Shown: positions 1-30,358 of the stretch, in pieces
Layout: each line of letters starts with the position of its first letter
How positions within the stretch are numbered: the first letter of the stretch is position 1
The notes under the pieces: model-generated
Told to the model about the DNA's origin: nothing
Seen by the model: the letters and a program-made list of their open reading frames with translations, nothing else
The model's database searches: none
Made by a program: the position numbers and the translations under genes
Origin: Myxococcota bacterium
GTDB taxonomy: Bacteria; Myxococcota_A; UBA796; UBA2385
Direction: 5' to 3'
Length of the DNA: 30,358 nt
Assembly (NCBI GenBank): GCA_036126975.1
Contig: JAYYRS010000489.1
Span: forward strand, 1 to 30,358

Positions 1-536
1 CGGTCCGGCATGAACGCCACCCGACCCTCCACACCAAGCCCGGACCGGAGCCGCTGCATCCACCCCAGGCGGTACATGCGGGCCGACACCAACGGGCTTC
101 CGTCGGATGCGATCCCCAGTGTGGCGATGCCCGCCGGCGAAGCGGCCGGCGCTGGGGGCTTCTTCACTGCCGGGGGGGGCGCAGGCGGGGCTGCCACGGG
201 GGGCGGTGCCGTGAGCTCGGGCGGAGCTGCCTGGTCGCCGAGCCAGCCGTCGTCCGCCCCGCCGCCGACCGCTGCGCCCGATGCGGCGGCGGTGCCGGCC
301 AGCTCGCGGGCGATCTCCAGGATCGCAGACGGCGCCGACCGCTCCGCCAGGCACGAGACCACACCCGGGGACAGCTTCTTGGCAGAGCTGCGGAGCGTGC
401 TCGCGACGACCTCCGTGCTCAGCCCGTCGTCGAGCATGAGCATGATCTCGTCGCAGGACAGGGCCCAGCCCGGCCGCGGCAGGGCCCAGCCCAGGGCCAC
501 GATGGTCGCGAGCACGGTGGCTCGGGTTCGGCGCAT
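1..536 (-). CDS. Secreted hypothetical protein with Pro/Ala-rich linker; partial, runs off the left edge
   Basis: Hand translation from ATG 536 (GGAG SD upstream): MRRTRATVLATIVALGWALPRPGWALSCDEIMLML... is open to position 1. N-terminus resembles a signal peptide. Absent from the ORF track because no stop lies in the window. Confidence 0.75.
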   Translation of the reverse strand, partial: MRRTRATVLATIVALGWALPRPGWALSCDEIMLMLDDGLSTEVVASTLRSSAKKLSPGVVSCLAERSAPSAILEIARELAGTAAASGAAVGGGADDGWLGDQAAPPELTAPPPVAAPPAPPPAVKKPPAPAASPAGIATLGIASDGSPLVSARMYRLGWMQRLRSGLGVEGRVAFMPD

Positions 537-578
537 GGTCTCCCCGCGGAGTGGGTGGCGGTGCGGCCCGCTGCGACG

Positions 579-2057
579 CTACCGCAGCGGACTCTTGGCC
601 TGGCAGATGTCCAGACCCCGGAGGAAGTCGTTGGGACCGAGGGCGAGGTCCTCCACGCACTGGGCGTAGCCCTTGGATGCGTTGCAGACCTCGACACATC
701 TTTCCGCGTCGAACGTCTCGGCGAACCTGTACTTGGGGGCCGTGTATTCGGACTCGTCGACATCCCCCGACCGGGACGCCTCCCGGGCCTCGTTGATCCA
801 CGCGGCCCGCGCCGCCGCCATCCGCGCCTCGTAGAGGCTGGGGATCGCGTTGCACGCCGCATCACAGCGACCCGCGCGCGTCAGCCGCTCGTCGAAGTCG
901 GGGTTGCTGACGCCGCCGGGGTCGCGCCCTTCCGACGGCTCGTCCAGGTACGCGAGGCTGGTGTTGGTCTGGGCCGGGTCGATCAGCCGGAAGGACTTGA
1001 TCTGGGGCCAGGCGCCCGCCGGGAGCGGACCGACCGCGACCTCGGAGTCCCGCGCGGTGAAGGCGAGCTCGATGTCGCAGTCGCCGCTGGTGCGCTGGGC
1101 GGACACGGTCGCCTTCGCCTCCATGGTCTGCATGCCGTACCAGGCGTTCCGGTCCCCGAGGAGGTGCATCTCCTGCTTGGGCAACGCGACCTTCTGGCGG
1201 GCGACCGGGTAGACCACCTCCTTGCTCAGGTCGTCGAGCCGGGCGGCCCCCGTCTTCAGTGCAGTGGTGAAGAGGGCGCGCTGCACGGCGTAGCCCAGGT
1301 CGAGGGGGATCTCGCGGCTCGTGCCGGAGATCCGCCAGCGGGCCGCCTTCACGGCCTCGGGGTCCAGCTTCGCGACGTCGCCGATGATCTCGACCGGGAT
1401 CTCGATCACCCGCTTCTTCTTGGTCGTGACCCGCAACACATCGTCGGCATCATCCGCGACCAGCGGCTTGGGCGCGTACAGCGTCAGGCGCAGGTCCACG
1501 GGGCTCCGCGCACCCTCGAGTGCGCCCAGCACCCCCGAGAACAGCACCGACCCCATGGTGCTCGTGTTCAACGCAACCGGCTCGTTCTTGATCTGGCCCA
1601 GGATCTGGTCCCGGGGCTCGATCGCGTCCGCGGACACGCCGAGCTGGTCGAGGAATGCGTCGGCCATGTTGTCTGCGACCGTCAGCCGACCGCGGATGTC
1701 ATCGCCATCGCCGAAGCAGAACCGCTCGCCGCGCGTGGCCGACCCGAGCGCGGACCCGACCTGCTTCAGCGTCGACGTGATGGAGCCGGACGCGCCCCAC
1801 CCCACGGACACCAGGTACTGGTAGCCGTCGTCGGTGGCCTTGAACTCGCCGGAGCGGGCCTTGGCGCGGAGGAGCTGCGAGGCCAGGGCTTCGGTCAGCG
1901 AGTCTCCACCCGTGACGCTCGCCACGGCGTTCGCCTCCCGGTTGTCCATCGCCTCCCGGTAGGCCTCGGCCTGGCGGTACTCGGCGAGTTCCTTGCCGGG
2001 GGCGGGGGCAGCGTCCGCGCTGCCGACGAGGCTGAAGAGCAGGATCGAGGAAAGCAT
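579..2057 (-). CDS. Secreted hypothetical protein (492 aa) with Cys-rich C-terminus
   Basis: Signal-peptide-like MLSSILLFSLVGSADA. Its start overlaps the upstream gene's TGA by 1 nt (TGATG). C-terminal CDAAC...CVEVC...C...C. Confidence 0.8.
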   Translation of the reverse strand: MLSSILLFSLVGSADAAPAPGKELAEYRQAEAYREAMDNREANAVASVTGGDSLTEALASQLLRAKARSGEFKATDDGYQYLVSVGWGASGSITSTLKQVGSALGSATRGERFCFGDGDDIRGRLTVADNMADAFLDQLGVSADAIEPRDQILGQIKNEPVALNTSTMGSVLFSGVLGALEGARSPVDLRLTLYAPKPLVADDADDVLRVTTKKKRVIEIPVEIIGDVAKLDPEAVKAARWRISGTSREIPLDLGYAVQRALFTTALKTGAARLDDLSKEVVYPVARQKVALPKQEMHLLGDRNAWYGMQTMEAKATVSAQRTSGDCDIELAFTARDSEVAVGPLPAGAWPQIKSFRLIDPAQTNTSLAYLDEPSEGRDPGGVSNPDFDERLTRAGRCDAACNAIPSLYEARMAAARAAWINEAREASRSGDVDESEYTAPKYRFAETFDAERCVEVCNASKGYAQCVEDLALGPNDFLRGLDICQAKSPLR

Positions 2058-2995
2058 CAGTTACCCCCTTCGGCCGCCTTGGCGGGCAAGAAGCTGGCTT
2101 GCAGTCGGAGCGGCGTATCGGCCCGGCGGTATCGGACCTCGCCACGGAGGGTGTCGCAGACTGCGGCGACGGGGATGGTGGACTCGACCTCGGTCTTGCC
2201 CGCCTTCGGCACCCGCTCGGTGATGGCGAGGCTGGACTCGCTGAGCGCGACCTCGACGGCGGCGGGCATGGGGAGCTCGTGGTCGTCGATGGCGCGGAAT
2301 GGGAGGCCGTCCTCGGTGATGACGAAGGACACGACCGCCACCCAGGGTGCGACCCGCTCGAACTCCTGGTCCACGAGCGCGGCCGACAGGATCTCGAACG
2401 AGGCATTCCCCTCGACGACGGACGCCGAGATCGGCGCCGGAGCGCGCTCCTTGGCGATATCAGCCGGCACCACGAAGCTCCGGGGCGCCCGCTTCTCGAG
2501 ATCCTTGAACGCCGCCGTGTGCCCCTTGTGCAGGGCCCGGAGCGCGGCGAGCTCCCGGCGGAGCGCCGACTTCGTGCCCTCACCCATCGCGTCGAAGCCC
2601 CGGGGGACCTCCGAACGGACCTCGAGGGTGGCGGGGACCTCCTGGTCCTTGCTGGACCACGTGTCCGGCTCGAGCGGGATGGCCGTGATCCGCATGACCG
2701 GCGTCTCGTCCGGCGCCTTGAGCACGTCCAGCACGCGCTCGACGGCTTCCTGTTCCGCGGCGACCTGCTCGGCATGCAGGTCACGGAGTTCTGCCTCAGC
2801 GGCGGCGAGCTTCTCGACGGCCGAGCAGCCCTCGATGCCGTCGGTCAGGCAGTAGCGCCGCAGGCCTTCCGTATCGTCCAGCTCATATCGCCGGACGTTT
2901 TCCAGATTTTCTGCCGGTGGGGACGGCGGAGCGGGCTTCGCGCACGCACTGACGAGTGCGGCGGCGGCCGCCAGTAGAAGGTGGGTCCTCAGCAC
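2057..2995 (-). CDS. Putative lipoprotein, unknown function
   Basis: GTG 2995 has GGAGG 5 nt upstream, preferred over TTG 3022. Hydrophobic stretch ends in lipobox-like LVSA-C, followed by a Pro-rich linker. Confidence 0.8.
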   Translation of the reverse strand: MLRTHLLLAAAAALVSACAKPAPPSPPAENLENVRRYELDDTEGLRRYCLTDGIEGCSAVEKLAAAEAELRDLHAEQVAAEQEAVERVLDVLKAPDETPVMRITAIPLEPDTWSSKDQEVPATLEVRSEVPRGFDAMGEGTKSALRRELAALRALHKGHTAAFKDLEKRAPRSFVVPADIAKERAPAPISASVVEGNASFEILSAALVDQEFERVAPWVAVVSFVITEDGLPFRAIDDHELPMPAAVEVALSESSLAITERVPKAGKTEVESTIPVAAVCDTLRGEVRYRRADTPLRLQASFLPAKAAEGGN

Positions 2996-3040
2996 AGATG
3001 CCTCCAGTTGCCGATGGCGCAATCAAACCTTCGCTGCACG

Positions 3041-3137
3041 GTCTCCGCGCGGCGACGCCGGACTGTAGCAGGGGGGCTACCCCGACATCCCTGCAGTGTC
3101 ACGAAATGTCGTCCAGGGCTGTCCCCGCGCGGCGACG
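3041..3137. repeat. 17-bp direct repeat pair (GTCTCCGCGCGGCGACG / GTCCCCGCGCGGCGACG), 80 bp apart
   Basis: Copies at 3041-3057 and 3121-3137, 16/17 identical, intergenic. Confidence 0.6.
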
Positions 3138-3200
3138 GCCACCCCGTTCGGGTCAGCCCGGGCGCGGCGCGGGGGCGCGGGGCGGCTCCCCACAGCGGCT

Positions 3201-4229
3201 TCATCCACCCAGGGCAGCCAGCTGCGCGAGGGCCTTGTCGTAGCGCGCCCGCCGCTGCGGCGAAAACAGCATCCCTGCATCCTCGTAGATGAACTCCCCG
3301 AACCGCGGCACATCGTCGTCGTGAAGGTCGAACCAGTGGTTGCCCGCCTTGCTGAGCTGGATCTCGGACACGTTCCAGCCGCGCTGGCGCAGCGTCTTGT
3401 GGAGGTCCCGCATCCGCCGCGGCTCCGGATGTGAGAACGCCAGGCCCAGCCGGCGCTTCTTCTTCCGGAAGCACAGGATCCCGCACACGTCCGTCACACC
3501 GCGCCAGAACTCCGCGCTGTCCGAGCCGGAAACGGAGACGATCGTGCTCAGGGCCGCCGGATCGGGGAGGTCGCGCCCGCGGAGTGTCAGGATGTGTTCC
3601 TCGACCTCACCCCGCGGGGAGAGGTGGGGTCGGTGGATGTTGAACCGGGGCCGACGCTTCCGGGTCTCCTGGATCGCCGCATCCCATCCCTCCAGGAACA
3701 TCGCACCGACCGCCGCATCCGTGGTGACGATCTGGACCTGCTCGTCGCTCCGTCGCCCCTTGCCGAAGGCGTAGCCCCAGAAATACCGCTGGAAGGGGTC
3801 TTCGCTTGGCCGCTCCGGCTCCAGCTGGAAGCGGCTGCCGTACGCCTCGACCCAGGACCGGAAGAAGGCGTGGTGCTCCGGGATGGGCTCCTTGTCGCCC
3901 GCCCAGTTGTAGAAGCTGGGGAAGGTCATCGTCAGCGGCGGCTTCTGATCTTCGCGAACGCTCGCGGCATCCGGCCAGAAGCCCAGCACCGGGGTCATGC
4001 CCTCGCGCTCCCGGATCGCCGCGTAGGAGAGCGTCCGGTGTCGAAGATGCAGGTGACTTCGGGACTCGGAGGTCGCCGCGCTGCGGTGGTACACCGTCAC
4101 CCAGTCCCCATGCTCCTTGATCGCCAGGTCGTCCCCGCGAAGCTCGGTCGTCCCGTACGGATTGCGGAGGATGACCACCTTGCAGCGGGACAGCATGTGG
4201 CGGACGAGTCGGGGCAGGGTCCAGGTCAC
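3201..4229 (-). CDS. ChuX/HutX-like domain fused to a degenerate LAGLIDADG-like domain; candidate regulator
   Basis: GTG start with GGAGG SD. N-terminal ~140 aa align by hand at about 45% identity to 16355-16843. C-terminal half has two LAGLIDADG-like helices (YFWGYAFGKG, EFWRGVTDVCG) and the tail FGEFIYEDAGM...RRARY. CDS is secure; domain calls are by eye. Confidence 0.8.
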   Translation of the reverse strand: MTWTLPRLVRHMLSRCKVVILRNPYGTTELRGDDLAIKEHGDWVTVYHRSAATSESRSHLHLRHRTLSYAAIREREGMTPVLGFWPDAASVREDQKPPLTMTFPSFYNWAGDKEPIPEHHAFFRSWVEAYGSRFQLEPERPSEDPFQRYFWGYAFGKGRRSDEQVQIVTTDAAVGAMFLEGWDAAIQETRKRRPRFNIHRPHLSPRGEVEEHILTLRGRDLPDPAALSTIVSVSGSDSAEFWRGVTDVCGILCFRKKKRRLGLAFSHPEPRRMRDLHKTLRQRGWNVSEIQLSKAGNHWFDLHDDDVPRFGEFIYEDAGMLFSPQRRARYDKALAQLAALGG

Positions 4230-4432
4230 GGAAGGCCTCCGGGCGTTTGGGTCACGGCCGCACCCTGCGTCCTATTCCAACTTCCCTCCCGATGTCGCCG
4301 TTTGGGCTCGTCCGCCGACTCGATGGCACGCGGACGGCCGCGACACCGTGGGCGCCGCACCCGCGCGGAGGGGCCCCACCAACGGCGCCCCCAGAGCGGG
4401 GTTCTCACGGCACCGGCACATCGGAAAAGTGA

Positions 4433-4461
4433 TTGTCTCGTCCTCGACCCTCCGTTACGTC
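4433..4461 (+). promoter_or_regulatory. Weak sigma70-like promoter candidate for the cbi operon
   Basis: TTGTCT (4433-4438), 17 nt, TACGTC (4456-4461), just upstream of the riboswitch. The -10 lacks the final T. Confidence 0.3.
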
Positions 4462-4477
4462 AGTTGCCTTCCATACG

Positions 4478-4624
4478 TCTCCCCAGGGCTTAGGGAAGCC
4501 GGTTCGAATCCGGCACGGGCCCGCCACCGTGATCGGTCAGGCTCTGTCACCAGGCCACTGGGTCGTTGACCTGGGAAGGCGACAGGGACGACGGCCGTAA
4601 GTCGGGAAACCTTCCTGGGCGAGA
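4478..4624 (+). ncRNA. Cobalamin (B12) riboswitch
   Basis: AGGGAA (4492), T-loop arm GCCGG-TTCGAAT-CCGGC, ACGG-GCCCGCCA-CCGT arm, GCCACTG...TGGGAAGGC, and 3' AAGTCGGGAAACC. Closing helix TCTCCCCAGG (4478-4487) pairs with CCTGGGCGAGA (4614-4624). Lies upstream of cbiA. Confidence 0.92.
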
Positions 4625-4867
4625 AGACCACCGGTCCTCGGGTACAGGACTGCGTCCTCCGCGTGGGTCGTGCCGGGAATCTCTGGTACGCCGCGCTCCC
4701 CGCCAGGCCGCCCACGCCTGCCGCCGGGACCCGGACCGACGCACTTCCCTCTCCGGGGCCGGTCGCCCCGAGCACCGACGCCTCGTGAACCGCAGACCCC
4801 CCATCTCCCCGCAACCGGCCGCCCCGGCCCGTCTCCTCCCCGCCCGACGGCGCGCCGAGGGCCGGTC

Positions 4868-6280
4868 GTGACGGGCCTGCCAACCATTGTCGTCGCGGGC
4901 ACCGGATCCGGCACCGGCAAGACCACGGTGGTGTGCGCCTTGGCTTGTGCGCTCGCGGACCGGGGACTGGACGTTCGGCTGTTCAAGGCCGGGCCGGACT
5001 ACCTGGATCCGACCTTCCACCAGGCGGCCCTCGGTCGGCCGTCTCGCAATCTGGATGGTTGGATGACCGGCGAGGGCGGCGTCCTCGCCACCTTCACACG
5101 GGGAACGGCCGCGCTGGAAGGACCAGGCATTGCGATCGTCGAGGGCGTGATGGGCCTGTTCGACGGCCGCTCACCGGATTCCCTCGAAGGATCCGGCGCA
5201 CAGCTCGCGCAGCTCCTTGGCGCGCCGGTCGTGCTTGTGGTGGACGCGAGCGGAATGGCCCGGTCTGCCGCTGCCGTGGTGGAAGGCTTCGCCAACCACG
5301 CCGACGGCGTGGACGTGCGCGGCGTAGTGCTGAACCGTGTCGGTTCAGCCCGGCACACGGACATCATCCGACAGGCCCTGGACCGAGCCCGGACGCCCCA
5401 CCCCGTCACCACGCTCGGGGGCCTGCCCAAGAACCACGACCTCTTCCTGCCCTCCCGCCACCTCGGGCTGATGGCCGCCCACGTGAGCGAAGCCACCCGG
5501 ACCGAGGCCGCGCGCGCCCGATGGCGTGCCGCGCTGTCACAGTGGGCGACGGAGCACATCGACCTCGACAGCCTCCTGGCCCTGGCGTCGACCGCACGTC
5601 CCCCCTCGGGGGGGGCCGACGCGCCGCGCATCCCCGTGTCCCGCGCACGCATCGGCCTGGCGATGGACGATGCCTTCCACTTCTACTACCTCGACAATCT
5701 CGACCTCTTGCGCGAGGCGGGTGCCGAGCTGGTTCCCTTCTCGCCGCTGGCCGACACCCAACTCCCCGCCAACCTGGACGGGCTCATCTTCGGCGGCGGC
5801 TACCCGGAAGAGCACGCCGCCGCCCTGGCGGAAAACCGCGACTTCCGGTCGGCGGTCCTCGAATTCGCCCGCAGCGGGCGACCCGTCTACGGCGAATGCG
5901 GCGGCCTGATGTACCTCGGCGATGCCCTCACCGACGCGCAGGGAACCCGCCACCCCATGGTCGGGGCGCTCCCCACCCTCACGGCCATGGAGCCGAAGCT
6001 GCGTTCGCTCGGCTACCGGGAGGTCACCACCACCGCAGACTCCCCCGTGGGCCCTGCGGGAACCGTGTTCCGCGGCCACGAGTTCCACTACTCCGGGCTG
6101 ACCGACGACGGTGGGTGTGCCGATGTGTATCGGTGGACGGGGCGGCGGGGGTCGGGGACCGGCGGATTCCTGCGCGGTCGGGTCCTGGGCTCCTACATCC
6201 ACGCCCACTGGGGAAGCAATCCGTCCGTCGCCGATGCCTTCGTGTCTGCATGCGCTGACGCGCGGGGGGCGGGAGCATGA
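4868..6280 (+). CDS. cbiA: Cobyrinate a,c-diamide synthase (CbiA/CobB)
   Basis: IVVAGTGSGTGKTT P-loop, FKAGPDYLD, IVEGVMGLFDG, LPSRHLGL, glutaminase GECGGLMYLG, GHEFHYS, GSYIHAHW. GTG 4868 with GAGGG SD. Confidence 0.95.
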   Translation: MTGLPTIVVAGTGSGTGKTTVVCALACALADRGLDVRLFKAGPDYLDPTFHQAALGRPSRNLDGWMTGEGGVLATFTRGTAALEGPGIAIVEGVMGLFDGRSPDSLEGSGAQLAQLLGAPVVLVVDASGMARSAAAVVEGFANHADGVDVRGVVLNRVGSARHTDIIRQALDRARTPHPVTTLGGLPKNHDLFLPSRHLGLMAAHVSEATRTEAARARWRAALSQWATEHIDLDSLLALASTARPPSGGADAPRIPVSRARIGLAMDDAFHFYYLDNLDLLREAGAELVPFSPLADTQLPANLDGLIFGGGYPEEHAAALAENRDFRSAVLEFARSGRPVYGECGGLMYLGDALTDAQGTRHPMVGALPTLTAMEPKLRSLGYREVTTTADSPVGPAGTVFRGHEFHYSGLTDDGGCADVYRWTGRRGSGTGGFLRGRVLGSYIHAHWGSNPSVADAFVSACADARGAGA

Positions 6281-6375
6281 TGCACACGGATGCCATGCCG
6301 GCTCGCTGCCGGGCCTCGGTTGCGGGCGAAACCGTCTGGCCCACGACGGCACGACGCGGAGGGCGGAACCCATGA
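6277..6375 (+). CDS. Possible 32-aa bridging mini-ORF
   Basis: ATG overlaps the cbiA stop (ATGA) with GGGAG SD; its TGA overlaps the cbiD start (ATGA). MMHTDAMPARCRASVAGETVWPTTARRGGRNP; no recognisable homology. Confidence 0.35.
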   Translation: MMHTDAMPARCRASVAGETVWPTTARRGGRNP

Positions 6376-7586
6376 GTTCGTCCCGCGTTCCCAAGGACCG
6401 CTCGAAGATGCGCACCGGATTCACCACCGGTGCCAACGCCTGCGCGGCGGCGGTCGCCGCCCTGCGCGTCCTGACCGGACACGAGCTGGATCCCTGGGAG
6501 GGCACACTGCCCGAGCTCACCGCCGACCGGTATGACACGCTCGTGGGATCCGTGACGATCGCGATCCCGAACGGCGACCGGGTCCGGTTTGCGGTGCGGA
6601 CAGCCGAGCTCGATCCGGACGCCGCCGTCCCAGTCGCCCGATGTTCGGTGATCAAGGACGGCGGAGACGATCCCGACTGCACCCACCGGGCAGAGATCTG
6701 GGCCGCGGTGCGGCTCACCGAGCGCCCGGGTGAAGTCGAACTGATCGGCGGCCCAGGCGTGGGCCAGATCACCCGGCCCGGACTCGGCCTCCCGGTGGGC
6801 GGGCCTGCCATCAACCCCGTCCCTCGGCGCAACATCACCGAGCAGCTCGCCGAGCTCCTGCCGCCGGGCGCAGGCGCTGAGGTGACCATCGGCGTCCTCG
6901 GTGGCGAGGAGATGGCCAAGAAGACCCTCAACGCACGCCTGGGCATCGTGGGCGGCATCTCCATCCTCGGCACGACGGGCATCGTGCGCCCGTACTCTAC
7001 GGCCGCGTTCCGCGCGTCCGTCAGCCAGGCCATCGATGTCGCCGGGAAGCTCGGACTGCAGGAGATCGTGGTGACGACCGGTGGTCGCTCGGAACGGTTC
7101 GGGCAGGCCCTGCGAAACGACCTGTGTGAACAGGCCTTTGTCCAGATGGGCGACTTCGTCGGCCATGCGCTCTCCCACGCTTCCCGCACCGGCATCCGTC
7201 GGATCACGATCTGCGGAATGATGGGCAAGCTGTCGAAAATGGCCGATGGCCGGACCATGACCCATGCCAAGGGCTCCGCGGTCAACATGGTGCTGCTCTC
7301 CGACCTCGCCCGGAAGGCCGGCGTTCCCGAGGAGACCTGCGCCGAGATCCTTGATGCCAACACGGGCCGCCATGTCGCCGAGCTGGTGACGGCCACGGGG
7401 CACCAGGATGCCTTCTTCGGGGAGATCTGCGAGCGCGTGCAGGTCGTCCTGCTCGACCATCTCTCCGCCCGATTCCCCGAGCCCCCCGAGCTGTGCGTCC
7501 TGTTCGTCGACTTCGGCGGAGCACTGCTGGGCCGCTGGCCGGCCCACGCCCTCACCCCCCTCTCGCAGGAGACCATCGATGCCTGA
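6372..7586 (+). CDS. cbiD: Cobalt-precorrin-5B C1-methyltransferase
   Basis: RTGFTTGANAAAA, VIKDGGDDPDCTH, GGPGVGQITRPGL, PAINPVPR, KTLNARLGIVGGISILGTTGIVRPYS. Confidence 0.95.
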   Translation: MSSSRVPKDRSKMRTGFTTGANACAAAVAALRVLTGHELDPWEGTLPELTADRYDTLVGSVTIAIPNGDRVRFAVRTAELDPDAAVPVARCSVIKDGGDDPDCTHRAEIWAAVRLTERPGEVELIGGPGVGQITRPGLGLPVGGPAINPVPRRNITEQLAELLPPGAGAEVTIGVLGGEEMAKKTLNARLGIVGGISILGTTGIVRPYSTAAFRASVSQAIDVAGKLGLQEIVVTTGGRSERFGQALRNDLCEQAFVQMGDFVGHALSHASRTGIRRITICGMMGKLSKMADGRTMTHAKGSAVNMVLLSDLARKAGVPEETCAEILDANTGRHVAELVTATGHQDAFFGEICERVQVVLLDHLSARFPEPPELCVLFVDFGGALLGRWPAHALTPLSQETIDA

Positions 7587-8256
7587 GACCACGGGAGACA
7601 TGCGCCAGATGACCGGCACCGGACGCCGCATCGAAGACAGCAGCTTCGACATCGTCAACCGGGAGGCGTGGCCCCACGACTTCGGGGAGGCCCACTGGGA
7701 GGTGGTCCGTCGCATCATCCACGCGACGGCCGATTTCGAGTACAAGCACCTCACGCGATTCTCCAAGGATGCGATCGACCGTGGCGCGCAGGCCTTCGTC
7801 GACGGGGCACCGCTCTACGTCGACGTCAAGATGATCCGGGTCGGGCTCAACGCCCGGCGCCTGGACCACTACGGCTGCACGGTCCATTGCTATGTGAGCG
7901 ACGAAGACGTCATCACCCAGGCCAAGGCCGAGAACTCCACGCGGTCCGCGGTCGGGGTGCGCAAGGCGTGGCAGCAGGGACTGCTGGAGGGCGGGATCGT
8001 CGCGGTCGGCAATGCGCCCACCGCCCTGCTCGAACTCGTCCGATTGATCCGGGAGGAGGGCGTGCGGCCCGCCCTGGTGGTGGGAATGCCCGTGGGCTTC
8101 GTCAATGCCGCGGAGAGCAAGGAGGAGCTGATCGAGCTCGAACGGGACGGCATCGAGGTGCCCTGGGTGATCACCCGAGGACGGAAGGGCGGCAGCACCG
8201 TCGTGGTGTCTGCGCTGCATGCCTTCATGTCCATTGCCGCCGGTGACCTCCGTTGA
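7579..8256 (+). CDS. cbiC: (Cobalt-)precorrin-8 methylmutase (CbiC/CobH)
   Basis: IEDSSF, RRIIHATADF, AVGNAPTAL, VGMPVGFVNAAESKE, GRKGGS. Confidence 0.95.
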   Translation: MPETTGDMRQMTGTGRRIEDSSFDIVNREAWPHDFGEAHWEVVRRIIHATADFEYKHLTRFSKDAIDRGAQAFVDGAPLYVDVKMIRVGLNARRLDHYGCTVHCYVSDEDVITQAKAENSTRSAVGVRKAWQQGLLEGGIVAVGNAPTALLELVRLIREEGVRPALVVGMPVGFVNAAESKEELIELERDGIEVPWVITRGRKGGSTVVVSALHAFMSIAAGDLR

Positions 8257-9488
8257 GTGTCACCATCATCGGAATCGGCACCGGGGCCGGGCTCGGTGCA
8301 GACGCATCGTCGGTCATCGCCGGCGCCGGCCTGCTGATCGGCGGGACCCGCCAGCTCGACCTGGCGGCCGAGCACGCACCCGATGCTGCCCGCTGGGACC
8401 TGACGGGCCGGCTCAAGGAGATCGCGCCCACCGCCGCCGAAGCGGTCTCCCAGGGCACGTCCGTCGTCGTGCTGGCCAGCGGGGATCCGATGTTCTACGG
8501 GGTCGGCAGCTACCTGGTGGGGCGCCTCGCAGCCGTCGGCATCGAGGCACGGGTGCTCCCCGCGCCCAGCGCCATCGCGGTGGCTGCTGCCCGTTTCGGA
8601 CTCAAGTGGAGCGACGCCCACGTCATCTCCGGGCACGGCCGACCGCTGCCCGACCTCGCCACGCTGCTCCATCGGCACGGCAAGCTCGCGATCCTCACCG
8701 ACGCCACCAACACGCCCGCCGAGATCGGGCGGCGCCTCACCGAGGCCGGCATCTCCGAGGGCACCGCCCATGTCGCCGAGGACCTGGGTTCCGCATCGGA
8801 ACGGACCCGGGTCGTGCCGATCCCGGCGCTCGGAGCACTCACCGACACCAGCGCGCTGAACGTGGTGCTCCTGACCGCGCCGCGGAGACACATCCCCACC
8901 ATCCCCTTCGACTCCGACGACGCATTCGATAAGAAGATGCCCAAAAAGGGGCTCATCACCAAGCGCGAGATCCGCGTACTGAGCCTCGCGGCCCTGGGCG
9001 TGGGAGCGGGCGACGTCTGCTGGGACATCGGTGCCGGGAGCGGCGCGGTCTCCATCGACATGGCGCACTGCGGGGCCTCAAGCGTGTGGGCGGTCGAGAA
9101 GAACCAGGATGGCTGTGAGATCGTCTCCGGCAACGTCGCTCGACACCGGGCCACTGCGGTGCGCGTCATCCACGCCAAGGCTCCCGACGGGCTCGCGGAC
9201 CTCCCCGACCCCGACCGGGTGTTCATCGGCGGCTCTGGTGGCAACCTGACCGCGCTCATCCATCTCATCATGGCGCGACTGCGGGTGGGCGGGACGCTGG
9301 TCATCAATCTGGCCACCGTCGAGAACCTCGCGGAGGCCCTGACCGCCCTCCGTGCGTGTGGCGCCCCCCACGAGAGCACCCAGGTCCAGGTGTCCCGTTC
9401 GAAGACCATCCTCGGTCGGCTGACGCGATTCGAGGCGCTCAACCCCATCACCATCATCCGGGCGACCCGCCCCGAGGAGCTCCGGTGA
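8253..9488 (+). CDS. cbiET: Bifunctional precorrin-6Y C5,15-methyltransferase (CbiE-CbiT fusion, CobL-type)
   Basis: N-terminal VLASGDPMFYGVG; C-terminal ITKREIR, WDIGAGSGAVS, PDRVFIGGSGG. TTG start overlaps the cbiC stop. Confidence 0.93.
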   Translation: MSVTIIGIGTGAGLGADASSVIAGAGLLIGGTRQLDLAAEHAPDAARWDLTGRLKEIAPTAAEAVSQGTSVVVLASGDPMFYGVGSYLVGRLAAVGIEARVLPAPSAIAVAAARFGLKWSDAHVISGHGRPLPDLATLLHRHGKLAILTDATNTPAEIGRRLTEAGISEGTAHVAEDLGSASERTRVVPIPALGALTDTSALNVVLLTAPRRHIPTIPFDSDDAFDKKMPKKGLITKREIRVLSLAALGVGAGDVCWDIGAGSGAVSIDMAHCGASSVWAVEKNQDGCEIVSGNVARHRATAVRVIHAKAPDGLADLPDPDRVFIGGSGGNLTALIHLIMARLRVGGTLVINLATVENLAEALTALRACGAPHESTQVQVSRSKTILGRLTRFEALNPITIIRATRPEELR

Positions 9489-10309
9489 TCGACGACGCGC
9501 TCAAGGCGCAGCCTCCTCGGGAGGGCATCGGCACCCTGTGGGGCGTCAGTGTCGGACCGGGCGCGCCAGACCTGATCACCATGCGGGCCCATCGCGTGCT
9601 CACCTCCGCCCCCGTGATTGCATGGCCTGCATGCAAGGCCGGCGCCACGTCCTACGCCTGGCGGATCATCCGCGAGTACATCGATCCGGACACGCAGCAG
9701 ACACTCGGGCTGGTCTTTCCCATGAACAAGGACTGGTCGGCACTGGTTCCGGCGTGGCGGGACTCGGCGGAGCAGATCCTGCGCCATCTCCACGCAGGGC
9801 GAGACGTCGCGTTCATCACGACCGGGGACGCGATGCTCTACAGCACCTTCCTTCACGTCTGGGAGGTGCTCCGCGAGATGGACCCCTCGGTTCCGGTCCA
9901 GGTGATTCCCGGCGTGAGCAGCATCAACGCAGCGAGCGCCCTGACCGGCGTACCGCTCGGGCAGGGAGACGAGCGCGTCGCGATCGTGCCGGCGACCTGG
10001 CACGAATCGCGTCTTCGGACGCTGATCACCGACACCGACACCGTGGTCCTCATGAAGGTGGCCCGGGTCCTGCCCCAGGTCATCACCCTGCTCGAAGAGA
10101 CCGGTCGCATCGATGAGGCGGTCCTCATCAGCCGCGGTACCGCCGAGCAGCAGATCGTCACGCGGGACCTCGCGCGCTTCCGCGACCGACGGCTCAACTA
10201 CCTCACGCTGGTGCTCGTCGCACGAGACCGCCCATTCCTCGCACGGCTTCGCTCCGAGGCCGAGTCAGACGCCCGTTTCAAGATCAATCGACAGGGAAGC
10301 CGTCCATGA
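9485..10309 (+). CDS. cbiL: (Cobalt-)precorrin-2 C20-methyltransferase (CbiL/CobI)
   Basis: LWGVSVGPGAPDLITMRA, VFPM, AFITTGDAMLYSTF, IPGVSS, VVLMKV. GTGA overlap with cbiET. Confidence 0.92.
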   Translation: MIDDALKAQPPREGIGTLWGVSVGPGAPDLITMRAHRVLTSAPVIAWPACKAGATSYAWRIIREYIDPDTQQTLGLVFPMNKDWSALVPAWRDSAEQILRHLHAGRDVAFITTGDAMLYSTFLHVWEVLREMDPSVPVQVIPGVSSINAASALTGVPLGQGDERVAIVPATWHESRLRTLITDTDTVVLMKVARVLPQVITLLEETGRIDEAVLISRGTAEQQIVTRDLARFRDRRLNYLTLVLVARDRPFLARLRSEAESDARFKINRQGSRP

Positions 10310-11190
10310 CCGTTCCTTCCACCGTCCACTTCGTCGGCGCCGGCCCTGGTGATCCCGAGCTGATCACGGTCAAGGGAGCCCGCCTGCTCCGCGAGGCCGA
10401 CTACGTCCTGTATACGGGCTCACTCGTGCCGCGTGAACTCTTCGAGGATCTGCCAGGGCAGGTCGAGGACAGCAAGGGCCTGGACATCCATCAGATCGTC
10501 GAACGCCTCGCCACCCACGCCCAGGCCGGTCGACAGGTGGTCCGCGTCCACACCGGAGACCCCGCCGTCTACGGTGCCGTGCAGGAGCAGCGGGCCCGGC
10601 TCCTCGTCGCCGGGATTCCGTCCGCCGTCGTACCGGGCGTCACCAGCGCGCTGGCTGCGGCCGCGGCCGTCAACGCCGAGCTGACCCTGCCGGACCTGAC
10701 CCAGACCATCGTCATCAGTCGGACCGAAGGGCGCACGGCGATGCCTGAAGGGGAGAAGCTCGCGGACCTGGCCCGCCTCGGCAATGCCTCGCTGTGTCTC
10801 TACCTGTCCGCCACCCTCACCGAGAAGGTCACCCGCGAGCTGATCGCGGGCGGACGGAGCCCTGACACGCCGGTCGCGGTGGTCCAGTACGCCTCGATGG
10901 CGGACAAGCAGCAGATCGTCCGATGCACCCTCGAGACCCTGGCCGACGAGATGCGCGCCGCCGGCATCCGCGCACAGGCGATGCTGCTCATCGGCCCCGC
11001 GCTGGACCCCACGATCCGAGAGCAGGTCGGGCGTTTCGACAGCCGGCTCTACGCCCGGGACTTCTCCCACCGGTTCCGCAAGGCCGGAGACGGGGACCGG
11101 GAGAGCCAGCCACGAACGCCACGGGGTAGCCGCTTCGAGGCCACCTCCACCCTCGTCCCCCACGCTGCCACCGGAGGCGCAGAGAAATGA
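10306..11190 (+). CDS. cbiF: (Cobalt-)precorrin-4 C11-methyltransferase (CbiF/CobM)
   Basis: VHFVGAGPGDPELITVKG, LYTGSLV, RVHTGDPAVYGAVQEQ, ELTLPDLTQT, SRLYARDFSH. Confidence 0.95.
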   Translation: MTVPSTVHFVGAGPGDPELITVKGARLLREADYVLYTGSLVPRELFEDLPGQVEDSKGLDIHQIVERLATHAQAGRQVVRVHTGDPAVYGAVQEQRARLLVAGIPSAVVPGVTSALAAAAAVNAELTLPDLTQTIVISRTEGRTAMPEGEKLADLARLGNASLCLYLSATLTEKVTRELIAGGRSPDTPVAVVQYASMADKQQIVRCTLETLADEMRAAGIRAQAMLLIGPALDPTIREQVGRFDSRLYARDFSHRFRKAGDGDRESQPRTPRGSRFEATSTLVPHAATGGAEK

Positions 11191-12137
11191 CATCTGAAGC
11201 TCCTGACACCCCGCGCGGCAAGCTGCTGCTGATCGGCTTCGGCCCTGGCGCCCACGAACACCTGACCTACCGCGCCCGTGCCGCGATCGCGGAGGCCGAG
11301 GTGGTCATCGGCTACAACACCTACATCAAGCTCATCGCAGACCTGCTGGAGGGCAAGGAGGTCCACCGGAAGGGCATGAGCGAAGAGCTCGACCGGGTCC
11401 ATCTCGCCTACGACATGGCCATGGCCGGCCGCAAGGTCGCCCTGATCAGCTCCGGTGACATCTGCGTCTATGGCATGGCCGGACCCGCGATGGAGGTGCT
11501 GACGGAGCGCGGCTGGACCGGGCTTGATGACCCGCGGGTCGAGGTCGAGGTGGTGCCGGGGATCAGCGCAGTCAATGCCATCGCCAGCCTCGTCGGCGCA
11601 CCGCTGACCCACGACTACTGCACCATCTCGCTGTCCGACCTGCTGACCCCGTGGCCGGTCATCGAGCGCCGGGTGATCGCCGCAACGGAGGGAGACTTCG
11701 TGGTGGCGCTCTACAACCCGCAGAGCAAGCGCCGGACCTGGCAGCTGCCCAAGACCGTGGAGCTGATGCTCGCGGGGGGACGGAGCCCGAAGACACCGGT
11801 GGCCATCGTCAAAAGCGCCTACCGGCGTCGCCAGAACATCGTCCTGACCACTCTCGACGACCTCTGCAACCACAAGATCGGGATGCTGACCACCGTGCTC
11901 GTGGGCAACTCCAACACGCGATTCGCGGCGGGCCGGATGGTGACGCCCCGGGGGTACTCCAACAAGTATGACGTGGGCAGCGGCCTGGTCCGCGCCGGCC
12001 AGGAGCCACTGCGGAGTCTCAAACTCGATGAAGACGGCAACCCGATCGGCGGTGAGCTGGAAGAGAAGACCAACCGGGTCTACCCGGGTGCGACCGAGCA
12101 GCAGCCGGACGGCTCCCTGCCCGTGGACGTGCCATGA
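11187..12137 (+). CDS. cbiH: Precorrin-3B/cobalt-factor III C17-methyltransferase (CbiH/CobJ)
   Basis: IGFGPG, VIGYNTY, LISSGD..VYGMAG, GAPLTHDYCTISLSDLLTPW, LYNPQS, MVTPRGY. Confidence 0.95.
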   Translation: MTSEAPDTPRGKLLLIGFGPGAHEHLTYRARAAIAEAEVVIGYNTYIKLIADLLEGKEVHRKGMSEELDRVHLAYDMAMAGRKVALISSGDICVYGMAGPAMEVLTERGWTGLDDPRVEVEVVPGISAVNAIASLVGAPLTHDYCTISLSDLLTPWPVIERRVIAATEGDFVVALYNPQSKRRTWQLPKTVELMLAGGRSPKTPVAIVKSAYRRRQNIVLTTLDDLCNHKIGMLTTVLVGNSNTRFAAGRMVTPRGYSNKYDVGSGLVRAGQEPLRSLKLDEDGNPIGGELEEKTNRVYPGATEQQPDGSLPVDVP

Positions 12138-13246
12138 GCCTCGTCAGCGGCCTCGACGACATCGCGGTCATCACCCTGACCCGGCAGGGGATCGACGTCG
12201 CGGCGTCTCTCCAGGAGACCCTTCCCGCGGAGGTCACGGTCTACATCTCGGAAAAGTATGACGACGAGGCCCCCAAGGGCTGGACCCGATTCCCCCGTCG
12301 CATCTACCCCCTGGTCGATGAGATCTGGCCGCGCCACGAGGCGCTGATCTTCGTGATGGCCGCGGGCATCGTCGTCCGGGCCGTCGCCAAACACGTCCAG
12401 AGCAAGCTCTACGACCCCGGCGTCGTCGTCATGGACATCAAGGGCAAGTTCGCGGTGGCGCTGTGCAGTGGCCACCTTGGCGGCGCGAATGAACTGTGCA
12501 GGCTCATCGAGGAGCGGACCGGCGCGATCTCCGTGGTGACGACCGGCACCGACGTCAACAACACGCTCGCCCCTGACGTGCTCGCGAAGCAGATCGGCGC
12601 GCGGGTCGACGATTGGGAGCCCCTCAAGCTGGTCAGTGGCGCGCTCGTGGACACCCTCCCGGTTGGCGTCTTCGCAGAGCCAGGGATCGACGTCGGCGAC
12701 CTGGGCCCGTATGCCCGGAAGAAGGTCATCCAGGTGAAGGACCCCGGCGAGCTTCCCGAATACCGTGCCGCCGTCGTCGTCAGCCATCGGCTTCTCGCCG
12801 ACCCCGGCATCCCCACCATGTGGCTCCGACCCCCGGTCCTCGTCGTCGGCGTGGGGTGCAACCGCGGGACCTCTGAGGAGGAAATCGGCAGCGCCGTGGA
12901 GGCCGTGCTCACCGAAAACGACCTGGCCCTTTCGTCCGTCGTCCGCCTCGCCACCATCGAGAAGAAATCCGACGAACCCGGGCTGCTGGCCGCCGCTGCC
13001 GAACGGGACTGGCCGCTCTGGTGGTACCGCAACGACCAGATCAACGACCAGGCCCCCCCGTTCCCTGGCCGCAGCGACGTGGTCTTCAAGTATGTCGGGG
13101 TCTACGGCGTGTCGGAACCCGCCGCGATGCTGGCCGCCGGAACCGAACGCCTGCTCGTGGCGAAGCAGAAGCGCGGCAACCTGACCGTCAGCGTCGCGCG
13201 CATCGCCGGCGAGCCCCTCGCACCCGCCGGAGTGGTCACACCATGA
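12134..13246 (+). CDS. cbiG: Cobalt-precorrin-5A hydrolase
   Basis: MAAGIVVRAVA, KLYDPGVVVMD, SGHLGGANEL, VTTGTD, VGVGCNRG, GVYGVSEPAA. Confidence 0.95.
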   Translation: MSLVSGLDDIAVITLTRQGIDVAASLQETLPAEVTVYISEKYDDEAPKGWTRFPRRIYPLVDEIWPRHEALIFVMAAGIVVRAVAKHVQSKLYDPGVVVMDIKGKFAVALCSGHLGGANELCRLIEERTGAISVVTTGTDVNNTLAPDVLAKQIGARVDDWEPLKLVSGALVDTLPVGVFAEPGIDVGDLGPYARKKVIQVKDPGELPEYRAAVVVSHRLLADPGIPTMWLRPPVLVVGVGCNRGTSEEEIGSAVEAVLTENDLALSSVVRLATIEKKSDEPGLLAAAAERDWPLWWYRNDQINDQAPPFPGRSDVVFKYVGVYGVSEPAAMLAAGTERLLVAKQKRGNLTVSVARIAGEPLAPAGVVTP

Positions 13247-14436
13247 GTCGTGCTCTCGTCCTGATCGGTCATGGCAGCCGCCGGGCTGGCGGAAACAAGA
13301 AGGTCCTCGGCCTGGCAGAGCGCGTGAGCGAGCGCGCGGGACTGCCTGTGTTTCCCGGCTTTCTCGAGCTCGCCCAACCCCATGCCTCCGAGGCCATCGA
13401 CCGCGCCGTCGCGTCGGGCGCAGACGAGGTCGTGATCGTGCCAGCCGTTCTCCTGGCTGCCGGCCACGCCAAGAACGATGTGCCACTCCTGGTCAACCAG
13501 GCCCGCGGTCGGCATCCGGGCGTGCAGTTCTTCGCCGGACGACCCCTGGGGGTGAACGCCGGCATGCTGGCTGCGCTGCAGGACCGCCTGACCGCCGCCC
13601 GGCAGGAGCTCGGCCCCTGCGACGACGACCGGGTCGCCGTGCTCCTGCTGGGGCGCGGCAGCTCCGACCCGGATGCAAACGCCGACATCTTCAAGATCGG
13701 CCGCCTGCTCACCGAACGCCAGGGCCTGCTCGGCCATGAGGTCGGGTTCATCGGGGTCACGCAGCCCGATGTCGAGGCCGCCTTCAAGACGCTGGCAGCG
13801 CGCCGGCCCCGGCAGGTCGTGGTGATGCCCTACCTGCTCTACCCCGGAGTGCTGGTCGAGCGGGTCCGCAAGAAGGTCGCGGACCTCGCTGCGCTCTACC
13901 GGCGGCTCGATGTGCAGGTCACCGAGCCTGTCGGAACCCACCCTGCGGTCCTCGATGTCCTCCTGGAGCGCGCAGACGAGTCGGTCAACGGTACCGGGGG
14001 CATGTCCTGCGACACCTGCAAGTACCGGGCTCCGCTGCCGGGATTCCAGCACGAGGTGGGCGGCCTCCAGGCGCTCCGCAAGGCCAGGGCCCATGTGGAG
14101 ATCCCGGCTTCACCCGAGGTCAAGCCCCACGCGCACACCCCGCCCGTCAAGCACGTGCTCGTCTGTGTCAACCGAGACTGCGTCGACCGGGGGAGCCTCA
14201 CCACGCTCGACCGCCTCCGCCGGCGGATCCGGGCAGACCGACTCGGCAAGCGCATCCAGACCACGCGCGTGATGTGCATGGGGCGATGCGGGGAGGGACC
14301 GGCCGTCTGTGTGTACCCCGATGGCGTCTGGTACCGGAAGGTATCCGCAGAGGACGCCGACCTGATCTACGACCAGCACATCTGCGACAACCGCCCCGTC
14401 GGACACCTGATCGACCAGGTGATCGGCGGAACTTGA
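13243..14436 (+). CDS. cbiX: Long-form sirohydrochlorin cobaltochelatase CbiX fused to a thioredoxin-like [2Fe-2S] ferredoxin
   Basis: GHGSRR, FLELAQP, AAGHAKND, second domain GRGSSDPDAN, MSCDTCKYR Cys motif, then C-terminal CVNRDC...CMGRC..GP..VYPDGVWY. Confidence 0.92.
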   Translation: MSRALVLIGHGSRRAGGNKKVLGLAERVSERAGLPVFPGFLELAQPHASEAIDRAVASGADEVVIVPAVLLAAGHAKNDVPLLVNQARGRHPGVQFFAGRPLGVNAGMLAALQDRLTAARQELGPCDDDRVAVLLLGRGSSDPDANADIFKIGRLLTERQGLLGHEVGFIGVTQPDVEAAFKTLAARRPRQVVVMPYLLYPGVLVERVRKKVADLAALYRRLDVQVTEPVGTHPAVLDVLLERADESVNGTGGMSCDTCKYRAPLPGFQHEVGGLQALRKARAHVEIPASPEVKPHAHTPPVKHVLVCVNRDCVDRGSLTTLDRLRRRIRADRLGKRIQTTRVMCMGRCGEGPAVCVYPDGVWYRKVSAEDADLIYDQHICDNRPVGHLIDQVIGGT

Positions 14437-14455
14437 GTTCCAAAGGAGTTTTTCC

Positions 14456-14833
14456 ATGGCTTGCTACGAAGTCGCCTCGCTCCGGCTGGCGCTGCACAAC
14501 CTGCTCGGCGACCGGCCCGCCCACGAACGAACCCATGAAGAAGAGGAGCTCGGAAGCAAGCTGTCCGAGGACGGTCCGCTGAAGGCGCTCGCCAACGCCA
14601 CGAGCCTCGCCCAGATCCGCGCGGCCCTGGACGCGGCCGGACTGGAGCTCGAACAGCGGGTGGCGGACATGCCGGAGGATGCACCCCAGCTGGGCTACTG
14701 GCGCTCCCTGGTCGTCACCGTCAAGCGCACCCAGCGCGACCTGGCTCGGATGGCATCCGACCTGGAGCAGTACTACCGTGACCTGGACCTCGTCCACGAC
14801 ACCCTCCACGAGATCTTTCCCGAGAGTGACTGA
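14456..14833 (+). CDS. DUF3209-like helical protein
   Basis: AAAGGAG SD. N-terminus MACYEVASLRLALHNLLG resembles DUF3209 (M[SA]CHEI.ALRL) as I recall it; needs an HMM check. Confidence 0.7.
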   Translation: MACYEVASLRLALHNLLGDRPAHERTHEEEELGSKLSEDGPLKALANATSLAQIRAALDAAGLELEQRVADMPEDAPQLGYWRSLVVTVKRTQRDLARMASDLEQYYRDLDLVHDTLHEIFPESD

Positions 14834-14836
14834 GCC

Positions 14837-15517
14837 ATGGCGAAGACAAAATGGGCGACGGTGACGGGACACGAGGACCTCGGTGGCGGGGTCCACCGCA
14901 TCCACTGTCTCGCAGACGAGCCTCTCCACCACGTGGCAGGCAACTACGTGATCCTCCGGAGCACCGTCCCGAACCCCGACAAGCCCGGTGAGGTGCTCAA
15001 GAAGGCGTACTCGATATCCAGCGCGCCCGATGCGGAATCGCCCCAGCGATTCCACTTCACCATCGTCGACGTGGGCGCGATGAGCGCGTGGCTTGCGAGC
15101 CAGCGCGTCGACGGGCGCGTGGAGTTCTCCGGCCCATGGGGAAGGCGGTTCCGGGCCCAGCCCGATGACCCAGACGGTCCCGTCCACCTGTTCGCGACGG
15201 GCACGGGGTTCTCCCCGGTCGGGGCGATGGCCATCACGCGGAGTCGTTCCGGGGCCACGCCGGTCGGCGTCTGGTGGCAGACGGAGCACACCTACGACGA
15301 TGGGGTCCTCGCCGCACTGAAGCAGGACCCGCGGTTTTCGGTCACCGTCGGTGCCCACGTTGCCGATGCCGTACCGGCCGAGCCCGAGGCCCTGTACTTC
15401 CTCGCCGGGGATGGCGCCGTCATCATTCCGCTGTGCGAGCGACTCGAGCAGGCCGGCGTGCCCGACGCGCACATCCGAACCGAGTTCTTCTTCAACAAGC
15501 CCGCCAAGCCGACATGA
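14837..15517 (+). CDS. Ferredoxin-NADP+ reductase-like FAD-binding oxidoreductase
   Basis: GNY, KAYSISS (RxYS-type), GAMS, GPWG, FATGTGFSP, C-terminal TEFF. Confidence 0.85.
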   Translation: MAKTKWATVTGHEDLGGGVHRIHCLADEPLHHVAGNYVILRSTVPNPDKPGEVLKKAYSISSAPDAESPQRFHFTIVDVGAMSAWLASQRVDGRVEFSGPWGRRFRAQPDDPDGPVHLFATGTGFSPVGAMAITRSRSGATPVGVWWQTEHTYDDGVLAALKQDPRFSVTVGAHVADAVPAEPEALYFLAGDGAVIIPLCERLEQAGVPDAHIRTEFFFNKPAKPT

Positions 15518-16362
15518 CGAGACCATCGCCAGGCGGGCCGGGCTGCGAGCCCGGCGTGGTGTATCTGGTCGGGGCGGGCCCGGGGGACCCGGGCCTGTTG
15601 ACCTGCCGTGCCCTCCGCCTCCTGGAGACCGCCGAGGTGGTCCTCCATGATGCACTCGTCACGGAAGAGGTCCTCGCCCTGTCGCCCGGGGAGCGGGTCA
15701 ACGTCGGCAAGCGGTCCGAGCACCACCTCGCCCGGCAGGGCGGGATCGCAGCGATGATGGTGACACAGGCCCGGCAGGGCCGACGCGTCGTCCGTCTCAA
15801 GGGCGGAGACCCCGGCATCTTCGGTCGCGGAGGGGAGGAGATGCAGTCCCTTCGCGCCGCCAACGTGCCCTACGAGGTTGTGCCGGGCGTCACCTCCGCA
15901 CTCGCTGCCAGTGCGCTGTCGGGGATCACCCTCACCCACCGCAAGCTCTCCGGCGCGGTCACGCTCATGACGGGTCATGCCGCCGCCAGGACCGACCGGG
16001 GCATCCTCCGGTACGAGGTCCTGGCAGAACTCGACCACACGCTGGTCGTGCTGATGGGTCTGGCGCGCCTGCCGGTCATCGCAGACCGGCTGCTCGCAGC
16101 CGGTCGGGACCCCGAGACACCCGTCGCCGTCGTCCAGGCCGCCTCTACCGCAGGTCAGCGGACCATTCGGGGCACGCTCCGCAGCATCTCTGCGGTCGCG
16201 GAGGCGGCAGGGATCGCGAGTCCGGCCACGGTCATCATCGGTCCAGTGGCCGCGTTGTGCGATGAACTGGCCTGGCGCCCGGACCGACTCGGTCCCGAAC
16301 CCTACCCCCCGGGCGCACGCGTTCATCTTCCCCAGCCGGATGACGAGGCCGCCGATGGCTGA
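15514..16362 (+). CDS. cobA: Uroporphyrinogen-III C-methyltransferase (SUMT), canonical motifs
   Basis: VYLVGAGPGDPGLLT, VGKR, VVRLKGGDPGIFGRGGEE, VPGVTS, LTHR, LVVLMG. ATGA overlap with the FNR-like gene. Confidence 0.93.
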   Translation: MTRPSPGGPGCEPGVVYLVGAGPGDPGLLTCRALRLLETAEVVLHDALVTEEVLALSPGERVNVGKRSEHHLARQGGIAAMMVTQARQGRRVVRLKGGDPGIFGRGGEEMQSLRAANVPYEVVPGVTSALAASALSGITLTHRKLSGAVTLMTGHAAARTDRGILRYEVLAELDHTLVVLMGLARLPVIADRLLAAGRDPETPVAVVQAASTAGQRTIRGTLRSISAVAEAAGIASPATVIIGPVAALCDELAWRPDRLGPEPYPPGARVHLPQPDDEAADG

Positions 16363-16843
16363 TCGACCCCGCCGGACCACTCTCGGGTCCCTGATCGAGA
16401 GCATGCTGCCCCGCTGCGGTCCCATCACCCTCCGCAACCCGTTCGGTGTGATCGAGCTTCGGGGAACGGATCTCTACCTCCGGCGGGGACGGACGCTCAG
16501 CCTCTACCACCGGGAGGCCCAGCGTGGAGAGGCGCGCAGCCACGCGCATCTCTACGTCTCCGGCCTGTCCTGGGCCCGCGTTGTCGAGCGGGATGGCATC
16601 ACGCCTCGCCTCTCGTTCTGGCCCGACGCACGAGAGGAGGAGGAGAAGGCGCCCCTGACCATCGCCTTCCCGCGGTTCTACGACTGGTCGCGCGTTCCCA
16701 TCCCGGACAATCGGGCCCACTTCGCGGCCTGGGTGTCGAAGCACGGACGCACGTTCATCCTCGAGCCGGATCCACCGGTTGCGCGCTCCCGTCGCGCTGC
16801 AGCGGGCTTTCCCGGCAGCGACCAGGTCGGAGGGCCGGGGTGA
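16355..16843 (+). CDS. Stand-alone ChuX/HutX-like protein (162 aa), paralog of the N-domain of 3201-4229
   Basis: 8-nt overlap with the cobA stop. Shares LRNP[YF]G..ELRG, YHR, RSH.HL, TP.L.FWPD, PLT..FP.FY.W and PIP...W...[YH]G..F.LEP with 3201-4229. Confidence 0.8.
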   Translation: MADRPRRTTLGSLIESMLPRCGPITLRNPFGVIELRGTDLYLRRGRTLSLYHREAQRGEARSHAHLYVSGLSWARVVERDGITPRLSFWPDAREEEEKAPLTIAFPRFYDWSRVPIPDNRAHFAAWVSKHGRTFILEPDPPVARSRRAAAGFPGSDQVGGPG

Positions 16844-16986
16844 CACCCCACCGGCACGCCCGCTTCCTGTCCCTCTCCACCGCTGCGCACCCTGCAGCCC
16901 GCCGCCAGCGGCGTGGCGGGGCCGGGCTCCGCGGCGCCCCCACGGTCCGGATGGCAAGGCCTCCAACCATTACGGCGGTCCGATGA
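16840..16986 (+). CDS. Possible 48-aa bridging mini-ORF
   Basis: GTG overlaps the upstream TGA (GTGA 16840-16843); its TGA overlaps the next ATG (ATGA 16983-16986). Arg/Ala-rich; no recognisable homology. Confidence 0.3.
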   Translation: MTPHRHARFLSLSTAAHPAARRQRRGGAGLRGAPTVRMARPPTITAVR

Positions 16987-17768
16987 AGGTGGCGCTTGTC
17001 GGTGCCGGACCCGGTGCGCCCGACCTGATCACGGTACGGGGGCTCCAGCGAATCCAGCACGCCGATGTCGTTCTGTACGACCGTCTGGTCTCTCCCGCCC
17101 TCATCGACCACGCTCCGGCCCACGCGCGTCTGGTGAATGTGGGAAAGGCGCCCGAGCGCAGGCGCTTTCCCCAGGCGGAGATCAATCGTCTGCTCGTGGA
17201 GGCAGCCCGGAGCGGCCTGCGCGTGGTCCGGCTGAAGGGGGGTGATCCCTTCGTCTTCGGTCTCGGTTCCAGCGAAGCGAGCGCGCTGGCGGACGCGAAG
17301 ATCCCATTCGATGTCGTCCCCGGGCTCACGGTTGCGGTTGCGCTTCCCGGCCTCGGAGGCGTCCCGCTGACGGTGCAGCGGATGGTCACGGCGTTCACCG
17401 TGCTGAGCGGCCACCATCCGCCCGGACATCCGGAGGCCGCGGACTTCGACCGGCTCCCGCGGAACAGCACCCTGGTCGTCCTCATGGGGCGACGCCATCT
17501 GGGCGCCATCGTCCAGCGTCTTCGCGAGACCGACTGGAGCCGGGACACACCGGTCCTGCTGGTGGCGTCGGGCACGACTGCAGAGGAGCAGACGGTGTCC
17601 ACCACCCTCGCGGACGCCGAGCACGCCGCTCGACCCCTGGGCGCACCGATGACGATGATCATCGGTGCAGGTGTCGCCTTCCGGGAACACCTCCTGCCCT
17701 GGCTGCATCGGGTCCATCCGGAAGAGCAGCCGTCCGCCTGGGGGACCGCACGGGAACCCGGCTCGTAG
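16983..17768 (+). CDS. Second SUMT-like tetrapyrrole methyltransferase with divergent catalytic motifs
   Basis: VALVGAGPGAPDLITVRG, VLYDRLV, VGK, VVRLKGGDPFVFG; but FGLGSSE replaces FGRGGEE and LTVQR replaces LTHR. Confidence 0.88.
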   Translation: MKVALVGAGPGAPDLITVRGLQRIQHADVVLYDRLVSPALIDHAPAHARLVNVGKAPERRRFPQAEINRLLVEAARSGLRVVRLKGGDPFVFGLGSSEASALADAKIPFDVVPGLTVAVALPGLGGVPLTVQRMVTAFTVLSGHHPPGHPEAADFDRLPRNSTLVVLMGRRHLGAIVQRLRETDWSRDTPVLLVASGTTAEEQTVSTTLADAEHAARPLGAPMTMIIGAGVAFREHLLPWLHRVHPEEQPSAWGTAREPGS

Positions 17769-17836
17769 ACGGGACCCGACGCCAAACCGCCGCTGACCTC
17801 GCGGCCCACAACGCTACCGCTTGTGAACCAGCCCGC

Positions 17837-17842
17837 TATACT
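17837..17842 (+). promoter_or_regulatory. -10 hexamer TATACT, leaderless-type position
   Basis: 6 nt before ATG 17849; no SD; no clear -35. Confidence 0.45.
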
Positions 17843-17848
17843 CGGGTC

Positions 17849-18604
17849 ATGCGCCCCATCCCACCCGCCTTTGCGCTCGGCTTCCTTGTCGCCAGCTGTG
17901 CTCCGTCGCCCAAGGCTCCACCTGCGGCCGATGACTCTGCACCCGCCGATGTCGCACCCGGCGATGCAGACGACGGCGGTACCGGGGACGTCCCTGCGAC
18001 CGGCGGCGGCGATGCAGGGACGAGCGGTGGAGCAGGTACGGGTTCGGGCGCGTGTACGGGTGGTTCGACCGGCAACTGTGGCGACACCGCGGGGACGACT
18101 GGCACCGGCACCGGCGCCGGTTCCGACGAGGGCGGGACAACGGGCACACCCGTGCCGGACTTCCGGCTCGCCGACCTCAACCCGAACTCGGTGCGCGCGG
18201 GCCAGGACGTCTCGCCCCGCGACTATATGGAGCAGGTCTCCGGCTGGTACTTCATCCACAGCACGTGAGGATACTGCCGTGGCCAGTTTGGCCACCTCAG
18301 CCAGATGCAGGACGAGCTTGCCGCCGAGCACCCTGACCTCCAGATCACGATCCTCGCCATCAACGAAGCAGGGTTCGAGTCTGGTAACGGCCGGGTTCCG
18401 GACGCCGGCGACCTCCCTCTCCTCCAGGACGACGCCACCGCTCGGGTCTGGTCTTCCTGGGGAGCCACCTACCGGGACGTGGTGATTCTCAACGAAGACA
18501 ACGAGCCGGTGTACGTGTTCAACCTGACGGGCCAGAGCCTCGGGGATGCCGCGAACTACGACACCCTGAAGGCCGCCTTCATTGACGCGGCGTCTACCCG
18601 GTAG
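17849..18604 (+). CDS. Probable selenoprotein: lipoprotein with Gly/Thr linker and thioredoxin/peroxiredoxin-like domain, UxxC (Sec140)
   Basis: ORFs 17849-18268 and 18305-18604 are in the same frame, separated only by TGA 18266-18268: ...GWYFIHST-U-GYCRGQFGHLSQMQDEL...ITILAIN...LPLLQD...VVILN. Lipobox LVAS-C. Confidence 0.85.
18266..18299 (+). promoter_or_regulatory. Bacterial SECIS-like hairpin
   Basis: Perfect 7-bp stem GTGGCCA (18279-18285)/TGGCCAC (18289-18295) with GTT loop, starting 10 nt after the TGA. TGAG can also pair with CTCA (18296-18299). Confidence 0.7.
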
Positions 18605-19657
18605 TCACCGGACCACGTTGAGACTCTGCTGGTCGACCACGAACCCGAAGGCAAGCTCGCGCAGGTTCCGCCCGTCGACGGTGGCGTCCCAGGGACCGTG
18701 CCCCCGGCCTTCAAGCGGGTGCATGGCGAAGGGCGCGCCCGTGGTCTCGTATGCGTCACGGAGCTTCTCGGCTTCTGTGAAGGGGACGGTCTCATCCTCG
18801 GTGCCGTGCACGATGCTCACCGGCGCGTCATATCTGTCGAACCTCGACTTCCCGTTGATCCGCTTCAGGATCTCCATGTGCGTGATGCCGCCCCAGTGAT
18901 CGATGATGGTGTGGACGTCCGCGCTCGATGACAGGTTGGTGGTCTCCAGGGTGGGGTCGTCGGCGACGCTGACATCATCGCGGAAGTCCTCGGGATTCGT
19001 CACGCCGAGCATGGTGGCGAGGTACGACCCAGCTGAACCTCCGATGGCCGTGATGTGGTCGGTGTCCAGCTGATACCGGTCGGCGTTCGCGACAAGCCAG
19101 CGGACGGCGGCCTTGGCGTCGCGCGCCGCTCCGTACATCCCCAGTGCCTGCAGACGCTGGCTCTGGCTCGCGTCACTCGCTGCGACCACGTCCATCCACG
19201 CCTGCGGCAGCGTCGCCCTGTCGGACGTGACCCGGTAGTCGATCGACACGGATACGAAACCCCGCTCCGCGAAGTACCGAGCGAACTCGACCGAGTTCTC
19301 GTTGGTCCGGGACCCCCCCGTGAAACCGCCACCATGGATCACCACGACGGCGGGCCGCCCCGGCGGCGCATCGACCGGCTCGTAGACGTCGAGGAGCAGG
19401 TCGACGATGTCATCGACCGGGCCATTCCACGCGATGTGCCGCTGCCCCTTTCCGTAGACCTCCGTGGAGACGGTCACCTCATGGGTGGACTCCGCCTGCA
19501 CGGTCGGCGAGCTTGCGTCCGCCTCGCCCAGTCCCGTGTCCTGGCCTCCGCCACTGCGGGTCCCGCAGGCGGACAGTGCCAGGACGAAAGCGAACCCGGC
19601 CAGGGCGGAACCATGTCGCGAAGGGGAGCCACTGCGAGAGCGTCGGGACATCAGCAT
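18605..19657 (-). CDS. Alpha/beta-hydrolase (carboxylesterase-type) lipoprotein
   Basis: HGGGF oxyanion motif, GGSAG nucleophile, HGTEDETVP, GHGPW; lipobox LSA-C. Confidence 0.9.
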   Translation of the reverse strand: MLMSRRSRSGSPSRHGSALAGFAFVLALSACGTRSGGGQDTGLGEADASSPTVQAESTHEVTVSTEVYGKGQRHIAWNGPVDDIVDLLLDVYEPVDAPPGRPAVVVIHGGGFTGGSRTNENSVEFARYFAERGFVSVSIDYRVTSDRATLPQAWMDVVAASDASQSQRLQALGMYGAARDAKAAVRWLVANADRYQLDTDHITAIGGSAGSYLATMLGVTNPEDFRDDVSVADDPTLETTNLSSSADVHTIIDHWGGITHMEILKRINGKSRFDRYDAPVSIVHGTEDETVPFTEAEKLRDAYETTGAPFAMHPLEGRGHGPWDATVDGRNLRELAFGFVVDQQSLNVVR

Positions 19658-19664
19658 GGGCGGC

Positions 19665-19670
19665 AGTCTA
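19665..19670 (-). promoter_or_regulatory. -10 hexamer TAGACT, leaderless-type position
   Basis: 7 nt upstream of ATG 19657 on the minus strand; no SD. Confidence 0.4.
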
Positions 19671-19783
19671 GCCCAGACCGGCCTCGGAGGTGGGCCCCCG
19701 GGGCCCGGCAGCCCGCACAGGACCCCGGTGTGCACCGATGCGGCGACGCATCTTGCGACGTGTCGCAGTACGCCACCCTCCGA

Positions 19784-21292
19784 TCAATCCGCTGGCGTCC
19801 AGCGGAGCACCTGGCGGGGCTCGACCGGGCCTTCCAGCACGGCCCGGCCACGCCACGGGACATCGAGTACAACCCGGTCGATGGACTCCGCATCCCCGAG
19901 GCCCATGTGGGCATGGATCGGCGTGGTCGTCGAGAATCCCGGCTGACCGGTAATAAGCGCAGCCCAGGTGCGGCCGCCGGCGGTCACGCGGACGGCGCTT
20001 CCCTCTGGCGCCACCACCTCGAGCCACGCCGCATCCGTGCAGCCCGTGCTCTGGTAGATCCGCGGCGCCTCGTCCAGCATTCCCCACACGAGGTCCAGCA
20101 CGCCGTCCCCGTTGAGGTCCAGCACTGCCACGTTCCGCGAACCTCCGGGTGGCGATACGCCCCAGGGGTCGGAGGTGAGGACGCCCGGCGTCGCCTGCCG
20201 GAGCACTTCGGCCTGACTGCTGCCATCCTCGGCACCGGAGAACCCACTGCGCGCCATCACCAGATCGGGGAGCCCATCGTTGTCGAGATCGCTGACCGCC
20301 GTACCCCAGCCCATGCTCTCCTCGGCCAGGGCGGGAGCACCCCAAGCGCTGGCGACGTCCACATAGCCATCGTCTCGCGCAAGGAGCAGGGCCGTGCGCA
20401 GGCTTCCGCTCAGCCAGAGGTCGAGCACCCCGTCTGCATCCACGTCGCCTGCGGAGACGGACATGCAGGCCATGGCGAGCCCGGCGCCCGGCGGTGTGTC
20501 GTCCACAAGGGAGCCGCTCCCGTCATTCACCAGCAGGCGATTGGCCCCGAAGTCCGGTCCGTGGTCGTTGCACGCATAGACGTCCGGGATGTCGTCTCCT
20601 GTGAGGTCCGCGATGAGATGGTCGAATGCCTGCCCGATGCCTGCCGTCCCGTCCCCCACGCGATGCGAGCGGCGCCAGGCCGCTCCCGCGCCCTCCCAGA
20701 CCTCGAGTCCACCCCAGGACCCGTCCCAGAGACTGAGCAACAGCTCATCCTGCCCGTCGCCGTCGAGGTCCACGAGGCTGGCGTCCCGATAGCGGGTCTC
20801 GTCGTCCGGCTCTGCGAGGGTGAGCCCCTCCGCGGGCGCGCCCGTCCAGTCCGGCTGCACCGTGAGGTCACCCGCCAGCGGAATGAGGTCGGGACGACCA
20901 TCTCCAGCGAGGTCCAGCAGCGCAAGCTGGGGCGTCACGATGTCGCGATCCCAGACCTGTACCGAACCGTCGGGCGACCAGGTCTTGATCGCCTCGAACC
21001 CCATCGATGCCGTCAACCACCAGCCAACTTCGCCGGGGAGCACCGACAGCCCTCCGTTCTCGAAGCGTCCCAGAGGCTGCGGTCCGGCCTCCAGGGTCTC
21101 GGAGACATCCGTCCATGCCGGTGCCGTGGGCGCATCGCACCGCCGCGTTTCGCCCAAGACCCAGCTGCCGGCAGCCGTCCGGGCAGGGGCGCCGCTGTCT
21201 CGCCCAGCGGTGTCCTGCGCCGTGGGCGCGCGCGCGCCCGACGGCAGCGAACACGCCATGCAGGGAAGGCACCAGGCGACGACGAAACGCAT
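19784..21292 (-). CDS. CRTAC1/ASPIC-UnbV-like FG-GAP/VCBS repeat protein, probably exported
   Basis: Repeated D[LV]DGDG..D motifs, MGWGTAVSDLDNDGLPDL, C-terminal WLEV...G..V...HMGLG (ASPIC/UnbV-like). Confidence 0.85.
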   Translation of the reverse strand: MRFVVAWCLPCMACSLPSGARAPTAQDTAGRDSGAPARTAAGSWVLGETRRCDAPTAPAWTDVSETLEAGPQPLGRFENGGLSVLPGEVGWWLTASMGFEAIKTWSPDGSVQVWDRDIVTPQLALLDLAGDGRPDLIPLAGDLTVQPDWTGAPAEGLTLAEPDDETRYRDASLVDLDGDGQDELLLSLWDGSWGGLEVWEGAGAAWRRSHRVGDGTAGIGQAFDHLIADLTGDDIPDVYACNDHGPDFGANRLLVNDGSGSLVDDTPPGAGLAMACMSVSAGDVDADGVLDLWLSGSLRTALLLARDDGYVDVASAWGAPALAEESMGWGTAVSDLDNDGLPDLVMARSGFSGAEDGSSQAEVLRQATPGVLTSDPWGVSPPGGSRNVAVLDLNGDGVLDLVWGMLDEAPRIYQSTGCTDAAWLEVVAPEGSAVRVTAGGRTWAALITGQPGFSTTTPIHAHMGLGDAESIDRVVLDVPWRGRAVLEGPVEPRQVLRWTPAD

Positions 21293-21415
21293 TCCTGCGC
21301 CCTAACCCCGACCGAGACGGACGGAAGACCGGACCATCAGGGCGTTGCCGGGACCGGCCGGGGCGTGCCCGCCGATGGTCGGCCCCGCGGGCCGATGCGT
21401 ACCCAGCGAAGACGA

Positions 21416-22453
21416 CTACCCCTTCCCCACGCGCCATACGAGCACACCGCCTTTCGCGTCCAGGCCTGCCAGGGCGCGGTCGTCGGGGCGCCACGCGAGC
21501 CCGCTCACCCGGTCACCCAGGAGCGCCGCGCCCACCGCAGCTCCCTCTCCATCGCCCGCGACCGTCCAGACGACCACGCCCCCGTCGCGACCGCCCGAGG
21601 CGAGTCGCCGCCCCCGGTGGGAAAACTCCAACGTCGTGATGGGGAGGACATGCAGCTTCAGCGAACCGGGGCGTGTGCCCTCGGGACCATCCCCCTCGAA
21701 GCTCCAGACGGTGACGATCTCCGCGCCACCGGTGGCGAGCAGTTTGCCCGAAGCGTCGAATGCCAGCGCGGACGGTTTGCCAAAGTACCCACTCATCATC
21801 GAGTCTTCGCCCGTGGACCGGCGCCAGAAATGCACGGAATTGTCCTGGCTCCCACACGCCACGATCTCGCCGTCGGGGCTCAGCGCCATCGATACCAGGG
21901 AGCCCTTCCATTCCAGCTTCTCCAGCAACGACCCGCTGGATGCGCCCAGAAAGGCCACGCGCCCGTAGCACGCGGTCGCGAGCTGCTCGGAGCCCGCCCA
22001 GGCGATGGCGCTGACGGTGCTGGGATGTTCCTCGGACTGCCAGGCCTGGTTCCCTTCGCGGTCGAACACGTGGACCCGACGGGACATCACGACCGCCAGA
22101 TACCGACCATCCGGCGACCACGCCAGGTGCTCCACCCAGCCGCGCCCGACCTCGACGGATCGTTCCATCGTGCCGTCACTGGCCCGCCAGTACCGGACGT
22201 GTCCATCCTGGCCCGCCGTGGCGAAGAGATCCCCGTCGGGGTGAGCCGCCATTGCGAGCAGCCCCTGCCCATGGCTGTCCGCATGCTTCCAGCGCACCGC
22301 GCCGGATGTGCCTTCAAAGCCGAACAGCCCGCCAGCGACATCGCCGACGACCAGCAGGGAACCGCCGAGGGCCCAGTGGCATGCGATGGCGTAGTCATCG
22401 ACCGTCGCGGCCCATCCGCGCCGGAGTACACCTCTGGCGACCGCGCCACTCAC
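21416..22453 (-). CDS. WD40-repeat beta-propeller protein
   Basis: Repeats such as ATAGQDGHVRYW, LAWSPDG..LA, ACGSQDNSVHFW, LASGGRDGGVVVW. GTG 22453 overlaps the upstream TGA (GTGA). Confidence 0.9.
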   Translation of the reverse strand: MSGAVARGVLRRGWAATVDDYAIACHWALGGSLLVVGDVAGGLFGFEGTSGAVRWKHADSHGQGLLAMAAHPDGDLFATAGQDGHVRYWRASDGTMERSVEVGRGWVEHLAWSPDGRYLAVVMSRRVHVFDREGNQAWQSEEHPSTVSAIAWAGSEQLATACYGRVAFLGASSGSLLEKLEWKGSLVSMALSPDGEIVACGSQDNSVHFWRRSTGEDSMMSGYFGKPSALAFDASGKLLATGGAEIVTVWSFEGDGPEGTRPGSLKLHVLPITTLEFSHRGRRLASGGRDGGVVVWTVAGDGEGAAVGAALLGDRVSGLAWRPDDRALAGLDAKGGVLVWRVGKG

Positions 22454-23799
22454 GTGAGACACGCGTCGAATCCCTGCCGGATGCCCTCCTCATCGAGGTT
22501 GCGACCGATGAAGACAAGCTGGTTGCGGCGCACTGCGTCTCCCCATGGCTTGTCCGGCTGCCCATCAAAGAGCATGTGGACGCCCTGGAACACGAATCGC
22601 TCCGCGGCACCCGCGATGCTGATGAAGCCCTTCATGCGGAAGATGTCCGTTCCACTTTCCCGGAGCAGCGCACCCAGCCAGCTGTTGAGCTTCTCCTGAT
22701 CGACATCGCCATCGCGCTCGATCGCAAACGAGCCGACCTCGTCATCATGCTCGTGCTGCGCCACCCAGATGCGCTCCACCGAGGGGGTCACCGGGGAATC
22801 TTCCCCCACCCGAACCACGTGCAGGTCGAACTCCTCTGCTGTGTGCTGCGCAAACAGCCCGACCTGCATGGGTGCCTCGACGTTCAGGAAGAACGACTTG
22901 CGCCCAGCCGCATCCAGCTGGAGGCTGACATGCCGCCCCAACGCGAGGTCGCCACCCGGAGCCACCGTCTCGGCTGGCTCCGCGTATCGACGCACACACC
23001 ACTCCGCGCCCTCTCGCAGCGCGCTGTCTTCACCGGACTGGTTCTCGACGATCACCAACGACATCGAGGGGTCTGGGCCCTCGGCGAGGCTGACCGCATG
23101 GCGTCCCGGCTGGAGTGCGTAGGTGCCGGTCCACTCGAACGGATACTCGGGCTCGAGGAACGTGGGCCGCCGCTCAAGCATGGAGTCGAGGTCGAACGCG
23201 CTCAGGTTGAGGACCGTCTCGATGGGAATGTCTGCATTCTCGGAGCGAACCACACGGGCCATCCGGTTCATCTCCCGGAGCCTCGCCTCCAATGCGTCCA
23301 GCGCTTCGTTGTCGACGAGGTCGGTCTTGTTCAGCACCATCACGTCAGCGAACGCGATCTGCTCTGTGCTCTCGTCGCTTCTCCCCAGCTGCTGGTTGAT
23401 GTGGGCGGCATCCACCAGCGTCACGATGCCATCCAGGGCGAACTCCGACCGGATCTCGTCATCCATGAAGAACGTCTGTGCCACGGGACCAGGGTCCGCG
23501 AGGCCAGTCGTCTCGACCAGCACGTAGTCGAACTTGTCGCGCCGCTTCATCAGGTTGCCCAGGACCCGGATGAGGTCACCACGGACGGTGCAGCAGATGC
23601 ACCCATTGGACATCTCGAAGATCTCTTCGTCCGCGTTGATGACGAGGGCCTGATCGATCCCCACCTCCCCGTACTCGTTCTCGATCACGGCGATCCGCTT
23701 CCCGTGCTCTTCGCGGAGGATGCGATTGAGCAGCGTCGTCTTGCCCGACCCCAGGAACCCCGTGAGGATCGTGACTGGCACCTTGGACTGCGTCTCCAT
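22450..23799 (-). CDS. COG0523/CobW-family G3E GTPase (metallochaperone) with an internal insertion
   Basis: GFLGSGKT Walker A, NEYGE, GCICCT (CxCC), ETTGLADP, NKTD, C-terminal CobW_C (FRMKG...FQGVH...LVFIGRNL). ATG 23799 with GAGAGG SD. Confidence 0.93.
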   Translation of the reverse strand: METQSKVPVTILTGFLGSGKTTLLNRILREEHGKRIAVIENEYGEVGIDQALVINADEEIFEMSNGCICCTVRGDLIRVLGNLMKRRDKFDYVLVETTGLADPGPVAQTFFMDDEIRSEFALDGIVTLVDAAHINQQLGRSDESTEQIAFADVMVLNKTDLVDNEALDALEARLREMNRMARVVRSENADIPIETVLNLSAFDLDSMLERRPTFLEPEYPFEWTGTYALQPGRHAVSLAEGPDPSMSLVIVENQSGEDSALREGAEWCVRRYAEPAETVAPGGDLALGRHVSLQLDAAGRKSFFLNVEAPMQVGLFAQHTAEEFDLHVVRVGEDSPVTPSVERIWVAQHEHDDEVGSFAIERDGDVDQEKLNSWLGALLRESGTDIFRMKGFISIAGAAERFVFQGVHMLFDGQPDKPWGDAVRRNQLVFIGRNLDEEGIRQGFDACLT

Positions 23800-23973
23800 T
23801 TCTGTCCTCTCTGTTGCTCGTTCCATGAACCATCTGGCGTGGTTGCGCGACCGTCTCCCGCACCCTGCTCCGTTGTCTTCCGCACTCCCGACTCATGGCC
23901 CGCTCGGCGCCATCTTCGCAGCCGGACGCCCGAGGACCGCAGAGCCGGAACCGCATCGCAACGGCCCGACCCC

Positions 23974-24900
23974 CTATCCGTCGGGTGACGCAGTGCGCTC
24001 TTCCGTCACCAGCCGCTGCCAACTGCTGCCCGCCACGAACCCGAGGCCGAACAGGACGATGATCGTCATCGCGAGGCCGAACTCACCCTGACTGAAGTCC
24101 ACGATGCTGTCGGTGGGTGGTCGCCCAGCGGACTCTGCCACGGCCCCGAAGACCGTTCCGTCGATGCCCTCGTACCCGCAACCGGCCAGCGTGGTGACGA
24201 GCAGCACCAGCAACAGCGATGCGCCCGTGGAGGTCGGGGTCCGGAGCCCCCGCAGCGAGGCCGGCAACAGGTCGGGCCGTCGTCCCGCGAGCACGCGGAC
24301 AATCCCGACCGAGGCGACGGCCTCGACCAACGCGAGCGGTCCCTGGACCGGCGCGAACCCGACCAGCACACCCGCAAACGTGGTGGACGGTCGGACCGCG
24401 TCCGACAGCGCGGCCGCCAACACCAGCGCATCAGCCAGATACACCCCCAGATCGCCCGCCAGGCACGCCGCTGCGAGCCCATAGACGTTGCCCGCACCGA
24501 GTCTCTGCAGCGCACCCCAGACGCCCACGGCGATCAGCGGTCCGAGCAGGCCCAGCGTCAGCGTGTTGACGCCAAGCGTGGTCAGACCCCCATGCGCGAA
24601 GAACAGCGCCTGCAGGAGGAGCACGAAGAACGTCGGCCATATGATCCGCCGGACGCCGACGACGAGGGCGAGCAGCGGCGTGAGACAGAGGTGACTGGTG
24701 GCACCCAGGACCGGAATCGGCAGGGGCAGAAGCGTGACCGCGAACAGCAGACTGGTCGCCCCCGCCATCACCACGGAGGCGGACGAGCTGTCGCTCCGCG
24801 CGCGCTGCTCGCCGCGGATGCTCCACGCGAGGGCCGGAATGGCAGCGGCAGACCATCCGAGTGCCTGGACCAGTGGAATGGTTCCCTCGGCGAGATGCAC
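23974..24900 (-). CDS. cbiM: ECF cobalt/nickel transporter S-component CbiM fused to a CbiN/NikN-like C-terminus
   Basis: N-terminal MHLAEG metal-binding start, TSHL, QALFFAHGGLTTLGVN; C-terminal TM-GIDGTV..AE.AGR-loop-TM ending GFVAG..WQRL. GGAGG SD. Confidence 0.85.
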   Translation of the reverse strand: MHLAEGTIPLVQALGWSAAAIPALAWSIRGEQRARSDSSSASVVMAGATSLLFAVTLLPLPIPVLGATSHLCLTPLLALVVGVRRIIWPTFFVLLLQALFFAHGGLTTLGVNTLTLGLLGPLIAVGVWGALQRLGAGNVYGLAAACLAGDLGVYLADALVLAAALSDAVRPSTTFAGVLVGFAPVQGPLALVEAVASVGIVRVLAGRRPDLLPASLRGLRTPTSTGASLLLVLLVTTLAGCGYEGIDGTVFGAVAESAGRPPTDSIVDFSQGEFGLAMTIIVLFGLGFVAGSSWQRLVTEERTASPDG

Positions 24901-24961
24901 GGTGGACCTCCGGTAGCCAGGGCAGCGCGTACCCGTGCCTGGGATGACAGGGTCGTCCCGG

Positions 24962-24990
24962 ACGGTATTGCCGCGGCGTCACCTTCGCAA
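24962..24990 (-). promoter_or_regulatory. Sigma70-like promoter of cbiM
   Basis: TTGCGA (24990-24985), 17 nt, TACCGT (24967-24962), about 60 nt upstream of the start. Confidence 0.55.
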
Positions 24991-25279
24991 GTCAGGTGTC
25001 AGGCCAGCGGGATGCCGCCATCCGGTGCTGGCGCAGACCGCCACACAACCCCGCGCCGCTGGGAGGGCGCCGGAAGGTCGCGGAGCGAAACCCTGACCCA
25101 GGGCCGAGGCGGATGCCGAATCCCCCGCCCCTCCGCCGCGTGCATGGCCTCGCCCATGCGACGCGGGCCGCGCCTCTCGCGCCCCGGGTCCGACCTGGAA
25201 ACTCCGACTTGGCCAGGGTGGAAAATGGGTAATGACTGTCTCAGGGATTCCGAGGCCACGATGACACCACGAGACCGCC

Positions 25280-26950
25280 ATGTCCCGTTGCCTGACCGCC
25301 TCGCTGGCGGCGCTGGGGGCCTGTGCCCCTGCCGACCGCCTCGAACCCGTCGCCCGATCCCCGCATGAACTGACCGCCCGTTTCGCTTCGTGCGAGTCGC
25401 CCGAGCCGTTTGCCGGTCGGTTCGTGGACAGCGCGTCGGCCCGTGGCATCACGCGACCGCTTCAGGCCACACCCACCGCTGCCTACTACCACGGGCCCCA
25501 GACGGGCGTCATCGCGGACGATATCGACCTCGATGGCGACATCGACCTGCTCTTCTGGGATGGGTCCCAGCAGCTCCACCTGTACTGGAATGACGGGCGC
25601 GGCGACTTCGAGGCGGGCACCCTCCCACCGCCTCCTGACCTCGGTCCCCATCACTTCCTCCGCGTCGCCGGCGCTGGCGACATTGATGGCGACGGCCGCC
25701 TCGACCTCGTCTGGGCGGGGGATGGCGTCGCCCTCTGGTCCATCAACGTGGGGGACCAGGCCTTCGCGCCCTGGCAGGTCGCGCTCGCCGACGACGAGGC
25801 CGTCCTCGCCGGGTATGCGAGCGCCGCCTTCGGCGATGTCGATGATGACGGAGACCTGGACGTCATGCTCGCCGGGCTCGACCAGCGCCCGGCTGGGGAA
25901 CCCCTGCCCAGTGCCGCGGAAGCCTGGACAGCCAGTCCCGATCGCCTGCTGGTCAACGAAGGTGGCCAACTGGTCGCCGGGCCCGTGCTGGTCCAGTCCG
26001 AGGGGCCCACCATGTCGCTCATCCAGACATTCACGGACCGCGACCTGGACGGCGATGCCGACCTCCTGAGCTGGGCCGACCGAGCCGATGCGATCGAAGG
26101 CTGCCCCGGCGCCGCCTTCTGGCGGAACGACGACGGAAATCTCGTCAATGACGCACCTTCGCTGGCTGCGGATACCCGCGCCAGCGCCATGGGGCTGGGC
26201 AGCGCAGACTTCAACCGGGACGGTCTTCTGGACTACTGCGTGACGGACATCGCCGACAGGCTCACCTGCTTGATGTCCGATGGACGCGGTGGCTACTACG
26301 AGGGCGCGGCCGCCATGGGGCTGACCCTCGACCGGGGCCAACACCCGGACTGGCGCCCGTCCGACGCGACGTGGTCGGTCTATGTCGGCTGGGGCCTCAC
26401 CATGGTCGACCTTGACAACGACGGGCTGGAGGATGCCGCCGCGACCGGCTCGATCGTCAGCACGCGCCTCGACCTCGACCAGCCTGATGTGGACAGCTTC
26501 CAACCGCATTGGCTGTGGCGCGGCACGTCGGCAGGCCAGTTCGAAACCGACCTCACGACCGGGTTCGAGTCCAGCACGCGATGGGCGTGGGGCATGGCCA
26601 GCGCCGACCTCGACGGAGATGGCTCACGAGAACTCATCACCGCTCCCGCTCACGGGCTCCCCGAGGTCTGGGACAACCCCTGTACCGCGGGCGCCGCCCT
26701 CGAGGTGGAGCTCGCGATGGAGGGGTCCAACCGACACGCCGTCGGAGCCACGGTCGCCGTCTCGGCCGGCGGGACCACGTGGCGGCAGCAGGTCGGGTCC
26801 GCAGCCGCCGGCGGCCAGAGCCCGGCTCGCCTCCACTTCGGGCTCGGAACGCAGGCCGCGGCAGCCACGGTGGAAGTGCTCTGGCCCGGCGGCGAACGCA
26901 CGGTCACCGCAGGTGTGCCTGCCAACAGCCGCGTGCGCATCCGGCCGTGA
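25280..26950 (+). CDS. CRTAC1/ASPIC-UnbV-like FG-GAP repeat lipoprotein
   Basis: Lipobox-like LGA-C; DIDLDGDIDL, GDIDGDGRLDL, MGLGSADFNRDGLLD, DLDNDG repeats; C-terminal AVGATV...RLHFGLG...VEVLWPGG. Confidence 0.88.
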   Translation: MSRCLTASLAALGACAPADRLEPVARSPHELTARFASCESPEPFAGRFVDSASARGITRPLQATPTAAYYHGPQTGVIADDIDLDGDIDLLFWDGSQQLHLYWNDGRGDFEAGTLPPPPDLGPHHFLRVAGAGDIDGDGRLDLVWAGDGVALWSINVGDQAFAPWQVALADDEAVLAGYASAAFGDVDDDGDLDVMLAGLDQRPAGEPLPSAAEAWTASPDRLLVNEGGQLVAGPVLVQSEGPTMSLIQTFTDRDLDGDADLLSWADRADAIEGCPGAAFWRNDDGNLVNDAPSLAADTRASAMGLGSADFNRDGLLDYCVTDIADRLTCLMSDGRGGYYEGAAAMGLTLDRGQHPDWRPSDATWSVYVGWGLTMVDLDNDGLEDAAATGSIVSTRLDLDQPDVDSFQPHWLWRGTSAGQFETDLTTGFESSTRWAWGMASADLDGDGSRELITAPAHGLPEVWDNPCTAGAALEVELAMEGSNRHAVGATVAVSAGGTTWRQQVGSAAAGGQSPARLHFGLGTQAAAATVEVLWPGGERTVTAGVPANSRVRIRP

Positions 26951-27019
26951 CGACCGGGGCTTGGCCCGCCCCAGACCCGCACGCCGGACCCACCGTAGGC
27001 CGGGCCGGCGGGCACGTTG

Positions 27020-27307
27020 CTACAGCACGACTTCCCAGAATGCGTCGCCATTGGACACATCCGGCGGCCCCTCCATGAGGGGGACGAGGTCCACCATCAC
27101 TTCCCGGAAGCGCCCCTGGACCGCGTTGAGATCCGCCTCCGTCTCGTACTCGGAGATGGCCACCGTCTCCGTATCGCTGACAGCGATCATCCGGACGTAG
27201 CGCAGTCCTTGAAAGCTGCGGATGACCTCTTCCTTGGACTTGAGCATGGTGACAATGGCCTGCCGGTTCTCGGCAGAGTGGCGGACGCGTGTGATTCGAT
27301 AATGCAT
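27020..27307 (-). CDS. Small protein (95 aa), ABM-like dimeric alpha/beta-barrel
   Basis: ATG 27307 with AAGGGG SD; beta-alpha-beta-beta-alpha-beta pattern with GLRYV, S.YET. Fold call is by eye. Confidence 0.65.
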   Translation of the reverse strand: MHYRITRVRHSAENRQAIVTMLKSKEEVIRSFQGLRYVRMIAVSDTETVAISEYETEADLNAVQGRFREVMVDLVPLMEGPPDVSNGDAFWEVVL

Positions 27308-27430
27308 GGCAGTGCACCCCTTCGTCTGGGTTTTGACGCGGCCGCATATCCGGAACAATGGTAGGCCTGCCGCGCCCGCCCCACCTATCGCGCCACGGCA
27401 CTGGGCTGCGCCCCTCCGGCGTGTTTCACG

Positions 27431-28339
27431 CTACGCCGAACCGGCCACCCCTGGCAGCCGCTTCGACATCCCCGGGACGTCCTCCCCGAGATGGAAGGTC
27501 CGATACAGCACGTCTGCGCCATCGACGATGGCGAACGTCGGCCGGGAGAAGCACCGGTTGGCATCGAACGCCGCGACCTCACCCGCAAAACCGATCTCAG
27601 CGGCCAGCCGGCCGGCCAGTTCGGAGGCGAAACGGACATTCGCCTCCAGACCGAATCCACAGCTGATCACACCGATGGCGTCGGGCCTCGATTCCCGGAT
27701 CTCCCGCATGCTCAACGGTCGCGAGTGGCTGCCGGGAGCGCCAATCGCACTGACGAATCCCGCAGCCGCAATCTGCTCCGGGACCCAGTGGCCCGGAGAA
27801 TACGGCGGGTCCACCCACTCGAGCAGCAGAACGCGTCGGCTCGAGCGCTCCGGTGCTACGGCATCCCACTGGGCCTTCCGACGGGCCCATGCGGCCTCAG
27901 CCGCCGCTTCCATCCCAACCAGCTCTGCGAGCGCAAAGAAGTCCGCCCGCACGCCCTCAAGGCTCTCCCCTTCGAAGGAGAGAATCCGGGTTCCTCGAGG
28001 CAGGCTGCACTGCACACCTCGCAGGCTCGCTTCGATCGTGTCCGGCGTCACGGCACAGACGTCGCACAGCCCCTGGGTGAGGATGAGGTCCGGCGACAAC
28101 GCGTCAATCAGGACGCCATCGACGGTGTACAGCGCCTCGCCGGCGGCTCGGGCCTCCGCGACCCGTGCATTGATCTCCCCCTGGGAGAGTCCTCCGGGGA
28201 TGATGCTTCCAGTCGCACGGGGCAGGTGAAGGACGGACGGAGGGGTGTCGCACTCATGCGAGATGGCACAGAGCATATCCGCGACACCGAGTTCCCCGGC
28301 GAGCTCGGTTGCTGAGGGCAGCAGGCTGACGATCTTCAT
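27431..28339 (-). CDS. BtuF/TroA-like 'cobalamin-binding protein', no signal peptide
   Basis: MKIVSLLPSATEL, SHECD, PDLILTQGLCDVCAV, LEWVDPP...GHWVPEQI, FSRP. GGAGAGGG SD. Confidence 0.85.
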   Translation of the reverse strand: MKIVSLLPSATELAGELGVADMLCAISHECDTPPSVLHLPRATGSIIPGGLSQGEINARVAEARAAGEALYTVDGVLIDALSPDLILTQGLCDVCAVTPDTIEASLRGVQCSLPRGTRILSFEGESLEGVRADFFALAELVGMEAAAEAAWARRKAQWDAVAPERSSRRVLLLEWVDPPYSPGHWVPEQIAAAGFVSAIGAPGSHSRPLSMREIRESRPDAIGVISCGFGLEANVRFASELAGRLAAEIGFAGEVAAFDANRCFSRPTFAIVDGADVLYRTFHLGEDVPGMSKRLPGVAGSA

Positions 28340-28393
28340 GACGCCCTCTCCGTTCCGGCCGTACGCGCTATCCGCCCGTGTCCCCCCAGCCAA

Positions 28394-28429
28394 GGCACCG
28401 GGTTCGGCGCTGCGCCGGTCACCGGTGCC
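28394..28429. terminator. Intergenic GC-rich hairpin (terminator or stabiliser; no U-tract)
   Basis: GGCACCGG (28394-28401)/CCGGTGCC (28422-28429) enclosing CGGCG/CGCCG; lies between the FG-GAP gene stop and the BtuF-like gene start. Confidence 0.35.
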
Positions 28430-28472
28430 GCCAGGGAAACCACGGCGGGCGAGCAGGGACTTCCGTGAGGGC

Positions 28473-30358
28473 CTACAGACCGCCCCCAAACAAGACGCCG
28501 AGCGCACCGGCTCCCGGTCCGGCCGAGTCGTCCCCTGGACTCCCCACGAGGAAGTCCTCCACGCCATCGCCATCCCAATCCTCTACACCGATCACGGATG
28601 TGCCTGTTTCATCTCCCGCGGCCACGCCGAGGATGCGGGCCTCGGCTGACCCGAGGGAGACCGAGCCGCTGACCGGCCCGGTGACCAACCATGCGGCGCC
28701 CGCGCCAGCACCCCCGGTTGCGTGATCGGGTCCGCCGACCACGAAGTCGCCGAAACCGTCGACATTCACGTCGCCGACCGCGCTGATGTCATACCCGGCG
28801 AGGTCACCCGCTGCCTGTCCGGACACGCGGAGTGCATCGCTCCCGAGATCGACGGTGGCGGAGAGCGTGGCGTCGCCCTGGAGCACGTACACGGCGCCGG
28901 CGAGGGTGCCCGCGCTGTCATCAAGCGGGGCCCCGATCAACAGGTCATCCAACCCGTCTCCGTTGATGTCGCCACCGCCGACCACGGCCCACCCCGCCGT
29001 ATCGCCGGCGGCCGCTCCGTTCGCCTTGATGTCTGCATCGGCGACCGAGACGCTTCCCGCAACCGACCCCGTGAAGATGTACGCCGCTCCCGCATCGACG
29101 CCGCCGCCATCCTGCCCTGGTGCGCCGATCACGAAGTCGCGTGTTCCGTCGCCGGTCAGGTCGCCACCGAGTGCGACAGAGAATCCAGCCTCGTCTCCTG
29201 CGGCCTCCCCTTCCGCGGTGACGCTCGCGGCCGTCGCGACTCCCACGTCCGCTGTCAGGGGACCCAGTGCGATGTAGGCGATGCCTGCGCCGGTGGCCGC
29301 CGAGCTGCTGTCCGCTGCGCCAAGCAGCAGCGCATCGGTCCCCACGCCCGCGTAGTCGCCGAGCACCGCGATGCTTGAACCCAGACCGTCGCCCGTCAGC
29401 TCACCGCTCAACCGGGCGTCGTAGCTCGAGAGGTCCTGGCTGGACGTCACCGGGCCGTAGACGACGTACAGCGCGCCGTCGTCGGTGCTGCCGTCAGCCG
29501 GTACACCCAGCAACAGGTCCGCCTGCCCGTCTCCATCGACATCTCCAGAGCGAGCCATGGTCCCCACGGCCTGGTTCGCCTCGGAGCCCCGGACCGACGT
29601 CTTCGTGCTCAGCGATTCCAGCACGGTCGTCGGGCCGGCCAACAGATACACCGCACCGACGTCCGACAGCGTACTGGAATCAACGCCCGGAGCTCCGACC
29701 GCGACATCGTTGTTCCCATCGCCATCAAGGTCACCCAGAAGCGCCAGATGGGTCGCAGCAGCATCGCCACTGGCGGCACCGTGCCACCGGCCATCTTCTC
29801 CGCCATTCAGGGTGATGTCACCGGTGATCTCGCATGGGTCGGCGCTTCCGTCGCAGTTGTTGTCGATTCCATCCGAGCAGACTTCGTCCTCGGCGGGACT
29901 GATCGAGGGCGTTGTGTCATCGCAATCCGTGGCATCCAGCACGTAGGTCGCCCCCGAGGGCTCATCACAGGCGGCCATCGGACTGCCACTCTCGTCTCCG
30001 TAGCCGTCGCCATCGGAGTCCAGGTACCAGGACGAATGGGTGCTGGTGTCCACTCCGGGGTCATCGTCATCGGCGAGACCTGTGCAGTCCTCATCGAGGT
30101 CGCTGGCGTCACAGACCTCCGTCGCGCCGGGGTTGCGGGCTGCATTGGAGTCATCGCAGTCATCGATCGGGTCGGTGGCGAGGGCCTCTCCACTGTCATC
30201 GCAGTCGGCATCCGTGCTCACGACCTGCGCCGATGCATTGGGTCGATAGCCATCATCATCGGCGTCGCGGTAGCAGTTCTCGCGTCCATTGCAGTTGGAG
30301 TCGACCCCATCTCCCACGGTCTCGGAGGCCGCCGGGTTGGTGGTTGCCTCCGAGTCGT
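28473..30358 (-). CDS. Large exported protein with MopE-like putative metal-binding repeats and integrin-alpha FG-GAP repeats; partial, 5' end beyond window
   Basis: Frame is open to the window edge. DCDD...NP.A.EVC..G.D..C motifs; GDLDGDG..D..VGAP repeats; C-terminal LFGG. Confidence 0.9.
   Translation of the reverse strand, partial: DSEATTNPAASETVGDGVDSNCNGRENCYRDADDDGYRPNASAQVVSTDADCDDSGEALATDPIDDCDDSNAARNPGATEVCDASDLDEDCTGLADDDDPGVDTSTHSSWYLDSDGDGYGDESGSPMAACDEPSGATYVLDATDCDDTTPSISPAEDEVCSDGIDNNCDGSADPCEITGDITLNGGEDGRWHGAASGDAAATHLALLGDLDGDGNNDVAVGAPGVDSSTLSDVGAVYLLAGPTTVLESLSTKTSVRGSEANQAVGTMARSGDVDGDGQADLLLGVPADGSTDDGALYVVYGPVTSSQDLSSYDARLSGELTGDGLGSSIAVLGDYAGVGTDALLLGAADSSSAATGAGIAYIALGPLTADVGVATAASVTAEGEAAGDEAGFSVALGGDLTGDGTRDFVIGAPGQDGGGVDAGAAYIFTGSVAGSVSVADADIKANGAAAGDTAGWAVVGGGDINGDGLDDLLIGAPLDDSAGTLAGAVYVLQGDATLSATVDLGSDALRVSGQAAGDLAGYDISAVGDVNVDGFGDFVVGGPDHATGGAGAGAAWLVTGPVSGSVSLGSAEARILGVAAGDETGTSVIGVEDWDGDGVEDFLVGSPGDDSAGPGAGALGVLFGGGL

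What the first reader, a model, noticed from the sequence alone, without database searches (positions are those of the whole stretch)
3201..4229. ChuX/HutX-like domain fused to a catalytically dead LAGLIDADG: candidate tetrapyrrole-sensing regulator
Seen: residues ~1-140 are paralogous to a protein inside the cbi operon. The rest carries two LAGLIDADG-like helices, F-W-G-Y-A-F-G-K-G and W-R-G-V-T-D-V-C-G, followed by basic strands (RKKKRR). The catalytic Asp position holds K157 and C249. The gene is divergent from the B12 riboswitch/cbi operon. Established: ChuX/HutX proteins bind heme in the cytosol; WhiA is a transcription factor built on a LAGLIDADG scaffold lacking catalytic residues. Inference: an independent domestication of a homing endonuclease into a DNA-binding regulator with a tetrapyrrole-sensing input. 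I do not recall this architecture being described.
Basis: partly seen in the sequence, partly recalled or inferred. Interest (0 to 1): 0.92.

Follow-up and report, generated by a model that had tools for sequence, protein, structure and literature searches.

The report
Heme-carrier-like domain fused to dead LAGLIDADG
A real, conserved bacterial gene next to a vitamin B12 operon joins a tetrapyrrole-carrier-type domain to a homing-endonuclease fold that has lost its cutting residues. The second half belongs to a function-unknown family that is otherwise built into the B12 operons of salt-loving archaea, so the fusion gives a new clue to what that family does.

Summary
Gene 3201-4229(-) encodes a 342-aa protein.

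- **N-half:** residues 4-141 are 48% identical to a small ORF inside the cbi operon (16355-16843). The AlphaFold model (pLDDT 95) matches only HemS/ChuX/HutX-type proteins (Z 11.0-5.8, next 4.1). No sequence model recognises it.
- **C-half:** the model (pLDDT 93.5) is a double LAGLIDADG fold (Z 15.0; 22 LAGLIDADG chains at Z>=6, then 4.3). K157 and C249 sit at the two catalytic positions.
the C-half belongs to Pfam LAGLIDADG_4, by synteny the haloarchaeal "cobalamin cluster protein" HVO_B0055. That gene sits between ferredoxin and cbiX in 80/80 haloarchaeal loci. C249 and C253 are invariant in 60/60 sequences.
- **Accessory status:** fusion and paralog co-occur in a second Myxococcota cobalamin cluster. 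Both are absent from a sister genome with the same operon, which also lacks CbiJ. They are therefore accessory, not the missing reductase.

The mechanism is unresolved. I favour a tetrapyrrole-responsive nucleic-acid-binding regulator (about 0.4) over a non-DNA carrier or redox partner of ferredoxin/CbiX (about 0.33). This scan noted the haloarchaeal family before on other DNA; the bacterial fusion is new.

The parts
3201..4229 (-). Whole gene: 342-aa fusion protein (P0001); stop codon at 3201-3203
   Evidence: The same architecture occurs in 9+ metagenomic/MAG orthologues.
3807..4229 (-). N-domain, residues 1-141: HemS/ChuX/HutX-type fold
   Evidence: Model pLDDT 94.9. VIA Z 11.0 to 3fm2, 9.2 to 3na2, 7.6 to HutX, 7.0 to 2ph0, 5.8 to ChuS, then 4.1. 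Foldseek and ESM Atlas neighbours carry ChuX_HutX/LFE_1968-like/HemS.
4047..4067 (-). Conserved E55-x3-H59-x-H61 motif of the N-domain family; candidate ligand-binding residues (inference)
   Evidence: E55 and H61 are invariant and H59 is at least 90% conserved in 29 sequences (A2).
3204..3797 (-). C-domain, residues 145-342: double LAGLIDADG fold, Pfam LAGLIDADG_4 (PF26411)
   Evidence: Precomputed PF26411. Model pLDDT 93.5 with alpha-beta-beta-alpha-beta-beta-alpha twice. Z 15.0 to I-Tsp061I and 13.0 to WhiA.
3756..3782 (-). LAGLIDADG-type motif 1, FWGYAFGKG (150-158); K157 at the catalytic position
   Evidence: Family column 157: D 37, S 11, K 5, R 4 of 60.
3471..3506 (-). LAGLIDADG-type motif 2, WRGVTDVCG (242-250), plus C253; C249 at the catalytic position
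   Evidence: C249, G250 and C253 are invariant in 60/60 family members.
3450..3467 (-). Basic beta-hairpin tip RKKKRR (255-260). A second basic tip, RKRRPR, lies at residues 190-195.
   Evidence: The C-domain pI is 8.9-9.7 in the fusions and 4.5 in haloarchaeal members.
4236..4240 (-). Shine-Dalgarno GGAGG, 6 nt before the GTG start
   Evidence: GAGGAG is also present upstream in orthologues.
4469..4632 (+). Cobalamin riboswitch heading the divergent cbi operon
   Evidence: RF00174, 87.7 bits, E 1.3e-20.
4670..17768 (+). cbi operon: cbiA, cbiD, cbiC, cbiET, three methyltransferases, cbiG, cbiX-[2Fe-2S], DUF3209, FNR-like, cobA, N-domain paralog, SUMT paralog
16355..16843 (+). Stand-alone paralog of the N-domain (P0014, 162 aa) inside the operon
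   Evidence: 48% identity, E 7e-35. A 67%-identical orthologue sits at the same operon position in a second Myxococcota MAG that also has the fusion.

Best explanation
SHOWN. The gene encodes a two-domain protein. A HemS/ChuX/HutX-fold domain (1-141) is tethered by a linker of about 5 residues to a monomeric double-LAGLIDADG domain (145-342). The C-domain belongs to family LAGLIDADG_4 and lacks both canonical catalytic acids (K157, C249). The gene travels with a stand-alone paralog of its N-domain that is encoded inside the cobalt-early cbi operon. The pair is an optional add-on to that operon. INFERRED, favoured mechanism (about 0.4). The protein is a one-component regulator. The N-domain binds a tetrapyrrole or corrin-pathway intermediate, perhaps as a HemS-like pseudo-dimer with the operon-encoded paralog. 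This is suggested because ChuX is a dimer that mimics two-domain HemS/ChuS (my own knowledge of the ChuX structure work, not tested here). Ligand binding would change how the basic LAGLIDADG saddle, with its Arg/Lys-rich hairpin tips RKRRPR and RKKKRR, binds a long asymmetric DNA (or RNA) site. That would tune cobalamin or tetrapyrrole genes alongside the B12 riboswitch. The invariant Cys249/Cys253 pair at the former active site would act as a redox or metal/cofactor-sensing element rather than a nuclease centre.
For: Folds of both halves. Every solved LAGLIDADG match returned is a homing endonuclease (free-standing, intein-borne or engineered), a maturase or the transcription factor WhiA. The C-domain is consistently basic in the fusions (pI 8.9-9.7, net +3 to +8) while the N-domain is near neutral in orthologues. 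The basic hairpin tips occur in both half-domains. The gene is its own transcription unit, divergent from cob operons in the window, L001/L002 and L003, and unlinked in L103 and L104. That pattern is typical of regulators. The gene is dispensable: sister genome G282 (96% complete) has the syntenic riboswitch-cbi operon without the fusion or the paralog. Bacterial stand-alone relatives sit in non-cobalamin contexts, namely acyl-CoA dehydrogenase/NMO and GST-like genes. This is expected of a regulator family that has spread to other pathways.
Against: No DNA binding has been shown. No operator-like motif is shared between the window's upstream region and those of four orthologues. In haloarchaea the family member is co-directional between ferredoxin and cbiX in 80/80 loci; in the one locus read in detail, N. 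pharaonis, its frame overlaps both neighbours. It occurs once as a ferredoxin fusion. Its hairpin there is FKSSSGT, not basic. The strictly invariant residues are Cys, His, Trp and Phe, not typical base-contacting residues. The operon already has a B12 riboswitch. Basic residues could equally bind the eight carboxylates of a corrin precursor.
Confidence: 0.4

Rival explanations
1. Non-DNA pathway accessory. The LAGLIDADG_4 domain is a protein- or cofactor-handling module that works with ferredoxin and the Fe-S cobaltochelatase CbiX. Its Cys249/Cys253 site would bind a metal or cobalt-tetrapyrrole, or act as a redox dithiol. The fused HemS/ChuX-like domain and its in-operon paralog would carry labile corrin intermediates to or from it.
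For: Haloarchaeal members lie between ferredoxin and cbiX, co-directional, in 80/80 species loci, and the frames overlap both neighbours in N. pharaonis. A natural ferredoxin-LAGLIDADG_4 fusion exists (P0129). The Cys pair and G250 are invariant in 60/60 sequences, while the motif-1 position varies. The haloarchaeal hairpin is non-basic. The paralog sits inside the operon directly after cobA in two genomes. The same CbiX-Fd/DUF3209 module is present in both lineages. PMC8305020 reports strict coupling to cbiTLFGH1H2 and protein abundance changing with the other cobalamin enzymes. Other bacterial members lie next to thiol/redox genes, a GST-like gene and NMO.
Against: None of the solved LAGLIDADG-fold matches returned here has a role outside nucleic-acid cleavage or binding. 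The fusion is transcribed separately, outside riboswitch control, and is unlinked to cob genes in 2 of 5 lineages. It is dispensable in a sister genome with the same operon. The C-domain is strongly basic in bacteria.
Confidence: 0.33
2. Missing pathway enzyme. LAGLIDADG_4 substitutes for cobalt-precorrin-6A reductase (CbiJ) or CbiD. HVO_B0055 is among the four unassigned cluster genes that PMC8305020 lists as gap candidates, and an earlier follow-up in this scan made the same suggestion.
For: No CbiJ was found in the window's genome, which is 69% complete. Haloarchaea lack CbiD and CbiJ (PMC8305020). The conserved Cys pair and ferredoxin partnership fit redox chemistry.
Against: G282 (96% complete) has the same operon, also lacks CbiJ, and has no LAGLIDADG_4 or N-domain homologue. 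The window has a normal CbiD, E 3e-86. There is no nucleotide- or SAM-binding fold. Relatives occur in non-cobalamin contexts.
Confidence: 0.05
3. RNA-binding factor of the maturase type. It would act post-transcriptionally, for example on the cbi leader or mRNA.
For: The bI3 maturase is among the structural matches. The C-domain is basic. The gene is adjacent to a riboswitch leader in the window.
Against: No riboswitch or other Rfam element lies next to the orthologues in L001, L003 or L106. No introns are present.
Confidence: 0.07
4. Active or recently decayed selfish homing endonuclease that happens to lie here.
For: The LAGLIDADG fold.
Against: Both catalytic acids are replaced. There is no intron or intein host. 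Full-length orthologues are conserved at 68-78% identity with a fixed two-domain architecture. Codon-position GC matches the host genes.
Confidence: 0.02

Closest known systems
Pfam LAGLIDADG_4 (PF26411); by synteny Haloferax volcanii HVO_B0055, Natronomonas pharaonis NP_1110A, 'cobalamin biosynthesis/operon protein'
   Same: The C-half is a member. It carries the precomputed PF26411 hit. Profile searches retrieve hundreds of haloarchaeal proteins at E about 1e-55 to 1e-64. It shares 13 invariant residues, including C249, G250 and C253. It is also linked to a cobalt-early cbi cluster containing CbiX, an Fe-S protein and DUF3209.
   Different: It is about 25% identical. It is fused to a 140-aa HemS/ChuX-like domain and is basic rather than acidic. 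Motif 1 has Lys where most haloarchaea keep Asp. The gene is transcribed divergently or unlinked, not embedded between ferredoxin and cbiX.
WhiA (DUF199), a transcription factor on a nuclease-dead LAGLIDADG scaffold
   Same: Monomeric double-LAGLIDADG fold without catalytic acids (Z 13.0 to 8dy9_I and 12.0 to 3hyi). A domesticated, non-mobile chromosomal gene.
   Different: There is no C-terminal HTH domain and no sequence similarity. The extra domain is N-terminal and of a ligand-carrier type. The structural match is no better than to true endonucleases (Z 15.0).
Monomeric LAGLIDADG homing endonucleases (I-Tsp061I, I-DmoI, I-SceI, PI-PfuI)
   Same: Best structural matches over the whole C-domain (Z 12.9-15.0 by VIA for I-Tsp061I, PI-PfuI and I-DmoI; I-SceI by Foldseek, probability 1.00, TM 0.62). 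Both LAGLIDADG helices end at the position of the catalytic residue.
   Different: K157 and C249 replace the catalytic Asp/Glu. There is no intron or intein context. The protein is under conservation as a two-domain cellular protein.
ChuX/HutX/HemS cytoplasmic heme-binding proteins and the LFE_1968-like/Ava_4353 group (PDB 3fm2, 3na2, 2ovi, 5exv)
   Same: Same fold over 112-124 residues (Z 11.0, 9.2, 7.6, 7.0). The nearest ESM Atlas clusters carry PF06228, PF22684 and PF05171.
   Different: No Pfam or PDB sequence model detects it, even at E<=10. It has its own conserved E-x3-H-x-H motif. The context is B12 synthesis, not heme uptake. More distant stand-alone relatives have no tetrapyrrole context.

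Membership tests
LAGLIDADG homing endonucleases | Two alpha-beta-beta-alpha-beta-beta-alpha half-domains packed through two LAGLIDADG helices | tested here: met
   Model pLDDT 93.5 with this exact element order. 22 LAGLIDADG chains at Z>=6, top 15.0, next unrelated 4.3.
LAGLIDADG homing endonucleases | Acidic residue (Asp/Glu) at position 8 of each motif to bind the catalytic metals | tested here: not met
   K157 and C249. Cys is invariant in 60/60 family members.
LAGLIDADG homing endonucleases | Encoded in an intron, an intein or a mobile free-standing context | tested here: not met
   Free-standing chromosomal gene with conserved full-length orthologues and host-like codon GC.
Pfam LAGLIDADG_4 (PF26411) | Match to the family model | tested here: met
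   PF26411 is precomputed for this protein and all orthologues. The local Pfam copy lacks the model. A profile of the C-half retrieves 353 proteins, and 119 of the 120 listed carry PF26411.
Pfam LAGLIDADG_4 (PF26411) | Family-invariant R-G-x4-C-G-x2-C and W-F...D...Y...R residues | tested here: met
   R243, G244, C249, G250, C253, G262, W299, F300, D304, Y315 and R326 are invariant in 60 sequences.
Pfam LAGLIDADG_4 (PF26411) | Position between ferredoxin and cbiX inside the cbi operon (haloarchaeal hallmark) | tested here: not met
   80/80 haloarchaeal loci have it. Here the gene is divergent from the operon, and CbiX is fused to its own [2Fe-2S] domain.
WhiA | C-terminal HTH_WhiA DNA-binding domain | tested here: not met
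   No Pfam hit of any kind. The C-terminus is a single helix.
ChuX_HutX / HemS (Pfam PF06228, PF05171, PF22684) | Shared fold | tested here: met
   Z 11.0 to 5.8 for five superfamily members, then 4.1. Foldseek probability 1.00. Atlas TM 0.73.
ChuX_HutX / HemS (Pfam PF06228, PF05171, PF22684) | Match to a family sequence model | tested here: not met
   No hit at E<=10 for the protein and none for 29 family members. PDB profile search negative.
ChuX_HutX / HemS (Pfam PF06228, PF05171, PF22684) | Binds heme or another tetrapyrrole | not testable with these tools
   Only conserved E55/H59/H61 and operon context suggest it.
One-component transcription regulators | Sequence-specific DNA binding and a conserved operator | tested here: inconclusive
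   No k-mer or local alignment is shared above shuffles between the window's upstream region and four orthologous ones. Divergence and GC differences (0.36-0.68) limit the power of this test.

The most novel reading that the evidence does not exclude
The LAGLIDADG saddle has been re-used for something other than nucleic acid. In the whole LAGLIDADG_4 family, an invariant Cys-Gly-x-x-Cys site at the former nuclease centre would hold a cobalt-tetrapyrrole, a metal or a redox dithiol and work with ferredoxin and CbiX. In this bacterium a fused HemS/ChuX-like carrier, with an operon-encoded twin, would hand it the intermediate. That would be the first non-nucleic-acid function among the LAGLIDADG-fold proteins matched here, and a new accessory step in cobalt-early B12 synthesis.
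Probability: 0.3. Interest if true: 0.85.

Novelty: new variant of a known kind. Interest (0 to 1): 0.66.

Why it matters
LAGLIDADG_4 (HVO_B0055 by synteny) is one of four unassigned genes in the haloarchaeal B12 cluster (PMC8305020). The full-text searches made here found no paper that discusses its function.

This bacterial gene is a natural fusion that ties the family to a tetrapyrrole-carrier fold. It therefore supplies a testable ligand hypothesis.

The comparison with a sister genome shows that the protein is optional. That argues against it being the long-sought CbiJ replacement.

Whichever reading proves right would be a new use of a homing-endonuclease scaffold: a tetrapyrrole-gated LAGLIDADG regulator, or a LAGLIDADG fold working on cofactors. 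Because no B12 riboswitch was detected next to the orthologous clusters examined, it could also bear on how such clusters are controlled; whether this extends to archaea was not tested.

Tried and rejected
- **Local family libraries.** The local Pfam and NCBIfam copies gave no hit. The family name came only from precomputed annotations, and PF26411 is not in the local library.
- **PDB sequence and profile searches.** Negative for both halves.
- **Full-length model.** A merged full-length alignment (A4) placed the C-only sequences on the N-domain. I therefore modelled the halves separately, and the inter-domain geometry is unknown. The ESM Atlas full-length model is poor (pLDDT 0.55).
- **Operator search.** No motif is shared with orthologous upstream regions. 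The promoter/terminator scan found nothing, and the repeats in the intergenic region were only short pairs of the kind often due to chance.
- **Unavailable genomes.** Genomes behind L001, L012 and L013 are not held, so whole-genome CbiJ and DUF3209 checks there failed.
- **Literature.** No paper mentions 'LAGLIDADG_4'; HVO_B0055 and LAGLIDADG-with-cobalamin searches returned only PMC8305020 or irrelevant papers.
- **Rejected: CbiJ or CbiD substitute.**
- **Rejected: active homing endonuclease.**
- **Set aside.** The weak multi-repeat hits P0055 and P0059 do not look like true homologues.

Full report
**1. The gene and its surroundings**

The window is a 30.4-kb contig of about 70% GC. It belongs to a 69%-complete Myxococcota MAG.

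ORF 3201-4229(-) has the codon-position GC of a real gene (0.67/0.49/0.88). It starts at a GTG with GGAGG 6 nt upstream and encodes 342 aa.

A cobalamin riboswitch lies at 4469-4632(+), 240 nt away on the other strand (RF00174, 87.7 bits). The riboswitch is followed by these genes:
- cbiA, cbiD, cbiC and cbiET
- three precorrin methyltransferases
- cbiG
- a CbiX fused to a thioredoxin-like [2Fe-2S] ferredoxin
- DUF3209
- an FNR-like protein
- cobA
- a small ORF at 16355-16843
- a second SUMT-like gene

**2.

tblastn of the protein against the window aligns residues 4-141 with 16379-16777(+) at 48% identity, E 7e-35.

The two motifs are FWGYAFGKG (150-158) and WRGVTDVCG (242-250). RKKKRR occupies residues 255-260.

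**3. N-half**

No Pfam, NCBIfam or PDB sequence model detects it, alone or as a 29-sequence profile. Relatives in the 5.8-billion-protein collection carry no Pfam annotation.

AlphaFold2 on that alignment gives pLDDT 94.9. The structural matches are as follows:
- **Foldseek against PDB:** Ava_4353 (3fm2), 3na2, ChuX, HutX, HemS, ChuS and PhuS at probability 1.00.
- **Exhaustive VIA search:** Z 11.0, 9.2, 7.6, 7.0 and 5.8 for five members of that superfamily. The next hit is 4.1.
- **ESM Atlas:** the nearest clusters carry ChuX_HutX, LFE_1968-like and HemS, TM 0.73.

The ChuX/HutX-like call is therefore right at fold level. It is not a sequence-level membership.

The family conserves E55, H59 and H61. 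Three more distant stand-alone relatives (P0027, P0089, P0066; 36-38% identical to the N-domain) lie in unrelated, partly mobile contexts. Only the P0014-type subgroup follows a tetrapyrrole methylase.

**4. C-half**

Precomputed annotation assigns PF26411, LAGLIDADG_4, to this protein and all orthologues. AlphaFold2 on a 60-sequence alignment gives pLDDT 93.5, with the alpha-beta-beta-alpha-beta-beta-alpha unit twice.

Foldseek and VIA return only LAGLIDADG proteins at the top:
- I-Tsp061I, Z 15.0
- PI-PfuI, Z 14.9
- WhiA, Z 13.0
- I-DmoI, Z 12.9
- I-SceI and bI3 maturase, Foldseek probability 1.00

In all, 22 chains reach Z>=6 before a drop to 4.3.

The motif helices end at K157 and C249, which are the positions of the catalytic acids. 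Across 60 family members the motif-1 position is D (37), S (11), K (5) or R (4). The motif-2 position is Cys in 60/60, followed by invariant G250 and C253.

Loss of canonical nuclease chemistry is an inference from the established role of those acids.

**5.

A profile of the C-half retrieves 353 proteins. Nearly all are haloarchaeal proteins of about 222 aa named 'cobalamin biosynthesis/operon protein'.

In Natronomonas pharaonis the gene overlaps a ferredoxin gene upstream and cbiX downstream. In 80 of 80 haloarchaeal species loci the order is Fd > LAGLIDADG_4 > CbiX, flanked upstream by CbiG (77 loci) and downstream by DUF3209 (76 loci) and, in 57, a PQQ-like gene. All are co-directional.

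By gene order this is HVO_B0055. [quoted passage not shown] They report that it is strictly coupled to cbiTLFGH1H2, and it is one of four candidates for the missing CbiD and CbiJ steps.

One metagenomic haloarchaeal protein is a continuous ferredoxin-LAGLIDADG_4 fusion (P0129).

Earlier agents of this scan described the haloarchaeal gene on other DNA.

**6. Distribution of the fusion**

Orthologues of 331-344 aa at 68-78% identity come from marine metagenomes and Myxococcota MAGs. Their contexts differ:
- **L001/L002 and L003:** the gene is divergent from an operon that starts with the orthologue of the window's second SUMT-like gene, followed by a GHMP kinase, CobQ and CobD (then an aminotransferase/CobU gene in L001). 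No riboswitch is detectable there.
- **The L001 contig (L106):** it also holds the CbiG / CbiX-[2Fe-2S] / DUF3209 / FNR / cobA block. A 67%-identical orthologue of the stand-alone paralog lies directly after cobA.
- **L103 and L104:** the neighbours are unrelated to cobalamin.

In 300 sampled Myxococcota genomes neither half was found.

G282 is a 96%-complete genome of the same family. It has the syntenic operon: riboswitch, cobO, cbiA through cbiG, cbiX-Fd, DUF3209, FNR and cobA. It lacks the fusion, and a BluB-CobT gene stands where the paralog is here. CbiJ is not found in G282, in two further family members, or in the window's own genome.

The fusion and its paralog are therefore a paired, optional addition to this operon type. 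They are not the CbiJ substitute.

**7. Other bacterial members**

Both stand-alone bacterial members examined are outside cobalamin clusters:
- P0015 is 41% identical with pI 9.8. It ends an operon of acyl-CoA dehydrogenases and an NMO-type flavoprotein.
- P0046, from Manganitrophaceae, follows a GST-like gene.

**8. Mechanism**

*For a regulator:*
- All solved LAGLIDADG matches returned are nucleic-acid proteins.
- The C-domain is basic in all fusions (pI 8.9-9.7), with Arg/Lys-rich hairpin tips in both half-domains.
- The gene has a separate, often divergent transcription unit.
- It is dispensable.
- Bacterial relatives sit in varied contexts.

*For a non-DNA accessory:*
- The haloarchaeal gene is embedded in the operon and overlaps both neighbours in the one locus read in detail.
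- A ferredoxin fusion exists.
- The Cys pair is invariant, and the haloarchaeal hairpin is non-basic (FKSSSGT).
- The paralog lies inside the operon.

I found no conserved operator, but the power of that test is low. I put the tetrapyrrole-responsive regulator at about 0.4 and the carrier or redox accessory at about 0.33. The remainder is split between an RNA-binding role, the enzyme-gap role and a selfish element.

A heterodimer of the N-domain with the paralog, mimicking two-domain HemS, is an attractive but untested element of either model.

**9. Novelty**

The fold family is catalogued in Pfam. The haloarchaeal gene is flagged in one paper as unassigned. The literature searches made here returned nothing about the fusion.

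It is a new variant of a known kind: a domesticated, nuclease-dead LAGLIDADG protein. It also has real potential to reveal a new function for the fold.

Noticed in passing
window 13243-15517 and whole genome: CbiX is fused to a thioredoxin-like [2Fe-2S] ferredoxin and followed by DUF3209 and an FNR-like protein. No CbiJ (PF02571) was found in this genome or in three genomes of the same family, one of which (G282) has the syntenic operon. The precorrin-6A reduction step is unassigned in this operon type.
   Followed up: partly
window 16779-17768; L001 8662-9447; L003 3728-4513: The second SUMT-like methylase directly follows the stand-alone paralog in the window, with overlapping frames. Its 60-61% identical orthologue is the divergent neighbour of the fusion gene in two other lineages. 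The HemS/ChuX-like domain and this methylase paralog therefore keep company in different arrangements.
   Followed up: partly
L102 1168-2889 (G282): In the sister genome a nitroreductase(BluB)-CobT fusion occupies the operon slot where the window has the HemS/ChuX-like paralog. There cobO sits between the riboswitch and cbiA.
   Followed up: partly
window 579-2057(-) and 2057-3022(-): Two sizeable ORFs (492 and 321 aa) with good coding GC lie downstream of the fusion gene on the same strand. They have no Pfam hit and are not conserved next to the orthologues.
   Followed up: partly
L001 9448-10000 vs L003 4514-5100: A block of about 55 nt at the methylase-operon end of the intergenic region is conserved between these two relatives (local score 25 against a shuffle maximum of 15). 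No Rfam family matches. It may be a leader or operator of that cob operon.
   Followed up: no
P0129 (metagenomic haloarchaeal protein, 295 aa): A natural in-frame fusion of the Fer4_15 ferredoxin with LAGLIDADG_4. These are two separate, adjacent genes in the 80 haloarchaeal loci examined.
   Followed up: partly
window 16355-16843 and L106 5570-6064: The stand-alone paralogs share a conserved C-terminal tail (P-V-x-R-S-R-R-x-x-A-G-F-P-G-S) that the fusion's N-domain lacks.
   Followed up: no

Follow-up and report, generated by a model that had tools for sequence, protein, structure and literature searches.

A three-gene redox module that accompanies the absence of CbiJ in B12 operons is a candidate for a missing step of cobalamin synthesis

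Three adjacent genes in a vitamin B12 operon of a Myxococcota bacterium (GCA_036126975.1, contig JAYYRS010000489.1) encode a cobaltochelatase CbiX with predicted iron-sulfur sites, a small DUF3209 protein, and an FNR-type flavoprotein. The genes travel together in at least ten phyla, almost only in genomes that lack the usual ring-reducing enzyme CbiJ, and are concrete, testable candidates for a long-missing step of B12 synthesis. The evidence is comparative only. The block occupies positions 13243–15517 of the analyzed stretch of 30,358 nucleotides (the window), inside a cbi operon that runs cbiA-D-C-ET-L-F-H-G-cbiX::fdx-DUF3209-FNRl-cobA behind a cobalamin riboswitch. Gene content was assigned with Pfam, NCBIfam, and Rfam models as follows:

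4469–4632 (+), cobalamin riboswitch in front of the operon (RF00174, 87.7 bits, E 1.3e-20)
4670–6280 (+), cbiA (Pfam GATase_3 + CbiA; NF002204, E 5e-145)
6282–7586 (+), cbiD, start uncertain (PF01888, E 3e-86; NF000849, E 1.4e-129)
7408–8256 (+), cbiC (PF02570, E 3.6e-72)
8253–9488 (+), cbiET fusion (TIGR02467 + TIGR02469)
9356–10309 (+), cbiL (TIGR01467, E 9e-74)
10306–11190 (+), cbiF (TIGR01465, E 9e-88)
11187–12137 (+), cbiH (TIGR01466, E 7.5e-93)
12134–13246 (+), cbiG (CbiG_N/mid/C)
13243–14436 (+), triple-module cobaltochelatase CbiX::Fdx (397 aa): two-domain CbiX, CxxC/His-rich linker, and thioredoxin-like [2Fe-2S] domain
14002–14019 (+), M-S-C-D-T-C motif (MxCxxC type) inside cbiX
14149–14412 (+), predicted thioredoxin-like [2Fe-2S] ferredoxin domain of CbiX (residues ~303–390; Cx4C...Cx3C)
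14456–14833 (+), DUF3209 protein (125 aa)
14837–15517 (+), FNR-type NAD(P)H:FAD oxidoreductase (226 aa), predicted from sequence and model
15514–16362 (+), cobA, uroporphyrinogen-III C-methyltransferase (TIGR01469, E 2.6e-82)

The junctions are tight, indicating translational coupling: there are ATGA overlaps at cbiG/cbiX and FNR/cobA, an AAAGGAG before the DUF3209 gene, and a 3-nt gap before the FNR-like gene. The sequence-only reading had described this gene content, with the ring-building steps from cobA to cbiA present except for CbiJ/CobK, and its observation is confirmed. The arrangement is not a chance one, as it recurs in 80 loci from other genomes.

The window's CbiX has two stretches matching Pfam CbiX (PF01903, E 1.6e-50) and aligns with SirB (PDB 5ZT7, E 1.3e-30) over residues 1–261, as expected for the long form with two tandem domains. 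In an alignment of 79 orthologs, H10, H75, C256, C259, H284, H298, C308, C313, C345, C349, and H379 are invariant or nearly so. H10 (78 of 79) and H75 (79 of 79) are taken to be the metal-binding/catalytic histidine pair of the N-terminal domain of CbiX/SirB, an equivalence that does not rest on structural superposition. The motif M254-S-C-D-T-C259, whose two cysteines are invariant, is of the type that houses an Fe-S center in Bacillus megaterium CbiX, and the same motif occurs in the Thermus-type and haloarchaeal orthologs. The C-terminal domain scores 22.0 bits against PF01257, just under the cut-off of 24.8, while phmmer searches matched Aquifex Fd4 (PDB 1F37, E 2.5e-12), HydB (PDB 7Q4V, E 4.7e-10), and other HydB/NuoE-type domains. 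All four of its cysteines (C308, C313, C345, and C349) are invariant.

The second protein matches DUF3209 (PF11483, E 1.6e-40) over positions 1–123 of 124 and begins M-A-C. It is all-helical (AF2 pLDDT 95), matches the solved family member PDB 2EHW (E 2.2e-19; model TM 0.86/0.91), and has invariant M1, C3, E5, L9, R10, Y81, H114, and H118. The third protein matches FAD_binding_6 (PF00970, 24 bits against a cut-off of 21.1) and contains K55-A-Y-S, in which K55 is invariant in a 16-sequence alignment. The motif G122-T-G-F-S-P is present, and the FAD and NAD(P)H motifs are conserved in 63 orthologs, but there is no Pfam NAD_binding_1 hit and the window's clade has a ~25-residue deletion in that domain. 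The AF2 model has the FNR fold (Foldseek E 7.6e-15) and aligns over both domains (TM by query 0.64–0.68). In the family search, orthologs score 140–305 bits and other FNRs ≤92 bits, which places the protein in a distinct group linked to cbi operons. None of the three proteins matches PF02571 (CbiJ/CobK), and no Pfam or NCBIfam hit to CobR-type flavin reductase or to PduS (RnfC-type) domains was found among them.

We searched for CbiJ in this genome and in other genomes with the module. No PF02571 match was found in the window's genome even at E ≤ 1. That genome is only 68.7% complete (662 contigs), but four relatives with the same operon (93%–96% complete) also have none over the cut-off. Of 79 further genomes with DUF3209, from at least eight bacterial phyla and including complete Sorangium, Archangium, and Nitrospira defluvii genomes, 78 lack CbiJ; in total, 1 of 84 has it. 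The exception is one MAG (G434), which has both the module and cbiJ. Thermus and Haloferax also carry the CbiX::Fdx and DUF3209 pair, and Thermus thermophilus and Haloferax volcanii, used as named controls, have CbiC and DUF3209 but no CbiJ over the cut-off. The baseline differs sharply. In a sample of 151 Planctomycetota genomes, 13 of 14 that are CbiC-positive and DUF3209-negative have CbiJ (E 1e-51 to 1e-76), and these use a short CbiX fused to CbiC instead of CbiX::Fdx. In a sample of 401 genomes from the window's own phylum, CbiC and DUF3209 occur in exactly the same five genomes. Other CbiJ-less B12 producers have no DUF3209, including the controls Sulfolobus acidocaldarius and Methanosarcina acetivorans and, as reported, Geobacter/Desulfovibrio (PMC545781), so some other solution to the CbiJ step exists.

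Gene order is largely preserved. The cbiX::fdx gene lies upstream of the DUF3209 gene in 79 of 80 loci. The FNR-like gene lies within 200 nt downstream of the DUF3209 gene in 66 of 77 loci with room for it, and is followed by cbiD in 51. In at least five lineages it is fused to CbiD, the enzyme that makes CbiJ's substrate, cobalt-precorrin-6A (PMC7242693). Single open reading frames of this kind occur in loci L033, L034, L045, L048, and L065, from Leptospirales, Lentisphaerales, Pseudobdellovibrionaceae, and Planctomycetota, and Pfam confirms FAD_binding_6 + CbiD. Further examples were found in databases (P0072, P0074, and P0075). The FNR-like gene is not universal. It is missing from the cluster in a Pirellulales variant, and was not found elsewhere in five such genomes with this query; it is also missing in a Thermus-type locus (L082) and in haloarchaea, and is reported deleted in two Leptospira species (PMC4758666). 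The constant core is therefore CbiX::Fdx and DUF3209, and the FNR-like protein, which cannot be the indispensable catalyst, looks like a replaceable electron feeder.

With moderate confidence, we interpret the block as this genome's copy of a conserved redox module that marks a CbiJ-less version of the early-cobalt (anaerobic-type) corrin pathway, with DUF3209 as the obligate small partner of the chelatase and, in most lineages, a dedicated flavoprotein added. In this view, the flavoprotein would take a hydride from NAD(P)H onto FAD and pass single electrons to the [2Fe-2S] domain and on to the CxxC/His site and/or DUF3209. The two electrons would reduce cobalt-precorrin-6A to cobalt-precorrin-6B, which CbiJ otherwise does with NADH, or might instead reduce an earlier intermediate held by the chelatase. 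Gene content, motifs, synteny, fusions, and the phyletic pattern come directly from the analysis, whereas the electron path, the substrate, cluster binding, catalysis, and any role of DUF3209 are inferred. The pathway needs exactly one two-electron reduction at this stage (PMC7242693), and the module is the only redox machinery in the operon, where the whole unit is under a B12 riboswitch. The parts also fit an electron chain, as the nearest structures to the flavoprotein are reductase modules that feed 2Fe-2S or heme partners (flavohemoglobin, GcoB, CarAd, BenC, and NqrF). However, FNR-fold enzymes normally reduce metal centers or flavins rather than C=C bonds, and a redox domain fused to the chelatase points at the chelation step as readily as at the CbiJ step. 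Operons spread as units, and the anti-correlation with CbiJ may reflect one ancestral event plus horizontal transfer rather than many independent ones. The sequence-only reading had proposed an NAD(P)H-FNR-ferredoxin chain that replaces CbiJ or controls the cobalt redox state of intermediates, and this is partly supported. The two computable tests set for it, a canonical cbiJ elsewhere in the genome and free co-occurrence of the module with cbiJ, both came out in its favor, and the CbiD fusions add new support, but the FNR-like gene is not constant and the cobalt redox alternative is not excluded.

More tentatively, CbiX::Fdx, DUF3209, and, where present, the FNR-like protein may form a previously unrecognized flavin/iron-sulfur-dependent cobalt-precorrin reductase system, unrelated to CbiJ and acting in complex with the chelatase and CbiD. 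It would be used by B12 producers in at least ten phyla, including Leptospira, Nitrospira, myxobacteria, Thermus, and haloarchaea. In lineages that also lack SirC, such as the window's clade, the same chain could carry the two electrons removed from precorrin-2 forward to the later reduction, which would make the ring-building pathway internally redox-balanced.

A possible but less likely alternative is that the module serves the chelatase step or the redox poise of early cobalt intermediates, with the CbiJ step done by an unidentified, unlinked enzyme. The module might keep cobalt or the Fe-S cluster of CbiX reduced, oxidize precorrin-2 to sirohydrochlorin, or reduce cobalt-factor II/III, and DUF3209 may act as a metal or tetrapyrrole chaperone. 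The Fe-S domain is fused to the chelatase and not to CbiD, the DUF3209 gene adjoins cbiX, its invariant Cys3, Glu5, His114, and His118 are compatible with metal binding, the linker carries conserved histidines, and CbiJ-less producers without DUF3209 exist. The window's clade and the Pirellulales variant also lack a recognizable precorrin-2 dehydrogenase (TIGR01470 is absent in genome G000, the four relatives, and genomes G401–G412). SirC/CysG-N is nevertheless present over the cut-off in 48 of 79 module genomes, including all complete ones, so the module is not a general SirC replacement. This alternative does not explain why 83 of 84 module-bearing genomes lack CbiJ while 13 of 14 module-less producers in one phylum keep it, or the fusions to CbiD.

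It is unlikely that the FNR-like flavoprotein alone is the cobalt-precorrin-6A reductase, acting directly on the CbiD product with NAD(P)H/FAD while CbiX::Fdx and DUF3209 have a separate job. Its position immediately upstream of cbiD in 51 loci, the fusions, and its confinement to these operons favor this, but it is absent from several CbiJ-less lineages that bear the module, and its structural neighbors are one-electron donors to metal centers. It is doubtful that the module is a corrinoid Co(II)-to-Co(I) reductase system serving the adenosyltransferase, as a functional analog of CobR, PduS, or Fpr-FldA. Flavin/Fe-S reductases are the known solution for this step, a PduO-type adenosyltransferase lies between the FNR-like gene and cbiD in Binataceae loci (L025, L049, and L018), and a BtuR-type adenosyltransferase follows the DUF3209 gene in locus L016. 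However, such adjacency is seen in only a few loci, no CobR-type or PduS domains were found, and neither the CbiJ anti-correlation nor the CbiD fusion is explained. A canonical cbiJ in the unassembled ~31% of this MAG, with the module unrelated to the gap, is very unlikely given the four near-complete relatives and more than 15 complete module-bearing genomes without CbiJ.

The module is already on record without a function. In Leptospira interrogans, the cobI/III cluster contains LB_162 (cbiD), LB_163 ("flavodoxin reductase"), LB_164 ("hypothetical protein"), and LB_165 ("ferredoxin-related protein") (PMC4758666). These are the same four genes in the order most loci have (cbiX::fdx, DUF3209, FNR-like, cbiD), an order also seen in Leptospira loci L040, L067, and L073, and Leptospira FNR-like proteins are top hits in the family search. 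In the window, by contrast, the block follows cbiG and precedes cobA, and the FNR-like gene is not next to cbiD. That paper gives the three genes no function and does not discuss the missing CbiJ. In the pHV3 cobalamin cluster of Haloferax volcanii, the triple-module CbiX (HVO_B0054, cbiX1) is 41% identical end to end to the window protein, including MSCDTCKY and the 2Fe-2S cysteines, and is directly followed by DUF3209 (HVO_B0053). CbiJ is missing there, and the authors named the unassigned cluster genes as candidates for the gap, proposing the 4Fe-4S ferredoxin and the PQQ protein and not CbiX/DUF3209 (PMC8305020). Haloarchaea also lack CbiD and have no FNR-like gene; instead they have a Fer4_15 ferredoxin, a LAGLIDADG_4 protein, and a PQQ propeller. 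TTHB059 of Thermus thermophilus HB8 (PDB 2EHW), a structural-genomics entry without a function, is a DUF3209 family member with about 40% identity to the window protein (model TM 0.86–0.92). In a Thermus-type contig it follows a 367-aa CbiX with the CxxC and 2Fe-2S domain, with no FNR-like gene next to it.

CbiJ/CobK (PF02571, EC 1.3.1.106/1.3.1.54), the proposed functional equivalent, supplies two electrons to (cobalt-)precorrin-6A after CbiD/CobF. It has no sequence or fold relation to the module, and is a single NAD(P)H-dependent protein without flavin or Fe-S. The long CbiX of Bacillus (Priestia) megaterium shares the two-domain class II chelatase followed by an MxCxxC motif, which holds a 4Fe-4S center, and a histidine-rich sequence (Leech et al. 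2003, cited in PMC7242693). The window protein carries an additional complete, predicted thioredoxin-like [2Fe-2S] domain. B. megaterium has CbiJ and is not known to have DUF3209. The FNR-like protein shares its predicted two-domain FAD/NAD(P)H fold, its motifs, and the logic of feeding a 2Fe-2S or heme partner with reductase components of multicomponent oxygenases and P450 systems (GcoB 5OGX, CarAd 7C3A, and BenC 1KRH), flavohemoglobin 1GVH, and Fre 1QFJ, but it is only 226 aa long and has no fused ferredoxin or heme domain of its own.

The operon lies on a contig (C489) of a 4.08-Mb MAG that is 68.7% complete, with about 69% G+C. A cobalamin riboswitch precedes one long plus-strand operon with the order cbiA, cbiD, cbiC, cbiET, cbiL, cbiF, cbiH, cbiG, the three genes of interest, cobA, a small ChuX-like ORF, and a second SUMT paralogue. 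The features discussed here are as follows.

4469-4632: cobalamin riboswitch
13243-14436 (+): cbiX, 397 aa, coding for a two-domain class II chelatase, an M-S-C-D-T-C motif, a histidine-rich linker, and a predicted C-terminal thioredoxin-like [2Fe-2S] domain (CbiX::Fdx)
14456-14833 (+): DUF3209 gene, 125 aa, starting M-A-C, 40% identical to TTHB059 (PDB 2EHW)
14837-15517 (+): gene for a predicted FNR-type flavoprotein, 226 aa, with KAYS and GTGFSP motifs and a predicted FNR fold
16355-16843 (+): small ChuX/HutX-like ORF after cobA
16779-17768 (+): second SUMT paralogue (TIGR01469, E 2e-72), downstream of the canonical cobA in the same operon

The junctions show translational coupling, with ATGA overlaps at cbiG/cbiX and at FNR/cobA, a Shine-Dalgarno sequence before DUF3209, and a 3-nt spacer before the FNR-like gene. 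The sequence-only reading had described an Fe-S-motif CbiX carrying a ferredoxin, a DUF3209-like protein, and an FNR-like protein in an operon lacking cbiJ/cobK, and this observation was confirmed in every checkable detail.

A profile search with the CbiJ model (PF02571) found nothing in this genome even at E<=1, but the genome is incomplete. We therefore searched a 401-genome sample of the same phylum, in which all other members are at least 90% complete. CbiC occurs in exactly five genomes, the same five that have DUF3209, and none of the 401 has CbiJ over the cut-off. In the four relatives with the operon (93-96% complete), the best PF02571 E-value is 0.03, inside an 845-aa ORF. PF02571 matches were also lacking in complete genomes that carry the module. 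The possibility that cbiJ lies elsewhere was therefore rejected, and the absence is a property of the operon type, not an assembly gap.

DUF3209 is a small family, with 36 clusters at 50% identity among 1.8 billion representatives. A scan of GTDB species genomes using a 7-sequence DUF3209 alignment returned 80 loci (L numbers below) in 79 genomes (G numbers below). By record titles, these include Myxococcota (about 12 complete Sorangium genomes, Archangium, Cystobacter, Vitiosangium, and Kofleriaceae), Nitrospira defluvii, Leptospira, Pirellulales and other Planctomycetota, Ca. Binataceae, Oligoflexia/Pseudobdellovibrionaceae, Lentisphaerales, and gammaproteobacterial MAGs. One Myxococcota MAG holds two full copies of the operon type closest to the one studied here on different contigs (L002 and L003), with DUF3209 proteins 56% and 53% identical to the window's, which could be a real duplication or a mixed bin.

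Searches of these loci by tblastn with the window's proteins placed cbiX::fdx upstream of DUF3209 in 79 of 80 loci, and within 200 nt in 68. In Sorangium genomes (L052, L057, L058, L064, L068, L071, L072, L074, L080), 2.5-7.5 kb of other DNA separates the two genes, whereas elsewhere they are adjacent. An FNR-like gene lies within 200 nt downstream in 66 of the 77 loci that have room, one more locus (L076) has a divergent copy, and cbiD is the next gene in 51. The usual order is cbiX::fdx, DUF3209, FNR-like, cbiD, cbiC, cbiET, cbiL, cbiG, cbiH, cbiF. A Thermus-type contig has cbiG, cbiX (367 aa, with CDTC and the 2Fe-2S cysteines), DUF3209, and a methylase. A haloarchaeal contig has a 405-aa CbiX that aligns end to end with the window's protein (41% identity, same motifs), followed by DUF3209. 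The constant core is therefore the triple-module CbiX plus DUF3209, and the FNR-like protein is a frequent but not universal third member.

The presence of CbiJ was compared between genomes with and without DUF3209.

Table. Occurrence of CbiJ (PF02571) by DUF3209 status. Planctomycete rows come from a 151-genome sample in which 15 genomes have CbiC.
Group; genomes; genomes with CbiJ
DUF3209 genomes outside the window's phylum; 79; 1
DUF3209 genomes in the window's phylum; 5; 0
CbiC-positive, DUF3209-negative planctomycetes; 14; 13 (E 1e-51 to 1e-76)
CbiC-positive, DUF3209-positive planctomycete; 1; 0

The single exception among the 79, and the only genome with both the full module and a canonical cbiJ, is a Pirellulales MAG (G434; loci L081, on contig C173, and L035). 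Its cbiJ sits on another contig in a separate cobQ-cbiB-cbiJ-pduO-cbiA cluster, which could be true coexistence or bin contamination. The CbiJ-positive planctomycetes use a short CbiX fused to CbiC, and full-length CbiX::Fdx appears only in the DUF3209 genomes. The control genomes of Thermus thermophilus and Haloferax volcanii agree, matching CbiC and DUF3209 but not CbiJ over the cut-off. Related genomes are not independent and operons move as units, so these counts are given without a P value, but the pattern nevertheless holds across about ten phyla and includes many closed genomes.

CbiJ acts on cobalt-precorrin-6A, the product of CbiD (PMC7242693). In five loci from different lineages (L033, L034, L045, L048, and L065), the FNR-like protein and CbiD are a single ORF of 604-658 aa with Pfam FAD_binding_6 and CbiD. 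The protein database holds further such fusions (entries P0072, P0074, and P0075, the last annotated only as CbiD). Fusion of proteins for consecutive steps is a classical indicator of functional linkage. In two Leptospiraceae MAGs (L037:11105-12937 and L050:11073-12917), CbiD carries a ~238-aa N-terminal extension with no Pfam match, directly after a separate FNR-like gene. The FNR-like proteins form a distinct group, with orthologues scoring 140-305 bits against the family profile and the next FNR proteins scoring 92 bits or less. Sources call them only "FAD-dependent oxidoreductase," "flavodoxin reductase," or "ferredoxin-NADP reductase." Their closest structures are reductase modules that hand single electrons to 2Fe-2S or heme partners.

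The FNR-like gene is absent in a Pirellulales variant (L024, L059, L079, L051, L061) with the order cbiX::fdx, DUF3209, cbiC, a free 101-aa thioredoxin-like [2Fe-2S] ferredoxin, bluB, cbiD, and was not found elsewhere in five such genomes with the query used. The nitroreductase-family gene that sits where the FNR-like gene would be in this variant looked like a flavoprotein swap, but it is BluB (TIGR02476, 242-271 bits) and is not evidence for a swap. The FNR-like gene is also absent in the Thermus-type and haloarchaeal loci, and is reported as deleted in L. santarosai and L. alstoni (PMC4758666). The FNR-like protein therefore looks like a dedicated but replaceable electron donor, and the invariant parts are CbiX::Fdx and DUF3209. 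DUF3209 has invariant C3, E5, Y81, H114, and H118 and a confident all-helical predicted model, but the fold was uninformative, matching only its own family in PDB and the AlphaFold DB clusters. It could be a ligand to a shared cluster, a cobalt or tetrapyrrole carrier, or an adaptor.

The sequence-only reading had inferred an NAD(P)H-FNR-ferredoxin chain that replaces CbiJ or controls the cobalt redox state of intermediates, and this interpretation is partly supported. The two conditions set beforehand that could be examined computationally, a canonical cbiJ elsewhere and free co-occurrence of the module with cbiJ, both failed to refute it, but the emphasis shifts from FNR and ferredoxin to CbiX::Fdx and DUF3209, usually fed by FNR. 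Our best explanation, which we consider about as likely as not, is an NAD(P)H, FAD, Fe-S electron chain that stands in for CbiJ. The gene content, gene order, fusions, and phyletic pattern were observed here, whereas the electron chain and its substitution for CbiJ are inferred from them. It would be a non-homologous route for a known pathway step. This module cannot be the only solution, as other CbiJ-less producers have no DUF3209, including the controls Sulfolobus and Methanosarcina, and Geobacter and Desulfovibrio (PMC545781). A few loci place an adenosyltransferase next to the module, which keeps a Co(II)/Co(I)-reductase role alive as a minor alternative.

Replacement of precorrin-2 dehydrogenase (SirC; cysG_Nterm/SirC model TIGR01470) by the module was rejected as a general rule, since 48 of the 79 module genomes, including all complete ones, have this enzyme over the cut-off. 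However, the window's genome (G000), its four relatives (G264, G336, G348, G378), and the twelve genomes with the closest DUF3209 proteins (G401-G412) all lack a recognisable precorrin-2 dehydrogenase. In this clade, which has a full cbi operon, both redox enzymes of the canonical route are missing.

The same genes are listed without a function in the L. interrogans cobI/III cluster as LB_163 "flavodoxin reductase," LB_164 "hypothetical protein," and LB_165 "ferredoxin-related protein," next to LB_162 cbiD (PMC4758666). In Haloferax volcanii they are HVO_B0054 and HVO_B0053; Pfeiffer and Dyall-Smith name the unassigned cluster genes as candidates for the consecutive CbiD and CbiJ gaps, but favor the 4Fe-4S ferredoxin and the PQQ protein (PMC8305020). 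PDB 2EHW is an uncharacterised structural-genomics entry. Among the papers that could be searched, we found none that reports the bacterial anti-correlation with CbiJ or the FNR-like::CbiD fusion.

The CbiJ step has been a pathway hole for about 20 years, recorded as missing in delta-proteobacteria in 2004 (PMC545781) and as an open issue in haloarchaea (PMC8305020, 2021; PMC6719526), and genome-based calls of who can make B12 often hinge on it. This analysis narrows the hole, for one large and phylogenetically wide class of operons, to two or three named genes, supplies a clear prediction and tractable hosts (Thermus thermophilus, Haloferax volcanii), and turns the hole into a short list of experiments. 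If the proposed role holds, a non-homologous enzyme system would be added to the best-studied cofactor pathway, the Fe-S centre of long CbiX and DUF3209 would gain a function, B12-producer predictions would be corrected for Nitrospira, myxobacteria, planctomycetes, and Leptospira, and an alternative part would become available for engineered B12 pathways.

A small ChuX/HutX-like ORF recurs in these operons (L032:11101-11478, L022:3933-4307, L039:11090-11431, L013:8025-8471, L034:18962-19381). In Nitrospira and some myxobacterial loci it sits between the FNR-like gene and cbiD (Pfam ChuX_HutX, E 8e-6 to 1e-3). The window's ORF at 16355-16843 (+) is weakly similar to it (pairwise E 0.007) and clearly similar to one in L034 (E 8e-24), and it may be a tetrapyrrole carrier. 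Four further genes flank the operon.

3201-4229 (-): 342-aa protein encoded divergently from the riboswitch
21416-22462 (-): WD40 propeller
22450-23826 (-): COG0523/CobW-family GTPase
23974-24900 (-): CbiM-like cobalt S-component

The N-terminal ~140 aa of the 342-aa protein are paralogous to the ChuX-like ORF. Its C-terminal half, described elsewhere as LAGLIDADG-like, has no Pfam hit and was tested as a possible shared component with haloarchaeal operons, which carry a Pfam LAGLIDADG_4 protein next to cbiX (L083:5867-6607); it has no match in any of the 80 loci and is not part of the conserved module. The other three genes are co-oriented and lie about 4 kb downstream of the operon (21416-24900).

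What the first reader, a model, noticed from the sequence alone, without database searches (positions are those of the whole stretch)
16355..16843. Stand-alone ChuX/HutX-like paralog embedded in the corrin operon
About 45% identical by hand alignment to the regulator's N-domain, overlapping the cobA stop and lying between two SUMT genes. ChuX/HutX proteins are known from heme-utilisation loci, not as cbi components as far as I recall. Inference: a carrier for labile intermediates (uro'gen III, precorrin-2, sirohydrochlorin), or a partner that titrates ligand or heterodimerises with the fused regulator.
Basis: partly seen in the sequence, partly recalled or inferred. Interest (0 to 1): 0.75.

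Follow-up and report, generated by a model that had tools for sequence, protein, structure and literature searches.

The report
Heme-carrier-fold protein inside B12 operon
A small, conserved gene wedged between two methyltransferase genes of a vitamin B12 synthesis operon encodes a protein that folds like bacterial heme-carrier proteins (ChuX/HutX) but belongs to a rare, unnamed family that keeps turning up beside B12 genes, so it is a good but untested candidate for a protein that holds or senses B12-pathway pigments.

Summary
ORF 16355-16843 (+) is a real 162-aa gene under purifying selection. It overlaps the cobA/SUMT stop by 8 nt and lies between a canonical SUMT (15514-16362) and a divergent SUMT (16983-17768). 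It is 48% identical (E 1e-40) to the N-domain of the 3201-4229 product.

The family is tiny, with 49 representatives among 1.84 billion proteins, and it occurs in 1 of 401 sampled genomes of the phylum. Five residues are invariant: E34, E59, H63, H65 and T83.

Independent branches of the family sit beside B12 genes or B12 riboswitches. Examples are SUMT-X-CobO, CobU-CbiB-X, a member upstream of a riboswitch-CbiX unit, and a partial domain fused to SUMT. Both paralogs co-occur on one contig in a second lineage.

My best reading (about 0.45) is a non-enzymatic carrier or buffer for a corrin-pathway tetrapyrrole. The ligand is unknown and nothing was shown biochemically. A complex prediction with SUMT gave no verdict. 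The scan has separately noted ChuX-fold proteins heading B12 operons on other DNA (Chloroflexi, cyanobacteria). No paper in the searched library describes such a protein.

The parts
16355..16843 (+). Gene X: 162-aa stand-alone protein with a HemS/ChuX-like fold, from an unnamed family
   Evidence: Translation. AF2 model with pLDDT 80.6. Fold matches. Purifying selection.
16345..16362 (+). GAGG ribosome-binding site (16345-16348) and the 8-nt ATGGCTGA start/stop overlap with the SUMT gene, suggesting translational coupling
   Evidence: Read from the sequence. The same 8-nt overlap occurs in L003. A metatranscriptome contig covering 16298-16474 bridges the junction.
16529..16549 (+). Codons for the E59-x-R-S-H63-x-H65 motif, which holds three of the five family-invariant residues. 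E34 is at 16454-16456 and T83 at 16601-16603.
   Evidence: Alignment A2 of 25 divergent members.
16784..16816 (+). Codons for the conserved C-terminal tail specific to the X clade (R-S-R-R-x-x-A-G-F-P-G-S, residues 144-154). It is predicted disordered and is a candidate docking peptide.
   Evidence: Alignment A1. pLDDT about 50. The tail is absent from other family branches.
15514..16362 (+). Canonical SUMT/CobA (282 aa), conserved upstream neighbour of X
   Evidence: TIGR01469, 275 bits. Synteny in L003-L008.
16983..17768 (+). Divergent SUMT paralog (FGLGSSE in place of FGRGGEE), downstream of X after a 139-nt spacer with no terminator-like or promoter-like site
   Evidence: It is 61% identical to the first gene of the late cob operon in L014. 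No terminator or promoter was found.
3795..4229 (-). Paralogous X-type domain (residues 1-145) of the 342-aa protein 3201-4229, whose C-terminal half is a LAGLIDADG_4 domain
   Evidence: 48% identity. (PF26411, precomputed). (structure match to LAGLIDADG_4 clusters).
4469..4632 (+). Cobalamin riboswitch heading the cbi operon that contains X
   Evidence: Rfam RF00174, 87.7 bits.

Best explanation
Gene X encodes a small cytoplasmic, probably non-enzymatic tetrapyrrole-binding protein with the HemS/ChuX fold, adapted to the vitamin B12 pathway instead of heme utilisation. It is made from the riboswitch-controlled cbi transcript and is translationally coupled to the SUMT CobA. I infer that it binds a corrin-pathway tetrapyrrole in the pocket formed by the curved beta-sheet. 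The ligand could be an SUMT product such as precorrin-2 or sirohydrochlorin, a later cobalt-corrinoid, or cobalamin itself. The invariant His63/His65 and Glu34/Glu59 would ligate the metal or the pyrrole NH groups, and the many conserved aromatic residues would stack on the ring. By holding this labile or inhibitory molecule, X would buffer it and pass it on to pathway enzymes, possibly through its conserved disordered tail. The paralogous domain in the 3201-4229 protein would use the same pocket as a sensor. What is shown: the gene, its conservation, its fold, its rarity, and the repeated B12 linkage. What is inferred: ligand binding, ligand identity, and the carrier role.

For: The B12 linkage recurs in separate branches of the family:
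- the window itself;
- the 69%-identical clade in the order SUMT-X-CobO-CbiA, behind a riboswitch;
- P0029, in the order CobU-CbiB-X;
- P0025, which lies between two cobalamin riboswitches, the downstream one driving CbiX;
- P0061, where the C-terminal half of the domain is fused to a canonical SUMT, next to a riboswitch-controlled TonB receptor;
- P0028, after the ATPase and T components of an ECF transporter.

The atlas shows ChuX_HutX domains fused to radical-SAM tetrapyrrole enzymes, a precedent for the fold acting as a delivery module. Three relatives carry the same DUF3209-type cbi cluster without X; in G011 the order is CbiG-CbiX-DUF3209-unnamed ORF-SUMT-BluB/CobT. So X is accessory rather than a core enzyme. 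SUMT is a flux-controlling step that is inhibited by its substrate and by corrinoids (PMC5282855), which gives a rationale for a binder at this position. RNA-library contigs cover the SUMT/X junction and the interior of X.
Against: There is no sequence-level homology to any heme-carrier family, so binding is argued from the fold alone. Four of twelve family contexts examined show no B12 gene next to the member (P0026, P0035, P0024, P0034). The invariant set of two Glu, two His and one Thr could equally be a metal site or a catalytic site. The P0061 fusion lacks the half of the domain that carries the His motif. The complex prediction of X with a SUMT dimer gave no verdict. The ligand cannot be narrowed, because contexts range from the first committed step to the nucleotide-loop genes and to uptake systems.
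Confidence: 0.45

Rival explanations
1. X works mainly as a partner of the paralogous ChuX-LAGLIDADG_4 protein. It would either compete with that protein's sensor domain for the same ligand (a buffer that sets the response threshold) or form a mixed dimer with it, tuning whatever that protein controls.
For: Both paralogs lie on the same contig in two lineages. One is the window. The other is a Myxococcota MAG, with locus tags ACON4U_20795 and ACON4U_20855 on one 56.6-kb contig. All five family-invariant residues (E34, E59, H63, H65, T83) are kept in both. ChuX is listed as a regulator of its two-domain relative ChuS, and PhuS as a DNA-binding regulator, in the reference list of PMC12670364.
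Against: The two are not sister clades. The regulator domain groups with other stand-alone members. Stand-alone family members sit in B12 loci with no LAGLIDADG_4 gene in view, although those contigs are short. No interaction was tested.
Confidence: 0.2
2. X binds a free metal ion, most plausibly Co(II), through the invariant two His and two Glu. It would act as a cobalt chaperone or buffer for the CbiX chelatase.
For: The invariant E34, E59, H63 and H65 form a ligand set typical of Co(II), Ni(II) or Fe(II) sites. CbiX, CbiM and a COG0523 GTPase are in the window. One family member follows the ATPase and CbiQ-type T component of an ECF transporter.
Against: All structural relatives bind tetrapyrroles, not free metals. 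The conserved neighbour is SUMT, which acts before metal insertion. Other members sit beside CobU/CbiB, which act long after it. The family is unusually rich in aromatic residues, 10-25 per roughly 140 aa.
Confidence: 0.1
3. X is an enzyme acting on a pathway tetrapyrrole. It might oxidise precorrin-2 to sirohydrochlorin in place of SirC, or it might be a ChuS/HemS-like ring-modifying activity.
For: The invariant Glu, His and Thr residues could be catalytic. The operon has no precorrin-2 dehydrogenase, and only weak generic PF13241 matches exist in the 69%-complete genome. X is placed directly after SUMT.
Against: The 96%-complete relative G011 has the same cbi cluster with neither X nor a PF13241 match, so X is not what fills that gap. 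Family contexts are not tied to one pathway step. Single-domain ChuX/HutX proteins are carriers, not enzymes.
Confidence: 0.1
4. X binds heme, like its structural relatives. It would report or buffer heme at the uroporphyrinogen III branch point between heme and B12 synthesis.
For: The nearest solved folds are heme binders. A non-significant MAFFT placement puts invariant H65 on ChuX His98. From my own recollection of Suits et al. 2009 (paper not held), His98 is one of two His implicated in heme coordination. SUMT is the branch-point enzyme.
Against: No heme uptake or degradation gene lies near any family member examined. The recurrent neighbours are cobalamin-specific genes and cobalamin riboswitches.
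Confidence: 0.1

Closest known systems
ChuX (E. coli O157:H7, PDB 2ovi/6u9j) and HutX (V. cholerae, PDB 5exv), Pfam PF06228
   Different: There is no detectable sequence similarity: the Pfam scan is negative and hhalign gives probability 0.2%. X lacks ChuX's first 35-40 residues or so (aligned ranges). X has its own invariant E/E/H/H/T set. It lies in a B12 biosynthesis operon rather than a Fur-regulated heme utilisation operon.
Ava_4353 (PDB 3fm2) and the Leptospirillum protein 3na2 (Pfam LFE_1968-like, PF22684)
   Different: The PF22684 model matches no member of X's family. Both are structural-genomics proteins with no shown function, so they add no mechanism.
CobE, the substrate-carrier protein of the aerobic B12 pathway (from my own knowledge of Deery et al. 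2012, Nat Chem Biol; not checked here)
   Same: It is the functional analogy I propose: a small non-enzymatic protein encoded in the B12 operon that binds and protects labile intermediates.
   Different: The fold is unrelated (CobE is CbiG_C-like, PF01890), and X has no such match. X sits in an early-cobalt CbiX-type operon, where no such carrier has been described.
CoaR of Synechocystis (MerR regulator with a CbiC/CobH-like tetrapyrrole-binding domain; PMC7689651)
   Same: It is a precedent for a B12-pathway tetrapyrrole-binding module being reused as the sensor domain of a DNA-binding protein, as in X's paralog at 3201-4229.
   Different: Both the binding fold and the DNA-binding fold differ. 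CoaR has no stand-alone paralog in the operon.

Membership tests
ChuX/HutX (Pfam PF06228; HemS/ChuX clan) | Sequence match to the PF06228 or PF05171 profile above the curated cut-off | tested here: not met
   X has no Pfam hit at E<=1, and none of 25 family members has one. The positive control ChuX scores 121.7 bits. hhalign of the family profile against ChuX gives probability 0.2%.
ChuX/HutX (Pfam PF06228; HemS/ChuX clan) | HemS/ChuX fold: an antiparallel beta-sheet saddle with flanking helices | tested here: met
ChuX/HutX (Pfam PF06228; HemS/ChuX clan) | Binds heme 1:1 with histidine coordination | not testable with these tools
   There is only a positional hint: MAFFT places invariant H65 on ChuX H98. 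That alignment is not statistically supported.
ChuX/HutX (Pfam PF06228; HemS/ChuX clan) | Encoded in a heme uptake or utilisation operon (chu/hut/hmu/phu) | tested here: not met
   The neighbours are cbi/cob genes behind a cobalamin riboswitch. No heme uptake gene was seen in any of the 12 contexts examined.
LFE_1968-like (PF22684) / DUF7676 (PF24724) | Sequence match to the family profile | tested here: not met
CobE/CbiG_C-type B12 intermediate carrier (PF01890) | CbiG_C-like domain | tested here: not met
   X has no PF01890 match. The operon's CbiG carries that domain itself. The resemblance to CobE is a proposed functional analogy only.
MepB (name attached to the best AlphaFold DB cluster hit) | Match to a MepB-like profile | tested here: not met
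   The hit A0A1N6J3L4 (30% identity, TM 0.78-0.83) is probably a member of X's own family carrying an automatic name. X matches no Pfam model.

The most novel reading that the evidence does not exclude
X and the sensor domain of the 3201-4229 protein define a new corrin-specific branch of the HemS/ChuX fold. Under this reading X would be the first dedicated intermediate or corrinoid carrier of the early-cobalt (CbiX-type) B12 pathway, handing its ligand to pathway enzymes or feeding product status back to SUMT and to the LAGLIDADG_4 protein. Together with the ChuX-fold proteins that this scan noted at the head of B12-riboswitch operons in other phyla, this would mean the heme-carrier fold has been recruited repeatedly for B12 handling, a role not described in the papers searched.
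Probability: 0.3. Interest if true: 0.75.

Novelty: new variant of a known kind. Interest (0 to 1): 0.6.

Why it matters
B12 synthesis runs through about 20 labile, oxygen-sensitive and partly inhibitory tetrapyrrole intermediates. How cells keep them bound and moving is only partly understood, and the one named carrier (CobE) belongs to the aerobic route. A conserved accessory protein with a tetrapyrrole-carrier fold, translationally coupled to the flux-controlling SUMT, is therefore a concrete and cheap-to-test candidate for that role in the early-cobalt route of abundant marine bacteria. It also gives a handle on the ligand of the neighbouring ChuX-LAGLIDADG_4 protein, and through it on the function-unknown LAGLIDADG_4 family of archaeal B12 operons. 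For B12 production strains, a protein that relieves SUMT inhibition or stabilises intermediates would be of practical use.

Tried and rejected
- **Complex prediction.** X with a dimer of the upstream SUMT scored 0.00 against a mark of 0.32, so there is no verdict. This is neither support nor evidence against binding.
- **Sequence routes to known families.** All of these were empty:
  - Pfam and NCBIfam on X;
  - Pfam on 25 family members and on fused or eukaryote-like members;
  - phmmer and profile searches of PDB sequences;
  - hhalign against ChuX;
  - BLASTP of a GNAT-fused member against ChuX, which gave only a 10-residue LKIFL match.
- **Genome scans.**
  - A pattern scan of 185,579 species genomes with alignment A1 found nothing; alignment A2 was too divergent to give patterns.
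  - PF22684 in 150 genomes of the phylum gave no match, and the controls were silent too, so this is uninformative.
  - L014 could not be used as a genome handle.
  - PF26411 is not in the local Pfam copy.
- **SirC-replacement idea.** Only weak PF13241 matches occur in the window's genome. The near-complete relative G011 lacks both SirC and X, so the absence does not point to X.
- **Shared operator.** The regulator-cbiA intergenic region, the X-SUMT2 spacer and the L014 intergenic region were compared. The two window regions share only a few 9-11-mers, not in the same order, which is plausible by chance at this GC content. The spacer has no terminator, promoter or stable structure.
- **Net charge.** The X clade is neutral to basic and the rest of the family is mostly acidic. 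This does not decide the ligand.
- **Literature.** No paper in the library links ChuX, HutX or HemS with cobalamin synthesis. The Anabaena btu paper does not mention the fold of alr4030. The ChuX structure paper is not held.

Full report
**What is there.** The window is contig C489 of a 4.08-Mb, 69%-complete metagenome-assembled genome. The organism occurs in many seawater metagenomes.

Positions 4469-4632 hold a cobalamin riboswitch (RF00174, 87.7 bits). It heads a plus-strand operon with these genes, in order:
- CbiA, CbiD, CbiC and CbiET
- three further tetrapyrrole methylases
- CbiG
- CbiX with a ferredoxin-like tail
- DUF3209
- an FNR-like protein
- a canonical SUMT (15514-16362)
- the ORF in question (16355-16843, called X here)
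- a divergent SUMT (16983-17768)

On the minus strand downstream lie CbiM, a COG0523 GTPase and a WD40 protein.

X is an open 162-codon frame. Its ATG overlaps the SUMT stop by 8 nt, and a GAGG lies 6 nt upstream. No terminator-like or promoter-like site, and no stable RNA structure, separates X from the next gene.

**Is it a gene?** Yes.
- Codon-position GC (0.70/0.56/0.82) matches its neighbours.
- Against a 69%-identical ortholog, non-synonymous difference is 0.22 per site while synonymous sites are saturated at 0.85.
- Eighteen 90%-identity clusters at 62-79% identity come from independent marine samples.
- Contigs from seawater metatranscriptome libraries match perfectly across the SUMT/X junction (16298-16474) and match inside X (16490-16673) with one differing letter. 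Such libraries can carry DNA, so this is weak support for expression.

**The paralogy.** X is 48% identical over 138 residues (E 1e-40) to the N-terminal domain of the divergently transcribed 342-aa protein at 3201-4229. These are the only two copies in the genome. That protein's C-terminal half is a LAGLIDADG_4 domain: PF26411 is precomputed for it and all its orthologs, and its shape matches archaeal LAGLIDADG_4 clusters labelled cobalamin biosynthesis protein. This agrees with the earlier follow-up on that gene (e1-5287672).

A maximum-likelihood tree puts X and its orthologs in one clade with 99/99 support. The fused domains fall in a different clade that groups with stand-alone proteins of other organisms, so the duplication is old and the two are not sisters.

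Both paralogs lie on one 56.6-kb contig of a Myxococcota MAG (locus tags ACON4U_20795 and ACON4U_20855). Its cob layout matches the marine contigs that carry the 69% ortholog.

**What fold?** Sequence methods give nothing:
- no Pfam or NCBIfam hit for X;
- no Pfam hit for any of 25 divergent family members;
- nothing in PDB sequence searches;
- hhalign against ChuX gives probability 0.2%.

|---|---|
| 3fm2 | 11.9 |
| 3na2 | 10.2 |
| ChuX | 9.6 |
| HutX | 8.3 |
| PhuS | 7.2 |
| ChuS | 6.6 |
| HemS | 6.2 |
| next, unrelated fold | 3.2 |

The ESM-atlas shape search returns ChuX_HutX, LFE_1968-like and HemS clusters. Among them are ChuX domains fused to radical-SAM tetrapyrrole enzymes. It is not right at the level of Pfam family.

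**The family.** An exhaustive HMMER search of 1.84 billion representatives found only 49 proteins at E<=0.001. None of 40 relatives in the same family or order has the domain, and only the window's genome does among 401 sampled genomes of the phylum.

Across 25 divergent members five residues are invariant: E34, E59, H63, H65 and T83. The signature is E-x-R-S-H-x-H-L, followed by T-P-x-L-x-F-W and F-P-S-F-Y-D-W. The proteins are rich in aromatic residues.

The X clade alone adds a conserved, low-confidence C-terminal tail, R-S-R-R-x-x-A-G-F-P-G-S. It looks like a docking peptide.

A MAFFT placement of ChuX into the family alignment puts H65 on ChuX His98, E78 on Glu111 and T83 on Thr119. This fits the structurally aligned ranges but is not statistically supported. 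That His98 is a heme ligand of ChuX is my recollection of Suits et al. 2009, which I could not read.

**Genomic company.** I examined twelve contexts from different branches of the family.

Directly B12-linked:
- the window's X;
- the window's fused paralog;
- the 69% clade, in the order CbiX-DUF3209-FNR-like-SUMT-X-CobO-CbiA-CbiD, behind a riboswitch;
- the fused paralog of the second lineage, divergent from an operon of divergent SUMT, GHMP kinase, CobQ, CbiB and CobD/U;
- P0029, in the order CobU-CbiB-X;
- P0025, lying between two cobalamin riboswitches, the downstream one driving CbiX;
- P0061, in which the C-terminal half of the domain is fused through a proline-rich linker to a canonical SUMT, beside a riboswitch-controlled TonB receptor.

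Looser links:
- P0028 follows the ATPase and CbiQ-type T component of an ECF transporter.
- P0031 ends a gene string that begins with B12-dependent MetH.

No adjacent B12 gene: P0026, P0035, P0024 and P0034.

Other architectures also exist: GNAT-X fusions, and secreted tandem copies that look eukaryotic and lack the His motif.

Three relatives have the same DUF3209-type cbi cluster but no X. In the 96%-complete G011, the SUMT is followed by a BluB-CobT fusion instead. X is therefore an accessory component, not a core enzyme.

**Mechanism.** All characterised proteins of this fold hold a tetrapyrrole and pass it to, or modulate, a partner enzyme (PMC10404700, PMC12670364). X is translationally coupled to SUMT, the branch-point enzyme that controls B12 flux and is inhibited by its substrate and by corrinoids (PMC5282855).

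The most economical reading is a non-enzymatic binder that buffers and hands on a pathway tetrapyrrole, analogous in role but not in fold to CobE of the aerobic route. The same pocket would serve as sensor in the fused paralog, much as CoaR reuses a CbiC/CobH-like domain (PMC7689651).

I put this at about 0.45. The ligand is open, because the family's neighbours include first-step enzymes, nucleotide-loop enzymes, uptake systems and a B12-dependent enzyme. That spread fits a finished corrinoid at least as well as an early intermediate.

Rival readings:
- a threshold-setting partner of the fused paralog (0.2);
- a Co(II) site formed by the two His and two Glu (0.1);
- an enzyme such as a precorrin-2 oxidase (0.1); this is weakened because G011 lacks both X and SirC;
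- a heme sensor at the branch point (0.1).

A complex prediction of X with the SUMT dimer gave no verdict and counts neither way.

**Novelty.** No paper in the searched library connects ChuX, HutX or HemS with cobalamin synthesis.

This scan has noted ChuX-fold proteins as the first gene of B12-riboswitch operons in Chloroflexi, and a HemS-like domain fused to ferredoxin in cyanobacterial B12 uptake operons. Those proteins are on other DNA and share no sequence words with X, so I did not test the connection.

I rate X as a new variant of a known kind: a known carrier fold, in a new sequence family with its own conserved site, in a new pathway context.

Noticed in passing
L013 7001-8113 (protein P0061): A 370-aa protein joins the C-terminal half of the X domain, without the His motif, to a canonical SUMT through a proline-rich linker. 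No N-terminal half is found in any upstream frame. A cobalamin riboswitch at 6578-6780 (-) drives a divergent TonB-receptor operon.
   Followed up: partly
L023 346-508 (-) and 975-1131 (+): Two cobalamin riboswitches lie within 1.9 kb and flank a stand-alone family member (P0025, 574-993). The downstream riboswitch overlaps the end of that gene and precedes a CbiX gene.
   Followed up: partly
window 16983-17768; L014 8662-9447 (-): The divergent SUMT paralog (FGLGSSE in place of FGRGGEE) is conserved at 61% identity in a second lineage. There it is the first gene of the late cob operon (GHMP kinase, CobQ, CbiB, CobD/U) and is divergent from the ChuX-LAGLIDADG_4 gene. It is therefore a maintained component rather than a decaying copy.
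   Followed up: partly
proteins P0046, P0047; P0045, P0060, P0065: The family has other architectures. One is a GNAT acetyltransferase fused to the X domain. Another is a set of longer proteins with one or two divergent copies of the domain (two in P0045 and P0060) that look eukaryotic and secreted (from reading the sequences, untested) and have lost the S-H-x-H motif.
   Followed up: no
L022 (G011:C62) 11136-12887: In a relative with the same CbiG-CbiX-DUF3209-SUMT order but no X, the gene after the SUMT is a fusion of a BluB-like nitroreductase and CobT, followed by a further TP_methylase and a FecCD permease.
   Followed up: no
window 4229-4469 and 16844-16982: The regulator-cbiA intergenic region and the X-SUMT2 spacer share several 9-11-mers (for example CGGCGCCCCCA and CGCACCCTGC), not in the same order. 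This is probably chance at about 70% GC, but it was not tested against shuffles.
   Followed up: no
G000 and G011 whole genomes: No convincing precorrin-2 dehydrogenase (PF13241) was found, only generic matches at E around 1e-4, although both genomes carry a CbiX-type pathway that needs sirohydrochlorin.
   Followed up: partly
L012 2074-4876: A family member (P0028) overlaps by 4 nt the end of a CbiQ-type ECF T-component gene, which follows a double ABC ATPase gene. Upstream lies a secreted protein with F5/8 type C and NADase_transloc domains.
   Followed up: no
AlphaFold DB hit A0A450YS68, residues 494-581: A 599-aa protein named precorrin-3B C17-methyltransferase has a C-terminal stretch that partly matches the X model (TM 0.40 by query, probability 1.00). 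It may be another fusion of this fold to a corrin enzyme.
   Followed up: no

Follow-up and report, generated by a model that had tools for sequence, protein, structure and literature searches.

Does the TGA at codon 140 of an otherwise uninterrupted reading frame from a Myxococcota bacterium specify selenocysteine (Sec), and if so, what kind of protein does the gene encode? The frame lies within a 30,358-nucleotide stretch of DNA (hereafter the window; GenBank assembly GCA_036126975.1, contig JAYYRS010000489.1), which belongs to a MAG of 662 contigs that is 68.7% complete. It opens with an ATG at 17849, closes with a TAG at 18602–18604, and has the TGA as its sole in-frame interruption. A sequence-only reading had placed this TGA at the first Cys position of a CxxC-type motif and held that standard gene callers split the gene. 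Both statements proved accurate: the surrounding peptide reads WYFIHST-U-GYCRGQFGH, with the motif HST-U-GYCR covering residues 137–144, and a plain ORF list cuts the gene into two pieces, 17849–18268 and 18305–18604. The coordinates of the features are collected in Table 1.

Table 1. Coordinates in the window of the selenoprotein gene and its parts, with the basis for each assignment.
Feature	Position	Strand	Basis
Selenoprotein gene, 251 codons plus TAG	17849..18604	+	Read through TGA codon 140; NF053656 match
Predicted lipoprotein signal peptide, lipobox V-A-S-C; Cys17 (17897–17899) predicted to be lipidated	17849..17899	+	Sequence pattern
Low-complexity Gly/Ala/Thr/Asp tether (residues 18–101)	17900..18151	+	Composition
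Thioredoxin-fold domain, NF053656 (residues 102–247)	18152..18589	+	Profile match, AlphaFold2 model, Foldseek matches
TGA, predicted Sec codon U140, first position of the U-G-Y-C redox dyad	18266..18268	+	Shared by 33 homologues at an identical column; TGC (Cys) in L042, a rare Cys form
Bacterial SECIS element	18274..18300	+	Fold; covariation; PMC13188914 criteria
TGC, Cys143, presumed resolving residue at the second position of the dyad	18275..18277	+	Invariant in alignment A2; aligns with the CcmG WCPTC Cys and the BCP peroxidatic Cys
CGG, Arg209 (domain position 110)	18473..18475	+	Invariant R110-D111 in alignment A2; thioredoxin-fold cis-proline position

For the family search, the protein was translated with Cys at the TGA. 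It matched NCBIfam NF053656.1 (redoxin_TUGYCR, "TUGYCR motif thioredoxin fold (seleno)protein"; release 20.0 of June 2026) along the whole profile (positions 1–146 of 146) with 209.4 bits and an E-value of 2.1e-62, and a six-frame search of the genome with the family model scored the same gene at 203.2 bits, against a curated cut-off of 100 bits. The Pfam models AhpC-TSA (PF00578, 16.7 bits) and Redoxin (PF08534, 15.9 bits) both stayed below their cut-offs of 26 and 26.6. With a full-domain match, the exact T-U-G-Y-C-R motif, and Sec/Cys in the same column, the window gene is an ordinary member of a known family, and nothing of substance sets it apart. NF053656 is already curated at NCBI as a (seleno)protein family and is named after the motif seen here, so the description of the gene as a "hidden" selenoprotein did not survive comparison with current annotation. 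A literature search on "TUGYCR" returned no paper naming the family, a UxxC family of Myxococcota lipoproteins was likewise not found in the literature, and NF053656 is absent from the May 2026 review of the prokaryotic selenoproteome (PMC13188914). That review describes two UxxC selenoproteins, a "Prx-like thiol:disulfide oxidoreductase" and a "Redoxin family protein," which were predicted by comparative genomics and have putative functions. They share the thioredoxin/peroxiredoxin-like fold and the UxxC motif with the protein studied here but are defined by PF00578/PF08534, whose cut-offs it does not reach.

We gathered homologous loci using genome searches with the family model; a search with the single sequence gave two loci only. 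The family scored above the cut-off in 28 of 41 related genomes, and 35 of the 36 above-cut-off matches among these relatives contained exactly one TGA. In a phylum-wide sample, the family was present in 25 of 201 genomes, nearly all from one class, with one TGA in 28 of the 32 matches and none in the remaining four. All 33 Sec forms that were read, from more than 20 genera, have the TGA at the identical column, within the context T/S/N/G-U-[G/S/A]-[Y/H/G]-C and flanked left and right by strongly conserved sequence. In L042, the one Cys form read, the codon at this column is TGC. Homologues thus carry TGA, or rarely Cys, at exactly the same site. One of the loci (L041; G040:C4, CAZEJJ010000004.1) comes from a record publicly labelled "uncultured Enterobacterales bacterium"; its GTDB order is that of the window and its kin are labelled Deltaproteobacteria, so the record looks like a mislabelled bin.

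The genome that contains the window also encodes a Sec paralogue (C647:5827–6264, + strand; locus L009:1501–1938), which scores 203 bits and contains one TGA. This copy has a lipobox, and ordinary gene callers will split it too. A distant Cys paralogue (C197:2152–2574, − strand; locus L011) falls below the cut-off at 72 bits and bears the motif P-T-C-G-H-C. It has no SECIS-like hairpin and, judged by eye, carries Trp rather than Arg or Pro at the position equivalent to the thioredoxin-fold cis-proline.

The sequence-only reading had further pointed to a perfect 7-bp hairpin that starts 10 nt after the TGA. This hairpin is present, with GTGGCCA (18279–18285) pairing to TGGCCAC (18289–18295) across the loop GTT (18286–18288), and a lower stem of 3 bp joins 18274–18276 with 18298–18300. 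Its 3-nt loop starting with G-U, 7-bp stem, and 17-nt spacing between UGA and loop are those of the bSECIS model, whose geometry criteria we took from PMC13188914. Taken alone, the hairpin could have arisen by chance, as the folding energy of a 71-nt stretch was no better than that of shuffles (z = 0.10) in DNA of 69% G+C, for which this z-score is uninformative. That the hairpin is real follows from its covariation across homologues. In the 33 Sec forms taken together, 92.6% of the cells in the 7-bp helix are paired, and five of the seven pairs show compensatory change, amounting to 20 double-change cells; none of 500 shuffles reached any of these measures. As a control, sliding the partner strand by 1–3 columns reduced pairing to 21–43%. 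The Cys forms keep few pairs, namely four of seven in L042 and three of seven in the Cys paralogue L011. Because the helix is encoded in the codons for R-[S/G]-Q-F-G-[Y/H], the paired bases force coupled residue changes in the protein: AGC/UAC specifies Ser...Tyr, and GGC/CAC specifies Gly...His, the combination found in the window gene.

These observations bear directly on the possibility that the TGA arose by nonsense mutation, reflects an error of sequencing or assembly, or marks the seam of a two-fragment pseudogene. The splitting of the gene by ordinary ORF callers and the fragmented state of the MAG would fit such a defect, but the same TGA column recurs in dozens of independent genomes with conserved sequence on either side, the SECIS covaries, and a second paralogue in the same genome has a TGA as well. 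We regard this explanation as effectively refuted.

A search of the MAG for the Sec machinery found a tRNA-Sec with anticodon TCA (57 bits), selA (464 bits), a truncated selB, and a fragment of selD of 75 aa at a contig end. The selB assignment refers to a 559-aa ORF whose best-matching family is SelB, with the match taking in the C-terminal half specific to SelB; its 213 bits lie just under the cut-off of 242 because the ORF is cut by the contig start and its N-terminus is missing. A different explanation, in which TGA is read throughout the genome as sense (Trp or Gly, code 4 or 25) without any Sec, is refuted by stop-codon usage, as TGA terminates 14 of the 23 high-GC3 ORFs in the window and is the commonest stop codon there. 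Genome-wide reassignment would also sit poorly with the single TGA in nearly every family match, with the Cys found at this column in Cys forms, and with the presence of dedicated Sec machinery. Together, the conserved TGA, the covarying SECIS, and the recovered sel genes bear out the proposal of a selenoprotein. Judged from its sequence, the gene is very probably an intact, functional member of NF053656 in which UGA140 is recoded to Sec, and its product a thioredoxin-fold lipoprotein. For annotation, this means that two short "hypothetical" ORFs in the MAG should become one selenoprotein gene and that the Sec paralogue on C647 needs the same fix. The biological gain is small, since NCBI already treats NF053656 as a family of selenoproteins.

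We considered whether the genomic neighbourhood informs on function. A tetrapyrrole methylase gene (TP_methylase, 16983–17768) lies upstream with a gap of 80 nt, and the downstream genes, on the opposite strand, encode a BD-FAE/alpha-beta hydrolase and an FG-GAP repeat protein. When the TP_methylase, the BD-FAE hydrolase lipoprotein, and the FG-GAP protein were used as tblastn queries, no match was obtained in 35 homologous loci, and all-against-all clustering of the flanking ORFs from the same loci recovered nothing recurrent besides the gene and its shadow frames. This comparison rests on flanks of roughly 1–1.5 kb; as far as these show, adjacency to the cbi operon is incidental, and a functional link is unlikely. 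The view that the gene has its own promoter found no support, as a promoter and terminator scan of 17500–18900 yielded neither a sigma-70-like site nor a terminator-like site; the gene may have an own promoter or may be co-transcribed with the cbi operon. Separately, the cbi operon, whose end lies just upstream of the gene, is preceded by a cobalamin riboswitch (RF00174, 87.7 bits) at 4469–4632 (+ strand). The convergent gene at 18605–19735 (− strand) encodes a BD-FAE/prolyl-oligopeptidase-type alpha/beta hydrolase, has a stop codon that abuts the stop of the selenoprotein gene, and specifies an N-terminus resembling a lipoprotein signal (…LALSAC…).

At the protein level, the N-terminus MRPIPPAFALGFLVAS-C17 (MRP-IPPAFALGFL-VAS-C17) bears a lipobox, recognized as a match to the pattern [LVI][ASTVI][GAS]-C, which suggests that the protein is exported and lipidated at Cys17. 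The 82 residues from 18 to 99 are dominated by Gly (25, 30%), Ala (14, 17%), Thr (13, 16%), and Asp (10, 12%). The same order, in which a lipoprotein signal peptide is followed by a low-complexity acidic/Gly/Thr/Ser linker and then the domain, is found in nearly all homologues; their linkers range from about 10 residues to more than 150 and vary widely in composition. The layout of a membrane-anchored lipoprotein on a long tether is therefore present, as predicted from the sequence, but it is the family norm rather than unusual. Compared with other NF053656 members, the window copy has a rather long tether (~84 aa), and that of the C647 paralogue is short. Two homologues have a much longer N-terminal part: in L023:1–1950 (+ strand), a run of Cys/Asp-rich repeats (CDD..D type) is fused in frame, and L037:1489–2886 (− strand) has a tether of about 150 residues of (Asp-Ala)n and an extra domain.

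An AlphaFold2 model of residues 100–251, built on 22 homologues, reached a mean pLDDT of 97.7 and upheld the earlier claim that the sequence beyond the TGA continues a thioredoxin/Prx-like fold. Helix 1 of the model begins right after U140. Foldseek searches against the PDB retrieved ResA, DsbE/CcmG-like proteins, the pneumococcal lipoprotein Etrx2, DsbF, Sco, and peroxiredoxins, and against Swiss-Prot models, ResA (TM 0.63–0.74) and the BCP/PrxQ peroxiredoxins (TM 0.67–0.71) matched about equally. The nearest folds overall are thus ResA/DsbE/CcmG and BCP/PrxQ, with TM of about 0.65–0.8. By sequence, a search of PDB chains gave marginal matches only, with E of 0.13 or worse.

To relate individual residues to these two groups, the family was aligned using hhalign with single E. 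coli sequences, which gave modest matches (probability 68–91%). On CcmG, U140 and C143 fall on C80 and C83 of WCPTC, and Arg209 falls on the Pro of GAPETFLID; the default local run ended before the cis-Pro region, which a global/low-mact run covers. For BCP, the peroxidatic Cys is matched by C143, the Thr of TxxC by U140, and the Arg of GIHRISFLID by Arg209. In the model, Arg209 directly precedes strand 111–115, the place of the thioredoxin-fold cis-proline. From the alignments and this secondary-structure position, we assign Arg209 to the cis-proline position with moderate confidence. According to PMC2757866, CMPs and thioredoxins have a cis-proline that is more conserved than the CxxC motif itself and is probably part of the polypeptide binding site, while peroxiredoxins have at this site an Arg that activates the peroxidatic Cys. 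The family would therefore join a complete thioredoxin-type dyad with a peroxiredoxin-type Arg. The invariant Arg209 is the one detail that goes beyond known annotation, and it hints at a peroxidase-like function or a non-polypeptide substrate.

The resulting protein resembles both groups without fully belonging to either. It shares with ResA, CcmG (DsbE), and TlpA (the CMP group) the fold (TM 0.7–0.8) with its inserted helix and its beta-hairpin at the N-terminus, a predicted membrane anchor in the envelope, and a dyad with CxxC spacing where helix 1 begins. Unlike these proteins, it has Sec in place of the first Cys, only marginal sequence similarity (E of about 0.1–1 to PDB sequences), and no ccm/res context, and the invariant Arg before beta-3 deprives it of the cis-proline, one of the features that define the CMP group. 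The BCP/PrxQ peroxiredoxins are alike in fold, in the Arg at the cis-Pro position, and in the alignment of Cys143 with the peroxidatic Cys. They differ in their P-x-x-x-T/S-x-x-C motif, which is absent here (the aligned residues are I-H-S-T-U-G-Y-C, with Sec at the Thr position), and in having Pro where the family has Ile/Thr/Gly; in addition, the gathering scores of PF00578 and PF08534 are not reached.

We propose a mechanism that would begin with SelB bound to the small in-CDS SECIS hairpin, 10 nt past UGA140, directing Sec insertion. The protein would be exported, lipidated at Cys17, and held in the cell envelope by the flexible Gly/Thr/Ala/Asp tether. Its catalytic unit would be U140-x-x-C143, in which Sec would attack as the nucleophile and Cys143 would form a selenenylsulfide by resolving the intermediate; re-reduction of the pair would presumably run through a DsbD/CcdA-type membrane electron route. 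DsbD_TM genes occur in all 22 high-quality relatives. No DsbD/CcdA was found in the window's own MAG, which we do not read as absence because that assembly is 69% complete and every high-quality relative has one. As a side observation, one relative encodes a DsbD_TM match of 66 bits with one in-frame TGA (G029:C63:7467–8099, + strand), which could be a membrane electron transporter containing Sec, a pair of genes, or a break. Regarding the substrate of the selenoprotein, the invariant Arg at the cis-proline site leads us to lean toward a peroxide, a sulfenate, or another small oxidised species rather than a classical polypeptide disulfide.

Much of the same evidence could instead describe a classical TlpA/ResA/CcmG-type envelope protein-disulfide reductase, serving for instance in the maturation of cytochrome c or copper proteins, with Sec simply standing in for the nucleophilic Cys. 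Foldseek ranks extracytoplasmic thiol-disulfide oxidoreductases best, among them ResA, DsbE, and Etrx2; the U-x-x-C dyad is complete; envelope anchoring is predicted; hhalign relates the family to CcmG with 90% probability; and a DsbD_TM donor is common in relatives. This explanation is possible but doubtful, as the cis-proline of the polypeptide binding site (PMC2757866) has given way to an invariant Arg, and no ccm/res or cytochrome oxidase gene is linked to the family in the 35 loci.

Loss of the cis-proline could also have enabled a metal- or metalloid-binding role of the Sco-like or Mer-like kind, with His138, Sec140, and Cys143 as ligands. Conservation of a His at U-3 reaches at least 90% in the homologue alignment, Sco1/ScoI and ORF3 of a Streptomyces mer operon are among the structural matches (TM of about 0.66–0.71), and PMC2757866, citing its reference 59, relates that the cis-proline reportedly keeps CxxC from binding metal. 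We consider such a role improbable, as ResA and BCP outrank the Sco matches, the spacing of the dyad is CxxC rather than the CxxxC of Sco, no conserved metal-handling neighbour was found, and the cobalamin genes are not conserved beside homologues. On balance, we infer that a peroxidase-like or small-substrate role stands slightly ahead of a TlpA-like reductase, with metal binding a distant third.

Together, these findings place the gene in a family that is already recognized and direct attention to a single residue. The Arg at the cis-proline position suggests a predicted function that is peroxidase-like rather than TlpA-like. Tentatively, the TUGYCR family may represent a surviving intermediate stage that links CcmG/TlpA-type reductases to peroxiredoxins, acting as an envelope selenoperoxidase or small-substrate reductase whose SECIS shapes the very motif that names it. 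If this is true, the U-x-x-C dyad would have been kept while the cis-proline had already been exchanged for a peroxiredoxin-type Arg, in an enzyme that is lipid-anchored.
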